Positions 1 through 64,000 of a stretch of DNA of 64,000 bases are shown in pieces. Position numbers and translations under genes: made by a program. This DNA comes from Candidatus Latescibacterota bacterium (GTDB lineage Bacteria > Latescibacterota > UBA2968 > GCA-2709665). Numbering within the stretch: the stretch's first letter is position 1; each line of letters opens with the position of its first letter. The notes under the pieces were generated by a model. It ran no database searches. It saw only the letters and a list, made by a program, of their open reading frames with translations, and was not told the DNA's origin. The stretch spans positions 64,001-128,000 of the forward strand of contig CAXXXF010000015.1 of the NCBI GenBank assembly GCA_963667175.2, given 5' to 3'.

Positions 1-7
1 CAAGGAG

Positions 8-1186
8 ATGTCCGCGTTCTTAAACTTGGAGGGGGGCGTCATCCTTCTTGGTGTAGAAAAAGACGGGCGAATCTCCGGTTTAACTAGAGGGCGCGAGGCT
101 GCGGAAGAGTGGGTCATGAACATTGCCCGGAACAACCTTCAACCTCCAACGATCCCGGTCTGGACTTCTACAGTGATGGAGGATGGCAGCATCGTCGGTA
201 TTGTCGAACTCCCAGCCGACAGTCCAGCCAAGCCGCACAAGGCCAAACGCGGAAAAGCTTGGGTCACATATGTCCGAGTCGGAAGCGTGTCGAGAGAAGC
301 AACTCGAGAGGAAGAAGGCCGGCTATACCAAACTGCCAAGCTGGTCCGTTACGAATTAAAGGCCGTGGCAGATATGGGACTGGAAAGCTTGGACATCGGC
401 CGGATTGAGAACTACCTACGTGATGTTCTGAAGCGATCAGTGCCTAGCCGGTCCGACGTCGAAAGCTGGCGGCGCCTTCTCCGCAACTCCGACTTGCTGG
501 CAGCCCTTGGGAACAGCGATAACGCGTCAGTCGCGGGCCTCCTACTTTTTGGCGTGAACCCGAACCGCCGTCTGCCGCAGGCGGGTGTGACCGCGGCGGC
601 GTTTCCCACTACTGAGAAGGACTACAACATGGTCGATGAGGAGCGAATCCGTGGACCGCTGGCGCCAATAGTCTCCAGGTATGGGGGCGTAGTCGACGGA
701 GGCGTCATCGACCGCACAATTGATTTCGTAAAACGTAACATGGGAAGCGTGACCAAGCTCGACGGCGCACGGCGACGTCGAAAAAGAGCTTACCCTCTTG
801 ACGCGGTGCGAGAAGCAGTCGTTAACGCCGTAGCGCATCGAGACTATGCGCGAGAAGGGACCGATATCGAGGTTTCTCTGTACTCGGATCGACTCGAAGT
901 CATTTCACCCGGAAGGCTGCCAAATGGCGTCACGGTAGAGAAGATGAAAGAAGGTATCGTTCGGGTAGCCCGCAACGAACTGCTTAAGGAGATTCTCCGC
1001 GACTACCGCTACGTCGAACACCAGGGAATGGGGGTCCGCAACCGGATCATCGAATCGATGTGGCTGCATAACCGCACGGAACCGGACCTCGACGAGCAAG
1101 ACGATCGCTTCGTTGTTCGGCTTTGGAAGGAGCACGGACAAGCAGGTGCGGAAAGAGAACCACCGTCGGCGTCCGCGGCAGGCTAG
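8..1186 (+). CDS. AlbA_2 (Schlafen-like) DNA-binding + RecG-C/HATPase_c_4 domain protein, probably 5'-truncated by the window edge
   Basis: SAFLNLEGGVILLGV, REAVVNAVAHRDY, DRLEVISPG, RNELL and GMGV motifs. Confidence 0.85.
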   Translation: MSAFLNLEGGVILLGVEKDGRISGLTRGREAAEEWVMNIARNNLQPPTIPVWTSTVMEDGSIVGIVELPADSPAKPHKAKRGKAWVTYVRVGSVSREATREEEGRLYQTAKLVRYELKAVADMGLESLDIGRIENYLRDVLKRSVPSRSDVESWRRLLRNSDLLAALGNSDNASVAGLLLFGVNPNRRLPQAGVTAAAFPTTEKDYNMVDEERIRGPLAPIVSRYGGVVDGGVIDRTIDFVKRNMGSVTKLDGARRRRKRAYPLDAVREAVVNAVAHRDYAREGTDIEVSLYSDRLEVISPGRLPNGVTVEKMKEGIVRVARNELLKEILRDYRYVEHQGMGVRNRIIESMWLHNRTEPDLDEQDDRFVVRLWKEHGQAGAEREPPSASAAG

Positions 1187-1211
1187 TTGACGTGGGACTC
1201 GGAGAATTGAA

Positions 1212-1607
1212 ATGTCCGGTCGCAAAATACGGGTTCTGATTGCGAAGGTGGGCCTGGACGGGCACGACCGCGGCGCGAAGGTGGTCGCGCGCGCCCTGCG
1301 GGACGCGGGGATGGAGGTTATCTACACGGGTCTGCACCGAACACCTGATGAGGTGGTGAACACCGCGATGCAGGAAGACGTGGACGTGCTGGGGATCAGC
1401 TCTCTCTCAGGAGCCCATCTGACGATCTTTCCGAAGGTGATGGACCTCCTCAGGGAGCGGGGCGCGGACGAAATTCTGGTGGTTGGCGGCGGCATCGTTT
1501 CTCCGGCGGACCGGGAGGCCCTCGAAGCGAAAGGGCTGGCGTTCTTCTGGGGACCCGGGACCCATACAGGCGATATCATCGCGTGTCTCCGGGAAGCCGT
1601 GAAATGA
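1212..1607 (+). CDS. Cobalamin-binding small subunit of an acyl-CoA (methylmalonyl-CoA-type) mutase
   Basis: GLDGHDRGAKV DxHxxG motif, SSLSGAH; GGAGA RBS. Confidence 0.92.
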   Translation: MSGRKIRVLIAKVGLDGHDRGAKVVARALRDAGMEVIYTGLHRTPDEVVNTAMQEDVDVLGISSLSGAHLTIFPKVMDLLRERGADEILVVGGGIVSPADREALEAKGLAFFWGPGTHTGDIIACLREAVK

Positions 1608-2536
1608 GAGATCTGGCCGGACGGGTGCTGAAGGGTGACGTCCGCGCCGCGGCGCGCGCCATTTCGCTCATCGAGCGACGGGAAGACAATGTGTCGCCCC
1701 TTCTTGCGGCCCTGTACCCTTCAACGGGCGGCGCGTACCGGATCGGCATCACCGGACCGCCCGGCGCGGGCAAGAGTACGCTTGCGGCGTGTCTCGCAAC
1801 GCGCTTTCGGGAAGCCGGAAGGGCGGTGGGCATTCTGGCCGTGGATATCGCCAGCCCGTTTTCCGGCGGCGCCCTGCTGGGCGATCGGATCCGGATGCAG
1901 ACGCAGTCGCGCGATCCGTCGGTGTTTATTCGAAGCATGGGGAACGAGGGTCTGCCGGGCGGGCTGTGCCGCGCGGCGCGCGACGCGATGCGGGTGATGG
2001 AAGCGATGGGGAAGGACGTGGTACTCGTCGAGACGGCGGGGGTCGGGCAGACCGACGTGGATGTGACCTGGTGTGTCGATGCCGTCGTGCTGACCCTCGT
2101 GCCGGAGGCGGGCGACGAAATCCAGGTGATGAAAGCGGGCGTGATGGAAATTGCGGACGTGATTGCCCTGAATAAGTCCGACCGTCCCGGTGCGTCCGGA
2201 TTGGCGGGAGAGCTCGCCGAATCCCTTCACGCCCGCGGCGAGGTCGATGGCTGGGAAACGCGGCTCGTTCGCACGGTGGGCACGCGCGGCAACGGCGTCG
2301 GCGAGCTGTACGAAGCGCTCCGGGAATACTCGTGTCACCTGAAAGCGGAAGACAGGCTGGCGGTTCTGCGGGAGCGGCAGATCCGGCGTGAGGTAAAGGA
2401 GCGCGTCGAGGCGCTGCTCGGTCTCCGATTTAGTGCAGCACTGTCGCGGGAGTCTCTTGACAGGGCGGCGGCAGACATCCGGGCCGGGGAGGACGATCCT
2501 TACACCGCTGCCGATCGTCTGTTACGTGAATTCTGA
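1604..2536 (+). CDS. meaB: Mutase-associated GTPase MeaB/ArgK
   Basis: GITGPPGAGKST, SGGALLGDRIRM, VETAGVGQ, NKSD; ATGA overlap with the upstream gene. Confidence 0.92.
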   Translation: MRDLAGRVLKGDVRAAARAISLIERREDNVSPLLAALYPSTGGAYRIGITGPPGAGKSTLAACLATRFREAGRAVGILAVDIASPFSGGALLGDRIRMQTQSRDPSVFIRSMGNEGLPGGLCRAARDAMRVMEAMGKDVVLVETAGVGQTDVDVTWCVDAVVLTLVPEAGDEIQVMKAGVMEIADVIALNKSDRPGASGLAGELAESLHARGEVDGWETRLVRTVGTRGNGVGELYEALREYSCHLKAEDRLAVLRERQIRREVKERVEALLGLRFSAALSRESLDRAAADIRAGEDDPYTAADRLLREF

Positions 2537-2746
2537 TCGCCTGACGGACGGAATCGCCAGACGCGCCCGGTCGACCTATCAGGTCGGATGTCCACCGAGG
2601 AAGTAAGAATGAGGCTGCCGGAGCAGCAGCGGTCGAGATCAGAAGAGATTCGTAATCCGAAGTGCCTACCAGATGGAACTTTGTGATGAGACGATGGGAC
2701 ATTACCGGCACGCAAATCTGGGAGTTCAGAAAAGGTAGAAGGATTG

Positions 2747-3705
2747 ATGGCCATCAACAGAGATAAACCGGACCGGTGGAAAGAGGACATTGCGCAGTCG
2801 GTGGACATGTTCAACGACTGGTTTATGCGATTTGCACCGGCGGCTTACCGTTCTTCACGGACGCAAACCGCTAAGGACGTCGAGGCGACCCTTGAAGCGA
2901 CGAAGAACTTAACGTACGTCGGAGTGGAACTGCTGAGATCGAAACCGTCGGTGTTGCCGTCATTACGCATGTCGACGTGCCCGCCCTTGGCCGTGGACCG
3001 GCTGATCGGCCTTGCCGGCGTCTCTAAGAACCTGGTCAGGTCGATGGAAAAGGATAAGAGACTCCCACCGCGAATGCCGGGTCGGAAGCTGAACAGCGAG
3101 CTTGAGAAGATTGCAAGGGTCATCGAGAAGATGGCTGATCCGGATGTCTTTGTTTGGTTAGAACGTAGGGACAATCCGTCCGAACAGGAATTCTACCGGG
3201 CGGCGACTATCGTGGCTGATCGCTTGTGCGGAGCCGTTGCCAATCCAATCATCCGAAATGCGCAGGAAAAACGTCAGCTTGCCGCGATAGACAAATGGTT
3301 AAATGCACTCAGGTATGAAAACCTGCCGACGGGTAGTGGTACGAAGTATGACGCCATGCGTCCTGGAACGTACTCGTTCCGGCTAAATGTGCCGGTTGAG
3401 CAGGAAGGGATCGGAGAGACGATCAATATTCCTGTGGACGCGGTTGTGAAGCCCAAAGGGGCGAAGACAGCGGACTTACCAATACTGATTGAAGCAAAAT
3501 CGGCGGGTGATTTCACGAATGTCAACAAGCGACGTAAAGAAGAAGCGACCAAGATGAACCAACTGCGCCAGACCGGAACAACGTGCGCTACATTCTGTTT
3601 TTGTGCGGGTATTTTGATAGCGGCTATCTCGGCTATGAGGCGGCGGAAGGCATTGACTGGGTCTGGGAGCATCGTATCAACGACCTCGGCGAGCTTGGAT
3701 TGTAG
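2747..3705 (+). pseudogene. XamI-family type II restriction endonuclease, frameshifted near 3575
   Basis: IEAKSAGDFTNVNKRRKEE; the family-like C-terminus ILFLCGYFDSGYLGYEAAEGIDWVWEHRI is in another frame and ends at TAG 3703-3705. Confidence 0.85.
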
Positions 3706-3708
3706 ATT

Positions 3709-5307
3709 ATGAATATGGCGGTTGCAGGATTAGAGACTCGGCGGCTGGCACTTCAGGAAGAACTGGATGCGAGAAGAGACGCAGCCGTACGAAACAGAAT
3801 GGGGCAGTTCGCTACACCAACCAGCCTTGCTGTCGATATTCAGCGATACGCGAAGGCGCGTCTCAGCAAGAACGAGAGATTGCGTTTCATCGACCCGGCT
3901 ATCGGGACTGGCGCTTTCTATTCGGCGTTGCTGCACGCGTTTTCCCAAGCCCGTATCGACGCTGCCATTGGATATGAGATAGATCCGCATTACGGCAGGC
4001 CGGCAACGACGCTGTGGGGCAAGACGGGTCTGGAAATCATGTTGGAAGACTTCACGCGGGCCGATGCGCCAGAGGCTTCCGATCGGTTCAACCTGCTGAT
4101 CTGTAATCCGCCCTACGTGCGGCACCACCATATTGACAGTGAGGAGAAAAAGCTGTTAAGGTCGCGCGCGCAAGCAGCTTCCGGCGTGAAAATTAACGGT
4201 CTGGCCGGGCTTTATTGCTATTTCCTGTGCATAAGTCATATGTGGATGACCGGCGGCGGGCTGGCTGGCTGGTTGATCCCCAGCGAATTCATGGACGTGA
4301 AGTACGGGGTAGCGGTGAAGCGCTACCTGCTCGACAAAGTGACGCTTCATCACATTCACCGCTTCGATCCGAATGACGTGCAATTCTGCGATGCACTTGT
4401 GTCGTCGGCTGTGGTGTGGTTCCGGAACGAACCTCCTCGACCACAGCATCAAGTTCGGTTCACCTATGGCGGAACACTAGAACAACCGGTGTTGGATCGA
4501 TTGATTCCTCTCGAGACTTTGCGTCGTGAGCCAAAATGGACACGTTATCCTAAGAGCCAGAACCATGAAGCAGTCGATGGACCGGTGCTGGGTGACTTTT
4601 TCAAGATAAAGCGGGGTTTGGCTACGGGTAACAACAGCTATTTCATCCTGTCAGCAGAGCAGATCCATCAGCGCCAGCTGCCTATGGATGCATTCAAGCC
4701 AATCCTTCCTAGCCCGAGATATGTGCCTGAGGACGAAGTCGAGGGCGATCGAATGGGAAATCCGCTTCTCAAACTGCGATTGTTCCTGCTCGATCCACCG
4801 TGGATGGAGAGCGAAATCAAGAAACGCTATCCGAGTCTTTGGACATATCTGGAGGAAGGCAAGGCGGAGGGCGTTAATGATCGCTATATCTGTCGGCATC
4901 GTGCGCTGTGGTACAGGCAGGAATACCGGCCGCCGGCTCCGTACGTCTGTACCTATCTGGGCCGAAGCGACAGGAAGAGCGGAAGGCCGTTTCGTTTCAT
5001 ATTGAACAATTCCAAGGCAACGGCAGCAAACGTGTATTTGATGTTGTACCCGAAGGAACCCTTAAATCGCGCCATCCAGGAAATGCCCATACTGAAGCGA
5101 CAGGTGTGGGAGTTCCTGAACGAAATCTCTCCAGGGGTGATGCTCGGGGAGGGTCGCGTCTACGGAGGCGGACTGCATAAGCTGGAGCCAAAGGAGTTGG
5201 CAAATGTCCCCGCGAATTCTGTTGCCGAGTTGTTTCCCGAGTGGGCCGCACGGCGCCGGGCAAAGCAAGCTGATCTATTTGACGTAAAGACCCCGCAGAG
5301 GCTGTAA
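3709..5307 (+). CDS. N6-adenine DNA methyltransferase (gamma/Eco57I-like), cognate of the XamI-type nuclease
   Basis: GQFATP, DPAIGTG (motif I), NPPY (motif IV), GRVYGGGLHKLEPKEL. Confidence 0.9.
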   Translation: MNMAVAGLETRRLALQEELDARRDAAVRNRMGQFATPTSLAVDIQRYAKARLSKNERLRFIDPAIGTGAFYSALLHAFSQARIDAAIGYEIDPHYGRPATTLWGKTGLEIMLEDFTRADAPEASDRFNLLICNPPYVRHHHIDSEEKKLLRSRAQAASGVKINGLAGLYCYFLCISHMWMTGGGLAGWLIPSEFMDVKYGVAVKRYLLDKVTLHHIHRFDPNDVQFCDALVSSAVVWFRNEPPRPQHQVRFTYGGTLEQPVLDRLIPLETLRREPKWTRYPKSQNHEAVDGPVLGDFFKIKRGLATGNNSYFILSAEQIHQRQLPMDAFKPILPSPRYVPEDEVEGDRMGNPLLKLRLFLLDPPWMESEIKKRYPSLWTYLEEGKAEGVNDRYICRHRALWYRQEYRPPAPYVCTYLGRSDRKSGRPFRFILNNSKATAANVYLMLYPKEPLNRAIQEMPILKRQVWEFLNEISPGVMLGEGRVYGGGLHKLEPKELANVPANSVAELFPEWAARRRAKQADLFDVKTPQRL

Positions 5308-5477
5308 TCGCCAGATGCAAGAGATGATGAGTGCAGCTTTCGAATAATTGGAGCATTGCAATGGCTCTCAAGGCCTTAGTCTCGCCAATTATTCGGCCAT
5401 TCTGTGCGTGGTGTTCCGGTACTTGGTAGAGAGCCTTTCCCCCACCGAACCATCGGAAGACGGCGAGGACCGCGGGC

Positions 5478-6434
5478 ATGGGTTTCTGGACCGACAAAAG
5501 GGTCGCGGTGACCGGCGGCGCCGGCTTTCTGGGGCGGCACGTCGTACGGAAACTGCGCGATCGGGGCTGCCGTCGGGTATTCGCGCCGCGTCGCCGGGAC
5601 CACGACCTGCGGGCGCAGGATGACGTACGCCGCCTGTATGAGACGACGCGGCCCGACCTGGTGATTCACCTGGCGGGTTCCGTTGGCGGCATTGGCGCCA
5701 ATCAGCGGTATCCGGGCCGTTTTTTCTACGACAATCTGGCCATGGGCGCGCATCTGCTCGAAGGCGCCCGCAGATTCGAAGTACCCAAGTTCGTGGGGAT
5801 CGGATCGGTATGCGCCTATCCGAAGTCCACGCCGGTCCCCTTCAGGGAGGAGAACCTGTGGGACGGGTATCCGGAAGAGACGAACGCGGCCTATGGCCTG
5901 GCCAAGAAGATGATGCTGGTGCAGAGCCAGGCCTACCGGGCGGAATACGGCTACAACGCGATTCATCTGCTTCTTTCCAACCTCTATGGACCGGGAGAAA
6001 ACCTGGATCCGGAGACGTCCCACGGACTCGCGTCCATGGTGCGAAAGTTCGCGGATGCCCGGAATCTCGGACGAGGCCACGTCACCCTGTGGGGAGACGG
6101 TTCGCCTACGCGTGAGTTTCTGTACGTCGAGGACGCCGCAGAGGGCGTATTGCTTGCGTCTGAGCGATACGATCTGCCCGAACCGGTCAACCTGGGTTCG
6201 GGAGTGGAGATCTCAATCCGCGACCTCGCCGGGAAGATCCGGAATCTCACCGGATTCACCGGCCGGGTTCGTTGGGATACGACCCGGCCGAACGGGCAGC
6301 CTCGGCGATGCGTGGACGTGACGCGGGCGAAGCGGCATTTCGGATTTGAAGCCGCCACCTCTCTGGAGGAAGGGCTTCGCCGCATGATTTCGTGGTACGA
6401 GAAGCAGCCGCTACGCGAATCTCCGAAAGCTTGA
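5478..6434 (+). CDS. GDP-L-fucose synthase family epimerase/reductase (Fcl/ColC-like)
   Basis: TGGAGFLG, VGGIGAN, SVCAYP, YGLAK, WGDGSPTREF. Confidence 0.88.
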   Translation: MGFWTDKRVAVTGGAGFLGRHVVRKLRDRGCRRVFAPRRRDHDLRAQDDVRRLYETTRPDLVIHLAGSVGGIGANQRYPGRFFYDNLAMGAHLLEGARRFEVPKFVGIGSVCAYPKSTPVPFREENLWDGYPEETNAAYGLAKKMMLVQSQAYRAEYGYNAIHLLLSNLYGPGENLDPETSHGLASMVRKFADARNLGRGHVTLWGDGSPTREFLYVEDAAEGVLLASERYDLPEPVNLGSGVEISIRDLAGKIRNLTGFTGRVRWDTTRPNGQPRRCVDVTRAKRHFGFEAATSLEEGLRRMISWYEKQPLRESPKA

Positions 6435-6447
6435 AAGCGGGTTCGAA

Positions 6448-7653
6448 GTGCCGGAAGATCGTGATAACCGGCTGCCGCTAATCGGCGTCGGTACGTTGAG
6501 GGTCAGTCCACGGGCCAGGGCGCTGGTAAACCGGGTTCTGGACAGCAACCGGCTGTCTTACGGTCCGATGACACAGGCGTTCGAGGCAGGATTCGCACGC
6601 GCCCACGGGTGTCGGTTCGGCGTGATGAGCAACAGCGGGACGAGCGCCCTGCTGGTCGCTCTGGCCGCGCTGAAGGAATTGCATGGGTGGGAAGACGGGG
6701 ACGAAGTGATCCTGCCCGCGGTGACGTTCGCTGTTACGGCAAATATCGTCTTCCACGGACGGATGCGTCCGGTGGTGGTGGACGTCGACCCACGCCACTA
6801 CGAATTGGACCCGGAAAAGATCGAGGCTGCGGTCACGCCTCGCACAAGGGCGATCATTCCCGTCCACGTCTTCGGACAGCCGTGCGACATGGACCCTGTC
6901 CTCGAACTTGCGCGGCGGTACGGTCTCCGGGTCATCGAAGATTCGGCCGAGACCATGTTCGCGGGATACAAGGGCCGCAGCGTCGGAAGTCTCGGCGAAA
7001 TCGGGTGTTTTTCCACGTATGCGGCGCACCTGCTGACAACGGGAGTGGGCGGATTGAATACGACCGACGATCCCGGATATGCGCAAAAGCTGAGATCTCT
7101 GATCAACCACGGGCGGGATTCGACGTACCTGAATATCGACGACGACAGGAAATCGCCGGAGGAACTGCGCGAGATCGTCGCCCGGCGATTCTCTTTCGTC
7201 AGTCTCGGCTACAGTTTCCGATTGACCGAGATGGAGGCCGCTCTTGGCCTCGCGCAGCTCGAGGTCGCGACAGAGATGATCGCCAGCCGGCGGAAGAATG
7301 CCGCCTATCTGACACGGGGTCTGTCCGAACACGAAGCGCTTCTGCAGCTTCCCCGGATTCGACCGGGGTGCGAACATTCATTCATGATGTATCCGATTGT
7401 ACTGAGCGACCGGAAAAAGGACGCATTGGTGAATTTCCTGGAACAGAACGGGGTTGAGACGCGCGAGATGCTCCCGCTGACGAATCAGCCGCTATACCAG
7501 CGTCTGTTGGGCATCTGCGAGGCGGATTACCCCGTTGCCGAGTGGATCAACCGGAGCGGATTCTACATCGGTTGCCACCAGGACCTCACGTTAGCCGACC
7601 TGGATCGTATCGTGGAACTGTTCGGTCGTTTCTTCCGGAGCGGGGAAGCCTAG
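6448..7653 (+). CDS. DegT-fold PLP enzyme with His in place of the Schiff-base Lys (ColD-like 3-dehydratase)
   Basis: NSGTSAL, IEDSAE, FSTYAAHLLTTGVGG. Confidence 0.8.
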   Translation: MPEDRDNRLPLIGVGTLRVSPRARALVNRVLDSNRLSYGPMTQAFEAGFARAHGCRFGVMSNSGTSALLVALAALKELHGWEDGDEVILPAVTFAVTANIVFHGRMRPVVVDVDPRHYELDPEKIEAAVTPRTRAIIPVHVFGQPCDMDPVLELARRYGLRVIEDSAETMFAGYKGRSVGSLGEIGCFSTYAAHLLTTGVGGLNTTDDPGYAQKLRSLINHGRDSTYLNIDDDRKSPEELREIVARRFSFVSLGYSFRLTEMEAALGLAQLEVATEMIASRRKNAAYLTRGLSEHEALLQLPRIRPGCEHSFMMYPIVLSDRKKDALVNFLEQNGVETREMLPLTNQPLYQRLLGICEADYPVAEWINRSGFYIGCHQDLTLADLDRIVELFGRFFRSGEA

Positions 7654-7754
7654 TGTCCCGGCGCCCGCGTTTCGCTTTTCGTTCCTTGTGAATTGACTGC
7701 CCTTTGCCGACCCTTCGACAGGCTCAGGGAGCGGCTCAGGGTCCGGGGTGGACG

Positions 7755-8459
7755 ATGGCAAGGCGAACGCTCGTTCTGCTTACGCTCGATGAGGTCGACG
7801 GCGTACGCCGGCTGTTCTCGGCCGGTCCGGATCTGTCCCGGATGGCCGACGAAGTGTTCGCCGTGGACGGCGGGTCAACGGACGGTACCCGGGAGGTTCT
7901 GGCGTCCCGTCAGATCCGGCTGGTCGACCAGCAACGCCCGGGGAGGGGCGAGGCGTTTCGCGCAGCGGTCCGGGCGTCGAACGGCAAGAGCCTGGTTTTC
8001 TTCAGCCCCGACGGCAATGAAGACCCGGACGATATCCCCATGCTTTTCACCGCGATCGAAAACGGCGCCGATATGGTGATTGCGTCCCGTTTCCTGTCGG
8101 GCGCCCGGAACGAGGAGGACGACGACGCGCTACCGCTGAGAAAGTGGACAAACCAGTTGTTTACCTGGATTGCCAATCGACTCTGGAATCGGGGGTCGTA
8201 CGTGACGGACACCATCAACGGGTTTCGGGGGATTACAAGGGAAGCATTCCTGAGGCTCAATCCCGGATCGATGGGTTATACGATCGAATACGAAATGACG
8301 ATCCGCGCGATGAAACAGCGAATGCGGATCGAGGAGATTCCTACGTGGGAAGGGAACCGTGTAGGCGGAGAATCGAAAGCGCCTTCGTTTCGAACGGGCG
8401 TCCGGTTCCTTCGATTCCTGATTCAGGAGATGGTCGCGGCCGACAACCGTGAAGCGTGA
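7755..8459 (+). CDS. Glycosyltransferase family 2 (DPM1-like)
   Basis: VDGGSTDGT, PDG, DMVIASRF, DTINGFR. Confidence 0.88.
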   Translation: MARRTLVLLTLDEVDGVRRLFSAGPDLSRMADEVFAVDGGSTDGTREVLASRQIRLVDQQRPGRGEAFRAAVRASNGKSLVFFSPDGNEDPDDIPMLFTAIENGADMVIASRFLSGARNEEDDDALPLRKWTNQLFTWIANRLWNRGSYVTDTINGFRGITREAFLRLNPGSMGYTIEYEMTIRAMKQRMRIEEIPTWEGNRVGGESKAPSFRTGVRFLRFLIQEMVAADNREA

Positions 8460-8575
8460 CGTTTCGAAGCGACGCCGGCGCCGGGCGTACCGACGCGTAC
8501 GGTCACAGATTGTGGGAAGGAGAAGCCGGAATCGGCCCGATGGCGCAAACCGGTCCTGCGGCCTCCCGATCGGAG

Positions 8576-9493
8576 CTATCCGGCGGCAGACGACTGCGAC
8601 TTGCCGGCTGGCGCTTTCCCGTTCTTGAGCACGTCGAGGAGTCTTCGGGCGGCCACCGAAAGGCTGCGGCCACGTTTGTGCAGGATGCCCAGGGGTCTGG
8701 TTAGCACGTCGCCCTCGATGGCGAGCGCTTTCAGGCTGCCTTCCTTGTGTTCCAGGTCGACCGAATGTTCAGGAAGAATCGAGATGCCGAGGTCGACTTC
8801 GACGGCATCCTTTATGGTATCGATATGATCGAATTCCATGACAATGTTGGGTTGAATGCGATGTTTGCGGAAGAACTGGTCGAGCGCATGCCGGGTGTGG
8901 GTCTCCTGGGAGAAGAGGATCAGCGGATGATCGCTGATGTCGTTAACCGCGACGTGGTCTTGCGCTGCAAGCGGATTCGAGGGCGGGCATGCCACCACCA
9001 TCCTGTCTTCGGAGAATGGGATGATCTTTATGTTGCGGTGGGGCCTGGGGAAGGCGACCACGCCGAAGTCGATCTCGCCGCTGGCAACGTCGTCGTAGAT
9101 GCGCGGGGTGTGGTTGTAGGCCAGCCTGAAATTGACTCTCGGGTAGGCTTTCAGGTAGGTCTTGAGGTAGGGTCCGAGTTCACGCATGCCCACACTGTAA
9201 ATGGCCGAGAGGCGAACCGTCCCCGAAACCACGCCGTCCAGAGCTTCCACGCGTTGTAACATCTCATCGTAGCGCCTGACAATGTCGCCGGCGCCCTTAT
9301 AGAATACCTCGCCCTCTTTTGTAAGGCCGATCTTGCGTTTATGCCGTTCCAGCAGCGGCTTGCCCTGGCGACTTTCGATGCTTTTGATCTGCTGGCTGAC
9401 GGCGGATTGCGTAACGCCATTGAGGACGGCCGTCTTCGAGAAACTCTGAGTGTCGATGAGGTCGCAAAAGATCTTCAGACTCTGAATCAGCAC
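8576..9493 (-). CDS. LysR-family transcriptional regulator, divergent from fumC
   Basis: HTH SFSKTAVLNGVTQSAVSQQIKSIE; GTG start after AAGGAG. Confidence 0.9.
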   Translation of the reverse strand: MLIQSLKIFCDLIDTQSFSKTAVLNGVTQSAVSQQIKSIESRQGKPLLERHKRKIGLTKEGEVFYKGAGDIVRRYDEMLQRVEALDGVVSGTVRLSAIYSVGMRELGPYLKTYLKAYPRVNFRLAYNHTPRIYDDVASGEIDFGVVAFPRPHRNIKIIPFSEDRMVVACPPSNPLAAQDHVAVNDISDHPLILFSQETHTRHALDQFFRKHRIQPNIVMEFDHIDTIKDAVEVDLGISILPEHSVDLEHKEGSLKALAIEGDVLTRPLGILHKRGRSLSVAARRLLDVLKNGKAPAGKSQSSAAG

Positions 9494-9627
9494 GTAAACG
9501 TCTCCTTCGTGAAATTTGTATCGACCGTCTGTTTCCGTTGAACCCTTGCTGGAAACGGGAAAACGGCCGAGGCGGTCTCCATGCGCGGAACACCTCGCGG
9601 CGTGTGGCGGGAATGCAAGCATTGAAA

Positions 9628-9674
9628 ATAAGCAAGCTTAATTCTAAAAGCAAGAAAATAATATATCCTGTTAT
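9628..9674. promoter_or_regulatory. Putative LysR binding boxes in the AT-rich lysR/fumC divergent region
   Basis: ATAA-N7-TAAT (T-N11-A) at 9628-9642 and ATAA...TTAT at 9658-9674. Confidence 0.45.
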
Positions 9675-9763
9675 ATTCTTCGATGGTCGCATTTGACGTA
9701 GTGGATGCGGTTGCCGTGCCCGGACTGTTTTTGTATCTTGAAGTGCCCGGCGCCGCGGCAGGA

Positions 9764-9829
9764 CCTGCCTGCCGCGCGTTGCTTGGCCTGTCTGCCGTTC
9801 CAACGGGACAGGCAGGCGCTGGCAGGCGG
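9764..9829. repeat. Nested CCTGCCTG...CAGGCAGG palindromic elements
   Basis: The 30-bp unit cctgtctgccgttccaacgggacaggcagg (9787-9816) lies inside an outer unit; its reverse complement is at 46131-46160. Confidence 0.8.
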
Positions 9830-9914
9830 GATGAATCGACGGACAAGCGGCGTCAACCTTCCGAGACGGGACACAGTACTCGCAGCGACACGCGAATCTT
9901 GAGGAGAAGGAGAG

Positions 9915-11309
9915 ATGGCGGGATACAGAATCGAAACGGACAGCATGGGAGAGATTCAGGTTCCGGACGACCGGTATTACGGCGCCCAGACGGCCAGGGC
10001 GCTGGTTCACTTCGATATTGGCGAGGAGCGTATGCCCCGGGAGCTGATCAGGGCGTTTGGCATCCTGAAGAAAGCGGCCGCGCTGGTGAATCGGGACCTG
10101 GGGAAGCTCCCGCCGGAAAAGGCGGACCTCATTGTGCGGGCGTCCGACGAAGTCATCGAGGGTACGCTGAACAACCACTTTCCGCTGCGGATCTGGCAGA
10201 CGGGAAGCGGCACCCAGACGAATATGAACGCCAACGAGGTCATTTCCAACCGGGCAATTCAGATTGCCGGCGGACGGATGGGCAGCAAAGATCCCATCCA
10301 TCCGAACGACGATGTCAACATGGCGCAGTCGTCGAACGACACGTTTCCCGCGGCAATGCACATTGCGGCCGTCGGCGAGATTCACGGACGGCTGATTCCG
10401 ATGGTCGGACAGCTTCGGGATACACTGGCGTGCAAAGCGGACGAATTTGCGGACATTATCAAGATTGGACGCACGCATCTGATGGACGCCGTTCCACTCA
10501 CGCTCAGCCAGGAATTCTCCGGGTACGTGACCCAGTTGACGAAAGGCCTTGAGCGCGTTGAGCGATGCCTGTCGAATCTGTATGAACTCGCGCTGGGGGG
10601 CACGGCTGTTGGCACAGGGCTGAATACGCATCCGGAGTTTGCCGACCGTGCCGCCGCCCGGATTGCCGAACTGGCCGGCCATCCGTTTGTATCGGCAGGC
10701 AACAAGTTCGAGGCCCTGGCGGCCCACGACGCGATGGTGGAAACGAGCGGCGCACTGAAGACCCTGGCCTGCTCGCTGATGAAGATAGCCAACGACACCC
10801 GGTGGCTGGCTTCGGGGCCGCGCTGCGGCGTCGGCGAGTTGACGCTCCCGGCCAATGAACCGGGCAGTTCGATCATGCCGGGGAAGGTGAACCCCACGCA
10901 GTGCGAAGCGATGACGATGGTGGCGGGGCAGGTGATCGGAAACGATACGGCGATTGCGGTGGGCGGGGCTTCGGGGAATTTCGAACTGAACGTGTTCAAA
11001 CCGCTGATTGTTTACAATCTGCTGCAATCGGTCCGTTTGCTCGCCGACGCATGCGAGGCGTTCAACGATCACTGCGCGGTGGGCATTGAACCGAACCGGG
11101 AGAATATCCGGAACCACCTGGAGCGGTCGCTCATGCTCGTCACGGCGCTGAATCCTCAGATTGGATACGACAACGCGGCAAAGGTGGCCAAGAAGGCATT
11201 CGACGAGAATCTGACGCTTCGGGAATCCGCGGTGGCGCTCGATCTGATGGACGGTGAAGCGTTCGACGCCGCGGTGCGACCGGAAAGAATGACGGGGCCC
11301 GGCGCCTGA
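9915..11309 (+). CDS. fumC: Class II fumarate hydratase
   Basis: [34 protein letters not shown] signature. Confidence 0.97.
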
Positions 11310-11417
11310 TGCTGGAGAGGGCGGGCGTCGATTCGGGTCGCCCTGCAGACAATGGTCGTCGAACCAGGAAGCGCCCGGCAGAACTCCCGCCGGGCGCTTC
11401 CTGGTTCGACAGGCGTT

Positions 11418-12740
11418 CTATTGATCGAGATATCCGGCGATTTTCCCGCACCAGTGTGCGGGCCACGCGGTCATGTTGCCGTAGGCGGGGGGCGAGCCGG
11501 GCCCGCGGGGATATCTGGAGGACATCACGCCGCCGTCGCCGCTGTCCAGGCCGAAGAGATAGCCGATGAAGTGAGCGCGTTCGTCTTCCTCGATCCGGGT
11601 GGCTTTGAAGTAAAGCGCCAGGACGTTGGACGGGACGTGGACCCCCGCGACTGCCCGGGATCTCTCTTCGGGCGAAGGCTTGTACTTGACCTCCTGAAAA
11701 ACGCCGACGTGGAAGTCACGGGGCCGTTCGGTGGCGGCGATCAATTCCTTCAGCGCGGTTGTACCCAGCACCCAGGATTCCCATCCAGTTGTCCGGGTTG
11801 TGAACCGCGCCTTTTCGGATGGAATCGTTAGCGCATCCACACCCCTGTCTTCCACGCTGTCGACGCGCGGATTTCCGCCGCACTTTTCCTGAATATTCCC
11901 CACCCACCACCGAATCGAATCCGTCCACAGGTTCCGGTTGACGTCGCTGAATCTCTGTTTCTCAGCCCGGTAGAAGCGAAACCGGATGCCGTTGGGGTCC
12001 GGCGGCGCAGGCACGTCCGCGGGAGCGCGCGCCGGCGATGGAGGCGTTGCGGGCGGGGCGTTCCTCTCCCAGGGGCCCGTGGGCAGGGTGTGATCCAGGC
12101 CCAGCGCGTAGACGGATGGAATCGCCCGTCCGGATACGCGATCTGCGCGCGTCCGAATCGAAACGACGCCGATCGCGCGACCGGATTCGTCCAGGAGCGG
12201 ACCTCCTTTGCCGCGGGCAGACACGGCGGCGTCCAGGGGATAGGTCCTGACGCCGTCGACGATCTCAGATGGATTCAACCGGCCTTCAACGAGGCTGAAC
12301 GTTCCCCCCTCGACTGCGTCGACGATGTAGGTTTTTTCGGTGTCACCCGGGTCCCGGGCGTCCAGTTCAAGCAGCGGCCTGCCGAAGACCTTGATTCGAA
12401 CCAGCGCGACGTTTCGTTTCTCGTCCTTGTCGACAACGCCCGAAACCCCGAATTCCTCGCCGGACTCGAATCTCGCGACAACCCGGACCGCGTCGTCGAC
12501 CAGATCCCACGTCGTAACCGCAATTCGGCTGTCTACGGCCAGAAAACCCAGTCCACGGTTCCGGGAACCGTCGCTTCTTTCCACGTCCAGAACGACAACT
12601 GAAGCGCGCACTTTTCCGAGGACGTTGTCCGGAGGGTTTCCTGCCGCGTGGGGGGCCGGCCAGAGAACCGAAAACGCGCCGCACCAGCAAAGCGCCTTCC
12701 GTACGGCTGCCGACGACGGGTTGACGGATGCCGGTTTCAT
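11418..12740 (-). CDS. Exported trypsin-like-domain protein with degenerate catalytic residues
   Basis: Signal-like N-terminus; GLGFL, VTTWDLV, GKGGPLLDESGRAIGV. Confidence 0.65.
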   Translation of the reverse strand: MKPASVNPSSAAVRKALCWCGAFSVLWPAPHAAGNPPDNVLGKVRASVVVLDVERSDGSRNRGLGFLAVDSRIAVTTWDLVDDAVRVVARFESGEEFGVSGVVDKDEKRNVALVRIKVFGRPLLELDARDPGDTEKTYIVDAVEGGTFSLVEGRLNPSEIVDGVRTYPLDAAVSARGKGGPLLDESGRAIGVVSIRTRADRVSGRAIPSVYALGLDHTLPTGPWERNAPPATPPSPARAPADVPAPPDPNGIRFRFYRAEKQRFSDVNRNLWTDSIRWWVGNIQEKCGGNPRVDSVEDRGVDALTIPSEKARFTTRTTGWESWVLGTTALKELIAATERPRDFHVGVFQEVKYKPSPEERSRAVAGVHVPSNVLALYFKATRIEEDERAHFIGYLFGLDSGDGGVMSSRYPRGPGSPPAYGNMTAWPAHWCGKIAGYLDQ

Positions 12741-12807
12741 AGGCGGCCTCGAACTTCGATACGTCCGGCTTCGCCGGCCCGGAAAAAGGTTCTATTCGTA
12801 CCCGGCT

Positions 12808-13164
12808 CTAAATTACCAACAGAACGTACAGCGTGACGGCCGTACCCATGAGGGCGCCGCCGTAGCAGAGGACGTCCAGCGAAAGCAGCACTCTCCGGAT
12901 GCCCATTTCGTGCAGCGAAAAGCGAATGCGGTGCGCGGCGTGAAAAAGCGGAAGGACAACGAGGGCAAAGAGGTAGACTTTCACCAGTGGATTCGCAAGC
13001 AGGGATTTCATCCGGCTGTATTCGAGCAGGCTCTCGTCGATCAGGCCGAACGGTACGGCCAGCCCGATGAAGAAGACATGGACGGGTATCAGCAGCGCGG
13101 CGACCACGCCGCCCAGCGAAAACATGCCCCACCAGAAGGGTTCGGTTCGGTCTTCCTTGTACAC
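12808..13164 (-). CDS. frdD: Fumarate reductase membrane anchor D
   Basis: EPFWWGMFSLGG, LFHAAHRI; operon position. Confidence 0.9.
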   Translation of the reverse strand: MYKEDRTEPFWWGMFSLGGVVAALLIPVHVFFIGLAVPFGLIDESLLEYSRMKSLLANPLVKVYLFALVVLPLFHAAHRIRFSLHEMGIRRVLLSLDVLCYGGALMGTAVTLYVLLVI

Positions 13165-13173
13165 GGTCTTCCC

Positions 13174-13584
13174 CTACTTTAAGTTCAGAATCAGCCAGGC
13201 GACGACGGCCGACGCGACAATCCACGAAAGATAGGCGCCCAGTCCCACGAGAAAGGGCGGTACCGTCAGGCGGCCGATGCGAACGATCTGGATCTTCGAG
13301 ACCAGACCCAGCCAGGTGATGCTGTGGTAGAGCGCGAACAGAAGCACGATGGCATAGCCCACGACAAAAGGAACGGACCGGAGCGATTCCTGAAACAAAT
13401 CGTGAACTTCCGCGCCTCTGGAGACCAGAAAGAGCTGGTACAGGTAACCCAGGACAAACAGTGCGATAAACACGCTGGTCGATTCCCGGACCATGAACAG
13501 AAAGTACCTGCGGTTATGCAACCACCAGGTGATCGGAACGCGACGCACGTAGGCCTTGTGTTCGGTATTTCGTTCGCTCATCAT
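13174..13584 (-). CDS. frdC: Fumarate reductase membrane anchor C
   Basis: YVRRVPITWW, MVREST, YHSITW. Confidence 0.88.
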   Translation of the reverse strand: MMSERNTEHKAYVRRVPITWWLHNRRYFLFMVRESTSVFIALFVLGYLYQLFLVSRGAEVHDLFQESLRSVPFVVGYAIVLLFALYHSITWLGLVSKIQIVRIGRLTVPPFLVGLGAYLSWIVASAVVAWLILNLK

Positions 13585-13585
13585 C

Positions 13586-14335
13586 TTACTTCTTCCCCCA
13601 GGGCAGAAGTACGGATTTGAACCAGCCGCCGGTCGTGGCCACCTTGTTGCGCTGGATGGCGGCCGCGGGATCCACGTCTTTGGGGCAGACCACGGAGCAC
13701 TCTCCAATGTAGGTGCACTCCCAGATACCCTCGGTGCTTGCAATGACGTGTTGACGCCGTTCCTGACCCTCGTCTCGGGAGTCCAGGTTGTACCGATGCC
13801 CCAGGGCAATGGCGGCAGGGCCGACGAACTCGGTTTCAAGTCCGTATACCGGACAGGCGGCGTAACAGAGCATGCAGTTGATGCACATGCTGAACTGTTT
13901 GTACTCCTTCAGCTCTTCGGGCGTCTGCAGGTATTCCCCTTCCGAAACCGGTTTTTCTTCCTCCCGGATGATCCAGGGCTGCACCGCCTTGAGTTTGTCC
14001 ATAAAATCGGTCATGTCGATGATCAGGTCCCGGACGATGGGGAAGTTGTTCAGGGGCTCCACCCGGACTTCGCCCGGGTAGTAGTCGCGCAGGAAAGCGG
14101 CGCAGGAGAGTTTGGGCTCGCCGTTGACCATCATGCCGCAACTGCCGCACACGCCCATCCGGCATGACCAGCGGAAGGAGAGCGATCCGTCTATGTGGTC
14201 CTTTATATGATTCAGCCCGTCCAGCACGACCCAGTCATCCTGAAAATCGATATCGTAAGATTGTTCGACGGGTTCGTCTTCCTGTTCGGGTCGATAGCGG
14301 GTTACGGTGATGGTGATGTTCTTGCCGTTGCTCAT
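13586..14335 (-). CDS. frdB: Fumarate reductase/succinate dehydrogenase Fe-S subunit
   Basis: [34 protein letters not shown]. Confidence 0.93.
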
Positions 14336-14390
14336 GGAATTCCCCTTGCGGACGTTCGGAAATCCGGGTTTCGCGCCTCACGTCCCGTCG

Positions 14391-16100
14391 TCAGTACTTA
14401 CGCTCCTCGGGTTGCCAGCGGGTAATCGTTACGGGCAGGTAATCGGTGCGCGGGCCGGCTTCCGTCTTATAGGTCAATGAGTGTTGGAGATAGGTCTCAT
14501 CGTCGCGGTTTTCGTAGTCCGAACGCGAGTGAGAACCCCTGGACTCCCTGCGCTGCAGGGCGGCGTGCGCCAGCGCTTCAGCGGCATCCAGCATGAAACC
14601 CAGTTCCAGCGCCGTCGTGAGTTCGGTGTTGAATACGCTCGAGGTATCGTCCAGGCCGACGTTCTGAAAGCGTTCCTTGAGTTGCCCCAGGACTTCGCAG
14701 GTTTCCTTCAACGCTTCTTCATCGCGAAAGATCCCCGCGCCGCGTTCCATCGCCGCCTGCATTTCGTCGCGAACGTCCGCCACGCGTTCCTTGCCGTTGC
14801 GCGGCTGCAGGTACGTCCGTTCGATGCGCATCCGCTCGTCGCTGGCGAGGTTCTCGAGCGTGCCCTGGCCGGGCGCCGCCTGTCCGCTGGCGTACTGCGC
14901 GGCGACTTTGCCGGCACGGGCGCCGAAGACGAGGCATTCCGTGAGGGAATTGGAGCCCAGCCGGTTGGCGCCGTTGAGACTCACGCATGCGGCTTCGCCG
15001 GCCGCGTAGAGGCCCGGAATCGGCGTGACGCCGTCGATATCGGTATGGACGCCGCCCATCATGTAGTGGACGACGGGGCGGACCGGGATGGGGTCCTGAA
15101 CCGGATCGATCCCAACGTAGTTCCTGGCCAGTTCCCTGACAAATGGCAGCTTTTCGTCGATGACTTTCTCGCCCAGGTGCCTCAGGTCCAGATGGACGTA
15201 GTTGCCATAGGGCCCGTCGAAAACGCGGCCCTCCCGCACCTCATACATGAAGGCCCTGGACAGGATATCACGCGGCCCCAGTTCCATTTTTCCGGGGATA
15301 TATTCGCTCAGGTAGCGCTCGCCCTTGTTGTTGACCAGATACCCGCCTTCCCCTCGCGAAGCTTCGGTCATCAGGATGCCCGTACCGGGAAGACCGGTGG
15401 GATGGTACTGGACGAACTCCATGTCTTTCAACGGACACCCGATGCGGTAGGCGAGGGCCATACCGTCGCCGTTCTTGATGGCGGCATTCGTGGTAAACGG
15501 AAAGATCTTGCCGCCGCCGCCGGTACAGATGATTACGGTTTTCGCGCCGATCGCGTGGATGGCGCCCGATCGCATGTTCAGCGCGGCCACGCCGCAGACC
15601 CTTCCGTCGTCTACGAGAAGAGACGTGACGAACCACTCGTCGTACCGGGTAACCGCGTTGTATTTCAGGGAGGTCTGAAACAGGGCGTGCAACATATGGA
15701 AGCCGGTTTTGTCCGCCGCGTAGAGCGTGCGCTTGACGCTCATGCCGCCGAAAGCCCGCACGCTGACCCGGCCGTCCTCATCCCGGCTCCAGGGACAGCC
15801 CCAGTGTTCGAGCTGAATGGATTCGTCCTGCGCTTCCTTCACAAAGGCTTCGACCACGTCCTGGTCGGCCAGGTAGTCGCTGCCTCTGATCGTGTCGAAG
15901 GAGTGGAGATCGAGATTGTCGTACTCGCGCATGACGGCGGCCGCGCCGCCCTCGGCCGAGACGGTGTGGCTGCGCATGGGGTAGACTTTGGAGACGACGG
16001 CGACGTTCAGACCGGCATCGGTTTCCGCCGCGGCGATGGCGGCGCGCAAACCCGCGGCGCCACCCCCTACAAGAAGCACGTCGTGAATCGGTATGTCCAT
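14391..16100 (-). CDS. frdA: Fumarate reductase flavoprotein subunit
   Basis: [16 protein letters not shown] (covalent FAD His), [21 protein letters not shown]. Confidence 0.93.
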
Positions 16101-16306
16101 TTAGGTCCCCTGAAGGCGCGGATGAATCGCGTTCGGTTCCTTCGCAAAGAGCACTTATTATAAAGATTGACCGGAATCTCGTCAATACAAAACTGGCCGA
16201 AGCCGGAGGTCGCTCAAGCGATGGAAACGGCGCATTCGACCCCGGAAATCCGGTCGTTTCGCGTCGGATCCCTGCACAGGGAGAATCCCGTATGGGGCGC
16301 GCGTCG

Positions 16307-17413
16307 TCACTGCAGGCGGCCGCGGGCGGGAAGCGGCCAGACGGCTTCGACGACGCCGTCGCGGATTCCGTAGAGTTCGTCGTGCAGGACCACCGTCGTA
16401 TCGGAGTAACCCGCCACGAATTCAATGGTTTCGCCAACTCCCGGGGTCTCCGCGGGCGCACCCAGTTCAATCTTTCCGTGTTCGGCGGAAAGGCTTACCA
16501 GGGTAACGTCGGGGATGCCGATCGGCAACGGGACGGATGAGTCGCTGCTCATCGTCTTCTTTCCCGCGTCGCAGATGATGCGGGTGGGCGTGGGGCGGCT
16601 GGTGACGGTGGAAAGCACCGTGAGGGCGTATTCGTGCTGCACCCCGAAGACGGTTCGGTACCGGACGTCGCCGAAGATGCCGCCGCCGGCTTCGATCTCG
16701 GTGACGCCGGGATGGAAAGCGCTGATCCAGTACGTGCCTGTACCGCCGCAACTGAGAATGTCGATACGGAAACCGCTGCGGCGGCACAGGTCCGCGCTGT
16801 CCGTGAGTTTCGACAGGGACTCCGTGATGATCCGCCGTTTTTCGCCGGGGTCCTTTATGGCCAGCGTGTGCGCTTCCCACGTCATCAGGCCCGACAGTTC
16901 CAGACCCGGGCAGGCGGCGATGGTCCGCGCAAGCGATAGAACCGGGTCGCCCGGCGCAACGCCCGCGCGGTTCATTCCCACGTCGACCTCGATCAGCACC
17001 CGGACGCGCACGCCTTTCTCCACGGCGGCGAGGTCGAGCTGGCGAACGTTGCTTTCATCGTCCACGCAGACCATGACGTCGGCCTGTTTCCGAAGGTTGA
17101 CGAGGCGCGCGATTTTGCGGGGGCCCACGATCTGGTTGGCAATAAGGATATCGTTGACGCCGCCGCCGGCCATCACTTCGGCCTCGCCGAGTTTGGCGCA
17201 GGTAATGCCGATGGCGCCCGCTTCCAGCAGCCTGTGGGCGAGGGCCGGCGTCTTCATGCCCTTGGTGTGAGGCCGCCACTGGACGCCCGCTTTGTGGATG
17301 ATGGTGTCCGCCATCTTACTGGTGTTTCGTTCAAGCGTGGGCAGGTCCACCAGGAGCGCCGGCGTGTCCAGGTCGGCTTTACGGCATCCGATGAGATGTG
17401 TCTGTACGATCAT
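16307..17413 (-). CDS. DSD1/D-threonine aldolase family PLP enzyme
   Basis: LDTPALLVD, RPHTKGMK, CGGTG, DAGKK, SAEHG. Confidence 0.88.
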   Translation of the reverse strand: MIVQTHLIGCRKADLDTPALLVDLPTLERNTSKMADTIIHKAGVQWRPHTKGMKTPALAHRLLEAGAIGITCAKLGEAEVMAGGGVNDILIANQIVGPRKIARLVNLRKQADVMVCVDDESNVRQLDLAAVEKGVRVRVLIEVDVGMNRAGVAPGDPVLSLARTIAACPGLELSGLMTWEAHTLAIKDPGEKRRIITESLSKLTDSADLCRRSGFRIDILSCGGTGTYWISAFHPGVTEIEAGGGIFGDVRYRTVFGVQHEYALTVLSTVTSRPTPTRIICDAGKKTMSSDSSVPLPIGIPDVTLVSLSAEHGKIELGAPAETPGVGETIEFVAGYSDTTVVLHDELYGIRDGVVEAVWPLPARGRLQ

Positions 17414-17472
17414 GCCAAATCCTCTGTGTTTCCGTTCCTGCGTAAAGGGAGCCCGTGAAGCGGATGTTCCCG

Positions 17473-18234
17473 TTATCCGCCCCCGGAGCGGCGATGCCGC
17501 AGGATACGGTTGGCGGCGTCGATCATCGTGGCGGTCCAGATCCTGTCCCGGTTGGCGTCCAGATATCGAACGACTTCCCTCAAAGACGACGTTGAAATGG
17601 AGAGATGCTGGCCGCCGACGCCGTGCATGCAGATGACGGCCCAGAGACCGTCGCTGATGGCGTTATCGATGAACGCGACCATTTCTGCTCCGGTGTGTCC
17701 GTCTACGGGCAGGGACCACGTGCAGGCCAGGTCGATCCGTTCCGGATGATTGGCGCGTTCGCCCCAACCCCGGGCGGCCTTGAACCGGCGGGCGACGAGT
17801 GGGACATAGGATTGCCGGTTTTCGCCGGCGCCCACGTACGTCTGGTAACAGGGATAGCAGAACGTCCGGTCGCCCTGTTGTTCGGGAAACAGGCGGTTCA
17901 GGGCTTCGGTGGCTTCGTCGATGGTGCGCGCGATGTCATCCAGCCCCAGGTTTTCGAGACAATAGCCGTCGTTGCGAAATCCGAAGTTGCAGGAGCAGGG
18001 ATGCATCGAGGTGTGATTGCCGAGTTCGTGACCGCCATTACTGGCCTGCTGCCATCGGGGGATCTGCGATTCCCAGACTTCCGACCGGCCGGGGTTGACG
18101 TAGAACGTCCCCTTCAGGTTCACTTCGTCCAGACAGGGAATCGCATGGTCCAGTTGCGTTTCGAGACCGTCGTCGAATGTCAGGCTTACGGCGCCCCGGG
18201 CGCCTCCAGGCCAGAAGGTGCGTTCAGAAGACAT
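17473..18234 (-). CDS. Polysaccharide deacetylase family protein
   Basis: SLTFDDG, HELGNHTSMH, FCYP. Confidence 0.85.
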   Translation of the reverse strand: MSSERTFWPGGARGAVSLTFDDGLETQLDHAIPCLDEVNLKGTFYVNPGRSEVWESQIPRWQQASNGGHELGNHTSMHPCSCNFGFRNDGYCLENLGLDDIARTIDEATEALNRLFPEQQGDRTFCYPCYQTYVGAGENRQSYVPLVARRFKAARGWGERANHPERIDLACTWSLPVDGHTGAEMVAFIDNAISDGLWAVICMHGVGGQHLSISTSSLREVVRYLDANRDRIWTATMIDAANRILRHRRSGGG

Positions 18235-18244
18235 GGCTTTCCCC

Positions 18245-19222
18245 TTAATCCGTCGGCAGGACGCCGACGTCGTCCCCGCGCCGGTAGGCCAGAGCGTCGT
18301 CGATCATCTTTCGTATGTCGTACCGGGGATTGAACCCCAGCAGCTTACGGGCTTTGCACAGGTCGAATTCGTAGAACGTGGGGTCGCCCCGCGGGACGGC
18401 TTCGATATAGGGGACGTCCAGACGTTCCGAAAGATACGGGACGGCTTCATCCCAGGTGAAGGGCGCGGGCCCGGCGAGCCGGATGATCTCACCCGAAACG
18501 CCCTCCGCGCACATCGCCCGTTGGCAGCCCTGGACGACGTCACGCACGTCAGCGACGTGTTTTTTGTAGGGTCTGCCCTCCGGGTCCCTGAGCACCACCA
18601 GGCGCTCCGTCCCCCGCCACGAGCCCTTGAATTCGGGACGGCCTTTCAATCCGCTCAAGCGGAATTGGGGAAAGGCCAGAATCTCGCCCGCGCCGAAGAC
18701 CATGCAGAACCGAAGCACGACCACGGGCAGCCCGCACGTGAGCCAGTATCCGGTACAGAGTTCTTAGCCGATCGATTTGGACAGCGCGTACCATCCGCGG
18801 CAGCGCCGGGGTGTCCGGTCTTCCCGGATCGGTTCGGCCAATCCCCCCGGGACGTACTTTTCGTAAATGGCGTCGGCGCCCGCGAAAATGAACCGCGGCG
18901 GCGTGTCCTGCGCTCTGGCAGCTTCAAGCATGTTGAACGTGCCGCGCACGTTGATTTCGAAATAGTCCGTTTCGGAAAACGGACCGCCGCCCTGAAAGGC
19001 CGCGCCAAGATGGAAAATCGCCGTGACACCCTTCACGGCTTCCTGAACGTCTGCCGGACTCGTGAGGCTGCCGGAGACGAGCTCCACCCCGAGGCCGTTC
19101 AGCTTGTCGACGCGCGGATCCCGCGGCCAGACCAGGCCGCGTACGGAGTGCCCCCGCTCTACCAGCGCTCTGGCCAGGTTGGCGCCGATCCTGCCCGTGA
19201 TACCGGTGATGAGGATGGACAT
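18245..19222 (-). pseudogene. NAD-dependent epimerase/dehydratase with an in-frame TAA at 18764-18766
   Basis: ITGITGRIG and YALSK; the frame reads SKSIG*ELCTGY and continues in the same frame. Confidence 0.85.
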
Positions 19223-19316
19223 GGAGACCGGATGTGCTGAACAATTGGCGGCGTTACGACACACGCCGATTCGCGCCGATACCCGTTGTGCCTTTTGTGG
19301 CCGAAGACAAGGCGCG

Positions 19317-19532
19317 CCTGTCTGCGTGCCTGCCTGCGCCGAGACGTGCTCGGCAGGCAGGCGGACACGCACAGGCAGGCGACCGCGTCGAATCGGGGAT
19401 TCGGGGAGGAAGCGCCTGCCTGCGCCGCTACGCTTCCCGCGGCAGGCAGGCGCTTCGCTTGGCGCAGGCAGGCAACGCTGTAATTCGGCCGCAAGGGCCG
19501 GACACCTGTCTGCGTGCGAACGCACAGGCAGG
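19317..19532. repeat. Cluster of partly nested CCTG(C/T)CTG...CAGGCAGG palindromes
   Basis: Units at 19317-19379 (inner unit 19329-19361), 19415-19472 and 19505-19532. Confidence 0.85.
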
Positions 19533-19748
19533 CAGCCCGGATGGACTCTTTCAACGGGCTGTTAAGGCTAATTAGCGAATTCATGGCTGAAAATCAAGGG
19601 GAAATGCGAAAGGTTGATTGCGGCATATTTCGCTTGCGGAATCGGTTTTATTTTGGTATTAAACCGATTGCTGCGGCGAATACGACTGAAAGGAATTCCG
19701 GCGATTGACCTGACTGCAGGGATGGAACGCTACTGAGGAGGTTCGACG

Positions 19749-21011
19749 ATGGACAAGCTGGCCATTCTGGGTGGATCGAGGGCGGTGAAGACCGATGCGG
19801 GAGACATGTTCACCTGGCCGATCATTACCGAGGAAGACGAAGAGGCCGCGCTGGAGGTGCTGCGTCGCGGGGCCATGTCCGGAACGGACGTCACGGTGCA
19901 GTTTGAAAAGGAATACGCCGACTGGTTCGGCACGAAATACGCGCTAGCGCACAATACGGGTACGTCTTCCATTCATTCCGCGATGTTCGGTTGCGGCGTG
20001 GGTGTGGGAGATGAAATCATCTGCCAGAGCATGACGTTCTGGGCATCGGTGCTGCAGGCGATGAATCTCGGCGCGACCATCGTCTACGCGGATATCGACC
20101 CGGATACCATCACACTGGACCCGGCCGACGTGGAACGGAAGATCACGGACAGGACGAAGGCGATCGTGGCCGTCCACTATTTCGGCCATCCGACGGATAT
20201 GGATGCAATCATGGAGATCGCCAACGCCCGCGGAATCAAGGTGATTGAAGACGTCTCACACGCGCACGGCGCGGACTACAAGGGTCGATTGACGGGCGGG
20301 ATCGGCCACGTAGGCGCAATGTCCTGCATGGCCGGAAAGTCGTTGGCCATCGGCGAGGCGGGCATGCTGGTTACCGACGACAAGGAGATCTACGAACGCG
20401 CGGTTGCATTCGGCCATTACGAACGGACGGGGCAGATCGAGAATCCCGAGTTGAAGAAGTTCGCCGGCCTGCCTCTGGGAGGGTTCAAATACAGGATGCA
20501 CCAGTTGTCGTCGGCCGTAGGGCGCGTCCAGCTCAGGCATTACAGGGAACGGATGGAGGAAATCGACAGGTCGATGAACCTTTTCTGGGACCTGCTCGAA
20601 GGCGCGCCCGGGCTGCGCCCCCACAGGCCGCCCAAAGATTCAGGCAGCACGATGGGCGGCTGGTACGCCGCGCATGGGATCTACGTGCCCGAGGAACTCG
20701 GAGGGCTGACCCTGAGTTCGTTCTGCGAGGCGGTGCGGGCCGAGGGGACTTCCTGCGGGGCGGGGGCCAATCTGCTGATGCACCTGCATCCCGTACTGAA
20801 CGAGGCCGACGTCTACGGCCACGGCGAACCCACGCGGGTCGCGCATTCCGACGCCGACGTACGCCAGGGCGAGGGGAGCCTGCCGCAGACGGAGCGGATG
20901 TCGAAGCGCCTGTTTTCCATCCCGTGGTTCAAACACTATCGCCCGGAAGTCATCAGGGAACATGCGGAGGCATTCCGAAAGGTGGTGACGCAGGCCGGGG
21001 AACTTCAGTAG
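19749..21011 (+). CDS. DegT/DnrJ/EryC1/StrS aminotransferase
   Basis: IEDVSHAHG, SCMAGKSLAIGEAG (Lys retained); GAGGAGG RBS. Confidence 0.88.
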   Translation: MDKLAILGGSRAVKTDAGDMFTWPIITEEDEEAALEVLRRGAMSGTDVTVQFEKEYADWFGTKYALAHNTGTSSIHSAMFGCGVGVGDEIICQSMTFWASVLQAMNLGATIVYADIDPDTITLDPADVERKITDRTKAIVAVHYFGHPTDMDAIMEIANARGIKVIEDVSHAHGADYKGRLTGGIGHVGAMSCMAGKSLAIGEAGMLVTDDKEIYERAVAFGHYERTGQIENPELKKFAGLPLGGFKYRMHQLSSAVGRVQLRHYRERMEEIDRSMNLFWDLLEGAPGLRPHRPPKDSGSTMGGWYAAHGIYVPEELGGLTLSSFCEAVRAEGTSCGAGANLLMHLHPVLNEADVYGHGEPTRVAHSDADVRQGEGSLPQTERMSKRLFSIPWFKHYRPEVIREHAEAFRKVVTQAGELQ

Positions 21012-21280
21012 CGGCGGGTTGCGCGCAGGGATGTACGCGCCCGACACGGTACGGGATCTGCAATGGGCGGCCGACAAGACGTCGGCCGCCCTGTTGGTTT
21101 GCGGAAGCGTCCGCCGCGCGCCGGGGCCAACCGAGAATAAGACCAGCCCGAAACACCGCGGGGGATTGAATTCGACCACCACTCTTGTTATATTGCTAAT
21201 TCGGCGGCCGCGAGGATTTCGCGGTCAAAGCCCGGTAACTTTCACTGGTTCGATCGGATTCACAACAGGGAGACTCATCC

Positions 21281-24196
21281 ATGCATCCGTCGCGATTCGC
21301 GCCGTCCGCAGTTTTTCTCGTCGCCGTTCTCTGCAGTCTGGTATCCAGCCTCGATGCCGCGTACACTCGTATCCACGAACCCGGTTCCGACGATCCGATG
21401 GCGGTACATATCTTTCGTCTGGACAACGGACTAAGCGTCTATCTCACCGAAAACCATCAGACGCCTCGCTTTTACGCGGAAATCATCGTACGGGCGGGCA
21501 GCAAACACGATCCGGCCGAATCCACCGGTCTGGCGCACTACCTGGAGCATATGTTGTTCAAGGGCACCCAACACATCGGCTCGCTGGACTACGAAAAGGA
21601 AAAAGCGCATCTCGACCGTATCACCAGTCTCTATGAGGAGCACTTCAGGGAAACAGACCCGGAAAAGCGGAAAGCCATCTACGCCGAGATCAACAAGGAG
21701 TCCCAGCTTGCGGCCGCGTATGCCATACCAAACGAGATAGACAAGCTCTACAAGGCCATGGGCGGCACCGGGCTGAACGCGCACACCTGGCACGAAGAGA
21801 CGGTCTACAGGATCAATCTGCCAGCCAACCGGTTGCGCCACTGGGCCGTGATCGAATCCGAACGCTTCCGAAACGCCGTCTTCCGGCTGTTTCAGTCCGA
21901 ACTCGAGACCGTCTACGAAGAAAAAAACCGGTCGATGGACAACAAGGACCGGATCATCAGTTACGCGGTTGCCGATCTGCTTTACAAGAAACATCCCTAC
22001 GGCCAGCAGACCACGATCGGAAAAGTGGAACACCTGAAGAATCCGTCGCTGAAAAACATGTACTGGTTTTACAATACCTATTACGTGCCTAACAATATGG
22101 CGATCGCGATCTCGGGGGACATCCGGATCGACGATACGATCAAGCTCATCGACCGGCATTTCTCCGGATGGCGCAAGGGTACCCTTCCTCAACTGCCCGA
22201 TTGGAAGGAAGCGCCGCTCAACGGCGTCGAACGGGCGAGCGTCAAGTACCAGGGAGAAGAGTTCGCGCTTCTGGCATTCCGGACCGCATCGCGAAACCAC
22301 CAGGACGCGGATGCGCTCAAACTCCTGGATATGATCCTGGACAACGCCACGGCCGGACTGATCAACCTCAACCTGAACCAGAAACAACGGGTACGCAGGG
22401 CCGGATCGTACCCCACCCTGTACAACGACCACGGCGCCCAGTATCTGTGGGGCATTCCCAAGAAAGACCAAACACTGGAGGAACTTGAACAACTGCTCCT
22501 GGATCAGCTTGAAATCGTCAAGAGCGGGGGTTTCGAAGACTGGATTCTGCCCGCCATCGTCACCGACTTCAAGAAGCACGAAAAGAGGGAAATGGAATCG
22601 GACAATGCCCGGGTGCGCCGGATGCGGAATTCATTTCTTTCCCACCAGGACTGGAACCATACCGCGGGTGAGATCGCCCGTCTTGAAAAGGTCACCAAAG
22701 AAGACGTCGTCCGCGTCGCTCGGAAATACTTCGCGGACAACTACGTTGCCGGCTACCGGGTGGATGAACAGCACGAAATCCCCAGGATTCAGAAACCGCA
22801 GATCGACAGGATCGATATCGACGCCACACGGCAGTCCGTTTTTGCCGGCAACGTACTGTCGATGCCCGCGGAAGAAATCGAGCCGACGTTTGTCGATCCG
22901 GACAAGGACTACCGGATCGCGGAATACCACGACGGCGTCCGGCTCTACTATTCCCGCAACCCGATCAACGATCTCTTTACGCTCAGCTTTACGGTGGACC
23001 TTGGGAACAACCAGAACAACAGGATGGGTGTTGCCGCCCGCTTGATCGACAAGTCGGGTACCGGACGCCACACCTCCGAAGCCCTCAAGAAGGAGTGGTA
23101 CAAACTCGGCACTGAATTCTCCCTGTCGGCGGGGAACAACGAAACCACCGTGACCATAGCGGGCCTCGACGAGAACTTCGATGCCTCGCTGGAGCTGATG
23201 GCTGAGCTTGTGAACAACCCGTCGGCCGACAAGGCGACACTCGAACAGCTTGTCGGCATCATCCTCGGGGAGCGAGAAGACACGAAAAAAAATCACCGAA
23301 CCATTCAGGGCGGCGTTGTCCTGAACAACAGATACGGCAAAGAGTCTCGCTACCTGCGCATGCTGCCCAACGAAGCGTTGCGGGAACTTTCGGTGGAGGA
23401 ACTGCATGGATTGGCGCGACGCCTGTTCGAGTACAAGCACACGATCGCGTATACCGGTTCTCTTCCCCTTGAACAGGTGATGGCGGCGCTGAAGAAAACC
23501 CATCGGGTCTCAGGTGAACTGGATGACCCGCCGCCGTACCGGTTCTATAAGGCGAGGACGCCCGACAAGACCGAAATCCGCTTTTTTGACAAATCCCTCG
23601 CCCAGGCGCTCGTCTACATCGAATTCGGCGACGTGGATTACAGCGAGGCGTCCGTTCCCGAGACGGAACTCTACAACAGCTATTTCGGCGGCGGGATGAG
23701 CGGCATCGTCTTCCAGGAACTGCGGGAAGCCCGCGCGCTGGCCTACTCGGCCTGGGCGCGGTACTTCAACGGCAACCGGAAGGGAGACCAGAACCTCCTG
23801 GCGGGATCCATCGCCTGCCAGCCCGACAAGACGATCGAAGCCGTCGAAGCGTTTATCGACCTGATCGACAACATGCCGGTCACACCCGAGCGATTTGAAG
23901 AAGCCCGCGCCTCCATTCTGAACAGATACCGCACCAGCAAAATCGGCTTTCGACGGGTCCTGGGATCCGTTCGTTCCTGGGAACGTCTGGGCGTTCCCGT
24001 GGATCCCCGAAAGTCGCGATTCGAGAGAATCCAGGCCGCGGAAATGGACGACATGCTGGGGTTTTACGGGAAGAACCTGAAGAACCGCGTCAAGCTGATT
24101 TCCATCGTCGGGGACAAAAACAAAATCGACCTCGCGGCGCTCGAGAAATTCGGAACGGTCAGCGAGGTCGGGCTCGAGGACATCTTTGTGTTTTAA
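21281..24196 (+). CDS. Exported M16 (insulinase/pitrilysin) zinc peptidase
   Basis: Signal peptide; GLAHYLEH inverted zinc motif; LREARALAYS. Confidence 0.92.
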   Translation: MHPSRFAPSAVFLVAVLCSLVSSLDAAYTRIHEPGSDDPMAVHIFRLDNGLSVYLTENHQTPRFYAEIIVRAGSKHDPAESTGLAHYLEHMLFKGTQHIGSLDYEKEKAHLDRITSLYEEHFRETDPEKRKAIYAEINKESQLAAAYAIPNEIDKLYKAMGGTGLNAHTWHEETVYRINLPANRLRHWAVIESERFRNAVFRLFQSELETVYEEKNRSMDNKDRIISYAVADLLYKKHPYGQQTTIGKVEHLKNPSLKNMYWFYNTYYVPNNMAIAISGDIRIDDTIKLIDRHFSGWRKGTLPQLPDWKEAPLNGVERASVKYQGEEFALLAFRTASRNHQDADALKLLDMILDNATAGLINLNLNQKQRVRRAGSYPTLYNDHGAQYLWGIPKKDQTLEELEQLLLDQLEIVKSGGFEDWILPAIVTDFKKHEKREMESDNARVRRMRNSFLSHQDWNHTAGEIARLEKVTKEDVVRVARKYFADNYVAGYRVDEQHEIPRIQKPQIDRIDIDATRQSVFAGNVLSMPAEEIEPTFVDPDKDYRIAEYHDGVRLYYSRNPINDLFTLSFTVDLGNNQNNRMGVAARLIDKSGTGRHTSEALKKEWYKLGTEFSLSAGNNETTVTIAGLDENFDASLELMAELVNNPSADKATLEQLVGIILGEREDTKKNHRTIQGGVVLNNRYGKESRYLRMLPNEALRELSVEELHGLARRLFEYKHTIAYTGSLPLEQVMAALKKTHRVSGELDDPPPYRFYKARTPDKTEIRFFDKSLAQALVYIEFGDVDYSEASVPETELYNSYFGGGMSGIVFQELREARALAYSAWARYFNGNRKGDQNLLAGSIACQPDKTIEAVEAFIDLIDNMPVTPERFEEARASILNRYRTSKIGFRRVLGSVRSWERLGVPVDPRKSRFERIQAAEMDDMLGFYGKNLKNRVKLISIVGDKNKIDLAALEKFGTVSEVGLEDIFVF

Positions 24197-24409
24197 CCGG
24201 CGCGGCAGATCGTCATTCGCAAGACGTGCCGGTCACACGTGCCTCAACCCTGTCTGTCATACCGACGAAGTCGTTGTGAAGGTGGGGCAGACGTGCCTGT
24301 CTGCCGACGCGCGCCTGATCTGTCATCCTGTGGAAGCCTGCAGACTGACGAAGCGCGTCCTGCCGCGCCGGACAGTGCCTGCACCCTCTCGCAAGCTGTA
24401 TATTCGTCC

Positions 24410-24437
24410 TTGACAAGCGTTGAAAACGGGATATTAT
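24410..24437 (+). promoter_or_regulatory. Putative sigma70 promoter
   Basis: TTGACA-N16-TATTAT upstream of the ORF at 24467. Confidence 0.45.
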
Positions 24438-24466
24438 TTCAGCAAACTACACCGGCGGAGTATGCC

Positions 24467-24682
24467 ATGATAGGGAAAATCTTCAGCGCCGATAACGTCC
24501 GCATGGCCATCTTCCTGTTCACCCTGATCGGCGCCATGTGGACGCTTACAAACAGACTCGAAGACAAAATGGACGCACGCTTTGACAAGATCGAATCCCG
24601 TCTGGATCGGATCGACACCCGTCTGGATTCCTTCGGCGAACGTATTGCCAAAAACGAAGCACGTTTAGACGCCTCTGAGTAA
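24467..24682 (+). CDS. Small single-TM coiled-coil protein
   Basis: GGAG RBS, hydrophobic helix, heptads RFDKIESRLDRIDTRLD. Confidence 0.65.
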   Translation: MIGKIFSADNVRMAIFLFTLIGAMWTLTNRLEDKMDARFDKIESRLDRIDTRLDSFGERIAKNEARLDASE

Positions 24683-24786
24683 GCCCCTCCAACGCGTACC
24701 GCTCCCTCTGTCGAATCACCACCTGCCACGCCGTACGATGTGTGAGCGGCGAACCATGAGCCCGCTCTGACCGGCAGAACATCGCC

Positions 24787-24895
24787 ATCACTCCCCCCTT
24801 GAGGGGGAGTCGCCTGCCTGCGCCAAGCGGAGCGCCTGCCTGCCGCGGGAAGCGCAGCGGCGCAGGCAGGCGGCAGGCAGGCGGAAGCCGAGCCG
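24787..24895 (+). repeat. CACTCCCCCCTTGAGGGGGAGTCG REP-like element carrying a 69-bp nested palindrome
   Basis: The insert 24813-24881 is identical to 44345-44413; related host repeats at about 34395, 44320 and 48106. Confidence 0.85.
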
Positions 24896-24905
24896 GCGCC
24901 TCCCG

Positions 24906-26132
24906 TTACGAATCCCATCCCGCTATGAAATCCGACGTCGTGTAACCCTCCGGCATCTCGTTGAAGTGATATTTCATCGGGCCTGACTGAAATCCCGGTT
25001 CGAAGTGCTCCGCATCCGATCGAAGCCGCTTGTCGAGCGGTTCGAACCGTTTCCACAACGTCTCCGCCTCTGAATCGTCGAACCGCTCCGCGAACGCCGG
25101 ACCCCAGTTGAGCGTAATCGGATGGGCCCCGCCGCGGAGCCGGCGGGACAGGTCTTCCGGAACGTCGGGATACGGGGCGTTCTTCGCCAGCCGGATCGCC
25201 AATGCGGCCTTGCACAGGAAGACGGTGGAGAGCATCTTTCCCTTTTCGCCACGGCCCGGATGAAGCCGGTTCAACCCCTCGGTGTAACTCTCCCCGTCGC
25301 ATTCGATAACCGCCTTGAGCGCTTCCTCCGTGTGGCTTTTCATCTCCAGGCTCCGCTGATTCCAGCGCTCGAACGCGGCTGCCGTTCCCTTCGAAAGGTG
25401 TTCCGCGAAAGAGAGATCGTCAATCGACGTGTGGATGGAAAACCCGCCGTGTATGGTCCGTCTCAACCTGGGGCTGTAATTGCTGCCCCAGTGGAGAAGC
25501 GGGAGGATGTACACAACGCCGTCTCCCGATTCGAGGCGGGTCCGGACGCCGTTCGGCAACGGCTGGCACGGGTCGGCCAGCATCAGTTCGTTTTCCTGCC
25601 TCGTGTTGAAACGGACGTGGCTGCCGGGTATCACCACCAGGACGTTGTCGTCGTAAAGCGGTACGTTCCATTGGACGTAGCGGGGTCCCCCTTCGAGGAC
25701 GTCGTCGATATATCCCTGGAGGGGGGCGGTGTCGATCGGGTGGTGGTCGCGATGCCACTTCGCGGGGCCGTGGTCCCGAACCGGATTGCACATCATCATC
25801 ATTTCGGTTACCGCCGCGTCTGCAACGCCCAGTAGCCGGGAGCTGATGCCCTGGAGGTTCGGCGTCAGCCACGCCTCGACCGCGGGCGCGGTCTCTTCAT
25901 CGATCCCCCGGATCAGCGGCGGCCGGTTAAGCATCAGGCGGGGTTGCGGGCTGGTCTCCCACTCGCCTCCCGGCGGGTCGCCTTCCTTTCGCATGGCCCT
26001 CCAGTTTTCGCGCTGGCGGTTCACCAGCGTTTCGTAGGCCCGGCGAACTACCTGCAGCTTCTCCCGCGGAATGGCTTCCTTGACCACAAGGTAGCCCTCT
26101 TCCAGGAATCGATCGCGGTCGACCGGTTGCAT
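24906..26132 (-). CDS. Phytanoyl-CoA dioxygenase (PhyH) family Fe/2OG enzyme
   Basis: FLEEGYLVV, WHRD, IPGSH, LLHWG. Confidence 0.82.
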   Translation of the reverse strand: MQPVDRDRFLEEGYLVVKEAIPREKLQVVRRAYETLVNRQRENWRAMRKEGDPPGGEWETSPQPRLMLNRPPLIRGIDEETAPAVEAWLTPNLQGISSRLLGVADAAVTEMMMMCNPVRDHGPAKWHRDHHPIDTAPLQGYIDDVLEGGPRYVQWNVPLYDDNVLVVIPGSHVRFNTRQENELMLADPCQPLPNGVRTRLESGDGVVYILPLLHWGSNYSPRLRRTIHGGFSIHTSIDDLSFAEHLSKGTAAAFERWNQRSLEMKSHTEEALKAVIECDGESYTEGLNRLHPGRGEKGKMLSTVFLCKAALAIRLAKNAPYPDVPEDLSRRLRGGAHPITLNWGPAFAERFDDSEAETLWKRFEPLDKRLRSDAEHFEPGFQSGPMKYHFNEMPEGYTTSDFIAGWDS

Positions 26133-26734
26133 GACGTTCCCTCCAGGTGTGGCTCAGTGTTGTGTCACAGAAACAGGTTGCATGAATTCAGCAGGAGAAA
26201 TGCAGCGATCAGCACTCAGCCATCAGCAGTCAGCTTGAACCGAAATCTAAGATCAAGTTCAAAATCCCCTTTTCCCAAAATTCCCTGCCATCGAAAAACA
26301 GCTATCAGCGGTCGGCGTTCAGCCGTCAGCGAAAATCAAAAACAAAAATCAGCTCACACAAAGACACGAAGACACAAAGAGAGACAGAGCGTTCAGCCGA
26401 GAGCGAACCACCCTCAGCCCCGCAAACCTCTCCCCCCGGCCTGCCTGCGCCGAGTTCTGCTCGGCAGGCAGGCGCCGTTCTTTTTGGTCCTTTTTCTTGG
26501 GCGTACAAGAAAAAGGACGAAGAGAAAATGAGAGTTGGTGGAAGAGATAAAGCCTTTGTCCCCCAGGAGGTTAGTTCCAAAGGGAGTTGTGACCGACAAC
26601 AGGCGACCTGAGCAAGGTCGGCCGGCGATGGCACATAGACAAGCCACTGCGGCAAGCTCAGTGCAAGCAGCGCGAGCAACGCCGTGAGAAGGGATGAATC
26701 GTCGGCCGAATGGCGAGGTACGTTTGGACCCGGA

Positions 26735-27619
26735 CTACGCCCCGATAAACGTCTCGGACCATTTCGGTTCGTAGTTGCTCTCGAAGAGCCAGTCGAAGTC
26801 TTCGGGAACGATGTGCGCCCGATCGGGGCGCAGTTTTTCCCTCAGACGGGGAAAGAAATCCATCAGGGAGTCCCGTTGGCCTTTCGGGAGTCCGCAGGAA
26901 ACGCCCGTGGCGGCCCATGCCGAAAGCATCGCCTTTCGGGGCACGGTATCCTCGTTCTGCCACGCCGAATGCAGTCCGGAACTGCATAGAATCAGCATCT
27001 GTCCTCGACGGGCAACCATAGGCGCCGGCTTCTGATCCAGCCAGGGCACGTCGGTCAGGTCGGGCACATGCTCAGGATAGGACCCCGTGCCTTCGGCCGG
27101 ACTCGGACGCACCCCGTGAACGCGAGGCAGCATCGCCTTGTGCTCCTGCGTGAGGACGCGGCTCCAGTATTCCATGATGGGGCGGTGGCTTCCGGGCAGT
27201 ACGCGCATCGCCCCCCGATGCTCCGGCACGTCGTTCAGCCAGAACCACAGCTCCGCGCGCATCCTGCGGGGCGTCGCCTGGAAGTCGTCCCACGTGGCCT
27301 GGACGTCGGTGTGGCATCCGCTTGCCCACTGGTCGCGGACGCTCCCGAAAGGCGCCTTGGCCGGGTGACGGCCGTGGGGCGACACGCCCCACCAGAGATG
27401 CGCGGCATCCGCCCGCAACAGTTTCCTTGCCACTTCCTCGAAGTAGGGATGCTGGAAGACGTCCAGATAGTCGGGGTCCTCGTAGGGCGGCCGGCCGCTC
27501 GCTGTCAGCCGGTCCCACGCGGCTTCCGCCCGGTCGAGCTCCGCGGTCGTGAACGGGCTGTCGATCGTGACGGCGCCAAGCTCCTCGTATTGTCTCATTT
27601 CCGCGTCGGTCAGTGCCAT
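26735..27619 (-). CDS. PhyH-family Fe/2OG dioxygenase
   Basis: HTD, WLNDV, LPGSH, LHSAWQN. Confidence 0.82.
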   Translation of the reverse strand: MALTDAEMRQYEELGAVTIDSPFTTAELDRAEAAWDRLTASGRPPYEDPDYLDVFQHPYFEEVARKLLRADAAHLWWGVSPHGRHPAKAPFGSVRDQWASGCHTDVQATWDDFQATPRRMRAELWFWLNDVPEHRGAMRVLPGSHRPIMEYWSRVLTQEHKAMLPRVHGVRPSPAEGTGSYPEHVPDLTDVPWLDQKPAPMVARRGQMLILCSSGLHSAWQNEDTVPRKAMLSAWAATGVSCGLPKGQRDSLMDFFPRLREKLRPDRAHIVPEDFDWLFESNYEPKWSETFIGA

Positions 27620-27635
27620 TCCAGTCTCCTTTGTG

Positions 27636-30600
27636 TCATGCGGGACGTGGTGGCGCGTTGAGCCGCAACCGCGCCTTTTTTCGCTCCCGTTTGATATCGT
27701 CCAGGACCGCCATGAAGCAGGGTATCACGAATAACGTCAGCACCGTCGAGACAAGCAATCCGAAAAGGATCACGTTCGCCAGCGGCGACCAGAGGGCCGA
27801 CTTGCCGCCGATGCCGATGGCCATCGGCATCAGGCCGGATATCGTCGTCACCGAAGTCAGGATGATCGGCCGCAGCCGCAACCGCCCCGCGTTCACGATG
27901 CTCCGCCAGAGGTTCGTCACGGACCCGCCGGGACGTCGCCGCCTGTTCATGAAAGCCACCATCACAATGGCGTCGTTGACGACGATTCCCGCCAGGGCCA
28001 CGAAACCGAATATCGAGATCAGACTGAAGGGATTGCCCGAAATCAACAGTCCGAGCAGCGCGCCGATGATCGCGAAGGGTACGGAAGTCAGGATCACCAG
28101 CGGTTGAGCGTAGGAATTGAACTGGGTTCCCAGGATCAGAAACATCAGAATCAGACTGACGGCGAACAGCGCCGCGACGTTGTCGAACGCTTCCAGGAAA
28201 TCCGTAAACTCCCCGCCGATATGGAAGCTGACGTCGGAATACTGCGCTTCGATCGACGGAAAGATTCCGAGCATTCTGTTGTTGATCTGATCCAACGTCA
28301 ATACGGCTTCGTCGATCTCGCCGGTGACGATGATGGTCCGATTCCGGTCGAAGCGCTTGATCCTCGTGCGTCCCGGACCGATTGAGAAGGAGACCATGTC
28401 TCGCAGTGCGACCGTAAGCCCGCTTGCGTTCGTCACCTGTACGTTCAGCACGTCTTCGACGGTCGACCGGTTTGCTCTGTCGTACTGTACGATGACGTCC
28501 ACCTCTTCGTCACCATCCCTGAACGTCGTGGCCCTGACTCCGTCGAACGCGTACCGGACGTTCAGGGCCACGTCCTGCGCCGAGAAACCGTACAGCGCCG
28601 CTCTGACTTCGTCCACTTCGATCCGGATCGTCTCCTTGCCGGGCGGGAAGTCGTCGGTCACTTCCCGCGTGCCCGGGATCCGGCGCAGCGAGTCCTGCAG
28701 CGCAAGCGCGGCTTCCTTCATCCGGTCGAGATAACGACCCTGAACCTTCACGGAAATCGGTTTTCCTTCGGGCGGCCCACCGGCGAATAACTCGAAGCTG
28801 ACCGAAGCGGGTCCCTCGATGTGCTCCGTGCGCTCCCGGAGCATATCCATCAGTTCGTCAGACATCCTCGCGCGTTCTTCTTTGGGCTTGAGCTGTACAA
28901 GGACCTGGGAGACGCTCTTCCGCGTCAGCCACTCGTTGTTGCTCTGCAGGAGACCGACGTTCACGACGACGCCCTCGACGTCCTCATCGGAGAGGCGGAG
29001 GGCCTCGGCCTCGTAGGCGCGGGTGACGCGGTCCGACTCGTGCAGGCTGGTTCCTTCAGGGAACTTGATGAGCACCTTGAACGCGTCCAGTTCATCGTCG
29101 GCATAGATGTCGATGGGGAGCCGGCCGAGGATCATCAACGCGCCGATGAGGACGCCGACCAGCGCGCCGATCACCCAGTAGCGCCGCCGCAGCGTGCGGA
29201 CCAGCAATCGACCGTATATTCTGCGGAGTCTCCTGAAAAACGGCTGTTCGCCTCTTTTGTGGGCGTTGGACCGCCGGGTCCATTCGGCGTAATGTGAAGG
29301 CAGAAGGACGAAAGCCTCGAACAGGGAAGCGGCCAGCGCGAGCGCGAAGGTCAAGGGGATGATCCGCATGAACTTCCCCATCACGCCCGGCAACAGGATC
29401 AAGGGAAGGAACGCGGCAATGTTGGTGCCTACGGAACTGAAAATCGGCGTTGTTACTTCGCCCGCGCCCAGGATGGCGGCCTCGCCGGCGCTGTGGCCCT
29501 GCAGCCGGTAGCGGTGGCAGTTCTCGATCACGATGATGGCGTCATCCACGATAATGCCCAGTACCATCACCATCGCGAACAGCGTGCTCCCGTTAATGGT
29601 ATAGCCGAAAATGCTCAGTAGAATGAAGGTGATGAAGAATGAAATGGGTATCCCGATCGTCGCCAGAAAGGCGTTCCAGGACCCCAGGAAAAGCCAGAGC
29701 ACGAGTGAAATGAGCACCATGCCCGTGACCGCGTTGTTCCGGAGCGCCGCGATCACCCGGTTGATGTACACGGAGTTGTCGTCCGTAAAGGTGAAGCTGA
29801 TACCGTCCGGTACGCGGTCCTCGTACCTGCGGATCGTCGCCTTGACGGCCAGGATCATGTCGTTCGTATTCGCGTCGGTTTTCTTCGATAGAGAGAACGT
29901 GATGGACGGCTTGCCGTTCAGCCTGGAGAGGACCTGGGGTTCTTCGCGGCGGTCCCGGACCCTGGCGACGTCACTGACTCTGACGGTTTCCCCACCCGGC
30001 GCCGCCCGGACGATTGTCTCGCGAATCTCGTCCACGCTACGGAATTCCGCCAGGGACCGGATGGCGTACTCCGTCGCACGGTAGGTGAGGGCGCCTCCGG
30101 ATACGTTCAGGTTCCTCGCCCGTATCGCCCGGACCACGTCCGGAACCGTCAGGCCGCGGGCAGCCAGCCGGGAGGGATCGACTTCGATCCAGATTTCCCG
30201 TTCGGGGAGGCCCGCAACCTGCACCCTGGCGACGCCCGATATGTTCTTCAGGTCATCCTCGAGATCGTCGGCAACAATCTGGGCGTTTTCCTCCGGGATC
30301 GTGAATGCCATGTTGACCGTGAGTACGGGCAGGAAATCGCCGCTGTCGAAGTCGTCCACCTCCGGGTCCTCTGCCGCGTCCGGGAGCTCTACCCGGTCGA
30401 TACGCCCCTTGAGGTCCGTGTAGACCTCCCTGAATTCGGACTCCGACATGTCTTCGAACTTGACGAGGAACAACGCCAGGCCCGCGTCTGCCGTGGACTG
30501 CAACTCGTCGATCTTGTTCAGGTCGTGGATTTCCGCTTCGATGGGGACGACAATCAGGCTCTCCACCTCTTCAGGGCTCGCGCCCGGGTACGGGATCGAG

Positions 30601-30740
30601 ACAGTCACCCAGTTGAAGTCAATCTGCGGGTTCATCTCCTGCGGCATGCTGAAGAGACTGATGCCGCCGAAGCAGAGCAGGCCCACCATGACCAGGTTCA
30701 CCAATACCGGGTTTCGAACCGAGAATTTCGCGATCGACAT
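27636..30740 (-). CDS. RND efflux permease (AcrB family)
   Basis: YPGASPEEVE, GIIVDDAIIVIEN, GIVVNDAI, RLRPIILT; 1034 aa. Confidence 0.95.
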   Translation of the reverse strand: MSIAKFSVRNPVLVNLVMVGLLCFGGISLFSMPQEMNPQIDFNWVTVSIPYPGASPEEVESLIVVPIEAEIHDLNKIDELQSTADAGLALFLVKFEDMSESEFREVYTDLKGRIDRVELPDAAEDPEVDDFDSGDFLPVLTVNMAFTIPEENAQIVADDLEDDLKNISGVARVQVAGLPEREIWIEVDPSRLAARGLTVPDVVRAIRARNLNVSGGALTYRATEYAIRSLAEFRSVDEIRETIVRAAPGGETVRVSDVARVRDRREEPQVLSRLNGKPSITFSLSKKTDANTNDMILAVKATIRRYEDRVPDGISFTFTDDNSVYINRVIAALRNNAVTGMVLISLVLWLFLGSWNAFLATIGIPISFFITFILLSIFGYTINGSTLFAMVMVLGIIVDDAIIVIENCHRYRLQGHSAGEAAILGAGEVTTPIFSSVGTNIAAFLPLILLPGVMGKFMRIIPLTFALALAASLFEAFVLLPSHYAEWTRRSNAHKRGEQPFFRRLRRIYGRLLVRTLRRRYWVIGALVGVLIGALMILGRLPIDIYADDELDAFKVLIKFPEGTSLHESDRVTRAYEAEALRLSDEDVEGVVVNVGLLQSNNEWLTRKSVSQVLVQLKPKEERARMSDELMDMLRERTEHIEGPASVSFELFAGGPPEGKPISVKVQGRYLDRMKEAALALQDSLRRIPGTREVTDDFPPGKETIRIEVDEVRAALYGFSAQDVALNVRYAFDGVRATTFRDGDEEVDVIVQYDRANRSTVEDVLNVQVTNASGLTVALRDMVSFSIGPGRTRIKRFDRNRTIIVTGEIDEAVLTLDQINNRMLGIFPSIEAQYSDVSFHIGGEFTDFLEAFDNVAALFAVSLILMFLILGTQFNSYAQPLVILTSVPFAIIGALLGLLISGNPFSLISIFGFVALAGIVVNDAIVMVAFMNRRRRPGGSVTNLWRSIVNAGRLRLRPIILTSVTTISGLMPMAIGIGGKSALWSPLANVILFGLLVSTVLTLFVIPCFMAVLDDIKRERKKARLRLNAPPRPA

Positions 30741-30785
30741 ATCAGGGATGCCTCATGTGCCGGATCCGAACAATGTCCGTCCGAC

Positions 30786-31895
30786 TCATCGAAAGGCGCG
30801 AATCGTCACCGGGGTTTCCACGCCCAGACGCAGCATGCCCCCGACGACGATCGTGTCCCCCTCCGCGAGCCCGGTTTCCACGGAAACCCGGGAACCGAAC
30901 GTTTCGCGGGTTGTGACCTCGGTGAGGCGCGCGACATCCTTCCGGATCCGATAGACGTGCTCCTTGCCGTTTCGCGCGAGGACCGCGTTGCCGGGAACGA
31001 CGAACTGAGGACTCGATCCGCCCAGCATCACACGGCACCGGGCCGACATTCCCCCGCGAATCGACGTATCGGTCGTATTGGCCACGTGGACTTCAACGGG
31101 AAACGCTCCGGTTTCCTCTTCAGCCTGAGGGGAGACGTAGCGGACGTACCCGTCGAACCCCCGGTGACCCAGCGCCGCGACGGCAATGCGTACCGGGCCG
31201 CCTGTCCGGATGCGGCCGATGGCCGACTGGGGGATTCCCAGCGTGATTTTCATGGTTGTCAGATCGACGACACGATAGGCCGGCGCGCCGGTGGATATCA
31301 TCGCGCCGGGCTCTACGTGCTTTCTGGATACCCATCCGTCGATCGGGCTCATCAGCCGGGTGTCTTCGAACCCTTTGCGCGCGCGACTCAATTCGGCCTG
31401 GTTCGATTTCAACTCGGCCTCCGCGGACTTGACGGCAAACCGGGACGTCTCGAACGCCAGCCTGGAGATGTCACCGGATTCCAGAAGCTGCCGGTCGCTT
31501 TCGAAATTCAATCGCGCAATATTGAGTTTGTTTTCCGAGGATAGAACCTGCGCCAGGGCATGTTCCAGGCGGCTCCGGGCCACGCGGTCGTCGATCACGG
31601 CCAGGGTGTCTCCCGCCGTGACGCGCCCGCCGACCTCGGCCCTGACGTCCGTCAGTCGACCGCCGGTCTCGGCGACCACGTCCACCGCTCCGTGCGGCAG
31701 AATAACGCCCGCGACGTCGACCGCCTCTTCCACGATTTCGCGGCGCACGACCCTGGCCTCGACTGGGACGGCCCGGAGCGTATCCACGCCCTGGTCGGCC
31801 GACCCGCCCGTATCGGCGTCCTCCCGCGACCCACACGACAGCGCGCAAGAGCAGAGCGCGAGCGCGGCAATGGTTGCTGCATTCCCGTGTTTCAT
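30786..31895 (-). CDS. RND periplasmic adaptor (MFP) lipoprotein
   Basis: Lipobox ALSC, SPIDG, GLAEGD. Confidence 0.92.
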   Translation of the reverse strand: MKHGNAATIAALALCSCALSCGSREDADTGGSADQGVDTLRAVPVEARVVRREIVEEAVDVAGVILPHGAVDVVAETGGRLTDVRAEVGGRVTAGDTLAVIDDRVARSRLEHALAQVLSSENKLNIARLNFESDRQLLESGDISRLAFETSRFAVKSAEAELKSNQAELSRARKGFEDTRLMSPIDGWVSRKHVEPGAMISTGAPAYRVVDLTTMKITLGIPQSAIGRIRTGGPVRIAVAALGHRGFDGYVRYVSPQAEEETGAFPVEVHVANTTDTSIRGGMSARCRVMLGGSSPQFVVPGNAVLARNGKEHVYRIRKDVARLTEVTTRETFGSRVSVETGLAEGDTIVVGGMLRLGVETPVTIRAFR

Positions 31896-33304
31896 TGTGA
31901 CTCCGCCACTTCCTCGACCAGACCGTCGAGGCTGCCTATCAGGTAGTGAAATCGGACCGCCGTTGAGGCGAGGTCGAATCGCGTTGTGATCTCCAGCAGC
32001 CGGGCGTTCTGCAGGTTCAGCTTCGCATCGATGACGTCCAGATTCGATGCCCGCCCCAGCGTCTTTTCCCGGGAGACGATCCGATAGTTGTTTTCATTGA
32101 ACGCAAGGCTGGTCGAAATCAGTTCGCGCTGATTCTTCAGATTGACGATCCGGTTGACCGTCTCGCCTAGCGACTGCCGGGTTTCGTCCACCAGGTCGGA
32201 GAAGCGCGAGTCCTGCGCCAGATAGCTGAACTGCGCCGATTTCAGGCGCGAGAGGTTTCGGAATCCGGTAAACAGGGGAACCGACAGATTGACCATGACC
32301 GTAGAGGGTCTGTAGTCGTCCAGCGCCGGCGTATCGTTTCTGCGCCAGGCCGTCGAGTAGCTGAGAGAGACGTCGGGCAGGTAGCTCGAAACCTGCCCCC
32401 GGTAGACCAGGCGGCTGCGTTCCCGGTCCCGTTCCGCCGCTGCCAGCACCGCGTTTCCTTCAACCAGGGTCCGGTTCTCTACGCCCGCCAGCCGCCGGAT
32501 TTCACCTTCAGACAGATTCGCCAGTCGCGTTGCCTCCGCGTTGAGAGCCTCCGGGACGCCGTCCGCCAGTGCGTCTGCGTCCAGCGTGCGAAGGTTGAGC
32601 AGCCTGCGCAGACGAACCGTTGCATCGCGCAAGGAAGACTCGCCCGCGGCCACGCTGCTCTTCTGCTGCTGGTGTTCCACCTGCCATCGCAGCAGGTCCA
32701 GCTTCGAGTATCTCCCCGCAAGGTGCATCCTCTCGGCTTTTTTGACGTTCAGGCCGGTCAGGACGAGGAATTCCCGCTGAAGTTCGAGCGTCGCGCGGCG
32801 TTTCAGCACTTCCAGGTACCCGGAAGCGACCTGATAGAGGATGCGATCGCGAATGGCCTCTCGGGTCCGTTCGGCCGCGGCCTGTCCGGTGGTCGCGACG
32901 GCAACGCCGTTGATCAACTCCGCGTCGAAGATGGGGACGTGCGCGTGAAACGACGAGTAGTACGAGGTCCGGAACGCCACTCGAGGTACGGGGATCTCGG
33001 GCGGAAAGTACCTGGAAAAGTCCCGCTCCGCCAGCGTCTGTTCGTCAATCCGCGTCACCTCCGTGTTGAAGCTCACCCGTGGCGCGAACTGCGACCACGC
33101 GTTCCTGCGGTCCCAGTTCGCCTTTTCCGCGGCAAATCCGGCCGCGGCCAGCTGCCGGTTGTTGGCCAGTGCCTGCCTCAGGCACGCCTCCAGGGTCAAT
33201 TGGGGTTCGTCCGCGGAATTCGCAGTGCAGGGCAGGGCGGACAGACAGAGGAAAACGCCCGCCACGACAAGTGCGGACGGAGGGGGGTTAAAGAAATATC
33301 TCAT
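31892..33304 (-). CDS. TolC-family outer membrane channel
   Basis: LTLEACLRQALANN, LSVPLFTG, GRASNLDVIDA. Confidence 0.9.
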   Translation of the reverse strand: MRYFFNPPPSALVVAGVFLCLSALPCTANSADEPQLTLEACLRQALANNRQLAAAGFAAEKANWDRRNAWSQFAPRVSFNTEVTRIDEQTLAERDFSRYFPPEIPVPRVAFRTSYYSSFHAHVPIFDAELINGVAVATTGQAAAERTREAIRDRILYQVASGYLEVLKRRATLELQREFLVLTGLNVKKAERMHLAGRYSKLDLLRWQVEHQQQKSSVAAGESSLRDATVRLRRLLNLRTLDADALADGVPEALNAEATRLANLSEGEIRRLAGVENRTLVEGNAVLAAAERDRERSRLVYRGQVSSYLPDVSLSYSTAWRRNDTPALDDYRPSTVMVNLSVPLFTGFRNLSRLKSAQFSYLAQDSRFSDLVDETRQSLGETVNRIVNLKNQRELISTSLAFNENNYRIVSREKTLGRASNLDVIDAKLNLQNARLLEITTRFDLASTAVRFHYLIGSLDGLVEEVAESQ

Positions 33305-33382
33305 AGAGGACTCCGTGGGGAAGCGATGACGTCAGCGCACGAGTGAGGAATGATGTACCGGCGCTTGCGCAGCGCCCGCTCC

Positions 33383-34294
33383 TCAAAATAGCGCGTTGTC
33401 TTCATACTGTTTCTCCGGTCGAGCCGCCGTTTCCACGTCGACATACTGCATGGAGAATGGGGAAATCTCTTGAGGGGGCTTCGGAAATACCTGTTTGGAG
33501 GACGATAAGACGGTATACTGATCCCTCATTACACGCAAGATCAGACCGTAAAGATCGCTTTCTCTCTCGGTATAGGTCGTGTAAATCCTGCGCAATAACT
33601 GCCCGAATTCCTGCAGCTTCTCACCCTGTTCAACGCGGTTGAGTCCATAGACAACCTGATAGTGCTTCCCCTTGAGCAATCCATCCAAAACCTGTTTTTT
33701 CGTTGAAAAACGCCGCTTCTGGTCCTTGTCCAGCGACCCCCAGAACGCTCGTATGCATCGCGCCACCAGATGCAACCGGCAACAGAGCACAATGTTCGAG
33801 GCGATTGCCTTGCCGTCCATGCGGACGTGCTGACCCAACACGTGAAAGGCGTTGGCCTGCGTCCCGGTTAAGCTCGAGAGCGTCTCGCCTATCAGTTCGC
33901 GACCGGTCTTCAGGCGAACCTCATACAAAGCATGCTTGAACAGATAATACGTGGACTCAGCAGGCGCCTCATCGGATAGATTCATCATCCCCAATGCGCG
34001 CATCACCAGGATGTTGAATCGACAATGGTCGAACAGTTCCGCATCGTTCCATCCGAAACCCTCCTTCATGAACACCATCGCCACCAGTCGTCGAATCGGC
34101 GCGCCGCGGCCTTCCTCGTTGGCATATCGCAACCTCGAGAACAGATCCTCATCGACCTTTGACGTGACGTGCTCGTAAAACAGATTTTGCCACGACTTCG
34201 GATCATTCAGCTGGTCCTGCTGGCGTGGCTTGAAATGCAACTCGAAGCTGCTGAACAGATCCGGCTGACTTGACGGGGCACTCTTTCCGAACAT
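33383..34294 (-). pseudogene. C-terminally truncated IS1182/IS5-like transposase (DUF772-type N-terminus)
   Basis: MKEGFGWNDAELFDHCRFNILVMRALG, PAESTYYLF, RMDGK; the ORF ends before the rest of the DDE domain. Confidence 0.65.
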
Positions 34295-34484
34295 CGCTCC
34301 CTCGCTTTCTTGCGATCAATCGTCAATCCGGCTTTGCAACCGCTTCACACCTCGAATTCAGCGCTCAGGGTGCTTGATCCGGTACCGCAATCTGGTCCCC
34401 CCTTGAGGGGAGTCGCCGCCTCCGGCGGCGGTGGGGGACTTCAACGCCGTACCAGATGCTACCCGCGTCTTGTTCCATGCGCCG

Positions 34485-35949
34485 TCAGATATCGTCCTCT
34501 CTCAACTCCGACAGAAGCCGTCGCCCCTTGCTTGTCACCCGGTATTTCTGCTTGCTGCTGGTCGGCTTGTTCGGTATGGTCATCTCCAGCCACCCGGCTT
34601 CCAATAGCGGCTGGAGGTAGTTCACCCGGAACGTCTTCCGGTGTTTCAATCCAAGGATCTCCATAATCTCATTCGCAAAGCGGGGTCGCCTGCAATGCCA
34701 GACAACCTGAGCGGTGACTTGGCGCTGAGTCTTGCCTGACTCTTGCTTTGGCCCGGCGCCGGTTCCCACCTCTGAGGTTGGCCTTTGGAACATTGTCGTT
34801 ACCCACGAATCGGCCACTTCGATCAACGGTTCAGCCACTCCGTGTTCACGGCACAGGTCTCGGATTCTCCGAATGCCTGAACCGATCCTCTCGACCGCCT
34901 CCATGCGGTGCAGCATGCCGAACAACAGCGGGTTGCGCGGTATGCTCTTGATACCGAGATCCGCTTCCGTCATGCCGGCGGGCAACCCGCCAGGGCTTGA
35001 CGATTTCGAGCCGGTCATTGAACAGGTAAATCTGAACGTTGGCCGTCGAACGGTAGTCTCGGTGGGCCAATGCGTTGACGACCGCCTCGCGAATGGCTTC
35101 TTCGGGCAGTTCCGGCCGTTCTTCCCGCTTTACGTGCTTAATGATGTACTCGACGTTGATCTTGGAGAGAATCCAGGCCATCACCTCTTCAATCATCGTA
35201 TAGACGTCACCGTGGAAGTCGCGCCTTTCGAGAATGCGCACCTTGTCAGTTCCCATGAAGAGCGCACATGCGACGTCCGCGCTGATATTGAACTTCCGGA
35301 TGTCCCTGGCCAGCAACCAGGCCCCGGCGTGCGTCATCCGGCCGTCTTCACCCATCAGGTGCAGGTTGCGAAGCGCGATCTCCGGATCCATATCCTCGGG
35401 AATTTTCGCGCGGCGCTGAAACACGGACCAGTTCTCTTCATCAAGGTCTTTCTCCAATGAAAACCTGTCGCACGCGGTTTCGTCGAAATGGATCAGCCCT
35501 TCCTTGTAGAAGAATTCCCGAATCTCCTCACGCGACGTCTGCTGACTGCTCGCCCCTTCTCGGATGTAGAACTTTCCTCCGAAAGCGTAGGGCTTGCCGT
35601 GCTGCGCGGGCACGGTCACGCAGAGGACGCCATCCACGCTTTCGGTCTCCACCGCGATGGGCGGCTCCGCGCTGCGGGCAATCGCCTGGACCCGGGATTT
35701 CAAGCGGTTGTGGTCAGCAACGCCGCAGACCACCCCATCGTCGGCCACGCCAATCAGGATCACGCCGCCGGTGGCATTGGCAAAGGCGCATATCTCACGC
35801 CCAAGCCCGGAAGTGCCCGAGCGTTTGAACTCGATGGTATAGCTCTCGCCAAGGGCGGCGAGGTTTGAGAGGTTCGTTTTGTTCATTATCGTGTCTGAGC
35901 GTGCCTTTTCCGTGTCGCCGTGAGCCATGCAATTGGATAACTCTGGCAA
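34485..35949 (-). pseudogene. AlbA_2 + HATPase_c_4 + C-terminal HTH protein, +1 frameshift near 34998
   Basis: EFKRS, CAFANATGG, REAVVNALAHRDY; RLEIV|SPGGLP is split by one extra A; PNKPTSSKQKY tail. Confidence 0.85.
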
Positions 35950-35999
35950 TTCAGCCGCGAATCCAGTCTCGTCGTACCCCTGTATTGCACTCCGACCCT

Positions 36000-36236
36000 T
36001 CAGGCGAGGGCGGTATACTCATAAACCGCGGTCTCGATCGTGCGAACGGGTCGGCATTGTTCCCACACCACTTGCTGTAACCGCTCGACGGTCTCCGGTG
36101 AGAAGTGCTTCTCGCCCGTCTCGACGTTGACTCGCGCCGGGACGTTTTCAATGAGGAAGAGTCGCCCGTTCAGTTCAATGTGGTAGGTCACCTTTTTTAC
36201 TACCAGCGTTTCATTCCATGCGCTGTCTTCAGACAT
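36000..36236 (-). CDS. YgiT/MqsA-type antitoxin-like small protein, orphan and lacking Zn cysteines
   Basis: IENVPARVNVETGEKHFSPET. Confidence 0.75.
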   Translation of the reverse strand: MSEDSAWNETLVVKKVTYHIELNGRLFLIENVPARVNVETGEKHFSPETVERLQQVVWEQCRPVRTIETAVYEYTALA

Positions 36237-36357
36237 CGTGCAGTCTCCCAACTTCGGCGGCCGCTTCTCGGCAGCCTGAATTGAGCCTTGCTGCCGTGGA
36301 CCGGCGCTTACCGGACAACGGGTGGCAACGTGCGAATGAATAAGAAACGGCGATCTT

Positions 36358-36452
36358 CCATTTGTCGGTTTCAATGGCGTCCGATTGTCGGTCAATAGAG
36401 CGTCCGATTGTCGGTTAATCGATCGTCCATTTGTCGAATGAACGAAATCACA
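36358..36452 (-). repeat. Four 23-bp-period direct repeats ending in a TGT terminus (transposon end or iteron-like)
   Basis: CC(A/G)(T/A)TTGTCG units at 36358, 36381, 36404 and 36427. Confidence 0.7.
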
Positions 36453-36691
36453 CAATTTACAGAATTGTAACGCCGCAATCAAGTCGCGAGTCGAATAGCT
36501 GGCGCGAACCGGCTGGGCCAGCCAAGTCTCATTCGGATATTGGATATGGGGATAATTGCAACAGGTGGGCTTGTCACGGAAGATCCGCTCATATCCATAC
36601 GCACCGTCGGGTTCGAGCTCATCGACCGAGCCGGACACCTCGTGCGACCAGGGTGTCGGATGGATGGACAACGGTGAAAGGAATCAGCGGT

Positions 36692-37834
36692 TTACCGGTT
36701 ACCGATCTCGCCCGCCAGGGTCGTGACCGCTTCGACCAGCGTATCCAGCTCCGAATCGGTGGTGTAGAACGCCACCGAAATCCGCACACCGGAAGGCTTG
36801 TTGACGTTGGTCGCCCGTTGGGCGATTTGCCAGCGGTTCCGGAGTGCGTCAGAGACTTCGTTCCCGTCCATGCCCTCGACGGCGAACGCGACGACGCCGG
36901 TTTGGGTTTCGGCGCGGCGTGAGCCGATGATCCGCACGCCGGGAATGGCGTCGAAGCGTTCGCGCAGCGATTCCGCCTTTGGTCCCGCCTCCGCGGCGAT
37001 GGCCTGCGGCCCGCCGATGCCTGCCAGAAAATCGAGACCCGCGCCGAGACCCAGGTAGAGCGCGCGCGCCGGCGATCCCGTCTCGTACTGCCGGGCCGTG
37101 CCATCGGGAACGTGCGGCCGCCGCAACGGCTTCAAAACCTGCTGCGCGCGTTTCGTGACATAGAGAAATCCGGTACCCATCGGCGAGAGCATCCACTTGT
37201 AGCAATTCGTGGCGTAGAAGTCGCAGCCCAGTTCATGCAGGTCCACCGGAAACTGCCCGATGGCCTGGCAGCCATCCCAGAGCGTGAGAATGCCGCGGGT
37301 CCGTGCCAACTCGCAAATCTCGCGGGCGGGCAACCGGATCCCCCAATCCGTCGTGACATGGCTGAAACAGATCAGCCGGGTACGCGGGGTGATCGTTTGC
37401 TCCAGTCGGCCCAGAAAGAGATCCTTATCCTGGTCGATCTCGACCACCTTGACGATCGCCCCTTCCCGGTCCGCCAGACCCTGCGCGGCCTCAAGGGGTA
37501 CCGGATGTTCCTCATTGGTTATGAGGACTTCGTCTCCCGGTTGCCACCGCAGCCCGTTGAGCACCATACCGTACCCTTCGCCGGTGCTCATCGTCAGCGC
37601 GATTTCCCCTGCATCGGCGCCGAAGAAGCCGGCGATTCTGGCCGGCAATTCGTCCGCGGCCTCGGTCATTGCGTCGTACCAGTCGCTCGTACTGACACTG
37701 CCGTTGCGCAACTGCTGATAGCCCTCGGCGACCGCCTCGTTCACGCTGACCGGCGACAGACCGATTCCGGCGGTGTTCAGGTAAACGCCGTGTTTCAGGC
37801 CCGGCAGCTGGCCGCGAATCCCCTCGATATCCAT
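36692..37834 (-). CDS. Class V PLP aminotransferase/cysteine desulfurase-like protein
   Basis: YLNTAG, EEHP, FSHV, DGCQAIG, CYKWMLSPMGTG, RISVAFY. Confidence 0.88.
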   Translation of the reverse strand: MDIEGIRGQLPGLKHGVYLNTAGIGLSPVSVNEAVAEGYQQLRNGSVSTSDWYDAMTEAADELPARIAGFFGADAGEIALTMSTGEGYGMVLNGLRWQPGDEVLITNEEHPVPLEAAQGLADREGAIVKVVEIDQDKDLFLGRLEQTITPRTRLICFSHVTTDWGIRLPAREICELARTRGILTLWDGCQAIGQFPVDLHELGCDFYATNCYKWMLSPMGTGFLYVTKRAQQVLKPLRRPHVPDGTARQYETGSPARALYLGLGAGLDFLAGIGGPQAIAAEAGPKAESLRERFDAIPGVRIIGSRRAETQTGVVAFAVEGMDGNEVSDALRNRWQIAQRATNVNKPSGVRISVAFYTTDSELDTLVEAVTTLAGEIGNR

Positions 37835-37923
37835 GGGCTTTCCTTTCTTCCTGGATTACAGATGAGCGCTTGGAGAAGTCACTGAGGTGGGGAAATAGGG
37901 AGCGAGGGGAGAAGGAATAACAA

Positions 37924-37952
37924 AGCCTGCCGAACTGTTGTTCTGGCAGGCT
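37924..37952. terminator. Stem-loop, probable terminator
   Basis: AGCCTGCC...GGCAGGCT inverted repeat downstream of the IS-split gene. Confidence 0.5.
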
Positions 37953-38125
37953 GTTGATAACGTTATGAACGCTGCGGACCGTTGCTGTTAGAGTTTTCCG
38001 GAGTTTTGTAAGTTTTTTTCCCTGCTTTCATTCACTCTTTGAACAAGCTCCTTTGCGCTGGGAGGTGGGTCTTCTTTAAGTGCAGCGGAACGTGTCAATA
38101 GAAATGAGACACCTCCCGTTGGAAT

Positions 38126-39139
38126 TTAGTGAAGCAACTGATGGCATTCGATGGTGTTCTGTGGTTGGTTAATCCAGACTTGGTCTGGAACGCGTGGTGG
38201 ACGAGGATGCCCCTTAACAAATCGTTCAGGGTGGTTGTGATAGGCCTGGTCCAGCACCGATTGTCTGGCGGCTTGAAACTGCTGTGTCAGCCCGTGGTGG
38301 ACGGTATCGGGCGTGAGTAAGCCCAGTCCGCTGTGCCGGTGTTGTGTGTTGTACCAGGGAAAGAAGGCCTGTAAATAGGTGCGTGCTTCTTGCGGGTTGG
38401 TGAAGCGCCCGGGGTATGAAGGCGCGTATTTGAGCGTCTTGAACTGGCTTTCGGAATACGGGTTGTCATCGGACACACGGGGTCGAGAGTAGCTGGCCAG
38501 GATGTCGAGGTCCATCAGCAACTGCGAAAAGGTCTTGGCCGTCATGGGTGCGCCGCGGTCCTGGTGCAGCGTCAGTTGTCCGGGTTGAATGCCCTGTTTC
38601 TGGCATGCGTTGGCAATCAGGCGCTTGGCGTATGTGGCGCTCTCCCTTGTGGCGACCGTCCAGGCCACGACATAGCGTGAGAACAGATCCAGTACAACGT
38701 AGAGGGGATAGGTCACCCACTTGCGTGGTCCTGGCAGCCGCGTGATATCCCACGTCCAGACCTGGTTGGGCGCATCCGCCATCAAGCGGGGCGGTTCCAG
38801 ACGTGGATGACGGAGCTGGTGTCTCCGCTGGCGCACTTCCCCTGCGTCGTGAAGCAGACGGTACATGGTCCGGATCGAGCAGACATACCGCCCTTCCTCC
38901 AGCAACGCGGCGTAGACTGCCGGTGGCGCCTGGTCTGCGAAGCGGTCGTCGTGCAGGATGTCCAGCACGGCGGCGCGCTCGTTTTGGGAAAGCGCACGTG
39001 GCGACGAGGACCGCGCGCCACGAGGCGTGCGTGGGGCTGGCTGACGCGCACGGTAGACCGAAGCCCGCGCCACACCCAGGGCCCGGCACGCGGAAGCCAA
39101 GCCCACCTTCGGGGCCAGTTGTTCTGCCGCACGGATCAT
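38126..39139 (-). CDS. IS3-family OrfB DDE transposase
   Basis: WTWDIT, LDLFSR, HQDRG, DNPYSES, YNTQHRHSGL. Confidence 0.92.
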   Translation of the reverse strand: MIRAAEQLAPKVGLASACRALGVARASVYRARQPAPRTPRGARSSSPRALSQNERAAVLDILHDDRFADQAPPAVYAALLEEGRYVCSIRTMYRLLHDAGEVRQRRHQLRHPRLEPPRLMADAPNQVWTWDITRLPGPRKWVTYPLYVVLDLFSRYVVAWTVATRESATYAKRLIANACQKQGIQPGQLTLHQDRGAPMTAKTFSQLLMDLDILASYSRPRVSDDNPYSESQFKTLKYAPSYPGRFTNPQEARTYLQAFFPWYNTQHRHSGLGLLTPDTVHHGLTQQFQAARQSVLDQAYHNHPERFVKGHPRPPRVPDQVWINQPQNTIECHQLLH

Positions 39140-39603
39140 ACGTCGTCGTCGCCTGCTGGCCGGTTCAGGGGGACACCCAGGATCTCGGAGGCTTTTTTTT
39201 GGATCTCGAGGATCGTGTTCGCCTGTTCCAATCGTCGACGCAAACGGGCGTTCTCCTTGCGCAGGTGCTGGTTCTCGACGGCCACCTCGTCGCGGCGATG
39301 TCCCTTGGGTCCCCGCAGCTTCGACAGCGCCTTGAGCGACCCCTCACGACGCGCACGACGCCACTGCGTCAACTGCGAGGAATACAACCCCTCCCGGCGC
39401 AGCAGCGCGCCCACTTCGCCAGGGGCACGGCACGCATCCGCCGCTTCCAGGATGCGAAGCTTGTACTTTGCCGTGAACCGGCGACGCTTCGCACGCGCCG
39501 GCACCTCCGGATCCGGCCTCGTGGTTGTGGAGGTCCCGCGCGGGACCTCCACAACCAGAGACCCCTTGCTGCCGTTGCCTACAACATCGGTTCTTGACCT
39601 CAT
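39136..39603 (-). CDS. IS3-family OrfA (HTH)
   Basis: RRRFTAKYKLRIL, LLRREGLYSS; A8 tract at 39193-39200 with the -1 frame open into orfB. Confidence 0.88.
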   Translation of the reverse strand: MRSRTDVVGNGSKGSLVVEVPRGTSTTTRPDPEVPARAKRRRFTAKYKLRILEAADACRAPGEVGALLRREGLYSSQLTQWRRARREGSLKALSKLRGPKGHRRDEVAVENQHLRKENARLRRRLEQANTILEIQKKASEILGVPLNRPAGDDDV

Positions 39604-40025
39604 CTCTTGTTCTCCTCTCCGCCCATGATACGACATTAATCTCGAAGGGGGAGTTGTCTCACTCTATATTGGCACGTAGGGCAGCATCGAGTATTTGACT
39701 AATCTCCCGGTCCCTTTCTTCCCGTCCTATTTGTTTCATCGCTCGTCCATAGAACATGTCCTTGAACTCCAAAAGGAAAAAGGTAACGGTGATAGAGAAG
39801 ACGCCGATGGCAGTAATGTCTTGAGCGGTTTTAACGGAAAGAATCGATGTTTCTCGGGTGGCGATATAGCAGATTGTGCTGAGGTAAAAGATTGGAATGG
39901 CGACAGCAACGAACAACTCTCTATCTCGTGCCGAAGGTATGAGGTCCATTAAATTCCGTAGTTGTCTTTTGCATATCTTTTCCGTAAAGACTACGCAACA
40001 GAATTTATCTTGTCAAGTGAAAACG

Positions 40026-40337
40026 TTAAAATTGGGATGAAGATAGACGGGGGTACTTGAAACGTCTCGCGCCAGGGCTATTGTCTTCAAATAGAGCAAG
40101 CTGGCTGTGGAGCGCACGCATCTGCTCGAGCCTTTGCCGACTCCATTCGCGATCATCGTCCTCCCATATGAAATCAATGACTATTGCCGGCTTGAATACA
40201 GCAAGCAAGACCGCGTTGTTTTTTGCGCCAGCGATGAGCTCGCCGAGTCTATCGTAAACCGTCGCGTTTTGCAACAACGAAAGCGTCGAGTAGGTTTTTG
40301 CGGTAACCAGGAAGCGTTGTTTGCTCGTATCGGTCAA
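40026..40337 (-). pseudogene. Internally deleted conserved hypothetical gene (DUF488 partner)
   Basis: FLVTAKTYSTLS joined directly to VYDRLGELI...LAVFKP; overlaps the DUF488 stop. Confidence 0.55.
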
Positions 40338-41290
40338 AGGTGTTTTACGCCACCGTGGGGGAAGAAGGGGCGAGCGTCTCCATCTGAAGGGTGGTTCTGA
40401 TCGGTGAACTTTTCGAGCGCATTGGCGACGCAATGACGATGGCACTGTTCGGCTTCGAGTTCGAAACAGGTGAGTGCTACGGACTCGCCGGACTGCAACC
40501 AGTCGCGGATTCTTCCCAGGGCATCGCCTGGATTCGGCAGGATCGTCTGCCTATAGGTCTCGAAAAGGTCCTTGAAATCCGCTTCCGTCTTGAGACCTCG
40601 GCGTCGACGGGACTCAATCCCAAGCTCCGGAAGATGTTGGTAACGAATTCCAACACCTGAACAGGCCCGTTCAAGTGTGGTCTTGGAAAACCCATACTTA
40701 CGGCTGATCGCGTTCCGTCTCACGTCGCACAATAGGGTCACGCCTCCACGGATAAGCAGATTGAGATAAGATTCCAGCGTTCGTCCCTCGTAACCGATCG
40801 TGAATAGCCGCGACGGTGTTGTTTCGGGACGCGTGGATTCGATCCGATCAAGTGTCCGCCGATCGTCGTGCAATATCTGCTCTGCGATTTTACTGCGTAT
40901 CGCATAATACGGATACCGCCGGTAGGTATCCGCAATGAGCGCATCCCCTCGTACGCTTCGATATTGATGCGCGAACGAAGGAATCGAAATGTCTTCTAAA
41001 TCTCGCGCGATATTGCGCCCGTCTTTAGTCAGGACCCATTTCTGGTCGTCATCCGCGAGCAGTCCCCAATCCACCAGGCGGCAGCGGTCCGCATAGCTGG
41101 TGAACGAGAATGCGCCATAATGGTAGGGGACAAATTCGTAGCGTCCTTGAGGTGTCTCAGTTGCCCGGTGTGACGAAAGCCCTTTACAGTAGAGAAATAG
41201 AAGCTTCTGAAAGTCCGTATTGCTCGCGCCCCCACCAATCGCGCCAAGCAACCCAAGCAGCAGGCGCTGGCGGCTGTACAGACGCGGCAT
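40334..41290 (-). CDS. Winged-helix + DUF488 domain protein, copy 1
   Basis: FQKLLFL, FVPYHYGAFSF; FTIGYEG, DVRRNAISRKYGFSK, CFE...CHR. Confidence 0.85.
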   Translation of the reverse strand: MPRLYSRQRLLLGLLGAIGGGASNTDFQKLLFLYCKGLSSHRATETPQGRYEFVPYHYGAFSFTSYADRCRLVDWGLLADDDQKWVLTKDGRNIARDLEDISIPSFAHQYRSVRGDALIADTYRRYPYYAIRSKIAEQILHDDRRTLDRIESTRPETTPSRLFTIGYEGRTLESYLNLLIRGGVTLLCDVRRNAISRKYGFSKTTLERACSGVGIRYQHLPELGIESRRRRGLKTEADFKDLFETYRQTILPNPGDALGRIRDWLQSGESVALTCFELEAEQCHRHCVANALEKFTDQNHPSDGDARPFFPHGGVKHL

Positions 41291-41404
41291 TGTTCCTTCT
41301 TTCAATTGTTGAACTGGCACACGCGCCATCGCAATGGGTCCTGATCTGCCCAGTGAAATAGAGACGAAATTGGATACCCGGTGCGACGTGGAAAGTGGAT
41401 GTTG

Positions 41405-41446
41405 CTATAGACTGCGCACATTTCCCAAGCCGTGCTGCTCCAGGGT
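41405..41446 (-). pseudogene. C-terminal stub of a type III R-M Mod methyltransferase, copy 1
   Basis: LEQHGLGNVRSL*, the same tail as 60891-60959. Confidence 0.6.
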
Positions 41447-41479
41447 AACCGTTTTCGGCAGGATGGAACGACGCACGGT

Positions 41480-41720
41480 CTTTGTTGTAGGAACGGTTCG
41501 CGAACCGCCATTGCTCGAGCCGATCTCTGAGCATGCCTGCATTGAGCTCGGTCCCTGAGCTTGTCCGAAGGGGCGAAATGTCGAAGGGCCGGCGACGGCC
41601 GATGCGGTGGGGGGCTAAGCGCTTTACGGCATTCAAGCCAACTCGCGGATGCTTGTAATTTCGCAAGTGGAATTGAAAGAGACCCCGATATGTTCACGTT
41701 TCGGAGTCTCGTTTTGGACA
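41480..41720 (+). repeat. Composite repeat unit 1
   Basis: GTAG..GGTTCGCGAACC palindrome, GAGCTTGTC(C)GAAGGG, GATGCGGTGGGGGG, then about 110 bp similar to 44490-44600. Confidence 0.75.
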
Positions 41721-41793
41721 ACAGTGTCCGGAAGTTTACGAAAGTTGGGTCAATCGCCTCAAGCTGGAATTCGAGATTCGGATCAGATTTGTC

Positions 41794-42309
41794 TTATTTC
41801 CCCTCGTCTAGCGACTTTTGTACCTCGGCCTGGATATTCCCTTTGAGGTCACCAAGTTTAACTCGTTCTTGTTTCACTGCCTTCACCAACATCGCTTTAA
41901 CCCGCGACTTCCTTAGCCGAAAGAACCTCTCCTCCTCAATTGCAGATACGACGCGGCGAGCAACTCTTCCAAGGCGAACGTAGTCAAGTCGGCACACATC
42001 AACGTGCAGGTTAACCAATTCATGCACAGGTGTTCGACCCTTAGTATTGCTCAAAGTTTGGCCGTCTGCAAGTAGCTCATCATCGTCCAACCAAACAACA
42101 TCGAGCTTATCGACGTGATCGCGTCCCGCTGCCATCGCAAGGACTGCCTCTTCGACATCGTCTGTGTTTCCCACGCCGCATTGCCAGAAGGACAACGAGT
42201 TGTTCTGTGTCCTAAGGTCACTTGTCAACGCATCGGCCGAAATCTCTCCCTCTGAAAGTCCCGCCTTGGGTTCCCACTTGGAGAGGGTGACTTTGCGCGC
42301 CAGGAACAT
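41794..42309 (-). CDS. Hypothetical protein, possible ADP-ribosyltransferase-fold toxin
   Basis: FLARK...DLRTQNNSLSFW...HVDV; last gene of a coupled three-gene operon. Confidence 0.6.
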   Translation of the reverse strand: MFLARKVTLSKWEPKAGLSEGEISADALTSDLRTQNNSLSFWQCGVGNTDDVEEAVLAMAAGRDHVDKLDVVWLDDDELLADGQTLSNTKGRTPVHELVNLHVDVCRLDYVRLGRVARRVVSAIEEERFFRLRKSRVKAMLVKAVKQERVKLGDLKGNIQAEVQKSLDEGK

Positions 42310-42312
42310 CGA

Positions 42313-43032
42313 CTACTCCCCAAAGTCTTCGATTACTTCCCGGATGTAGTCTCGCAGCCAGTGGATCGGCTCGTGATGTGACTCCAATACGTCCCGCAAG
42401 TCTCGGTCGCCCCACCATTCTGCCGCTTGTACTGCGGCGTCTCGAATTTCCGCACTCTCCATTCCCAACCCGTCGCGTACGAGTTCTGTGCGCCACAACG
42501 CTGATCCCGGATATTCCTGGCGAGCCAGGCATCGCAGCACTTCAGCGGAGAAGGTCTGATGCTCGGCGTCCAAAGAGAGTTCTCTCAACCACTCAAGAGC
42601 CAGTTCGCTTTCCGTGGACTGCAATGCATCACGGATGACTTGCTCCGCTGGATGATACATCCCGTCCTCTAGAGGCTCGGACTCGAAGGCCGCCCACAAT
42701 GCGGACGAAAGTCGCTCTCTTGCTTGATCCTCTCCTTGTTGAGGTTTGACTTGTGCAAAGCAAACTTCATCCACGAGCATCGGAAAGAGCTCAGCATTCC
42801 ACAACGTATCAGTTGCATCCGCCGAGAGCCGCTTTAGGTACAGGTCGTAAGCCAGTTCCACCGTCGCTCTTTGCAATGACACAATATCTGACGAAGTCGC
42901 AAGCGACTCTTTACCGTAGTCGAGCCAGCGTATAACGTAATTGGACCCGCTCGATGGGTCCATCGGAGGAAGGAAATTTGGTACAAAGTCCGATGGCGTG
43001 GAACCCACAGAAGAGTGAGTTTCAAGCAGCAT
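42313..43032 (-). CDS. Acidic hypothetical protein with a HEAT-like C-terminus
   Basis: AEIRDAAVQAAEWWG...EPIHWLRDYI; overlaps the upstream gene. Confidence 0.65.
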   Translation of the reverse strand: MLLETHSSVGSTPSDFVPNFLPPMDPSSGSNYVIRWLDYGKESLATSSDIVSLQRATVELAYDLYLKRLSADATDTLWNAELFPMLVDEVCFAQVKPQQGEDQARERLSSALWAAFESEPLEDGMYHPAEQVIRDALQSTESELALEWLRELSLDAEHQTFSAEVLRCLARQEYPGSALWRTELVRDGLGMESAEIRDAAVQAAEWWGDRDLRDVLESHHEPIHWLRDYIREVIEDFGE

Positions 43033-43792
43033 TAAAGACCTCCCTTGCTTTATCGGTTATCACCGATTCAAATGCCGTTCGCTCCCGGTCCCGCAAATAA
43101 CCTGCCTTCAACAATGCCTCATCTTGCGATATCGCGTCCTCACTCTCCCATATGACGTCGAGATCGAGAAGAAATCCTACGTGATCCTGTGGAGCATTGA
43201 TTGATCCCTGAGACAAGACAATGCGTACATCATCTTCGTATGCATAGTCAACGCGACTCATAAAATGGTTCAATCGATCTGGGAAACCACTCACAACAGG
43301 CAGGGCACATTTGAGGTATCTTTCGACCGCAACCGCCTTCTGTGGAATGATAATCTTGTTTAGGTATCGAATGCCGATCCGGCACACGCCAATAGGCTCC
43401 GCGACCTTCCAATATGCGTCGAGCGCCGCTGAAATCCGGGGCCGAAATTCGTCCCAACCGCGACGGCCAAGATTGCGAGGATCCTGGTAAGGGCGTAACA
43501 TGTGAACGCTGAGGACGTCTTTGCCGACGCCAACCTGACGTTTGCCATTCGGTGTAATGAGTTGGACCTTAGCCGGCCCTGAATCGTAACTCATTCTCGG
43601 CGGCTGTCCCTCCTCGGCATTCAACGCGATGTTAACGACCTTCTGCTCCTGCGGTTTGCCACTATATTCATCGCTCAGCCTAATGTGGAGTTTGCCAGGA
43701 ATCGTGAGATCCCACTCCCGACCCGGAAGAAAACGAAACTCACAGAGCGCTTCCTCAATAGGTGGATTCCTGTAGCGACGTCGTTCGTTCAT
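43022..43792 (-). CDS. TIGR04255-family protein
   Basis: YRNPPIEEALCEFRF, RIGIRYLN, LDLD, FESVIT. Confidence 0.8.
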   Translation of the reverse strand: MNERRRYRNPPIEEALCEFRFLPGREWDLTIPGKLHIRLSDEYSGKPQEQKVVNIALNAEEGQPPRMSYDSGPAKVQLITPNGKRQVGVGKDVLSVHMLRPYQDPRNLGRRGWDEFRPRISAALDAYWKVAEPIGVCRIGIRYLNKIIIPQKAVAVERYLKCALPVVSGFPDRLNHFMSRVDYAYEDDVRIVLSQGSINAPQDHVGFLLDLDVIWESEDAISQDEALLKAGYLRDRERTAFESVITDKAREVFNAA

Positions 43793-44225
43793 CGGAATCT
43801 CTCCGCGAAAGGGATTTCAACTCCTCTTGAAGTTTGAACGCCTAACGACGTCAAATGCTCCTTACATTTCCCTAACAGTGTTGCTCCAAGTTCGCCGCCT
43901 CCGGCAAGCACGCGACGTATCGGCCGGATCGGATCTGCCGGTTTGGCATTACTAATGCTCGTCCCGTTGACGAATGTACGATCGGGCACAAGTTGCTACA
44001 GGAGCAATGTTTCCCCGCTCTTGCCGTGGTCCGAGCAGGCGGACCGCCGACCTGTTGACCAAAGCTTCCAGGATTACCGGTTCCGGCAAGCGGGAGTAGG
44101 GAGCGATTGGCGTCCAATACTCGGTTACATGACCGGCGAATTGCCGGTTGCCGGAGCGTGTAATTTTAGAGTGTCGGCGACGTGTCAATCTAAGGTATCG
44201 GGGAGCCAAGATCAAGAGACGAGTC

Positions 44226-44600
44226 TGTAGGGGCGGGTCGAATAGTGCTACAATACATTGCGATCGTTCCACCATCCTGAGGCGTTCGACTCTGCCACTG
44301 TCGCACTTTCACGTCGCAATCACTCCCCCCTTGAGGGGGAGTCGCCTGCCTGCGCCAAGCGGAGCGCCTGCCTGCCGCGGGAAGCGCAGCGGCGCAGGCA
44401 GGCGGCAGGCAGGCAGAAGCCGAGCCGGTCCCAGAGGCTGCGGTCCCTGAGCTTGTCGAAGGGGCCGACGACGGCTGATGCGGTGGGGGGATTGTGCTCT
44501 TTACCGTATGCAATCCAGGTCCTGGATGCTAGTCATTTCGCAACTGGAATTGCAAAAGACCCCGAAATGATCGCTTATCGGAGTCTCCCATAGAGCAACG
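44226..44600 (+). repeat. Composite repeat unit 2, with a nested palindrome at 44345-44413
   Basis: GTAGGGGCGG, CACTCCCCCCTTGAGGGGGAGTCG, GTCCCTGAGCTTGTCGAAGGG, GATGCGGTGGGGGG. Confidence 0.78.
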
Positions 44601-44855
44601 GAACCTGTTATTGCGGCAGAGGAGGTTGGATTCGGTCTGGACGTCATTAACGATTCCACTTATCGTTCATCGCCTGGAGGCGGCCTTCTCTGGATGACAG
44701 TTTCGCCGAAGGTGTGGGCTTAGCGTCTCGCCAATGGGTATCGCAACACATGTCATTCTGAGCGTCATCGAAGATTGCCTAACAACGCGTGGTCATTGAG
44801 CTTGTCGAAATGCCCGCATTCAGGCAGCCCCAGCGACGCGCAATTTTAAATGCAC

Positions 44856-44889
44856 TTGACATCATATGATTTATGAGTCATATTATAAT
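44856..44889 (+). promoter_or_regulatory. Promoter/operator of the higBA-like pair
   Basis: TTGACA followed by the ATATGA-N8-TCATAT palindrome, then TATAAT. Confidence 0.55.
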
Positions 44890-44891
44890 GT

Positions 44892-45107
44892 GTGAACTGG
44901 AAAGTCGATTTCCATCCGGTTACTATGCATGGAGGAGTCTGGCGGGTAGCATTTGCTTTTGATCCTGAACGCAAGGCCATACGACTGGTTGCCGGCGATA
45001 AATCGGGAGCCGGTGAACCGCGGTTCTACCAGCAACTGATCAGGAAGGCAGATCACCGTTTCGATCTGCATCTTGATCGGTTGACGGCAGAGAGGAGGAC
45101 AAAATGA
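44892..45107 (+). pseudogene. RelE/HigB (Gp49-like) toxin with a large in-frame internal deletion
   Basis: MNWKVDFHP joined to GGVWRVAFAFDPERKA..AGDKSG; the central GP.LGRP...KELR segment is absent. Confidence 0.7.
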
Positions 45108-45430
45108 GTACTCTGACAGACAGAGTGGACAAGCTGCCCCCGTCCCGACGGAAGAAAATCGAAGAACGGGCCCGGGCTCTGATCGCCGAAGAGATGTCGT
45201 TACGAGATTTGCGTAAGGCTCGAAAACATACGCAGGCGCGGGTCGCCAGGAAGCTCGGGATCAATCAGGAGAACGTGTCCCGCCTTGAACGGCGCAGTGA
45301 TCTGTTGATTTCCACCCTCAGCGGCTATGTCGAGGCTATGGGCGGGAAATTGAGTCTGGTGGCGGAGTTTCCGGACCGACCGCCGGTGGCACTGACGGGC
45401 ATTGCGTCACTCGACGACTTTTCGGAGTGA
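45104..45430 (+). CDS. XRE/HigA-type HTH antitoxin
   Basis: LRKARKHTQARVARKLGINQENVSRLE, YVEAMGGKL; ATGA overlap. Confidence 0.88.
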   Translation: MSTLTDRVDKLPPSRRKKIEERARALIAEEMSLRDLRKARKHTQARVARKLGINQENVSRLERRSDLLISTLSGYVEAMGGKLSLVAEFPDRPPVALTGIASLDDFSE

Positions 45431-45899
45431 CCGGTAATCAACGGCGCGTCATTGCGAATGGGTTTGCACGGTATCGGGTAAATCGGTTAACCCGAAGTTT
45501 GCGTCCGTGTTGCGCACTTTCCTACGGGCGTTAAAATGGCCCCAACAAATCGCGTCGGGGCCTCATCGACTGTTTCTTTCTGTCAAATCCTGAGGGTCAC
45601 CTCAGGTTCTCCGGGTCGGGAGTCATCCCTTCCGCCCAATATTCGCAGTTCGTGGCTGCCAGTTGAATCATACCCAATTCTGGGTCCCGATGCAAGACCA
45701 AATGTCGAGGGTAAAGGCCTTACGAGGCTTCGGATTACGCAACTCCCCGACGGGCTGTTCACAAAACCGTACAAATACATCGGTCAGTTTCATACAGGAG
45801 TTTCAGAATCTGGTTCGTGAACCTGGTCCGGTCCCTTCTGGCTACCGATGCCATAAACGTTCCTATTGCCTTTTCTGCCAGGCAGTTACGCAGCATTTC

Positions 45900-46082
45900 G
45901 ACCTGGCGCCGACCTTGCCCCGACTCTTGCTTGGCCCGGTTCGGGTTCCCACCTCTGAGGTCGGCCTGTGGATCCTTGTCGTTACCCACGACTCCGACTC
46001 ATCAATCAGCGGCTCAGCCACTCCGTGTTCACGGCACAGATCTCGGATTCTCCGGATGCCGGAAACCGATCCTCTCGACCGG
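45900..46082 (-). pseudogene. Diverged duplicate fragment of the 3' part of the gene at 34485-35949
   Basis: SGIRRIRDLCREHGVAEPLI matches the region around 34730-34895. Confidence 0.75.
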
Positions 46083-46114
46083 CTCGCTACGACGATGAGG
46101 AGACCGCTGTGAGG

Positions 46115-46470
46115 GTGGGGCCTGCCTGCGCCTGCCTGTCCCGTTGGAACGGCAGACAGGCCAAGCGGAGCGCCTGCCGCGGGAAGCGCAGCGGCGCAGG
46201 CAGGCGGCAGGCAGGCAGACATTCCTGTCTGCCTGCCTTACCGGTTCTTACTGTCATGAAGCCGACTGAAACAACGCTCCCGTCGCAAAATGAGTCCACA
46301 GACTCCGCGCTGATCCGTTGAACACCGTCATCGCCAGGACCGACGCGCGGTTCCTGTTGTAGGGGCGGTTCGCGAACCGCCCTTGCTCAAGCCGGTCTCA
46401 GAGCTTGTCGAAGGGGCGGGCGACGGTGGTGGGGGGTTTCAATGGCTTACCGAATGCAATCAGGGTCTCG
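46115..46470 (+). repeat. Multiply nested palindrome (46121-46215) inside a GTGGGG|CAGACATTCCTGTCTGCC REP, followed by composite repeat unit 3
   Basis: An uninterrupted host REP is at 24282-24305; GTAGGGGCGGTTCGCGAACCGCCC at about 46359; GAGCTTGTCGAAGGGG. Confidence 0.78.
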
Positions 46471-46720
46471 TTCCAGGCGCTTTCGTCAGACGTCGCCCAA
46501 GAGGTTTATTTGCTCGTGGCAAAATACCTCGAAATTCGAACAAATACAATCGGTGAAATAGAAACACCCTCCTGGAACGGAGGGTGCTTATGTGTCGGGA
46601 CGTATGCAGGTGTTTCAAGTAAAGCACAGGGGTCTCGCAAATGGCACAAAAGCATAAGATGGTATTGAAAATGCCGAGATCCTGGAGGATCTCGGCTAAG
46701 GTTTGTGAGTACTTGTACGA

Positions 46721-47092
46721 TTACGCTTGATTGTAGAGTTCAATAAGATATCTCGGTGTTTTTGGCGAATTAACGAGCCCCAATTGAATGCGTTCAAGAA
46801 CTTCAGGTTGTACAGCGTCCTGTGTTTTCACCCTACGAAATGCTAAAGCTACTTTACAGTATTCGAGACTTTCGGCGAGTCTGTAGTTAATATATGATTT
46901 ATGACTGATAAACGGATGGTCGCCAACACACAAAATCGTCGTCTCATCGCAATTAGAGTACCAGGAATTGACGTTGACAACTATGACATTTTTCTTGTCA
47001 CCCAAAGGTTCGGAAATTACAATGAATAAATGGGGTTTGTTACTGTAAAATGTGTCATGTAAAATTGCCGCGCTGCCTGGTTTCAGACACAT
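46721..47092 (-). CDS. Putative PemK/MazF-like toxin paired with a Panacea antitoxin
   Basis: HLFIVIS..VVNVNS..DETTIL..GDHPFISHKSYINY; overlaps the antitoxin stop. Confidence 0.6.
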   Translation of the reverse strand: MCLKPGSAAILHDTFYSNKPHLFIVISEPLGDKKNVIVVNVNSWYSNCDETTILCVGDHPFISHKSYINYRLAESLEYCKVALAFRRVKTQDAVQPEVLERIQLGLVNSPKTPRYLIELYNQA

Positions 47093-47649
47093 ATTGCCTG
47101 GCCGAATATCCTCTCATGGCAAACCTGGGTATGTAGTTCTTCAACTGCTGATTTGAATTGTTCTTCATCATCCATTACGGCATTCAGGATACTATTGATC
47201 GTAATGGGTAAAGAACTACCTTTCGGATCTTCATACTCTGCGAATTTATGTGTGATTTCGCAGAGAGTATCGAAATCCAATTTTCCGTAAATCTCATAGA
47301 GCTCCTGGGCAAGTTCCTCTTCCGCCCTCGACATCAGTCCAAAATCCGGCTTTTCCGTTTTAAGAAAAATGGTGTTATTCTTGCGCTCGTGGAAATATTC
47401 ATTCCAGAGTGGATCTTCTATTTCGCCTTTCAATATATCATAAGTCTTACTCACAACAGGACCAAAAGGCATCGAAACGTATGAATCAAACGTCACTGCG
47501 TGACACCATCTTTTATAGGCTTCTCTGTCCATTATATAAAGCAGTTTGATCAATGTATACATATCCAATTTGCCGCCCGCCAGTTGAACCAGATAAGCAG
47601 CCACCACACAAGTCTTGTCGGAATTAAATTTCGGTGGAATTATCGTCAT
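47083..47649 (-). CDS. Panacea (SocA/DUF4065) antitoxin
   Basis: LIKLLYIMDRE, YVSMPFGPV, LCEITH. Confidence 0.85.
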   Translation of the reverse strand: MTIIPPKFNSDKTCVVAAYLVQLAGGKLDMYTLIKLLYIMDREAYKRWCHAVTFDSYVSMPFGPVVSKTYDILKGEIEDPLWNEYFHERKNNTIFLKTEKPDFGLMSRAEEELAQELYEIYGKLDFDTLCEITHKFAEYEDPKGSSLPITINSILNAVMDDEEQFKSAVEELHTQVCHERIFGQAICV

Positions 47650-47894
47650 TATAAAATACCCCAATTGTCGGCCGATATTTCCGAGTGGATTGGAACTTCA
47701 TCTCACATCAGGAATATATTTAATAATGAAAAATTGGGCAATGGCTAATCTCGGGACACCCATCTTCTCGTTATTTTGACGAGAAGAAAAGAGGTTCATC
47801 ACGTCACAAAGCCGACAAATGCAGACAGCAGTTTCGCCAAATATCCTTGAAATCCGCTTCCGTCTTCAGACCTCGGCATCGCCGGGACCGACGC

Positions 47895-48192
47895 GGGGTC
47901 TTTGTTGTAGGGGCGGTTCGCGAACCGCCCTTGCGTGAGCCGGTCCGTGATCCTGCATTATAGAAGCAGCGAGAATCAGAATTGACATATCTCGCGTAAA
48001 GATTCGCTGTAAGATCCCAGGGAGGAAGAGCCGCCTAACGACAAACCGCGATGACGTCACCCTGTGGAGGCATTCGCCACCGGCTGTCACGCACTCACAT
48101 CGCAATCACTCCCCCCTTGAGGGGGAGTCACCTGCCTGCATTGAGCTTGTCGAAATGTCGAAGGGATGTCGACGGCTGATGCGGTGGGGGGA
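47895..48192 (+). repeat. Composite repeat unit 4
   Basis: GTAGGGGCGGTTCGCGAACCGCCC, CACTCCCCCCTTGAGGGGGAGTC, GAGCTTGTCGAAATG, GATGCGGTGGGGGG. Confidence 0.78.
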
Positions 48193-48240
48193 CTCAATTG
48201 TTACCAGGTGGCCTGATTAGGCCGATCCTGCGTTGGACGC

Positions 48241-48270
48241 AAAGGACCGCCCGAGAGGTCGGTCTTTTTG
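48241..48270. terminator. Intrinsic terminator downstream of hicBA
   Basis: AAAGGACCG...CGGTCTTTTT hairpin. Confidence 0.6.
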
Positions 48271-48282
48271 GCGTTTATCTTT

Positions 48283-48608
48283 TTATTCTGTGTGGGTTGG
48301 AGATTCGAGAGAAGGTTTTTTCGCTTTGTCTTTCTTCTTCCTCTTGAAATGTTTCCCTTTAAGGAAGCCGAGACGTATGAGGTCTTCCTCTGTCCATCCA
48401 ATTTGGCGACACAGTATATCTTCTATTAGCCCTATACTGTCGTACGGTTTTGGATGAACGTGAACTGTAACTCGTCTTCCGTCTTTAACGAAAGCTTGTC
48501 GTGCGCTTCTTGTAAATTGGCGATCCCAATTGTCACTTTTAAGACCCTTGACTATATTTTTTTAGTAATGCTTCCAAGCTGTTGTCTGGCATCTTTGGAA
48601 TAGGCCAT
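48283..48608 (-). pseudogene. HicA-like toxin frameshifted in an A7 tract (48557-48563)
   Basis: MAYSKDARQQLGSITKK | IVKGLKSDNW...RVTVHVHPK...QIGWTEEDL. Confidence 0.7.
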
Positions 48609-48952
48609 TTGGCGGTCGCCCAGTCTTGTGAGGAGTGTTTATTCTTGGGCATCTCGACGACCTGTCCTCCGCCAAATGCCACTGGTGTTCCGTCGACTTT
48701 TACAATACAGTCAGGTCCCGCCGGAATAGGCAAACCGTCCCTACAGAGGGACTCAAAGTAAAAGAAAATACCTTCCGTCAGACGAGATTCGAGCTGCTCT
48801 TCTGAATTTCCGACCTCAAGGAGACCGGGGAGCGCAGGACATGTAGCCCAGTATTCTCCGGTTTTTGGATCGTGCTTTATCTCTCTCCTGACGGCAATTG
48901 TGAGGACAGGTATCTTCGGTTTCGTACTACGCAAAAAGGAAAATGGTCTCAT
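48539..48952 (-). CDS. HicB-family antitoxin
   Basis: YWATCPALPGLLEVGNSEE, GLPIP; AGGATAGGGG RBS. Confidence 0.8.
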   Translation of the reverse strand: MRPFSFLRSTKPKIPVLTIAVRREIKHDPKTGEYWATCPALPGLLEVGNSEEQLESRLTEGIFFYFESLCRDGLPIPAGPDCIVKVDGTPVAFGGGQVVEMPKNKHSSQDWATAKWPIPKMPDNSLEALLKKYSQGS

Positions 48953-49224
48953 GGCCGTCCCCTATCCTCTGGTAAAAGTGAATGTTTGAACAGGGGAAGG
49001 CCTACCCGCGGTACCTATGCAGCGGCCTATACAGCGTCCAACATGTTCAAATAGTATTCGCATGGGGAGGTACCGTTAGAAGTAACATAGTATCCGCGGG
49101 TGTCAATAGGAAAAAGCGCCAGGGCGAAACTAAACATCGAGGGAGGATCTATGGGGTATGCTTGGTAGGTGTTGTAGTTGGATGTTATTTTGCTTGACTC
49201 TTAGCTAATTTTCTAATTTTTCGG

Positions 49225-49970
49225 CCAGGAAGAGATACGCGTCAATACCTGGCAATACTGATACATATCGGACCTCGGGTTTGCCATGTCCTCCCCTCCT
49301 GACTGTCAGGGAGACAGACAGAAGGTAGATGCGTTGCCGGAAAGTCCAAGACCTTTGTCGTATCCCAGGTGGCCTGATTAAGGCGATCCTGCAGCGACCG
49401 CAGATGGGTGATCATAGACAACGTATCATGCGTCGTCGTCTGCCGGCGGACGGTTCAGGGGGATGCCCAGGATCTCGGAGGCTTGTTCTTGGATCTCGAG
49501 GATGGTGTTCGCCTGTTCCAACCGTCGCCGCAGCCGCGCGTTTTCCTTGCGCAGTTGCTCGTTCTCGACGGCGACCTTGTCACGACGACGCCCCTTGGGT
49601 CCCCGCGGCTTGGATAGCGCCTTGAGCGACCCCTCTCGACGCGCGCGACGCCACTGGGTCAACTGCGAGGAATACAGTCCCTCGCGGCGCAGCAGCGCGC
49701 CGACTTCACCAGGGGCCTGGCAAGCGTCCGCCTCTTCCAGGATGCGAAGCTTGTACTTTGCCGTGAACCGACGACGCTTCGCGCGCGCCGGCGCCTCCGG
49801 ATCCGGCCTCGTGGTTGAGGAGGTCCCGCACGGGACCTCCTCAACCAGAGACCCCTTGCTGCCGTTGTCTCCAACATCGATTCTTGACCTCATCTCCTGT
49901 TCTCCTCTCCGCCCAATATACGACATTAAACTCGGAGGGGGAGTTGTCTCACCCTATATTGGCACGTAGG
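49225..49970 (-). mobile_element. Hybrid remnant: IS3-like left end + orfA fused to an IS21 left end and an istA stub
   Basis: orfA at 49426-49893; IS21-type TGTCTATGATC end at 49420; MANPRSDMYQYCQVLTR. Confidence 0.8.
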
Positions 49971-50448
49971 GGTCAATGCACTCCCAACGTGAATAAGAAA
50001 ACCAACTACGATAATTTCCCACTCTTGCAATTGGGTAAGGAATACCCTATATTGATACGGTACCGCTCCATTTCCTTGTTGTCAAACCCTTGTCAAGAGC
50101 GAATTTTAGCCTAGATACCGCCTCGTTATAACATCCCAGAGGCAAAACCGAAAGGGATTGGACATGGAGTTCACTACGGGATTAGCGATATTTTTAGGTG
50201 TCCAAGTAGTTATTGTGATTTTTTGGAGTTTAAGGAATATTCGTAAACTAAAGAAAGTGGCAGGAGAGTCCAATAATGATGAAGCTACCGAACAGAATAA
50301 GACGGTGGTTACGAAAACTAGCTAAACTAATAGAGCGTCTTTTCATTCCTCTAAATGTAGGTCTCGCTGGTGGCTTAATTCCTACAAATATAAATGTAGT
50401 ATTCATTCGAGATCTTTCTTAACTGTCAGTACCATACTAATTACAATT

Positions 50449-50730
50449 TTGGTCGCGGGAATAGCTATTGTATCTACTGCTCCCACTACTACTGATCACA
50501 TTGATAAATTGCGCAATTGTTTTTATGTTTTGGCCAGCTACTTGTATGTTTCTTTTGCGGTGTATGTGTTCGTCGGACCTCAAGCATATGTTGAACCGAC
50601 ACCCCCACCTTCAGGTTTTGAATTTTACTTTGTCCTTTTCTTTTTTGGTATCACCATACTAATGATGCAACAAATCAAAGCAGTGACTCAATCCTTATTG
50701 GAGAACGCATATCGTCAGAGCAGTAGATAA
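50449..50730 (+). CDS. AT-rich hydrophobic hypothetical protein, possibly the 3' part of a frameshifted gene starting near 50276
   Basis: Three hydrophobic segments; no recognisable motif. Confidence 0.35.
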   Translation: MVAGIAIVSTAPTTTDHIDKLRNCFYVLASYLYVSFAVYVFVGPQAYVEPTPPPSGFEFYFVLFFFGITILMMQQIKAVTQSLLENAYRQSSR

Positions 50731-51392
50731 TCTTAGAAAAAACTGTCTCAAGTACAACAAGCCCAGGGTTCGAAAACCCTGGGCGATTTCATTTCCGGCG
50801 GCGCAATTCGCACCAAATCTCCCTCTGACGATCTTAAATCGCCACATTTGTGATCGGTAGCCTCGCAAACTTCGTGAGCCGAGTAGGGTGTATCAAGGAC
50901 GGACCAACCCGAGACCAAGAAGCCTACGTTCATTATTTCTCAGGGTCTTGTCGTCACGGTAACTCTTTGCTCCTCAACGTCTATCCATCCTCCAAAACCC
51001 CCGCCACCCGCTTTATGACCAGTGGGAGATCCTTTTTCTTCAACAGGAAGCCCCAAGGCTTACTGCTCCGCTGACGATTATACTGCAACATTAAGACCAC
51101 GATTTCTGGCTGATCTTCCAAAACAACCAGCTGTACATCCTCTACGACTAGTTCATCGGTATTCCCGCGCCGCCGACATTGTTGCTTAAATTCAAACGAG
51201 TTCAAAACGGCCCCCTATGTGACGATGTTTGGTAGCGGTGGCAGTATAACGAAAAACGCCTTTCGGATCAAAGGCGGCTTTTGTTGGCGGATAAATACCA
51301 TAATACATCACCACCCGCGCTGTACACCTATCCCTAAAGCGCGCTGACAAGCCTTATGTACTACTACGCTTACCTTATTGTCAATTGCTGGC

Positions 51393-52890
51393 GGGAATGT
51401 ACCTATCTTAGTTGAAATAGAAGAGGCTCCGATGTAAATTGGATACGGTAGTCTGGATAAGAATTACTGTATCCTCATACGAAAGGAGCCTGTAATGAGC
51501 AAGGTATCATCGAAGTCTCGTGAAGTCAAGTTGAACACGGAAGGTGGAGTGAGGTCCAGGGCGGTCCCCCGAGGTACTCTGGAGGATGTTGACGTCCGTG
51601 TGGCCTTGATCCAGTCGCTGATCCCTCTGGGTCTGGCCGCCGTGGAAGAAATCTTGCAGAACGAGGTCGCCGCGTTGACGGGCAAGAGATACAGTCGCAA
51701 AACGTGTAAGACCCGGAATCGCCGGTGGGGCACGCAACGGGGATCGGTGTATCTATCGGACCAGAAAGTGCCCGTGGCGGTGCCGAGGGTGCGCGACGTG
51801 GTAGCCAATGAGGAGGTATCTCTCGAGGCGTATCGCCGCTTGCAGCGCCCCAGAGACATGGACGAAGGGTTGCTGCTGCGCGTCCTGGGCGGCCTCGCCA
51901 CGCGTTCCTACGCCGGTTGCGCAGAGGCGGTACCCGAGGCGTTTGGCTTGTCTTCGTCGACGGTCTCGAAGCGGTTCATCAAGGCATCAGCGGCCAAGCT
52001 CAGGCAGTTTCAAGAACGGTCGCTTGCCGGCTATGACCTGGTGGGGCTGTTTATGGATGGCAAGACCTTTGCCGATCAGCAGATGATCATCGCCCTTGGC
52101 GTGACCATCGACGGACACAAGGTCCCGCTGGGGTTCGTGCAGGCCGCCAGTGAAAATGAGCGCGTGTGCCGTCAGTTTGTCAATTCGCTCATCGATCGCG
52201 GACTGCAGTATCACCAGGGGCTGCTGTGCCTCATCGACGGCTCGAAGGGATTGCGGTCCGCGGCTCACCAAGGCCCTCTCCGGATACGTCGCCATACAAC
52301 GCTGTCAGCCTGCCTGCCGAGCATCCGGCGCAGGCAGGTGGCACAAACGGGAAAACGTGATCGCCTATCTGTCCAAATCACAGCAGGATGAGGTCAGAAA
52401 GGCCCTCCACGATGCTTACAACAAGGAGACCTACAACGACGCCAAAGCCGCACTGCAGGCCCTCAAACCCTCCCTGGCGCTGAGGAATGCAGCGGCACTG
52501 AACAGCCTCGAGGAAGGGCTCGAAGAAACCCTCACCCTGCATCGGCTGGGGCTCATGCCACAGCTCAAACAATCGTTCCGCACCACCAACTGTATCGAAT
52601 CCCTCAACGCCATGGTCGCTCAGCGCACACGAAACGTAAAGCGATGGAACAACTCCGATCAGCGATATCGGCCTGCCTGCCGGCAGGCAGGTGGTTGGCA
52701 GCCGCGCTGCTAGACATCGAGCCGCGACTGCGCCTGCCTGCAGCAGGCAGGGAGAATCAAAGGATACCGATTTCTTCCCGTACTCAGACTTGCCCTACAA
52801 AAACACCTCAACCTCGATCATGACGCGCAAGAGGCTTTCGCCGCCGACTAAGCGCCTCTCCTTTTTCAACTAAAAATAGTACTTGCCCCC
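51393..52890 (+). mobile_element. IS256-family element with an 8-bp target duplication TTGCTGGC
   Basis: IRs GGGAATGTACCTATCTTAGTTGAAA / TTTCAACTAAAAATAGTACTTGCCCCC; duplication at 51385-51392 and 52891-52898. Confidence 0.9.
51495..52851 (+). pseudogene. IS256 transposase disrupted by a +1 frameshift near 52263 and three palindromic micro-insertions
   Basis: FMDG, LIDGSKGL, QRCQ[ins]WHK, RTTNCIESLN. Confidence 0.88.
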
Positions 52891-52931
52891 TTGCTGGCCG
52901 TAGGCAAGCGCAGTTACGCAGGATTCTGACT

Positions 52932-54047
52932 TCACGACTGCGTCAGCAGCAGGTCCCATGGGATCGGTGCTTCCGTACCGGTTATATTCAGATAATATTC
53001 CTCTACGTAACTGACGTCGTCGTCGGCCCCTTTTCGTTTCAATTCCGCGTCCATGTTGACCTCGACTTCGTATGACAATCCCGCAATCCCTCCCTCGTCA
53101 ATGAGCACTCGGGCTGCCTTGGCCAGCAGTGACGCCCTTTCGGTGTTGACCATCGCTAGAATTGCATCTCCACCCACATTCTCTTCAAAGTAACGCCAAC
53201 GGTCGAAGACGTGCCTCCCTTCCTCCAGCACTTCCTCGATCTCCGAGAAGTCCGCAATCAAACGCGTTTTGCAATCTTCAGGTAGTTCTTCGTACAGGCC
53301 CAAAAGGTCGTGAGTTTTTTTCGCTTCGTCTTGGCGTGTGACTAAAATAGCCTTCAATGCCAACTCGCAGGCAAAGGCGACGGTCATTCCCGATATCATT
53401 ATTAGACCCATTCGCTCCATCATCACACGTTCTGCCGATTGCGGGTTTCGATGTGGTGCCTTTGCTGATACACGAAAATCGGAACCGTCGTTTTCTACTT
53501 CGATGTCGGAAATGCCGGGTGTCTCGAAGTCGTAATCCGGGTATTGGATAACCCGCTTTTCGAAGGGAAGACTCGCGGTCCCAGCCATAAAAGTATAGGC
53601 CTGAAGATACAGGTAACCGGCCGTCCCTCTTGGAAAGTCGTGTCGACTAATCGTCTTCTTCTTACGCCCCTCGGCTAATTTCGCATTGTACCGTCTGTCG
53701 AAATATGCCGTGTCACGATCCATTTCAGGAAAGACCTTGAGCACGAACTTCGCATCCTCGCGATACTTCGCGGCTAGACCCCGACGTGCTGAAGGCAGAT
53801 TCTCAACCATCTCACGGCACATTTTTTCCATCTCGCGAATTGCATCATCTCCTTCGACTGATTTCCCGCACACCCGGCACTTAATCTCAGTCCACCGCTC
53901 TCCCGCACCTAGCTGTCCGACCAATCGACCCCAACAATTCATGCAGCGTCCCTTAATCACTGCCGAGGCCGCCTCGCCTGCACGATGATCGTGAAAGTCC
54001 AACCGCCATCCGATCTCGACTGCTACGGTGTCTGCTTTCTGATCCAT
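52932..54047 (-). CDS. Zn-ribbon + HEPN-domain protein
   Basis: CMNC..CRVC; AFACELALKA, THDL, WRY. Confidence 0.7.
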   Translation of the reverse strand: MDQKADTVAVEIGWRLDFHDHRAGEAASAVIKGRCMNCWGRLVGQLGAGERWTEIKCRVCGKSVEGDDAIREMEKMCREMVENLPSARRGLAAKYREDAKFVLKVFPEMDRDTAYFDRRYNAKLAEGRKKKTISRHDFPRGTAGYLYLQAYTFMAGTASLPFEKRVIQYPDYDFETPGISDIEVENDGSDFRVSAKAPHRNPQSAERVMMERMGLIMISGMTVAFACELALKAILVTRQDEAKKTHDLLGLYEELPEDCKTRLIADFSEIEEVLEEGRHVFDRWRYFEENVGGDAILAMVNTERASLLAKAARVLIDEGGIAGLSYEVEVNMDAELKRKGADDDVSYVEEYYLNITGTEAPIPWDLLLTQS

Positions 54048-54167
54048 GATCTTCCCCAAAATTCAATGTGTTACACTATGCTCTTTCTGACAGCGTCTCG
54101 TTCCATGTCCCCTTCAGGTGTCGTTCTCGCCCGACTCCGACAGAAACTGCGTTCCCTTGTTTGTTGT

Positions 54168-54947
54168 TGTCACGGATTGCCCCAATCAGGCCACCTTTGA
54201 TCGGCGTACTGGAGCCGAGACCATGCCGGCACCATCACAAAGGGCCACGTCGCGATGGTCTGGTGCGTGAAGACGTCCACGATCGTTGGACCACGCCCAA
54301 AGTCCACCTTGTCAATGATCGGTGTAAAGGCACCACGTCGCCCGGATCGAAGTCCAACACGGTTGTGACGTCGGGATGCGCGTCTTTGAGCTGCTGGAGA
54401 AAACGACGGATGGAAGAATACGAGCCGGCATAGCCGTAGGTGTCCACCAACGCCTGGCGGATGATTGTGTCACGGAAACCCTGACAGCATCAGGCCGTGA
54501 CCTTGTCCTCGCAGGGTGGGACCGACGACACCGACTGAGGCCGCGAGGAAGCAGCCTGTAGAACCTGGGCAAGGGTCGCATCATCAGGCAGCACGCGAGA
54601 AGCATCCAGCCATCTCTCACGGCCTGCCACGTCACGTGGCGCCTGCCTGTGCGTGTACGCACGTAGACAAGCACTGGCCTTCTCGCGACCCATCAACACT
54701 CCACGGGCGATCGCACGGTACGACTCGCCTAGCCGCAAACATCTCAATACCTGGCAATGCTCACACACCTCGAACATCCGGTTTGCGATGTTCTTCCCTC
54801 CTGACTGTCGGGGAGACACTTAGAAGGTAGAAACGTTGCCGGATAGTCCGAAACCTATATCGCATCCCAGGTGGCCGCATTAGGCCGATCTTCAACTGGC
54901 CTCATTATGCCGATCCCGCATTGTCCGCATATTGGCGATCATTAACA
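54168..54947 (-). mobile_element. Internally deleted IS21-family element (istA remnant)
   Basis: TGTTAATGATCG end with repeated GATCGGC..AATG.GGCCA boxes; RLGESYRAIAR, GSYSSIRRFL, QVDFG, AWSRLQYA. Confidence 0.8.
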
Positions 54948-54952
54948 ACCTA

Positions 54953-55496
54953 TCATGCGTCGTCGTCGTCCGGCGGACGGTTCAGGGGATGCCCAGGATC
55001 TCGGAGGCTTGTTTTTGGATCTCTAGGATCGTGTTCGCCTGTTCCAATCGTCGTCGCAAACGGGCGTTTTCCTTGCACAGTTGCTCGTTCTCGACGGCCG
55101 CCTCGTCGCGGCGACGCCCCTTGGGTCCCCGCGGCTTGGATAGCGCCTTGAGCGACCCCTCTCGACGCGCACGACGCCACTGGGTCAATTGTGAGGAATA
55201 AAGACCCTCGCGGCGCAGCAGCGCGCCAACTTCACCTGGGGCCTCGCAAGCGTCCGCCTCTTCCAGGATGCGAAGCTTGTACGTTGCCGTGAACCGACGA
55301 CGCTTCGCGCGCGCCGGCGCCTCCGGATCCGGCCTCGTGGTTGAGGAGGTCCTCCGCGGGACCTCCTCAACCAGAGACCCCTTGCTGCCGTTGTCTCCAA
55401 CATCGATTCTTGATCTCATCTCTTGTTCTCCTGTCCGCCCATGATACGACATTGAACTCGGAGTGGAAATTGTCTCACTCTATATTGGCACGTAGG
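54953..55496 (-). mobile_element. IS3-like left end + frameshifted orfA, copy 3
   Basis: Near-identical to 39136-39680 and 49426-49970; no orfB. Confidence 0.85.
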
Positions 55497-55642
55497 GATG
55501 TGTGATTATGGCAGAGGAACCCATTGATAGTTTTCCATCTATCGGGTTTCCTCATTCTTGACACTCTGGTAGGTCGTCTCTATATTGTCCATCGTCTAAG
55601 GAATTAAAGCTGTTGATTTGTCTACGGAAATCTGAGGAAGTG

Positions 55643-56092
55643 ATGTCGATGACTGCGAAATTAAAACACCTTGAATTTATACTAGGTGTGGTTGATCGAC
55701 TTGCGAATAATTCCTTTCGTTTTAAGCGATGGACTGTAATTTTGGTATCGGCTATCTTTGTTTTGTTAGCAAAAGAAGATCGTGGTGAATTTGCGTTCAT
55801 TGGTCTTCTTCCAGTAATGATATTTTGGGGACTTGATGGTTATTTCCTCTGGCAAGAACGTCTATTTCGCGATCTGTATGATAAAGTTCGTAATTTGGAA
55901 GAAAAAGAGATTAACTTTTCAATGGAGACTAAGGAATTTCAAAGAACCTGGCTTGGTGCGGTTTTTTCAACGACAATTTGGCCATTTTATCTTGGGTTAG
56001 TTATATTAATCGGCATCGTAATAGTGGGATGGCGATTAACTAAAATCACAGGAGTTTGCGCCAATGGCACGACGAGTCTTTTTCAGTTTTGA
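55643..56092 (+). CDS. Three-TM membrane protein, putative effector
   Basis: KHLEFILGVVDRLANNSF..K.W, FWGLDGYFLWQERLFRDLY. Confidence 0.75.
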   Translation: MSMTAKLKHLEFILGVVDRLANNSFRFKRWTVILVSAIFVLLAKEDRGEFAFIGLLPVMIFWGLDGYFLWQERLFRDLYDKVRNLEEKEINFSMETKEFQRTWLGAVFSTTIWPFYLGLVILIGIVIVGWRLTKITGVCANGTTSLFQF

Positions 56093-56507
56093 GTATGAAC
56101 ATGATGTATCTCGCGCCATGGTTGTTCGCAATAGTTGGGTTACACAAGGCAAAGAAGCGGCAGGTTTTATAGATGCAGCTGCTTTTGAGGAAATTAAAAA
56201 AGGAGGGGATGCGGCAATAAAACGTTGGATCAGAGGCCAGCTCCAAAGAACTACTGTCACAGTAGTATTGGTAGGTTCTCATACTTGCGATAGTGAATAT
56301 GTAGAGTATGAGATCGAACAAAGCGAGAAAAGAGGCAATGGGTTGATTGGAATTGACATTAGTAAAATTAAGAATTTAGATGGCGATACATCGGAACGTT
56401 GTGGTATGATTCCAAAGGGTTATAATTTTTATCTTTGGAATAAGAATGATGGTTATAGCAATATGGGAGATTGGATTGAAGAAGCTGCGGAAGCAGCTGG
56501 GCATTAA
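56064..56507 (+). CDS. TIR-like protein (MTH538/DUF1863, Thoeris ThsB-like)
   Basis: RRVFFSFEY, VTVVLVG, YVEYEI (catalytic Glu), GNGLIGI. Confidence 0.87.
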   Translation: MARRVFFSFEYEHDVSRAMVVRNSWVTQGKEAAGFIDAAAFEEIKKGGDAAIKRWIRGQLQRTTVTVVLVGSHTCDSEYVEYEIEQSEKRGNGLIGIDISKIKNLDGDTSERCGMIPKGYNFYLWNKNDGYSNMGDWIEEAAEAAGH

Positions 56508-56707
56508 ATCAATATAGGAGCATCTATGGTGGCTCGTAATATATCTGTATCTTATACATATGGTCTATCGAAGCTTCGCCTCAGGCCGCCGAGACGTGTT
56601 GATGCGTAAAAGTGTTTGTGTAAATTAAATAGGCCCCAGTTGAGCGCTCTCAGCAGTAAACTTGACTTAAATGCAACAAAATCGCGTACCCAAGCAGGCT
56701 AGCGTGT

Positions 56708-59683
56708 TCATCCTCCTACCGCCGTGTGCAGATCGTCGAAACTCTTCGCTACTTCGTATCGAATTGGCGATTCTCCCACCCTGAGCGCATTGAAGTGCGC
56801 CTTGCCGCACTCGATCTTGCCGCTCTCGACGTCTCGAAGATCATCGGCAAACCGGCTTCCCTTCGTTTCCACGACGAAATACAACCGCTCCCCTTCATCG
56901 GTGTCGATCAATACGGCCCAATCGGGATTGTAGCCGCCGAGCGGCGTCGGCACCTCGAACCAACCCGGTAACTTTGCGTATACCTTAACGGCCGTGTTTT
57001 TCTCCAGATCATCGGCGAATTGGGCTTCCACGCCGGATTCGTAAACGACCTTGTCGTAGACAGACTTCGTCGCATTGAGCATGTTTTTCAGATATCCGGT
57101 CAACTCTTCATTTTGAAACAGTTCTTGCGCGTAATAGTGATCGTCGCCCAGGCGCTCGTACTTGATTCCGTCGACTAAGACTTTTCTCTTGCAACGGTTT
57201 ATAACCTGGTCGGCCAGATCGATAAACTGCTGGGGGTTTCGCTTGAAGTCCTCGAGCCGTCCGCTTTCGCACAGGACGCGATGGATGCTCCGCCGCGTGA
57301 GCTGCGTTCGATCCTGGAGTTCTGTGAGTACATCGGGCAGTTCGATTTCTGCCTCGTTTAACGTAACCGTTGCCGCTCCGGACGTCTCGGTGGCTTCGAC
57401 CCCGGCCTGACCGATTGCGATATCCGCCGTGCGCCACTGAAGCCTCGTTCTGGGGATGTCCGGCGCCTTTTGAAGCGCTTCGATGCACTGCTTAATCAGG
57501 TGTTCGTTGTCAAACACCACTCGATAGGTCGTCTTGTACTTTATCCGGTCCCAAAGCGCCTTGAATTCGGCGCTTTGGAGCACTGCCTGCCGAGTTCGAA
57601 CCGAACGGCGTTCGTCCGCGTCCTTGATCTCGAGGCGCCCCGCAAGCTTTCGAAGAATCCTGGCGATTTCCGCTTGTTGTGCCGCATAGCTCTCGGGCAC
57701 AACGAACGTCTCCTCCTTGAGCGCTTTGCGAAGCGAGTCCTGAATACGTCCTGCCGCGTCGATATACCGATCATCTCTCAGTTGTTCCCATAGCGTCTTC
57801 GACGCATCGAAGCCAAGGACGCCGGTTTCACCGGTGTCGCCAATAACCGGTATCGCCGCAAACTGATGCGGCGTGACGATGCCAAAGCGAATCCCCGTGT
57901 CCTGCTCAATCTCGTGCTGCAGGTTTTCAGCGAACTCTTCATAGCTTTCCATCGCCACGACCGTGAGTGTGTTAATATCGAAACCTCTCAGACGCTCCCC
58001 GTCCTGGTTGACGCAAAGGCGTAATCCTCGCCCGATCGTCTGACGCCTTTCCTGCTCGGTCCGAATGTCGCGGAGCGCGCAAATCTGGAAGACGTTGGGG
58101 TTGTCCCATCCCTCCCGCAATGCGGAATGGGAGAAAATGAACTTGAGCGGTGTGTCGAGGCTCAAGAGTTGCTCCTTTTCCCTCATGATCAAATTGTACG
58201 CCCGCTCAGCGCTGTCGCGGTTGGTCTGGTTATTCTCCGCCGTATCCGTCCAGCCGCCTTTCCTGTCAATCGAGAAGTAGCCGTTGTGGACGTCATCCGC
58301 GGCTTTATCGAGGTCGACCTCTGCGAATAATGTGCGGTATTTGGGGAATTTCGCAAGACGCCGGTATTCTTGCTCGAACATTTTCGCGTACACGCCTTTA
58401 ACGGAGTTGCCGTCCTCGTCATACTGGCGATACCGATCCACTGCGTCAATGAAAAAGAGGCTAAGCACTTTGATACCCTTTGGCCTCAGCCGTTGCTCTT
58501 TGTCGAGGTGCTCCTCTATGGTACGGCGTATCATCTGACGCTGTAAATCAAGAGTATCGACGTCGCCCGAGGTCTCGCCGGGGCATAGGAATTCCTCGCC
58601 GCCCGGCGATTGAAATTCGACGAATTCGTTACCCTGTTCGACGCGAATCTCGCCAATTCGACAGTCTCTGTAAACTATGCGCTCTGTGATCTGCTCAAGA
58701 TCATCCCCGCCATAGACTTCCAACTCCTGGCGTCTTACTCCGCTTTTGGTCTGCAAATCGAGTTCGACAGTCGCAGAGATAGTGTTACGGCGGTTTCGCG
58801 TCGAAATCAGCCGGATGTAAGGATTGTTGTGCGCGTTTTCGACGGTAGCTGCCGCGACTTCGATCTGCTTCACCAACTTTCGTTCGTATGCATCTACGGC
58901 GTCGAGTCGATACACCATGTGATATTGGTCGACGTGGGTCGCAGAGTAACGGAGGGTGCAAAGCGGATTCATGGCCGCCAGGGCTTTCCTGCCCTGGCCC
59001 CGCAGACCCCCGTCTACACTCTGAGGTTCATCTACGATCAGAATCGGATTTGTCGCCTTGATCAGATCGATTGGCTTCTCGCCGCCCGTCTTCTCGCTGT
59101 CTTTGTATAGATTGTTGACGTCCCTTTTGTTGATGGCGCCAACCGTCACAACCATAATCTGAATCTGTGGACTCGTCGCGAAATTCCGCACCTGTCCAAG
59201 TTTGGCCGAATCGTAAAGGAAGTAGTCGAACGGCGCGCCTGAGTAAAGCGCCTTGAAGTGTTCCTCGGTAATCTGCAGTGACTTGTAGACTCCCTCCTTG
59301 ATGGCGATGGACGGCACGACAATGACGAACTTGGTAAACCCGTAGCGTTTGTTCAGTTCGAAAATCGTGCGGCTGTAGACGTACGTCTTGCCGGTGCCGG
59401 TTTCCATCTCCACCGTGAAATCCCCGGTGTCCAGATGGTCAGTCGGGGGCAGTCCGTTCCGAAGCTGAATGGCGTGGAGATTTTCCAGGATCTCATCATC
59501 GAGAAGGGTCAGGCGGTTGCCAATGCCGAGATCGGTCTGGTCAAATCCCAGACGTTCCTGGGGCCCTGCTTCCCGGGTGACCGTGAAGTCGGTTCGGCAG
59601 ATTTCCTGTCCGCGAAAGAGGTCGCAGACGGCATCAATCGCCTGAAGCTGGAAATCGAGATTTGGTTCAAAATGAAGTTTCAT
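56708..59683 (-). CDS. res: Type III restriction enzyme Res subunit
   Basis: VEMETGTGKT, IVDEPQ, RYSATH, REGWDNPN, GRGLR, YNPDW..VETKG. Confidence 0.95.
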   Translation of the reverse strand: MKLHFEPNLDFQLQAIDAVCDLFRGQEICRTDFTVTREAGPQERLGFDQTDLGIGNRLTLLDDEILENLHAIQLRNGLPPTDHLDTGDFTVEMETGTGKTYVYSRTIFELNKRYGFTKFVIVVPSIAIKEGVYKSLQITEEHFKALYSGAPFDYFLYDSAKLGQVRNFATSPQIQIMVVTVGAINKRDVNNLYKDSEKTGGEKPIDLIKATNPILIVDEPQSVDGGLRGQGRKALAAMNPLCTLRYSATHVDQYHMVYRLDAVDAYERKLVKQIEVAAATVENAHNNPYIRLISTRNRRNTISATVELDLQTKSGVRRQELEVYGGDDLEQITERIVYRDCRIGEIRVEQGNEFVEFQSPGGEEFLCPGETSGDVDTLDLQRQMIRRTIEEHLDKEQRLRPKGIKVLSLFFIDAVDRYRQYDEDGNSVKGVYAKMFEQEYRRLAKFPKYRTLFAEVDLDKAADDVHNGYFSIDRKGGWTDTAENNQTNRDSAERAYNLIMREKEQLLSLDTPLKFIFSHSALREGWDNPNVFQICALRDIRTEQERRQTIGRGLRLCVNQDGERLRGFDINTLTVVAMESYEEFAENLQHEIEQDTGIRFGIVTPHQFAAIPVIGDTGETGVLGFDASKTLWEQLRDDRYIDAAGRIQDSLRKALKEETFVVPESYAAQQAEIARILRKLAGRLEIKDADERRSVRTRQAVLQSAEFKALWDRIKYKTTYRVVFDNEHLIKQCIEALQKAPDIPRTRLQWRTADIAIGQAGVEATETSGAATVTLNEAEIELPDVLTELQDRTQLTRRSIHRVLCESGRLEDFKRNPQQFIDLADQVINRCKRKVLVDGIKYERLGDDHYYAQELFQNEELTGYLKNMLNATKSVYDKVVYESGVEAQFADDLEKNTAVKVYAKLPGWFEVPTPLGGYNPDWAVLIDTDEGERLYFVVETKGSRFADDLRDVESGKIECGKAHFNALRVGESPIRYEVAKSFDDLHTAVGG

Positions 59684-59689
59684 AGCCGA

Positions 59690-59823
59690 TTAGAATAGAA
59701 GGTCCTGAACGTCATCAGGGATTGGGAGGACCCCGACAATCACCCAGGGATTCGGTGCAACTTGATGGTATTGCTGGACCGTCCCGAGAAAACCAGAATG
59801 CATTGTTTGGTCGTGTCGTTCAA
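59690..59823 (-). pseudogene. Collapsed DUF488-partner gene: N-terminus fused out of frame to the C-terminus
   Basis: MNDTTKQCILV | FLGTVQQYHQVAPNPWVIVGVLPIP...LF*. Confidence 0.6.
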
Positions 59824-60776
59824 AGGTGTTTTACGCCGCCGAGGGGGTGGAAGGGTCGAGCGTCTCTATCTGCAGGGTGGCTCTGATCGGTGACCTTTTC
59901 GAGCGCATTAGCAACGCAATGACGATGGCACTGGCCGGCTTCGAGTTCGAAACAGGTGAGTGCTACGGACTCGCCTGAGTCCAGCCAAGCGCCGATTCTT
60001 TCCAGGGCATCGCCTTGATTCGGCAGGATCGTCTGTTCAAAGGTTTTGAACAGTTCTTTGAAATCCGCTTCGGTCTTAAGGCCTCGTCGTCGCCAGGATT
60101 CAATTCCGAGTTCCGGAAGATGTTCATAACGAATACCTACGCCTGTGCAAGCGCGCTCAAGTGTGGTCTTGGAAAACCCGTACTTGCGGCTGATCGCATT
60201 CCGTCTCACGTCGCACAATAGGGTCACGCCTGCACGGATGAGGAGATTCAGGTATTGTTCAATGGACCGCCCTTCGTAGCCAATCGTGAATAGCTGCGAT
60301 GGTGTTGTTTTGGGACGTCTGGACTTAATCCGATCAAGCGTCGGCCGATCGTCCTCCAAGACCTGCTCTGCGATTTCACTGTGTATCGCATAATACGGGT
60401 ACCGCCGGTAGGTATCCGCAACGAGCGCATCCCCTCGCAGGTTTCGATACCTTGAAGCGAACGAACGAATCGAACTGTTTTCAGAATCTCGTCCGATATT
60501 ACTCCCGTCTTCTGTCAGAACCCAATTTTGGTCGTCATCCGCGAGCAGCCCCCAATCCACCAGGCGGCGTCGGTCGGCGTAACTGGTAAACGAGAATGCG
60601 CCATAATGGTAGGGGACAAAGTCGTAGAGTCCTTGGGTTGATTGAGTAGTCCCGTGTGATGAGCGCTCCTTACAGTAAAGAAATAGAAGCTTCTGAAAGT
60701 CCGTATAGCTCACGTCCCCGCCGATCGCGTCGAGCAAGCCGAGTAGCAGGCGCTGGCGGCGGTACAGACGTGGCAT
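59820..60776 (-). CDS. Winged-helix + DUF488 domain protein, copy 2
   Basis: Same length as 40334-41290 and closely similar to it. Confidence 0.85.
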   Translation of the reverse strand: MPRLYRRQRLLLGLLDAIGGDVSYTDFQKLLFLYCKERSSHGTTQSTQGLYDFVPYHYGAFSFTSYADRRRLVDWGLLADDDQNWVLTEDGSNIGRDSENSSIRSFASRYRNLRGDALVADTYRRYPYYAIHSEIAEQVLEDDRPTLDRIKSRRPKTTPSQLFTIGYEGRSIEQYLNLLIRAGVTLLCDVRRNAISRKYGFSKTTLERACTGVGIRYEHLPELGIESWRRRGLKTEADFKELFKTFEQTILPNQGDALERIGAWLDSGESVALTCFELEAGQCHRHCVANALEKVTDQSHPADRDARPFHPLGGVKHL

Positions 60777-60890
60777 AGTTCCTTCTTTCAAATGTTGAAC
60801 TGGCACACTTGTCATCGCAATGGGTCCTGACCTGCCCCGCGTAATAGAGACGAAAATGGATACCCGGTTCGGTTGGGAGAGTGGATGTTA

Positions 60891-60959
60891 CTACAGACTG
60901 CGCACATTCCCCAAGCCATGCTGCTCCAGGATAGCTGTATAGTTGGTTTTGGCGACATC
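60891..60959 (-). pseudogene. C-terminal stub of type III Mod methyltransferase
   Basis: DVAKTNYTAILEQHGLGNVRSL*, recalled as the typical Mod tail. Confidence 0.7.
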
Positions 60960-60990
60960 GCTACCTGAGGCTTGGATTACAACGATCAAT

Positions 60991-63900
60991 CTATCGGTTA
61001 GATGAACTGTGTGGAACATCGTTTTTGGAGTTCAGGAACCCCTTCAATCTCCTGTCCCTATACGAGTAAGCACCTGAAATCTCCAGTCTACCGTGGTACT
61101 CCGACGCCATCTCCTTCCCAATTACCTGCTTTTCCCCGACGACGGTCCAACATAGCGTCAATTCTTCATCTTTAAGGTACTGTCTCAGCAGATCCTCGCG
61201 CAGCAGCAACGAGCACGGTCCTTCTTTGTGTGCAGTCGGATCGAAGGCCGCTAGCCTGCCATCACTGTCAACGTAGTCGGATGCCTGTCCCGTCCACTTG
61301 AGATCAAGCTTCTCGAGGATGTTGTGAACGGGTAGCCGTAGGGAATAGCTGTCATCCAGCGAACAGTCAAAACCGGTGTATTCTCTCGTGTAATGCCAAG
61401 TCGCGAGACGGACGGATGCGGGGCAGGCGCGTTCCGGTTTTTTCCAATTGGCGCTACCGAGATACGGCCGAATAGTAGATTTGAACGCCGGCGCCCATCC
61501 GTACTCACCGAGAAAGATCTCGTAACTCCCGGGCGGCTCAGGCATCCAACGCCCATAGAAACTAACGTCTCTAGCCCACCCCATAAAGGCGTTCGCGCGA
61601 TCGGAACGAATGAAAAAACCAGTACAGATCAGCCAGAATTCTCGTTGATCCGAATCGTATGGTTCTTGATCGGCAGGATGTGGCTGCCGCCAGACGTAAT
61701 ATCCATACGAATTGATCCAGCGCGTTCCGTCCGACGGGTTCGTCATGCACAAGAGATCTTCCACATTAGGGAAATCATCCTTGCGGCCTATCCAATCCTG
61801 ATGACAGACGTGTTCGTCCCATTTGTCATATAAAGATGGCGCCCACCACGATGAAGTATGGGAACCCCAAGTGTTACCACCCGGTGTTGACTGTAACATG
61901 CAGGAAGGATCTATATCTCTTAACCCCTCTTGCCATGGTCCTTCGAAAGCCTGATTGCCTTCGTCTTCTTGGAACGTCTCTCGATATTGAAAGTGGTCTG
62001 CAATATACGCGAGGATCTCATGGTAGGCAATCCACTGGTACTTTTTGCCGATGCGTTCTGGCTTTGACGCTTCTCTTCCATAATGCCTCACAGATCGGTC
62101 AAATTGGCCGAAACGCGCGGTTGTCCAGCCAAGATCGAATACTCGCCAAAGCACATATCGCTGGATCAGCGTTAATTGAAAACGTGGGGCGTGTTTGCCT
62201 TCATCTTGCAGGATTGAGTTGAACTCATTCAGATTCCTCCGAGAAAGAACCGCTCGAAGGTCGTTCAGCCCATTCTGTTTGGCTATCGACAGGTTCGAGA
62301 GGTCTTTTTCAGAGCGTACGAACTCATGCTCTACCACATTGCCACCAGTTTCCTCGGTATCCTCCTTAAACCACAATCTCACATTTTTCGAGTTTGCGTC
62401 ACGGAGAGCATCTTCGGCAGCCTTGTATTTTTTCCACGCATTACTCTCGTGTTCATTCAATTTCAACAACAGCGCCTCCATCCTAGCGTCAGGAGACCGC
62501 CATGGATCTTCGGTGATGGGTAACGATAGCCAGTTTGTAATGTTGGAATTCCTCCCGATCACATACCTCGAGAAGTCACCTGACGTCACGGACGATTCAA
62601 TCTTGCGCTTAGCAACATCGTTTTCCACTCTGTCGTCTTCCGCACTGCTATGAGCCATCAGTGATCGTGTTTCCTCTTCGGTCGGTATCGTCGGCCAGGT
62701 ACTCTTGTACGGCGGTCTAATCAGATCCACATTAATATCCAGGTCTGGATTCAAATGAATCGCCCGTTCAATAACACCACGCGCATTGTCACGGAGCAAA
62801 ATATGAACTGGGGGAGTTCCCATTGCGAATACTCGTTCGTATACAAATGATGCCAGCTTACCTACTTGAGTAGCGTCATGGCTACGCATTACGACGCCGT
62901 AAGCGACCGCATATACGCGTTCTGTTACATACGTGTCATCAATGTCTGAGAACCGGCCGACAAATCGCTCAGTCGCGGCCAATCGGCCGGTCAACAGAGA
63001 AACCAGCGCTTTGGTAGCCCGATCCCTCAGGAAACGCTGTGAGGTCGTGAGCATCCAACCAAGTGTAATCGAACACAACTCAGTTGTCTTATCGGCTAAA
63101 TTGCTATCCTCCCTTACTGTGGATGACCAGTCCAAAAGCCGTTTGACCGCACTCGATTCATCCCAAGCACCGTGAAGTACTGTGCTCCACCAAGCATCTC
63201 GATCAGGCATTGAATACCGGCGTAGCCATTTGTCCAATAACTCGGCATTGAATGGATGGTCTTCCAAAGTCGAGACGGTCAGCAATACTTCAATTCCGTC
63301 AAGAAGGTCGTCGGAGCTTTCGAAGATTTGGTTAATGATTTCTCGGGTCTTCTTTGAGAATGCATTGCTTCTTCGCCAAATGACGCTCTGCCAGATAGCA
63401 CCGATAACGTCTGATTGGGACAACGACAGTGGTGCGAGCTCCACCAATTCTTGACCGAATTTTTCCGGAACTTGGACGCATAGCGCTTCAATTAGGCCCG
63501 GTGGCACATACTTATCTGAGTCGCAGATGAATGAGAGAGGGTCTCCATCTTCGAAGGCGGACCGAAGAGCATTCTCGTCATGGTAAACACTAAGGAGGGA
63601 ATCAGCGATGATATAATCCGCGAAGCGATCATACGATATATAGACGATTTCTGCGTCCTTACTGTTTCTCTGCCAATTCATGCTTTCGGTCAGTATTCCT
63701 TCAACGACCAGACCACGGTAAAGCGATCGCTCAAACTCTCGATTGGGCAGGAGTTCGTTTACGATAGTTTCCGCGCGGTGTCTATCCAGCCAACGTTGAT
63801 CCGTCGCTGCCAGGTGGCCAACAAAGTTCTCAAGAGCTCGTCGAACGAGGTTGTCATTCGGATTAAAGCCAAGTGATTCGGCCAGGCGTTTGTTGATCGC

Positions 63901-64000
63901 AGTATGGAAGAGATCAAATACTGCCGTGATACCCTGAAAGCCACGAGGGAGTCTTCGTTGGCCAGTATCCTTTAGTCCTTGACACACGGTTTTTAAAAAA
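60991..64000 (-). CDS. C-terminal part of a large STAND/AVAST (Avs2-like) defence protein; N-terminus lies outside the window
   Basis: YDRFADY, RDAWWS, RDRATKAL, ERIGKKYQWIAYHE, RDIDPS. Confidence 0.6.
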   Translation of the reverse strand, partial: FLKTVCQGLKDTGQRRLPRGFQGITAVFDLFHTAINKRLAESLGFNPNDNLVRRALENFVGHLAATDQRWLDRHRAETIVNELLPNREFERSLYRGLVVEGILTESMNWQRNSKDAEIVYISYDRFADYIIADSLLSVYHDENALRSAFEDGDPLSFICDSDKYVPPGLIEALCVQVPEKFGQELVELAPLSLSQSDVIGAIWQSVIWRRSNAFSKKTREIINQIFESSDDLLDGIEVLLTVSTLEDHPFNAELLDKWLRRYSMPDRDAWWSTVLHGAWDESSAVKRLLDWSSTVREDSNLADKTTELCSITLGWMLTTSQRFLRDRATKALVSLLTGRLAATERFVGRFSDIDDTYVTERVYAVAYGVVMRSHDATQVGKLASFVYERVFAMGTPPVHILLRDNARGVIERAIHLNPDLDINVDLIRPPYKSTWPTIPTEEETRSLMAHSSAEDDRVENDVAKRKIESSVTSGDFSRYVIGRNSNITNWLSLPITEDPWRSPDARMEALLLKLNEHESNAWKKYKAAEDALRDANSKNVRLWFKEDTEETGGNVVEHEFVRSEKDLSNLSIAKQNGLNDLRAVLSRRNLNEFNSILQDEGKHAPRFQLTLIQRYVLWRVFDLGWTTARFGQFDRSVRHYGREASKPERIGKKYQWIAYHEILAYIADHFQYRETFQEDEGNQAFEGPWQEGLRDIDPSCMLQSTPGGNTWGSHTSSWWAPSLYDKWDEHVCHQDWIGRKDDFPNVEDLLCMTNPSDGTRWINSYGYYVWRQPHPADQEPYDSDQREFWLICTGFFIRSDRANAFMGWARDVSFYGRWMPEPPGSYEIFLGEYGWAPAFKSTIRPYLGSANWKKPERACPASVRLATWHYTREYTGFDCSLDDSYSLRLPVHNILEKLDLKWTGQASDYVDSDGRLAAFDPTAHKEGPCSLLLREDLLRQYLKDEELTLCWTVVGEKQVIGKEMASEYHGRLEISGAYSYRDRRLKGFLNSKNDVPHSSSNR

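Follow-up and report, generated by a model that had tools for sequence, protein, structure and literature searches.

The attC sites of integrons are imperfect inverted repeats bounded by 7-nt R'' and R' core boxes that lie 50–160 nt apart, and attC clusters without an integrase are known as CALIN. An integron array also has a sharp crossover point common to every cassette boundary and, beside it, an IntI tyrosine recombinase with attI/Pc. GTAG-tagged REPs have an unpaired GTAG at one end of a GC-rich palindrome of 20–40 bp; they are extragenic, numerous in the host genome and associated with a cognate RAYT flanked by the REP. Mosaic intergenic repeat arrays of Neisseria are called NIME. Shyamala, Schneider and Ames reportedly described, in 1990, REP-mediated tandem chromosomal duplication, seen as laboratory duplications of large segments. 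Passages of Di Nocera et al. (2013; PMC3733652) describe GTAG-tagged REPs in Planctomycetes, Chloroflexi and Cyanobacteria, located mostly downstream of genes, with some families clustered together with flanking DNA that is reiterated in tandem. According to passages of the same paper and of PMC11893778, the Neisseria mosaic arrays presumably provide homologous stretches at which recombination can occur.

The window analysed here, a stretch of 64 kb, contains an island in which composite repeats keep small gene modules apart (Table 1). Four co-oriented units had been proposed; all four are present beyond chance, with four gene modules kept apart by them, and together with a degenerate fifth unit (unit 0) all are co-oriented. 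We consider it fairly probable (about 0.6) that the units are GC-rich, host-like intergenic repeat patches whose duplication was due to unequal or illegitimate recombination and which are interspersed with foreign modules of low GC, and that they do not represent a dedicated cassette-recombination site.

Table 1. Repeat units, related copies and neighbouring genes in the window
Feature	Position	Strand	Remarks
B+C copy outside the island	24779–24896	+	between two convergent core ORFs; 97.5% identical to 44311–44428
Unit 0, degenerate fifth unit	34386–34480	+	B-type hairpin, GGTGGGGG box, start of E tail
IS3-type orfA segment	39131–39681	+	direct copies 49421–49971 and 54952–55497
DUF488 / PDC-M19A gene	40334–41329	-	left of unit 1; paralogue 59820–60815
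M0, 43-nt stretch upstream of DUF488	41418–41460	+	recurs at 43864–43906
Unit 1	41454–41720	+	module A 41465–41536 (REP 41487–41509), hybrid D box 41549–41614, E tail to 41720 (hairpin 41676–41712)
Three tightly packed ORFs, first of TIGR04255 family	41794–43792	-	TIGR04255 7.4e-34
M0', M0 copy upstream of TIGR04255 operon	43864–43906	+	left of unit 2
Unit 2	44270–44597	+	B 44270–44353, C 44354–44417, D 44441–44490, E to 44597
D', isolated partial D box	44791–44813	+	upstream of higB promoter-like site; nhmmer E 0.029
HigB-like ORF (71 aa) and HTH antitoxin-like ORF	44892–45430	+	Pfam scan
Internal piece of AlbA_2-family gene, direct copy	45900–46085	+	85.6% over 188 columns vs 34716–34901
C-type GCCTGCC...GGCAGGC hairpin repeats	46108–46219	+	left of unit 3
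Unit 3	46326–46470	+	A 46326–46407 (REP 46359–46382) abuts D 46393–46436; short E' tail
Panacea-domain ORF and 123-aa partner of no known family	46721–47664	-	SocA_Panacea 1.4e-17
Internal fragment of DUF488 gene	47839–47888	+	90% identical to 40564–40613
Unit 4	47874–48243	+	A 47874–47956 (REP 47907–47930), 101-nt unique stretch, B 48058–48139, D 48139–48192, weak E-like tail to 48243; shared part 47874–48192
Weak HicB-like ORF and HicA-like frame	48283–48952	-	profile scores below cut-off

Units 1–4 (U1–U4) showed extended mutual similarity, 72–94% over 38–134 nt, and all pairwise alignments were direct. The U1/U2 alignment covered 134 nt at 80.6% identity (41579–41710 vs 44454–44587), in agreement with the extra stretch of about 110 bp that had been attributed to this pair. 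The other local alignments were 72 nt at 87.5% (U3/U4), 71 nt at 83.1% (U1/U3), 72 nt at 81.9% plus 41 nt at 90.2% (U1/U4), 64 nt at 93.8% plus 81 nt at 72.8% (U2/U3), and 84 nt at 79.8% (U2/U4). Unit 0, located 5 nt past the stop of a minus-strand AlbA_2 reading frame (frame end 34485), had an nhmmer E-value of 0.084; its scores against U2 (27 vs 11.5 ± 2.1), U3 (28 vs 8.6 ± 1.6) and U4b were each reached by 0 of 500 shuffles. M0 and M0' were 74% identical (score 21 vs 12.0 ± 1.4; 0 of 200 shuffles reached it). All 18 non-palindromic repeat pairs inside 34–64 kb were direct, so co-orientation is not peculiar to the units.

The units are patchworks drawn from at least five modules that can be told apart. 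In module A, a REP hairpin tagged with GTAG is accompanied on either side by a shared flank of about 25 nt. B is a C6/G5 hairpin, C is a long GCCTGCC...GGCAGGC hairpin, and D is a GAGCTTGTCGAA...GGTGGGGGG box. E is a tail of about 100 nt that closes with a hairpin resembling a terminator on the gene strand. The order is A then B in U4, B then C in U2, and C then A in U3, which no single linear arrangement can accommodate. The shared orientation given in the original prediction stands; modules B and C, which it had not named, have no order in common.

In each of the three REPs, GTAG is followed by a perfect palindrome of 16–20 nt. The REPs are single, lie between ORFs, are all on the plus strand and stand 1.5–4.9 kb apart. 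There were three exact matches to CGGTTCGCGAACCG in the 64 kb (41494, 46366 and 47914), each preceded by GTTGTAGG. Unit 2, to which a partial palindrome had been ascribed, contains no palindrome at all, only the GAGCCGGTC flank that elsewhere trails it. Exact matches to GAGCTTGTCGAA numbered four, all on the plus strand (44449, 44798, 46401, 48143); with at most one mismatch there were six (expected 0.38), a number that none of 100 shuffles attained. GGTGGGGGG likewise had four exact matches, all on the plus strand (41606, 44482, 46428, 48183), and none elsewhere in the window on either strand. The unit 1 variant is GAGCTTGTCCGAA, with a 1-nt insertion, and direct reading of the sequence shows the D box of U1 to be a hybrid that combines the U2/U3 form with the U4 form. 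Within the window, modules A, D and E occurred in the island only, all three REPs falling within 6.5 kb of the 64 kb; this uneven density counts against the reading of the units as duplicated host patches.

The palindrome, described as REP-like in the original prediction, is indeed a REP-type element, in which a GC-rich hairpin comes after a GTAG head. The tag is unpaired, and the element recurs extragenically with unrelated flanks. The GTAG head, the GC-rich perfect hairpin of about 20 nt, the extragenic position near gene ends, the occurrence in distant phyla, the joining with other short repeats, and the reiteration along with flanking DNA are all likenesses to the GTAG-tagged REPs and their clusters as presented in passages of Di Nocera et al. 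(2013; PMC3733652). Unlike BIMEs and REPINs, which are inverted pairs of alternating orientation at regular spacing, the REPs of this island are single and all direct.

A contig scan with the REP core returned at least 116 stretches. Exact copies of the core occur in more than 115 loci belonging to many phyla, where the flanking sequences are unrelated. The 115 loci from other genomes among the matches listed, on which the following figures are based, held 131 REP sites (51 symmetric and 80 one-sided). At these listed loci 81 of 132 flanking ORFs matched a Pfam family, mostly housekeeping ones (IMPDH, EPSP synthase, L17, GlyS, DnaE, DnaJ and others), and a toxin-antitoxin component (BrnA) was found once among the 81. 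REP orientation relative to the upstream gene showed no bias in the same loci (21 opposite, 18 same). The D core, GAGCYTGTCGAA, had 16 matches in 7 of the 115 listed loci, with a chance estimate of about 0.16; in one of them (L091) it lies 39 nt after the REP, oriented as in U3. The A and D cores are widespread small repeats in many phyla, and copies of B and C are scattered outside the island as well: besides the B+C copy in Table 1, inverted C copies occur at 19413–19476 and 9781–9827. C-type hairpins left of unit 3 match both unit 2 (46160–46219 vs 44354–44417, 93.8% identical) and one of the inverted copies (46120–46166 vs 9781–9827, 97.9%).

This distribution, with unrelated flanks around the REP and D cores in many phyla and a 97.5% identical B+C copy 20 kb away, is what would be expected if the units were independent insertions of small non-autonomous elements (REP/REPIN- or MITE-like, mobilized by a RAYT or another single-strand nuclease), with strand-specific insertion giving the common orientation. 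The same 7-nt direct repeat brackets the REP in loci L065 and L018, the REP of L065 is situated about 145 nt upstream of a 69-aa GIY-YIG ORF, and associations of RAYT with REP and of Ssn with hairpins are reported in passages of PMC3733652 and PMC11893778. We nevertheless regard independent insertion as unlikely. The island copies share up to 72–134 nt of flank beyond the mobile cores (module A similarity spans 72 nt around the 24-nt REP), so they were copied as larger blocks and are paralogues of one another rather than independent insertions. Neither a cognate RAYT (Y1 transposase) nor a GIY-YIG gene was found in the window, Y1 transposase was found in 0 of the 132 REP-flanking ORFs at the loci among the matches listed, and one-sided REP pairs within those loci were co-oriented in three cases and opposed in three. 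The published Ssn-related degenerate SRM pattern had no matches in the window (shuffles average 0.54). The island resembles the Neisseria dRS3/NTS and RS arrays as intergenic mosaics of several short repeat families beside variable genes, so far as passages of PMC3733652 and PMC11893778 describe them. The Neisseria hairpins differ: they bear a CGTC tag and have the Ssn GIY-YIG nuclease as their partner.

One module per interval had also been predicted. This holds for the TIGR04255 trio, which gave no PADLOC matches, for the Gp49/HigB-like and HTH pair, whose 71-aa HigB-like ORF matches the C-terminal half alone of the Gp49 profile, and for the Panacea pair. The proposed hicBA module is weakly supported: HicA_toxin (19.8 bits) and HicB_lk_antitox (15.2 bits) both fell short of the cut-off of 27 bits, and an ATG, GTG or TTG start is lacking in the hicA-like frame. 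The orfA segments at 39131–39681 and 49421–49971 bracket the entire array.

Such an arrangement, with co-oriented repeats between small, often toxin-antitoxin modules mostly on one strand, is reminiscent of integron arrays, including integrase-less attC clusters. The composite unit could then be a genuine site of recombination that serves as a landing pad where toxin-antitoxin and defence modules are captured one after another, either integron-like or through att-site tandem accretion of integrase-less elements, with the enzyme supplied in trans from another part of the genome. The co-orientation of five of five units, the different module with its own GC content in each U1–U4 interval, the restriction of A, D and E to the island within the window, and the homology between the DUF488 copies (40305–41447 vs 59791–60933, 84.9% identical), which ends at 41447, 7 nt short of unit 1, are in line with this. 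Five co-oriented units with a different self-contained module per interval are predicted by a capture mechanism too, and in this respect count against the duplicated-patch reading.

We consider a recombination site quite improbable, however, and the description of the locus as an integron-like array was not upheld. A scan for consensus boxes (40–50 kb, both strands) found no R''/R' pair in any unit, its sole candidate being 49036–49183, outside every unit; that the array lacks attC sites had been foreseen. Equally in accord with the prediction, no tyrosine recombinase (Phage_integrase, IntI) was detected among the 62 window ORFs scanned with Pfam, which took in every ORF of at least 140 aa; the only integrase-fold match was a DDE (rve) transposase at 38126–39139. 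Instead of a sharp common crossover point at the cassette boundaries, the unit edges are ragged: similarity begins and ends at points that differ from unit to unit, and module content varies. Unlike integron cassettes, the modules here comprise several genes with their own promoter-like sites, and the repeats match the composition of the host and not that of the cassette. Unit GC is 0.57–0.70, close to the core (0.605), whatever the adjacent module (0.405–0.562), so the units are part of the scaffold and do not travel with the cassettes. Further points against a recombination site are the lack of a palindrome in unit 2, the occurrence of B and C, the latter also inverted, outside the island, the 7-kb U0–U1 interval with an aminotransferase and an IS, and the REP elsewhere being unlinked to such genes (1 of 81 toxin-antitoxin, among the matches listed). 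Remnants of chromosomal genes also adjoin the units, which insertion of a circle at a site would not yield. Highly doubtful, too, is a scheme in which the A-D-E patch would be a host-encoded landing pad whose GTAG hairpin is nicked by a trans-encoded RAYT- or Ssn-like single-strand enzyme, with patch-templated repair capturing or swapping modules in an integrase-free, attC-free, lineage-native array.

The remnants are direct copies of genes at 34–41 kb, and both fragments that had been noticed at the junctions were traced to their sources (Table 1). The DUF488 fragment (score 40 vs 10.1 ± 1.4; 0 of 200 shuffles reached it) overlaps the left edge of U4 module A by 15 nt, i.e., a 15-nt microhomology join. 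Recombination at the repeats, as proposed originally, is supported by these scars, namely the gene fragments, the microhomology join and the hybrid D box of unit 1. The position of M0' to the left of U2 and the end of the DUF488 homology close to unit 1 count as further scars in favour of the duplicated-patch reading. The left flank of U3 had no significant DUF488 trace (score 13 vs 10.2 ± 1.3; reached by 10 of 200 shuffles). A weak match of 44108–44225 to 36375–36492 (59%; 35% over 69 aa) is on the "wrong" side of M0', so strict collinearity of the remnants with the 34–41 kb stretch does not hold. This lack of strict collinearity and the missing trace at U3 count against duplication of patches.

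Four of the five units lie 5–250 nt past the stop of a minus-strand gene. Selection might maintain the units because the minus-strand operons use them as RNA elements, either regulatory or at the 3' end (terminator, mRNA stabiliser or small RNA); 10 pairs of the E hairpin are retained in both U1 and U2, with a U-rich run after the hairpin on the minus strand, and passages of PMC3733652 report REPs to be mostly downstream of genes and transcribed. Selection of whole units for such a role appears very unlikely, since their folds were no better than those of shuffles (z -0.62 and -0.76), compensatory change affected just 2 of 31 predicted pairs, in a comparison of two sequences only, and Rfam gave no match at gathering score (the only weak match, Chloroflexi-1, had 23.2 bits against a threshold of 80). 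In addition, a terminator-like site belonging to the Panacea operon itself (46696–46673) lies ahead of unit 3, unit 2 follows no minus-strand gene, and module E is absent or truncated in U3 and U4. Module E by itself is probably a 3'-end terminator element of minus-strand operons.

Under the favoured reading of duplicated host patches, each patch would carry a changing subset of the five or more short repeat modules. The patches may have increased in number through direct duplication of segments or through unequal homologous recombination, and may later have been reshuffled by gene conversion and microhomology-mediated deletion. Foreign toxin-antitoxin and defence modules of lower GC would have been inserted, or have survived, between them. 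REP sequences would act as join-points of direct duplications, as reportedly in the work of Shyamala, Schneider and Ames; here the process is deduced from old, diverged copies (72–94%). The present role of the patches is probably passive, as stretches of homology keeping the island recombinogenic.

If the units were capture sites, they would represent a new route for assembling defence islands. If the duplicated-patch reading is right, the locus would clearly illustrate that a defence island can come to resemble a cassette array through short dispersed repeats and microhomology, and not through a dedicated recombinase. It would then also caution against deducing integron-like systems from scans for repeat-gene-repeat patterns.

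The repeat array is a mosaic of REP-type intergenic repeats within a recombining defence island, a locus of a known kind. In its best explanation, to which we assign a probability of roughly 0.6, GC-rich host-like repeat patches were duplicated and reshuffled in the island. The first part of the window (1–33 kb, 60.5% GC) contained mostly housekeeping genes; the island, at approximately 34–64 kb, had a lower GC content than this core and was rich in defence and mobile genes.

Repeat units, modules, duplicated segments, and genes of the window (window positions, nt)
Feature	Position	Region	Remark
Unit 0	34386–34480	Island	Degenerate, + strand
Unit 1	41454–41720	Island
Unit 2	44270–44597	Island
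Unit 3	46326–46470	Island
Unit 4	47874–48192	Island
Module M0	41418–41460, 43864–43906	Island	43 nt, first copy upstream of DUF488
Module A	41465–41536, 46326–46407, 47874–47956	Island	REP with ~25 nt of common flank on either side
GTAG-tagged palindrome	46359–46382, 47907–47930	Island
Module B	44270–44353, 48058–48139	Island	C6/G5 hairpin
Module C	44354–44417, 46160–46219	Island	Long GCCTGCC...GGCAGGC hairpin
Module D		Island	GAGCTTGTCGAA...GGTGGGGGG box, all four units
Module E		Island	~100-nt tail, complete in units 1 and 2, shortened in the other two
B+C copy	24779–24896	Core	118 nt, 97.5% identical, between two convergent ORFs
Inverted C-type hairpins	19413–19476, 9781–9827	Core
GCCTGCCTGC/GCAGGCAGGC hairpin clusters	19300–19560, 24779–24896, 26439–26521, 52303–52338	Core and island	Both orientations
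AlbA_2/Schlafen-type gene	34485–36018 (−)	Island	Frames 34846–36018 and 34485–35129
AlbA_2 segment copy	45900–46085	Island	85.6%, left of unit 3
DUF488 genes with upstream region	40305–41447, 59791–60933	Island	Match PADLOC candidate system PDC-M19A
DUF488 segment copy	47839–47888	Island	90%, adjoins unit 4
IS3-type orfA segments	39131–39681, 49421–49971, 54952–55497	Island	Direct, 87–90%
IS3- and IS256-type transposase genes		Island
TIGR04255 operon		Island	GC 53%
HigB-like/HTH pair (higBA)	HigB-like ORF 44892–45107 (+)	Island	GC 56%
Panacea-domain pair		Island	GC 40.5%
hicBA-like	HicA-like frame 48283–48561 (−)	Island	GC 46%
HEPN protein		Island
ThsB-type TIR pair		Island
Type III restriction enzyme		Island
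Avs2		Island

The four predicted repeat units proved to be real, as judged by exact motif counts, shuffled controls, and local alignments. The 14-nt palindrome core had three exact matches in 64 kb. GAGCTTGTCGAA occurred four times exactly in the window, always on the plus strand, and six times at ≤1 mismatch (0.38 expected; six was reached in 0 of 100 shuffles). All four occurrences of GGTGGGGGG were on the plus strand, with no other on either strand. Because the module order is mosaic, global alignment with MAFFT was uninformative for the four units, and local alignments were used in its place. The four spacers aligned pairwise with 72–94% identity across 38–134 nt, and the extra sequence expected to be common to units 1 and 2 extended over 134 nt (80.6% identity). 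The predicted shared orientation also held: every match was direct, and the fifth unit lay on the plus strand as well; such uniformity, in five of five units, speaks against the mosaic reading. The partial palindrome attributed to unit 2 was absent, this unit having none. The box of unit 1 carried a 1-nt insertion, and a stray partial D box was located at 44791–44813.

The units are sets of modules, not copies of one element. A was followed by B in unit 4, B by C in unit 2, and C by A in unit 3, so no one linear order fits. As read from the sequence, the D box of unit 1 had the unit 2/3 form nested within the unit 4 form. The B+C copy and the inverted C-type hairpins lie in the core; thus, at least part of each unit represents dispersed repeat families that are not island-bound. 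Modules A, D, and E were confined to the island within the window, which counts against the mosaic reading. Some of the GCCTGCCTGC/GCAGGCAGGC hairpin repeats fell within predicted ORFs (19234–19575).

The palindrome is built like a GTAG-tagged REP, with the GTAG tetranucleotide followed by a perfect GC-rich hairpin as in the published repeats, and the units were thus rightly described as REP-like. One source (PMC3733652) describes such REPs in Proteobacteria, Cyanobacteria, Chloroflexi, and Planctomycetes, mostly 3′ of genes and some of them clustered with reiterated flanking DNA. A scan for the REP and tag pattern, one genome per species, gave at least 116 stretches, and 115 loci were analysed. 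Among the matches listed, the loci belonged to Chloroflexota, Acidobacteriota, Planctomycetota, Desulfobacterota, Cyanobacteriota, Nitrospinota, Myxococcota, Bacteroidota, and others, the 24–28 nt palindrome recurred letter for letter in many phyla, and 51 sites carried the tag on each strand (symmetric) whereas 80 were one-sided, all with unrelated flanks. The D core, again among the matches listed, was found 16 times in 7 of the 115 loci (chance estimate ~0.16); in a Dehalococcoidia locus it lay 39 nt after the REP, oriented as in unit 3. When the nearest ORF on either side was considered (n = 132 among the matches listed; Pfam at E ≤ 1e-5), 81 belonged to Pfam families, almost all of them ordinary metabolic or informational genes, with a single toxin-antitoxin component (BrnA); three neighbours were borderline (a GIY-YIG ORF, a RelA/SpoT protein, and an FtsK/PD-(D/E)XK protein). 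Since the REP and D core are widespread and the REP has ordinary neighbours, the building blocks are generic intergenic repeats not specifically linked to cassettes or defence genes. The idea that this REP is generally biased in its orientation relative to genes, which would have explained the co-orientation, was rejected: among the matches listed, one-sided REPs ≤300 nt from the stop of an ORF of ≥150 aa were opposite in 21 cases vs. same in 18.

Some of these loci from other genomes showed further repeats. REP near-variants with compensating stem changes occurred in the flanks of L004, L020, L038, L083, and L106. In Chloroflexota and Calditrichota MAGs, the D-box core lay within a hairpin-forming repeat (L034:6438–6490 and 7082–7135; L052, L070, L091), beside other short CGTC/NTS-like hairpin repeats. 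In a Pirellulales MAG (L065:5001–5377), the REP preceded a single-domain GIY-YIG ORF of 69 aa by ~145 nt, and D-like CCCTGAGC...GTCGAAGG repeats came after the ORF; tblastn of this ORF against all loci and the window returned only itself, and the Ssn-related motif pattern had no matches in the window. The same 7-nt direct repeat bracketed the REP in L065 and in L018 (L018:5001–5330), which may reflect target duplication or simply shared ancestry. Against a plasmid collection (distant mode), unit 1 had no match and unit 2 a single one, of 38 nt, in a Cupriavidus replicon. In the literature collection searched, strings of the palindrome and D cores, and their short peptide readings, gave nothing relevant.

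The original prediction had joined REP-like repeats and recombination to an integron-like array; the REP-like repeats and scars of recombination were supported, and the integron-like system was not. A scan of 40–50 kb for the two attC core boxes 50–160 nt apart found none in the units, the sole candidate (49036–49183) being outside them and weakly folded. As noted before, no integrase was visible: the 62 ORFs of the window that were scanned, which included every ORF of ≥140 aa, contained no tyrosine recombinase. Unit boundaries were ragged in local alignments, and unit GC (57–70%) was core-like. attC sites move together with their cassettes; the GC-rich unit patches resemble a host scaffold that separates imported genes. 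Each predicted interval does hold a different module of distinct composition, a point against the mosaic reading. Outside that range the rule of one module per interval fails, since the 7 kb from the fifth unit to unit 1 hold an aminotransferase, an IS, and DUF488. The assignment of hicBA after unit 4 was weakly backed, with both Pfam scores below the cut-off and a HicA-like frame devoid of an ATG/GTG/TTG start. For higBA, the HigB-like/HTH pair was present, with the HigB-like ORF matching the Gp49 profile over its C-terminal half only and the N-terminal half absent. Both toxin candidates look damaged. The two overlapping frames of the AlbA_2-family gene indicate a frameshift, pseudogene, or sequencing error.

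REP homology to other genomes was restricted to the 24–28 nt core vs. 72 nt among the A modules of the window; these 72 nt, and the 134 nt of units 1 and 2, show that the island copies were made as larger pieces. Copying of larger blocks is supported by the scars beside the units, in line with the proposed recombination at repeat junctions. Both gene fragments noticed there are copies of internal segments of genes elsewhere in the window, AlbA_2 and DUF488. The DUF488 fragment overlaps the left edge of A by 15 nt resembling both partners, and at unit 1 module A is followed in turn by M0 and the complete DUF488 gene; the overlap is the apparent signature of a microhomology-mediated deletion from a unit 1-like arrangement. 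The score of the M0 copy left of unit 2 was reached by 0 of 200 shuffles. The two DUF488 copies, upstream region included, were 84.9% identical over 1145 nt, and their homology stopped 7 nt short of unit 1. All 18 non-palindromic repeat pairs within 34–64 kb, the three IS3-orfA segments included, were direct; hence, the shared unit orientation is a property of all island duplications, not of the units alone. Two IS3-orfA segments bracket the whole array.

A simple collinear tandem block (unit, AlbA_2 ... DUF488, M0, unit) does account for the DUF488 fragment, the M0 copy, and the AlbA_2 fragment; a weak match at 44108–44225 does not fit it, so only the looser form, segmental duplication with reshuffling, was kept. 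The imperfect collinearity of the gene remnants and the left flank of unit 3, which had no significant DUF488 trace, also weigh against the duplicated-patch reading. The DUF488 copy at 59791–60933 lies directly 3′ of Avs2 with no unit in between. Each IS3-orfA copy has an intact ORF of 156–166 aa and an internal 36-nt near-perfect palindrome, and an rve transposase ORF follows copy 1 only. Copies 2 and 3 have in common a different left extension of ~180 nt, 28 nt of which recur at 48204–48231 beside unit 4. For Neisseria hairpin repeats, a homology or recombination role is argued in PMC11893778.

Four of the five units lie 5–250 nt beyond the stop of a minus-strand gene. Read on this gene strand, module E terminates with a hairpin of 10 pairs and a U-rich run behind it, conserved between units 1 and 2, and a role of E as a terminator is plausible from its sequence. 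Folded as RNA, the whole unit did no better than shuffled sequence (z −0.62 and −0.76), and Rfam at the gathering score gave no matches in the whole window. At permissive E-values, the sole match in 41.3–48.4 kb was Chloroflexi-1 at 46187–46267 (+), over the C-type hairpin region, treated as chance (23.2 bits vs. gathering threshold of 80, E 0.28). The present-day effect of the patches would be mainly passive, as stretches of homology promoting unequal exchange and deletion, and a similar role has reportedly been argued in one study for REPs at the join-points of duplications.

Follow-up and report, generated by a model that had tools for sequence, protein, structure and literature searches.

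Clean insertions of a probably mobile family of 16-36 bp palindromes in genes and repeats, with relatives in many bacterial phyla

Background

REP sequences are usually lineage-specific residents of a genome, tied to a flanking RAYT gene, and the RAYT proteins of REP-carrying loci (TnpA-REP) are Y1/HUH enzymes related to IS200/IS605. Rickettsia palindromic elements (RPE) are longer, at about 100-150 bp, are specific to their genus, and are found as in-frame insertions in genes that stay open. Two kinds of very small repeat have, to our knowledge, no known enzyme: the GC-rich hairpin elements of organelles, among them the GC clusters of yeast mitochondria, which are very small GC-rich hairpins that invade both genes and intergenic DNA, and the small dispersed repeats (SDRs) of heterocyst-forming cyanobacteria. 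The latter, described by Elhai et al. in 2008, are reportedly about 20-30 bases long, nest in themselves and sit in mini-transposons and tandem repeats. Their families are said to share a structure kept by compensatory changes, with one family lying inside a palindromic octamer, and they are said to be confined to one cyanobacterial subgroup.

An unpaired GTAG or CGTC end tag marks the REP super-families (Di Nocera 2013), Rickettsia palindromic elements are mentioned (PMC3733652), and sponge mitochondria are described as carrying repetitive hairpin-forming elements (PMC2800124).

Results and discussion

Insertions in an IS256-like gene and in a second remnant

The window, by which we mean the whole 64-kb stretch of DNA analysed, carries a degenerate IS256-like copy that is approximately 90% identical to most other copies in the genome by paralogue alignment (Table 1). 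The first-pass annotation had read three short stretches of this gene as clean insertions, and an alignment of eight near-full IS256-like copies from the same genome confirms that reading. The 30 bp stretch is filled in two of the eight copies (the window copy and C15:605585-607119) and empty in the other six, whereas for the 20 bp stretch, and equally for the 19 bp one, a single copy is filled and seven are empty. The junctions are exact: CA(G)/30/(G)TGG, TC(GG)/20/(GG)TGG and GC(G)/19/(G)GAG, where slashes mark the limits of the insertion. They are ambiguous by one or two G only, with no longer duplication, so the claimed absence of a flanking duplication also held. The in-frame reading of the 30-mer, QRCQ/PACRASGAGR/WHK, was reproduced. 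The window copy contains two extra 1-base insertions as well; because one of them precedes the ORF start at 51495, only one of the two need shift the frame.

A fourth stretch lies in the remnant of a second multicopy element and is likewise a clean insertion, being empty in all three paralogues of its host, at the site GCG/C. Its host had been called an istA remnant; a search of the 109-aa fragment against NCBIfam profiles gave no match, and that istA/IS21 identity is putative.

Public contigs capture intermediate states of the IS256-like gene. One contig from run X1 has none of the three stretches, run X2 has the 30-mer, and one contig from run X5 has the 20-mer and not the 30-mer. Each run contains at most 0.37 of the sampled words, and the comparison was made on contigs. 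These states support separate insertion events. That the stretches are native to their genes, or are assembly or adapter artefacts, we consider close to impossible. Public contigs do break at the elements, as they would at any repeat, but the empty paralogues and orthologues, the same insertions in independent contigs, and the presence of the family in cultured isolates and single-contig genomes all contradict that explanation.

Table 1. Positions of family elements and of the IS256-like host gene within the window
Feature	Position	Strand	Remarks
Composite, 30-mer (9787-9816) nested in a decayed 33-mer-like element	9764..9816	.	
30-mer with a 33-mer (19329-19361) nested after its 12th base	19317..19379	.	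mosaic-repeat insertion site 1
36-mer (19415-19450) abutting a truncated 33-mer	19415..19472	.	mosaic-repeat insertion site 2
28-mer, T-variant subfamily	19505..19532	.	mosaic-repeat insertion site 3
33-mer with a nested 36-mer (24835-24870), adjoining a ACTCCCCC...GGGGGAGT hairpin	24813..24881	.	
Canonical 33-mer (8 + CG + 5 + 5 + 5 + 8)	26440..26472	.	
33-mer/36-mer nested composite, second copy (inner element at 44367-44402)	44345..44413	.	
Cluster of several nested and abutting elements	46121..46231	.	6 half-sites
IS256-like copy, degenerate, host of three insertions	51386..52895	+	Pfam Transposase_mut; NCBIfam transpos_IS256 (below cut-off); paralogue alignment
30 bp element in the IS256-like transposase gene	52309..52338	.	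in-frame, 10 extra residues
20 bp perfect palindrome (8 + CCGG + 8), same gene	52672..52691	.	frameshifting
19 bp element (8 + CAG + 8), same gene	52733..52751	.	frameshifting
Decayed 30 bp element in the remnant of a second multicopy element	54642..54671	.	2 substitutions relative to the canonical 30-mer

Other copies in the window

The pattern CCTGYCTG-N0-30-CAGRCAGG matches 13 times in the window, where none would be expected and none of 100 shuffles attained that count, and the motif was found at every position at which further copies had been listed. Nesting is directly visible in several of them: deleting the inner element of the composite at 19317 restores a canonical 30-mer. The host sites of these elements exist in both states elsewhere in the genome, with 33 empty and 10 filled copies for the site at 19317, 19 empty and 27 filled for that at 19415 (GGAGGGAGCG/CAACGCCG), and 21 empty and 13 filled for that at 24813 (GGGGGAGTCG/CAGAAGCC). 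The mosaic repeat that hosts the elements between 19317 and 19532 is about 200 bp long. Rfam covariance models gave no match at E values up to 1 over window positions 19000-27000, which hold 7 of the 13 pattern matches.

Architecture of the family

The family is built from two fixed 8-base arms, CCTGYCTG on the left and CAGRCAGG on the right, around a short variable centre, for a unit of 16-36 bp. Longer forms have a second small hairpin for a centre, with a 2-base bulge as the offset; the whole unit forms one hairpin of 16-36 bases, with no separate left and right subterminal hairpins. The centre had been described as varying from 3 to about 50 bp; it does vary, but the cases near 50 bp are nested elements. 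An alignment of 67 sequences of 33-mers shows the arms and position 10 alone to be invariant, and conservation ends at the arms, with no conservation in the flanks.

The source genome (5.5 Mb, 18 contigs) yielded 325 overlapping matches, which merge into 275 loci with 125 distinct sequences, and holds about 300 elements with CCTGYCTG...CAGRCAGG ends. As 178 of the 275 loci lie inside larger repeats, many copies have multiplied as passengers of those repeats, and independent insertions number far fewer than 300. Some elements are placed between paralogous transporter genes. Short forms are multicopy in their own right: a 20-mer dominates in a Bacteroidales MAG, and an 18-mer occurs six times in a Patescibacteria MAG of 0.8 Mb. 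Their presence at unrelated sites suggests that the arms alone are sufficient, and the short forms could in part be deletion derivatives of 33-mers.

Among the 67 distinct 33-mers, the inner helix has 23 cells in which both sides have changed, a count that none of 500 shuffles attained and that exceeds those of slid controls. This covariation shows selection on a folded, single-stranded hairpin, and both helices tolerate G-T/U wobble pairs. Self-insertion is also common: among 302 simple elements there are 32 cases in which a family-type element, 26-43 bp long with the two fixed arms, reappears once inner elements are removed, and many of these are identical to stand-alone variants.

A selected single-strand hairpin with wobble pairs would suit a small hairpin RNA that is reverse-transcribed and then integrated, a route proposed earlier for the cyanobacterial small dispersed repeats. 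The nesting and the embedding in mini-transposons, which resemble those reported for the SDRs, and a group II intron reverse transcriptase in the genome would fit it too. We nevertheless think this route very improbable, as neither poly-A nor a primer or template signature is seen, the ends are precise, the copies can be explained without a promoter, and DNA hairpins tolerate wobble pairs equally well.

Insertion sites and target

Thirty-two distinct sites in the source genome have both a filled and a clean empty paralogous allele, and duplication never extends beyond the ambiguous G. Calls were made from clean junctions only and verified by exact string counts; ten hot-spot sites each have 3-33 empty and 3-27 filled copies. 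Orthologues give the same picture at hsdR, where 8 of 10 aligned loci are empty, and where the source genome and a relative of another genus carry different 21-mers at the same site. These empty alleles, paralogous and orthologous, together with the nested self-insertions, bear out the original proposal of an ultra-short non-autonomous family that inserts without duplication, and they contradict the alternative it had itself raised, that the stretches are native or artefactual, as do the repeated insertions in independent contigs.

Targets include unique genes, IS elements, the loops of other hairpin repeats and copies of the family itself. In the source genome the target is mostly G/C, commonly CG/CG, with G at position -1 in 29 of the 32 sites. 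Among non-redundant flanks, G holds this position in 83% of the 96 that are oriented and in 70% of the 61 that are not. The claim that copies follow a G thus stands for this genome. It does not extend elsewhere: in Thiorhodospira sibirica the base at -1 is A in 87% of 30 loci, and across phyla it is A in 39% and G in 36%, with only a weak R/Y preference in the flanks. Position -1 is the only constrained one, and no fixed target word of 4-5 bases was found. Oriented copies showed no bias relative to local GC skew (69/67 versus 42/26), in elements that are nearly symmetric and an assembly of 18 contigs; IS200/IS605 elements have a replication-related orientation bias.

The target data raise the question of whether any dedicated transposition is involved, since host replication or repair might copy such units, either through template switches at hairpins or by capturing duplexes at blunt breaks (e.g., CG/CG). 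The preferred CG/CG target is palindromic, many targets are hairpin loops or palindromes, and 1-3 bases of microhomology to the element end are found at the junctions. We rate this explanation as very unlikely all the same: the ends are exact in all filled/empty pairs examined, copy number ranges from 0 to 293 inside one genus, and a process blind to sequence would not keep the same 8-base arms from phylum to phylum, as is seen here.

Coding insertions were kept only where Pfam or an orthologue alignment backed them, the screen of spanning ORFs being noisy at 60% GC. The first-pass annotation had found coding hits only in mobile genes, and had entertained an anti-mobile-element effect. Genome-wide the restriction fails, with elements also present in HsdR, a methylase/S gene and TPR genes. 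Only 14 of the 275 loci are in long multicopy repeats, where 10.0 are expected; given this absence of mobile-gene enrichment, the anti-mobile-element idea is unsupported.

Distribution across relatives, phyla and viruses

Copy number is very patchy among close relatives, spanning 0-293 within one genus, and a phylum-wide scan of 168 genomes found no further high-copy lineage. Beyond the phylum, a collection of species-representative genomes contains at least 114 loci, and 62 of the 114 matches listed have the canonical architecture; no cyanobacterial record is among 80 matches listed from these genomes. All ten distant genomes tested from other phyla carry the family in multiple copies (6-53 each), and a reversed control pattern gave no matches. 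The same arms and subfamilies are common to Latescibacterota-like genomes, Gammaproteobacteria, Bacteroidota, Desulfobacterota, Methylomirabilota, Lentisphaerota, Patescibacteria, Nitrospirota, Acidobacteriota and Verrucomicrobiota. Viral contigs have the family as well, with a complementary inner helix in 13 of 22 loci. This sharing among phyla and viruses did not figure in the first-pass annotation.

Cultured isolates and genomes assembled as one contig also carry the family. The cultured T. sibirica ATCC 700588 has 53 copies, mostly one identical 33-mer, and in 9 of 30 inspected loci one copy lies within another.

Search for the mobilising enzyme

The source genome contains no long element with the same termini; pairs of termini 300-6000 bp apart lack extended complementarity, the best having 5 of 8 further bases. 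This absence fits the proposal that the elements are mobilised in trans. Long repeats that end at half-sites were considered as parent elements, and all proved to be ISs carrying insertions.

The one positive lead is a RAYT gene of the source genome (C3:192505-193107), single-copy and intact, which scores 100.8 bits against NF047646 (cut-off 80) and whose locus is conserved in five genomes of the genus. It is conceivable, though in our judgement rather unlikely, that the family is an ordinary REP/REPIN population whose hairpins this RAYT cuts and joins as single-stranded DNA. The gene is bona fide and syntenic in those five genomes, and an orthologue (at least 77% identity) occurs in 6 of 9 relatives with at least 66 copies and in none of 32 with at most 24 copies, with one such contrast in another genus (G016 versus G020). 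Because these relatives do not sample the association independently, the co-occurrence is confounded by relatedness. The REP that belongs to this RAYT often has a family element in its loop (9 filled versus 8 empty), in G009 immediately behind the RAYT stop codon, and two of the mosaic-repeat insertion sites flank a GTAG-tagged imperfect hairpin; the E. coli RAYT, in work by Ton-Hoang in 2012, is said to cut on both sides of such a hairpin. Against this, the gene is flanked by GAGGGCA...TGCCCTC REPINs, even in G016, whose genome has no further copies of these hairpins than the two beside the gene. Three relatives are rich in elements and lack the orthologue: G015 and G024, each a single contig, with 248 and 133 copies, and G006, a fragmented assembly, with 139. 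Distant genomes that bear the family have no close orthologue. Family elements carry neither a GTAG nor a CGTC tag, and the moving unit is a singlet rather than a doublet.

A RAYT, Y1 or other nuclease gene flanked by the same palindrome had been suggested as a thing to look for, and the RAYT-like genes inspected proved to be flanked by other hairpins. The three Y1 genes of the source genome are flanked by GAGGGCA...TGCCCTC or GGGGCAGGTTTCAAACCTGCCCC hairpins, not by family elements. Five distant genomes have RAYT homologues that are only 23-38% identical, one genome having none, and no full family element was found at 12 RAYT-like loci in them; the single RAYT of T. sibirica has flanking hairpins that differ from the family. 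Within about 1.5 kb of the RAYT-like genes inspected no family element was present except in G009, where a 33-mer occupies the loop of the REP flanking the RAYT, directly 3' of its stop codon.

Two further correlates were rejected. The RAYT-like gene of the L002/L003 type is unrelated to copy number: G008, with 0 elements, has the gene, and in G009, with 258, it was not found. PF01797 counts are equally unrelated, with genomes that have 32 and 75 IS200-type matches carrying 3 and 1 elements. Close pairs of elements have no consistent partner gene between them: the genes that lie there are IS genes, a group II intron reverse transcriptase, one RAYT-like gene and otherwise only ordinary ones. 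We tentatively retain a Y1/HUH enzyme of the RAYT/IS200 kind as the leading candidate, and judge an enzyme of another kind to be about equally likely.

Comparison with described systems

The family has much in common with REP/REPIN-RAYT systems as three accounts present them (PMC3733652, PMC8266576, PMC3116915): short GC-rich palindromes in tens to hundreds of copies, mostly intergenic and sometimes genic, that form mosaics, with a bulged imperfect hairpin, no target duplication and patchy occurrence among relatives. It also shows the high-copy, mainly extragenic, imperfect palindrome of about 20-40 bp that typifies REPs. It departs from them in that no inspected RAYT gene is flanked by family elements to make a REPtron; in that the 67-sequence alignment and the flanks show neither end tag; in that single units, rather than inverted doublets, are inserted in the IS256-like gene, the second remnant and hsdR; and in that its arms are kept across phyla and units of only 16-20 bp are multicopy.

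Other likenesses are more partial. Non-autonomous elements of IS200/IS605 (PATEs) also insert without target duplication, but the present family has a single hairpin in place of separate end hairpins and lacks the fixed 4-5 base word 3' of which they insert in one orientation. MITEs of the DDE type share terminal inverted repeats, a short non-coding body and non-autonomy, whereas the present family makes no fixed-length target-site duplication and has no parent IS that shares its termini. Like RPE, the family includes palindromic repeats lying in frame within open protein genes, but its units are 16-36 bp and many of its insertions break the frame. With SDRs as described, it shares a unit length of 20-30 bases, nesting in its own copies and in mini-transposons, and a structure kept by compensatory change; its occurrence in at least a dozen phyla sets it apart by description rather than by sequence. 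The hairpins of organelles, similarly tiny, GC-rich and present in genes and intergenic DNA, are likened by description and belong to another compartment and other hosts. A literature search by sequence words from the arms and by topic, outside the figures and supplements of REP surveys and most subscription journals, found nothing on these arms. We describe an apparently undescribed, REP/SDR-like family of miniature mobile palindromes with an unusually broad distribution.

Conclusions

We consider it probable that these 16-36 bp palindromes form a miniature, non-autonomous mobile family moved in trans by a hairpin-specific enzyme. Such an enzyme, specific for both sequence and structure, would recognise the folded arms on single-stranded DNA and would cut after the purine of the left flank and after the terminal CAGG; the excised hairpin would then be joined into a similarly cut target. 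Spread between phyla could occur by horizontal transfer, possibly on phages. Whether all copies belong to one pan-bacterial family, defined by the two 8-base arms alone and crossing phyla partly on phages, is a more tentative matter, to which we give somewhat less than even weight; its conserved hairpin-specific enzyme would be either a RAYT-like activity on hairpins that do not flank its gene or an activity of a new kind.

The precise copying of units of 16-36 bp, together with their occurrence in many phyla, means that the family may be among the smallest mobile DNAs known. The inserted unit may measure only 18-20 bp, with no cognate enzyme visible, and filled and empty alleles are plentiful enough for the insertion chemistry to be read directly from genomes. 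The practical effects are broken assemblies, inactivated IS copies and in-frame insertions of 6-12 residues in real proteins. With its 53 copies in culture, T. sibirica ATCC 700588 makes the movement of such tiny repeats experimentally approachable. The enzyme, if found, would set the lower size limit for the substrate of a DNA strand-transfer reaction, and it might yield a very small programmable insertion tag. If the pan-bacterial reading is true, no self-contained mobile DNA unit known would be smaller, and the family would also be one that edits proteins in frame, including those of restriction-modification genes.

Palindromic insertions in an IS256-like gene

The window holds 13 matches to CCTGYCTG-N0-30-CAGRCAGG, where 0 are expected and where none of 100 shuffles reached that number. 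Three of these palindromes interrupt a transposase gene of the IS256 family. Its match to Pfam Transposase_mut exceeds the cut-off; NCBIfam transpos_IS256 reaches 115.7 of the 150 bits required, which is what a broken copy would give. The 30-mer is read in frame as PACRASGAGR. We aligned the eight near-full copies of the element present in the source genome (G000; 5.52 Mb, 18 contigs, approximately 59-60% G+C). The 30 bp stretch was filled in two copies and empty in six, and the 20 bp and 19 bp stretches were found only in the window copy. The junctions, written with a slash at each boundary as CA(G)/30/(G)TGG, TC(GG)/20/(GG)TGG and GC(G)/19/(G)GAG, are exact and in the eight-copy alignment carry no target duplication beyond one or two ambiguous G. 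The first-pass annotation's proposal of clean insertions without duplication was therefore borne out, the sites being empty in six to seven of the eight paralogues. Because the window copy also has two additional 1-base insertions, one of them upstream of the ORF start, and is approximately 90% identical to most other copies, we regard it as decaying.

A fourth element, a 30-mer with two substitutions at the site GCG/C, had been described as interrupting an istA remnant; the insertion stands, being missing in all three paralogues of this second element, and the IS21 identity of the host was not confirmed. The DNA between the two IS remnants includes an ORF with a CxxC...CxxC motif.

Contigs from public sequencing runs were in agreement, with supporting weight only since the best-matching runs may include the source sample. 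On the IS256-like element, an X1 contig lacks all three stretches, X2 contigs have the 30-mer, and an X5 contig keeps the 20-mer and lacks the 30-mer, which argues for separate insertion events. One X1 contig joins window position 52670 to 52732, with 10 bases common to both sides; this loss of the DNA between the 20-mer and the 19-mer suggests recombination of neighbouring elements.

Coordinates of elements, repeat contexts and genes discussed in the text
Feature	Location	Detail
30 bp element	Window 52309-52338	Starts CCTGCCTG, finishes CAGGCAGG
20 bp element	Window 52672-52691	Starts CCTGCCTG, finishes CAGGCAGG
19 bp element	Window 52733-52751	Starts CCTGCCTG, finishes CAGGCAGG
30-mer in second IS remnant	Window 54642-54671	
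ORF with CxxC...CxxC motif	Window 52932-54059 (- strand)	375 aa
ACATGGATGGA-element-ATGRRCAGGATAAA context	G000 C17:85060-85310	
ACATGGATGGA-element-ATGRRCAGGATAAA context	G000 C15:553350-553600	
ACATGGATGGA-element-ATGRRCAGGATAAA context	G000 C15:789360-789600	
ACATGGATGGA-element-ATGRRCAGGATAAA context	G000 C18:42660-42940	
ACATGGATGGA-element-ATGRRCAGGATAAA context	G000 C2:289230-290560	
583-aa ORF	G000 C4:188348-190096 (L004)	Two family elements in this copy
C3 RAYT	G000 C3:192505-193107	Loci L001, L202 (C3:191300-194600)
RAYT-like gene L002	G000 C7:59528-60124	199 aa
RAYT-like gene L003	G000 C7:62896-63492	199 aa
Reverse transcriptase/maturase ORF	G000 C4:141900-145800	Group II intron type, 463 aa
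Second RAYT-like frame	L197 2998-7320	
Second RAYT-like frame	L198 16927-19998	
Second RAYT-like frame	L199 356-4015	
Second RAYT-like frames	L200 11366-14974 and 17106-19499	

Anatomy of the family

When the gap was extended to 0-70 bases, G000 gave 325 overlapping matches with 125 distinct sequences, which merged into 275 loci. The commonest forms include a 19-mer (8 + 3 + 8; 35 copies, both orientations counted), a 20-mer that is a perfect palindrome, 28-mer and 30-mer forms of the T subfamily (named for the T in its left arm), and many 33-mers (8 + CG + 5 + 5 + 5 + 8). The long centres noted on first inspection proved to be due to nesting: in silico stripping of simple elements removed 302 of them (270, 31 and 1 at successive levels), and in 32 cases removal of the inner element restored a family-type element with both arms (26-43 bp), many of these being identical to stand-alone variants.

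Both flanks are repeated elsewhere in G000 at 178 of the 275 loci and unique at 44, and the elements mostly lie within mosaics made of other hairpin families; the copy number is thus inflated, because elements hitch-hike on larger repeats. Elements also occur in the context ACATGGATGGA-element-ATGRRCAGGATAAA, after which come short AC/GA-rich repeats in tandem; one copy of this context lies within a methylase/S gene.

Filled and empty target sites

Ten junctions within larger G000 repeats were counted as exact strings, and both states were present at every one. These included AAGGCGCG/CGACCGAC (33 empty, 10 filled), GGAGGGAGCG/CAACGCCG (19 and 27), GGGGGAGTCG/CAGAAGCC (21 and 13) and the loop of the GAGGGCAGGA/TGCCCTCG hairpin (8 and 9), and a single site could be occupied by different family members in different copies of the host repeat. 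By parsimony, the direction is insertion and not precise deletion, since most paralogues and orthologues are empty and filled copies hold different elements.

Among 120 G000 loci, with similar flanks collapsed, 32 distinct sites have a clean empty paralogue; G is at -1 in 29 and C at +1 in 24, and CG/CG is the commonest step. A non-redundant logo of 96 oriented G000 flanks gave G at -1 in 83% and C at +1 in 92%. The earlier observation that copies follow a G therefore applies to G000 and does not hold in general: at 30 loci inspected in Thiorhodospira sibirica ATCC 700588, -1 is A in 87%, and flanks across phyla have A (39%) or G (36%) at -1 and C (52%) or T (25%) at +1. We interpret the target step as purine/pyrimidine with a lineage-specific preference.

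What moves is exactly the palindrome, which enters without duplication at a step from purine to, in most cases, pyrimidine. Hairpin loops and the interior of the family's own elements are tolerated as targets and often preferred; of the 30 T. sibirica loci, 9 are a copy within a copy and 10 sit in a loop belonging to one larger repeat. The two arms alone seem sufficient for mobility. That such joints arose by enzyme-free repair or copying strikes us as very unlikely.

Insertions in ordinary genes

In the window, coding hits had appeared confined to mobile genes, and an anti-MGE effect had been raised. Genome-wide the restriction disappears: a stop-free-frame screen, although noisy, led to elements in real genes encoding the type I restriction protein HsdR (in which a 21 bp element separates the N-terminal domain from the ATPase domain), two TPR proteins, an N6-methylase/specificity fusion and a heparinase-like protein. 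Long multicopy repeats (at least 400 bp) contain 14 of the 275 loci against 10.0 expected from their genome share, so we see no sign of mobile-gene targeting and no support for an anti-MGE effect; insertions in mobile genes are simply easily seen there, and tolerated.

The hsdR 21-mer present in G000 is missing in 8 of 10 aligned orthologous loci, including the closest of these loci (85% identity). A relative from another genus carries a different 21-mer at the identical GACGA/CGGCAG site in the same orientation, either because a hot spot was hit twice or because the allele was transferred.

The 583-aa ORF belongs to an element with approximately 11 further copies in G000, has no Pfam or NCBIfam match, and is presumably an undescribed or divergent transposase.

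Distribution

The 41 relatives examined carry 0-293 copies each, and the distribution is extremely patchy even within one genus (0, 2, 2, 3, 4, 8, 16, 22, 22, 66, 89, 106, 139, 258 and 293); across the phylum, 168 genomes include only nine with large populations. We searched one genome from each prokaryotic species for the two arms separated by 15 bases, which gave at least 114 loci, so that the taxonomic range is a lower bound. Of the 114 matches listed, 62 show the canonical architecture, with no fewer than four of the five inner pairs, approximately 25 more belong to two recognisable subfamilies, and the remainder resemble chance matches. The matches listed include two cultured strains and MAGs of Verrucomicrobiota, Latescibacterota, Methylomirabilota, Desulfobacterota, Bacteroidota, Kiritimatiellota, Planctomycetota, Lentisphaerota, Patescibacteria, Acidobacteriota, Ignavibacteriota, Omnitrophota, Elusimicrobiota, Nitrospirota and Chloroflexota; loci whose flanks match those in G000 belong, among these, to Latescibacterota MAGs, which makes this the probable phylum of the window's organism. 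Many of the carriers are MAGs, and several single-contig genomes, like the two cultured strains, also carry the family.

The full pattern was multicopy in all 10 distant genomes counted, in which the reversed control pattern had 0 matches: T. sibirica (53 copies, most of them one identical 33-mer), Pelomicrobium sp. G1 (12), and MAGs of Methylomirabilota (33), Lentisphaerae (32), Desulfarculaceae (28), Bacteroidales (21), Nitrospira (14), Patescibacteria (0.8 Mb; 14), Verrucomicrobiota (8) and Acidobacteria (6). T-arm 27-30-mers, 18-20-mers and nested forms recur in distant genomes, and some 33-mers are identical in different phyla. In IMG/VR viral contigs, a stricter one-orientation pattern (G at position 10) gave 22 loci, 13 of them with a complementary inner helix. 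The reversed control occurs 55 times in G122, a genome of the same class as G000, and 0-2 times elsewhere; a different family of palindromes, unrelated to this one and with the arms GGACRGAC/GTCYGTCC, must be present in G122.

Selection on the fold

We assembled 67 distinct 33-mers from many genomes. The sole criteria for inclusion were the arms and a G at position 10 that sets the orientation; the latter requirement left out 23 of the 114 loci listed in the species scan. In the inner five pairs, 23 cells changed on both sides, with 15 further pair types; none of 500 shuffles reached the observed values, and every slid register was lower. In our reading of this alignment, a Bacteroidota subfamily has a shifted inner register with its own compensatory change. 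The T subfamily has a G-T wobble in the outer arm. Because a DNA duplex needs no such complementarity, the hairpin matters in single-stranded DNA or RNA, and covariation of this kind indicates that the folded single strand is under selection. We give little credence to an RNA route as the means of movement.

Candidate enzymes and mechanism

An enzyme acting in trans and specific for the arms would work on folded single-stranded DNA, cleave on the 3' side of both the flank purine and the terminal CAGG, and move the hairpin into a matching step of the target; a single cleavage specificity would fit, since both element junctions and the target share the G/Y (or A/Y) step. Such chemistry is that of Y1/HUH enzymes. 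The E. coli RAYT reportedly cuts both sides of a single REP. RAYT processing of folded single-stranded REPs, with a bulge and a 5' motif required, is described in PMC8266576.

G000 has three Y1_Tnp matches. The C3 gene is a bona fide RAYT (NF047646 at 100.8 bits, cut-off 80), single-copy and classical, adjoining a 1196-aa ORF and syntenic in five genomes of the genus (L198-L201). It is flanked by inverted GAGGGCA...TGCCCTC doublets (REPINs) and not by family elements; this REP is genus-specific, and in one relative (G016) the genome's only two such hairpins hug the RAYT gene. The C7 genes are a RAYT-like paralogous pair, 92% identical (NF047646 at 44 bits, under cut-off), with the hairpin GGGGCAGGTTTCAAACCTGCCCC, of a type present approximately 27 times in G000, inside both coding sequences (read ...GAGLKPAPT...) and again just upstream.

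The C3 RAYT has orthologues (at least 77% identity) in 6 of 9 relatives carrying 66 elements or more; the 32 relatives with at most 24 elements have none. In G009 the REP that immediately follows the RAYT stop codon has a family 33-mer in its loop. These points favour a Y1/HUH enzyme. GAGGGCA repeat counts among relatives run opposite to the family (7-29 in family-rich genomes, up to 127 in family-poor ones). However, the relatives are not independent, and the orthologue is missing in G015 (248 copies) and G024 (133), both single contigs, and in G006 (139, fragmented); five distant genomes have homologues only 23-38% identical, or none. Copy number has no relation to a second RAYT type or to raw Y1 counts, and oriented G000 copies gave no clear bias against local GC skew (69/67 versus 42/26), in an assembly of 18 contigs and with elements that are nearly symmetric. 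The first-pass annotation had suggested looking for a Y1 or other nuclease gene flanked by the same palindrome, and no such flanking was found at the three G000 genes or at 12 Y1 loci of five distant genomes; T. sibirica has one RAYT, whose flanks hold hairpins of their own and no family element. Nor did G000 yield a long parent element with family termini, or a gene recurring between close pairs of elements. Because the defining RAYT signature, a gene flanked by its REP, is missing, we hold a Y1/HUH enzyme to be a serious candidate that falls somewhat short of even odds, and an enzyme of another kind to be about equally probable.

Four relatives have, 1.5-14 kb from the RAYT, stop-free frames of 800-1441 aa that include a second domain of RAYT-like type (44-47% identity with the G000 RAYT); none was found in G000. 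Fusion is one explanation, and at high G+C the frames may also be open by chance. G043, a Patescibacteria MAG of 0.8 Mb, has eleven Y1_Tnp matches (L130, L135, L138, L140 and others), an unusual load for its size. The reverse transcriptase/maturase ORF on C4 lies between two family elements.

Relation to known repeats

The family differs from a DDE MITE on both counts, having neither duplication nor parent element. It behaves like REPs, but has no REPtron and no GTAG or CGTC tag, its singlets move, and it is not lineage-specific. Cyanobacterial SDRs, compared by description and not by sequence, are alike in behaviour. Di Nocera et al. 2013, in the main text, describe REPs whose insertion sites lie within palindromes or genes, and one REP super-family without a dedicated transposase; the family's arm words do not occur in that main text. 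Full-text literature queried with the arm words and topic phrases returned nothing relevant, and no Rfam model matched the element-rich window segment 19000-27000. No already described REP or MITE, one prospect raised at the outset, emerged from these searches; given the shared behaviour, we consider the family an apparently undescribed variant of the REP/SDR-like kind. Its unusual points are conservation across phyla and a minimal unit of 16-20 bp, and it is otherwise REP/SDR-like.
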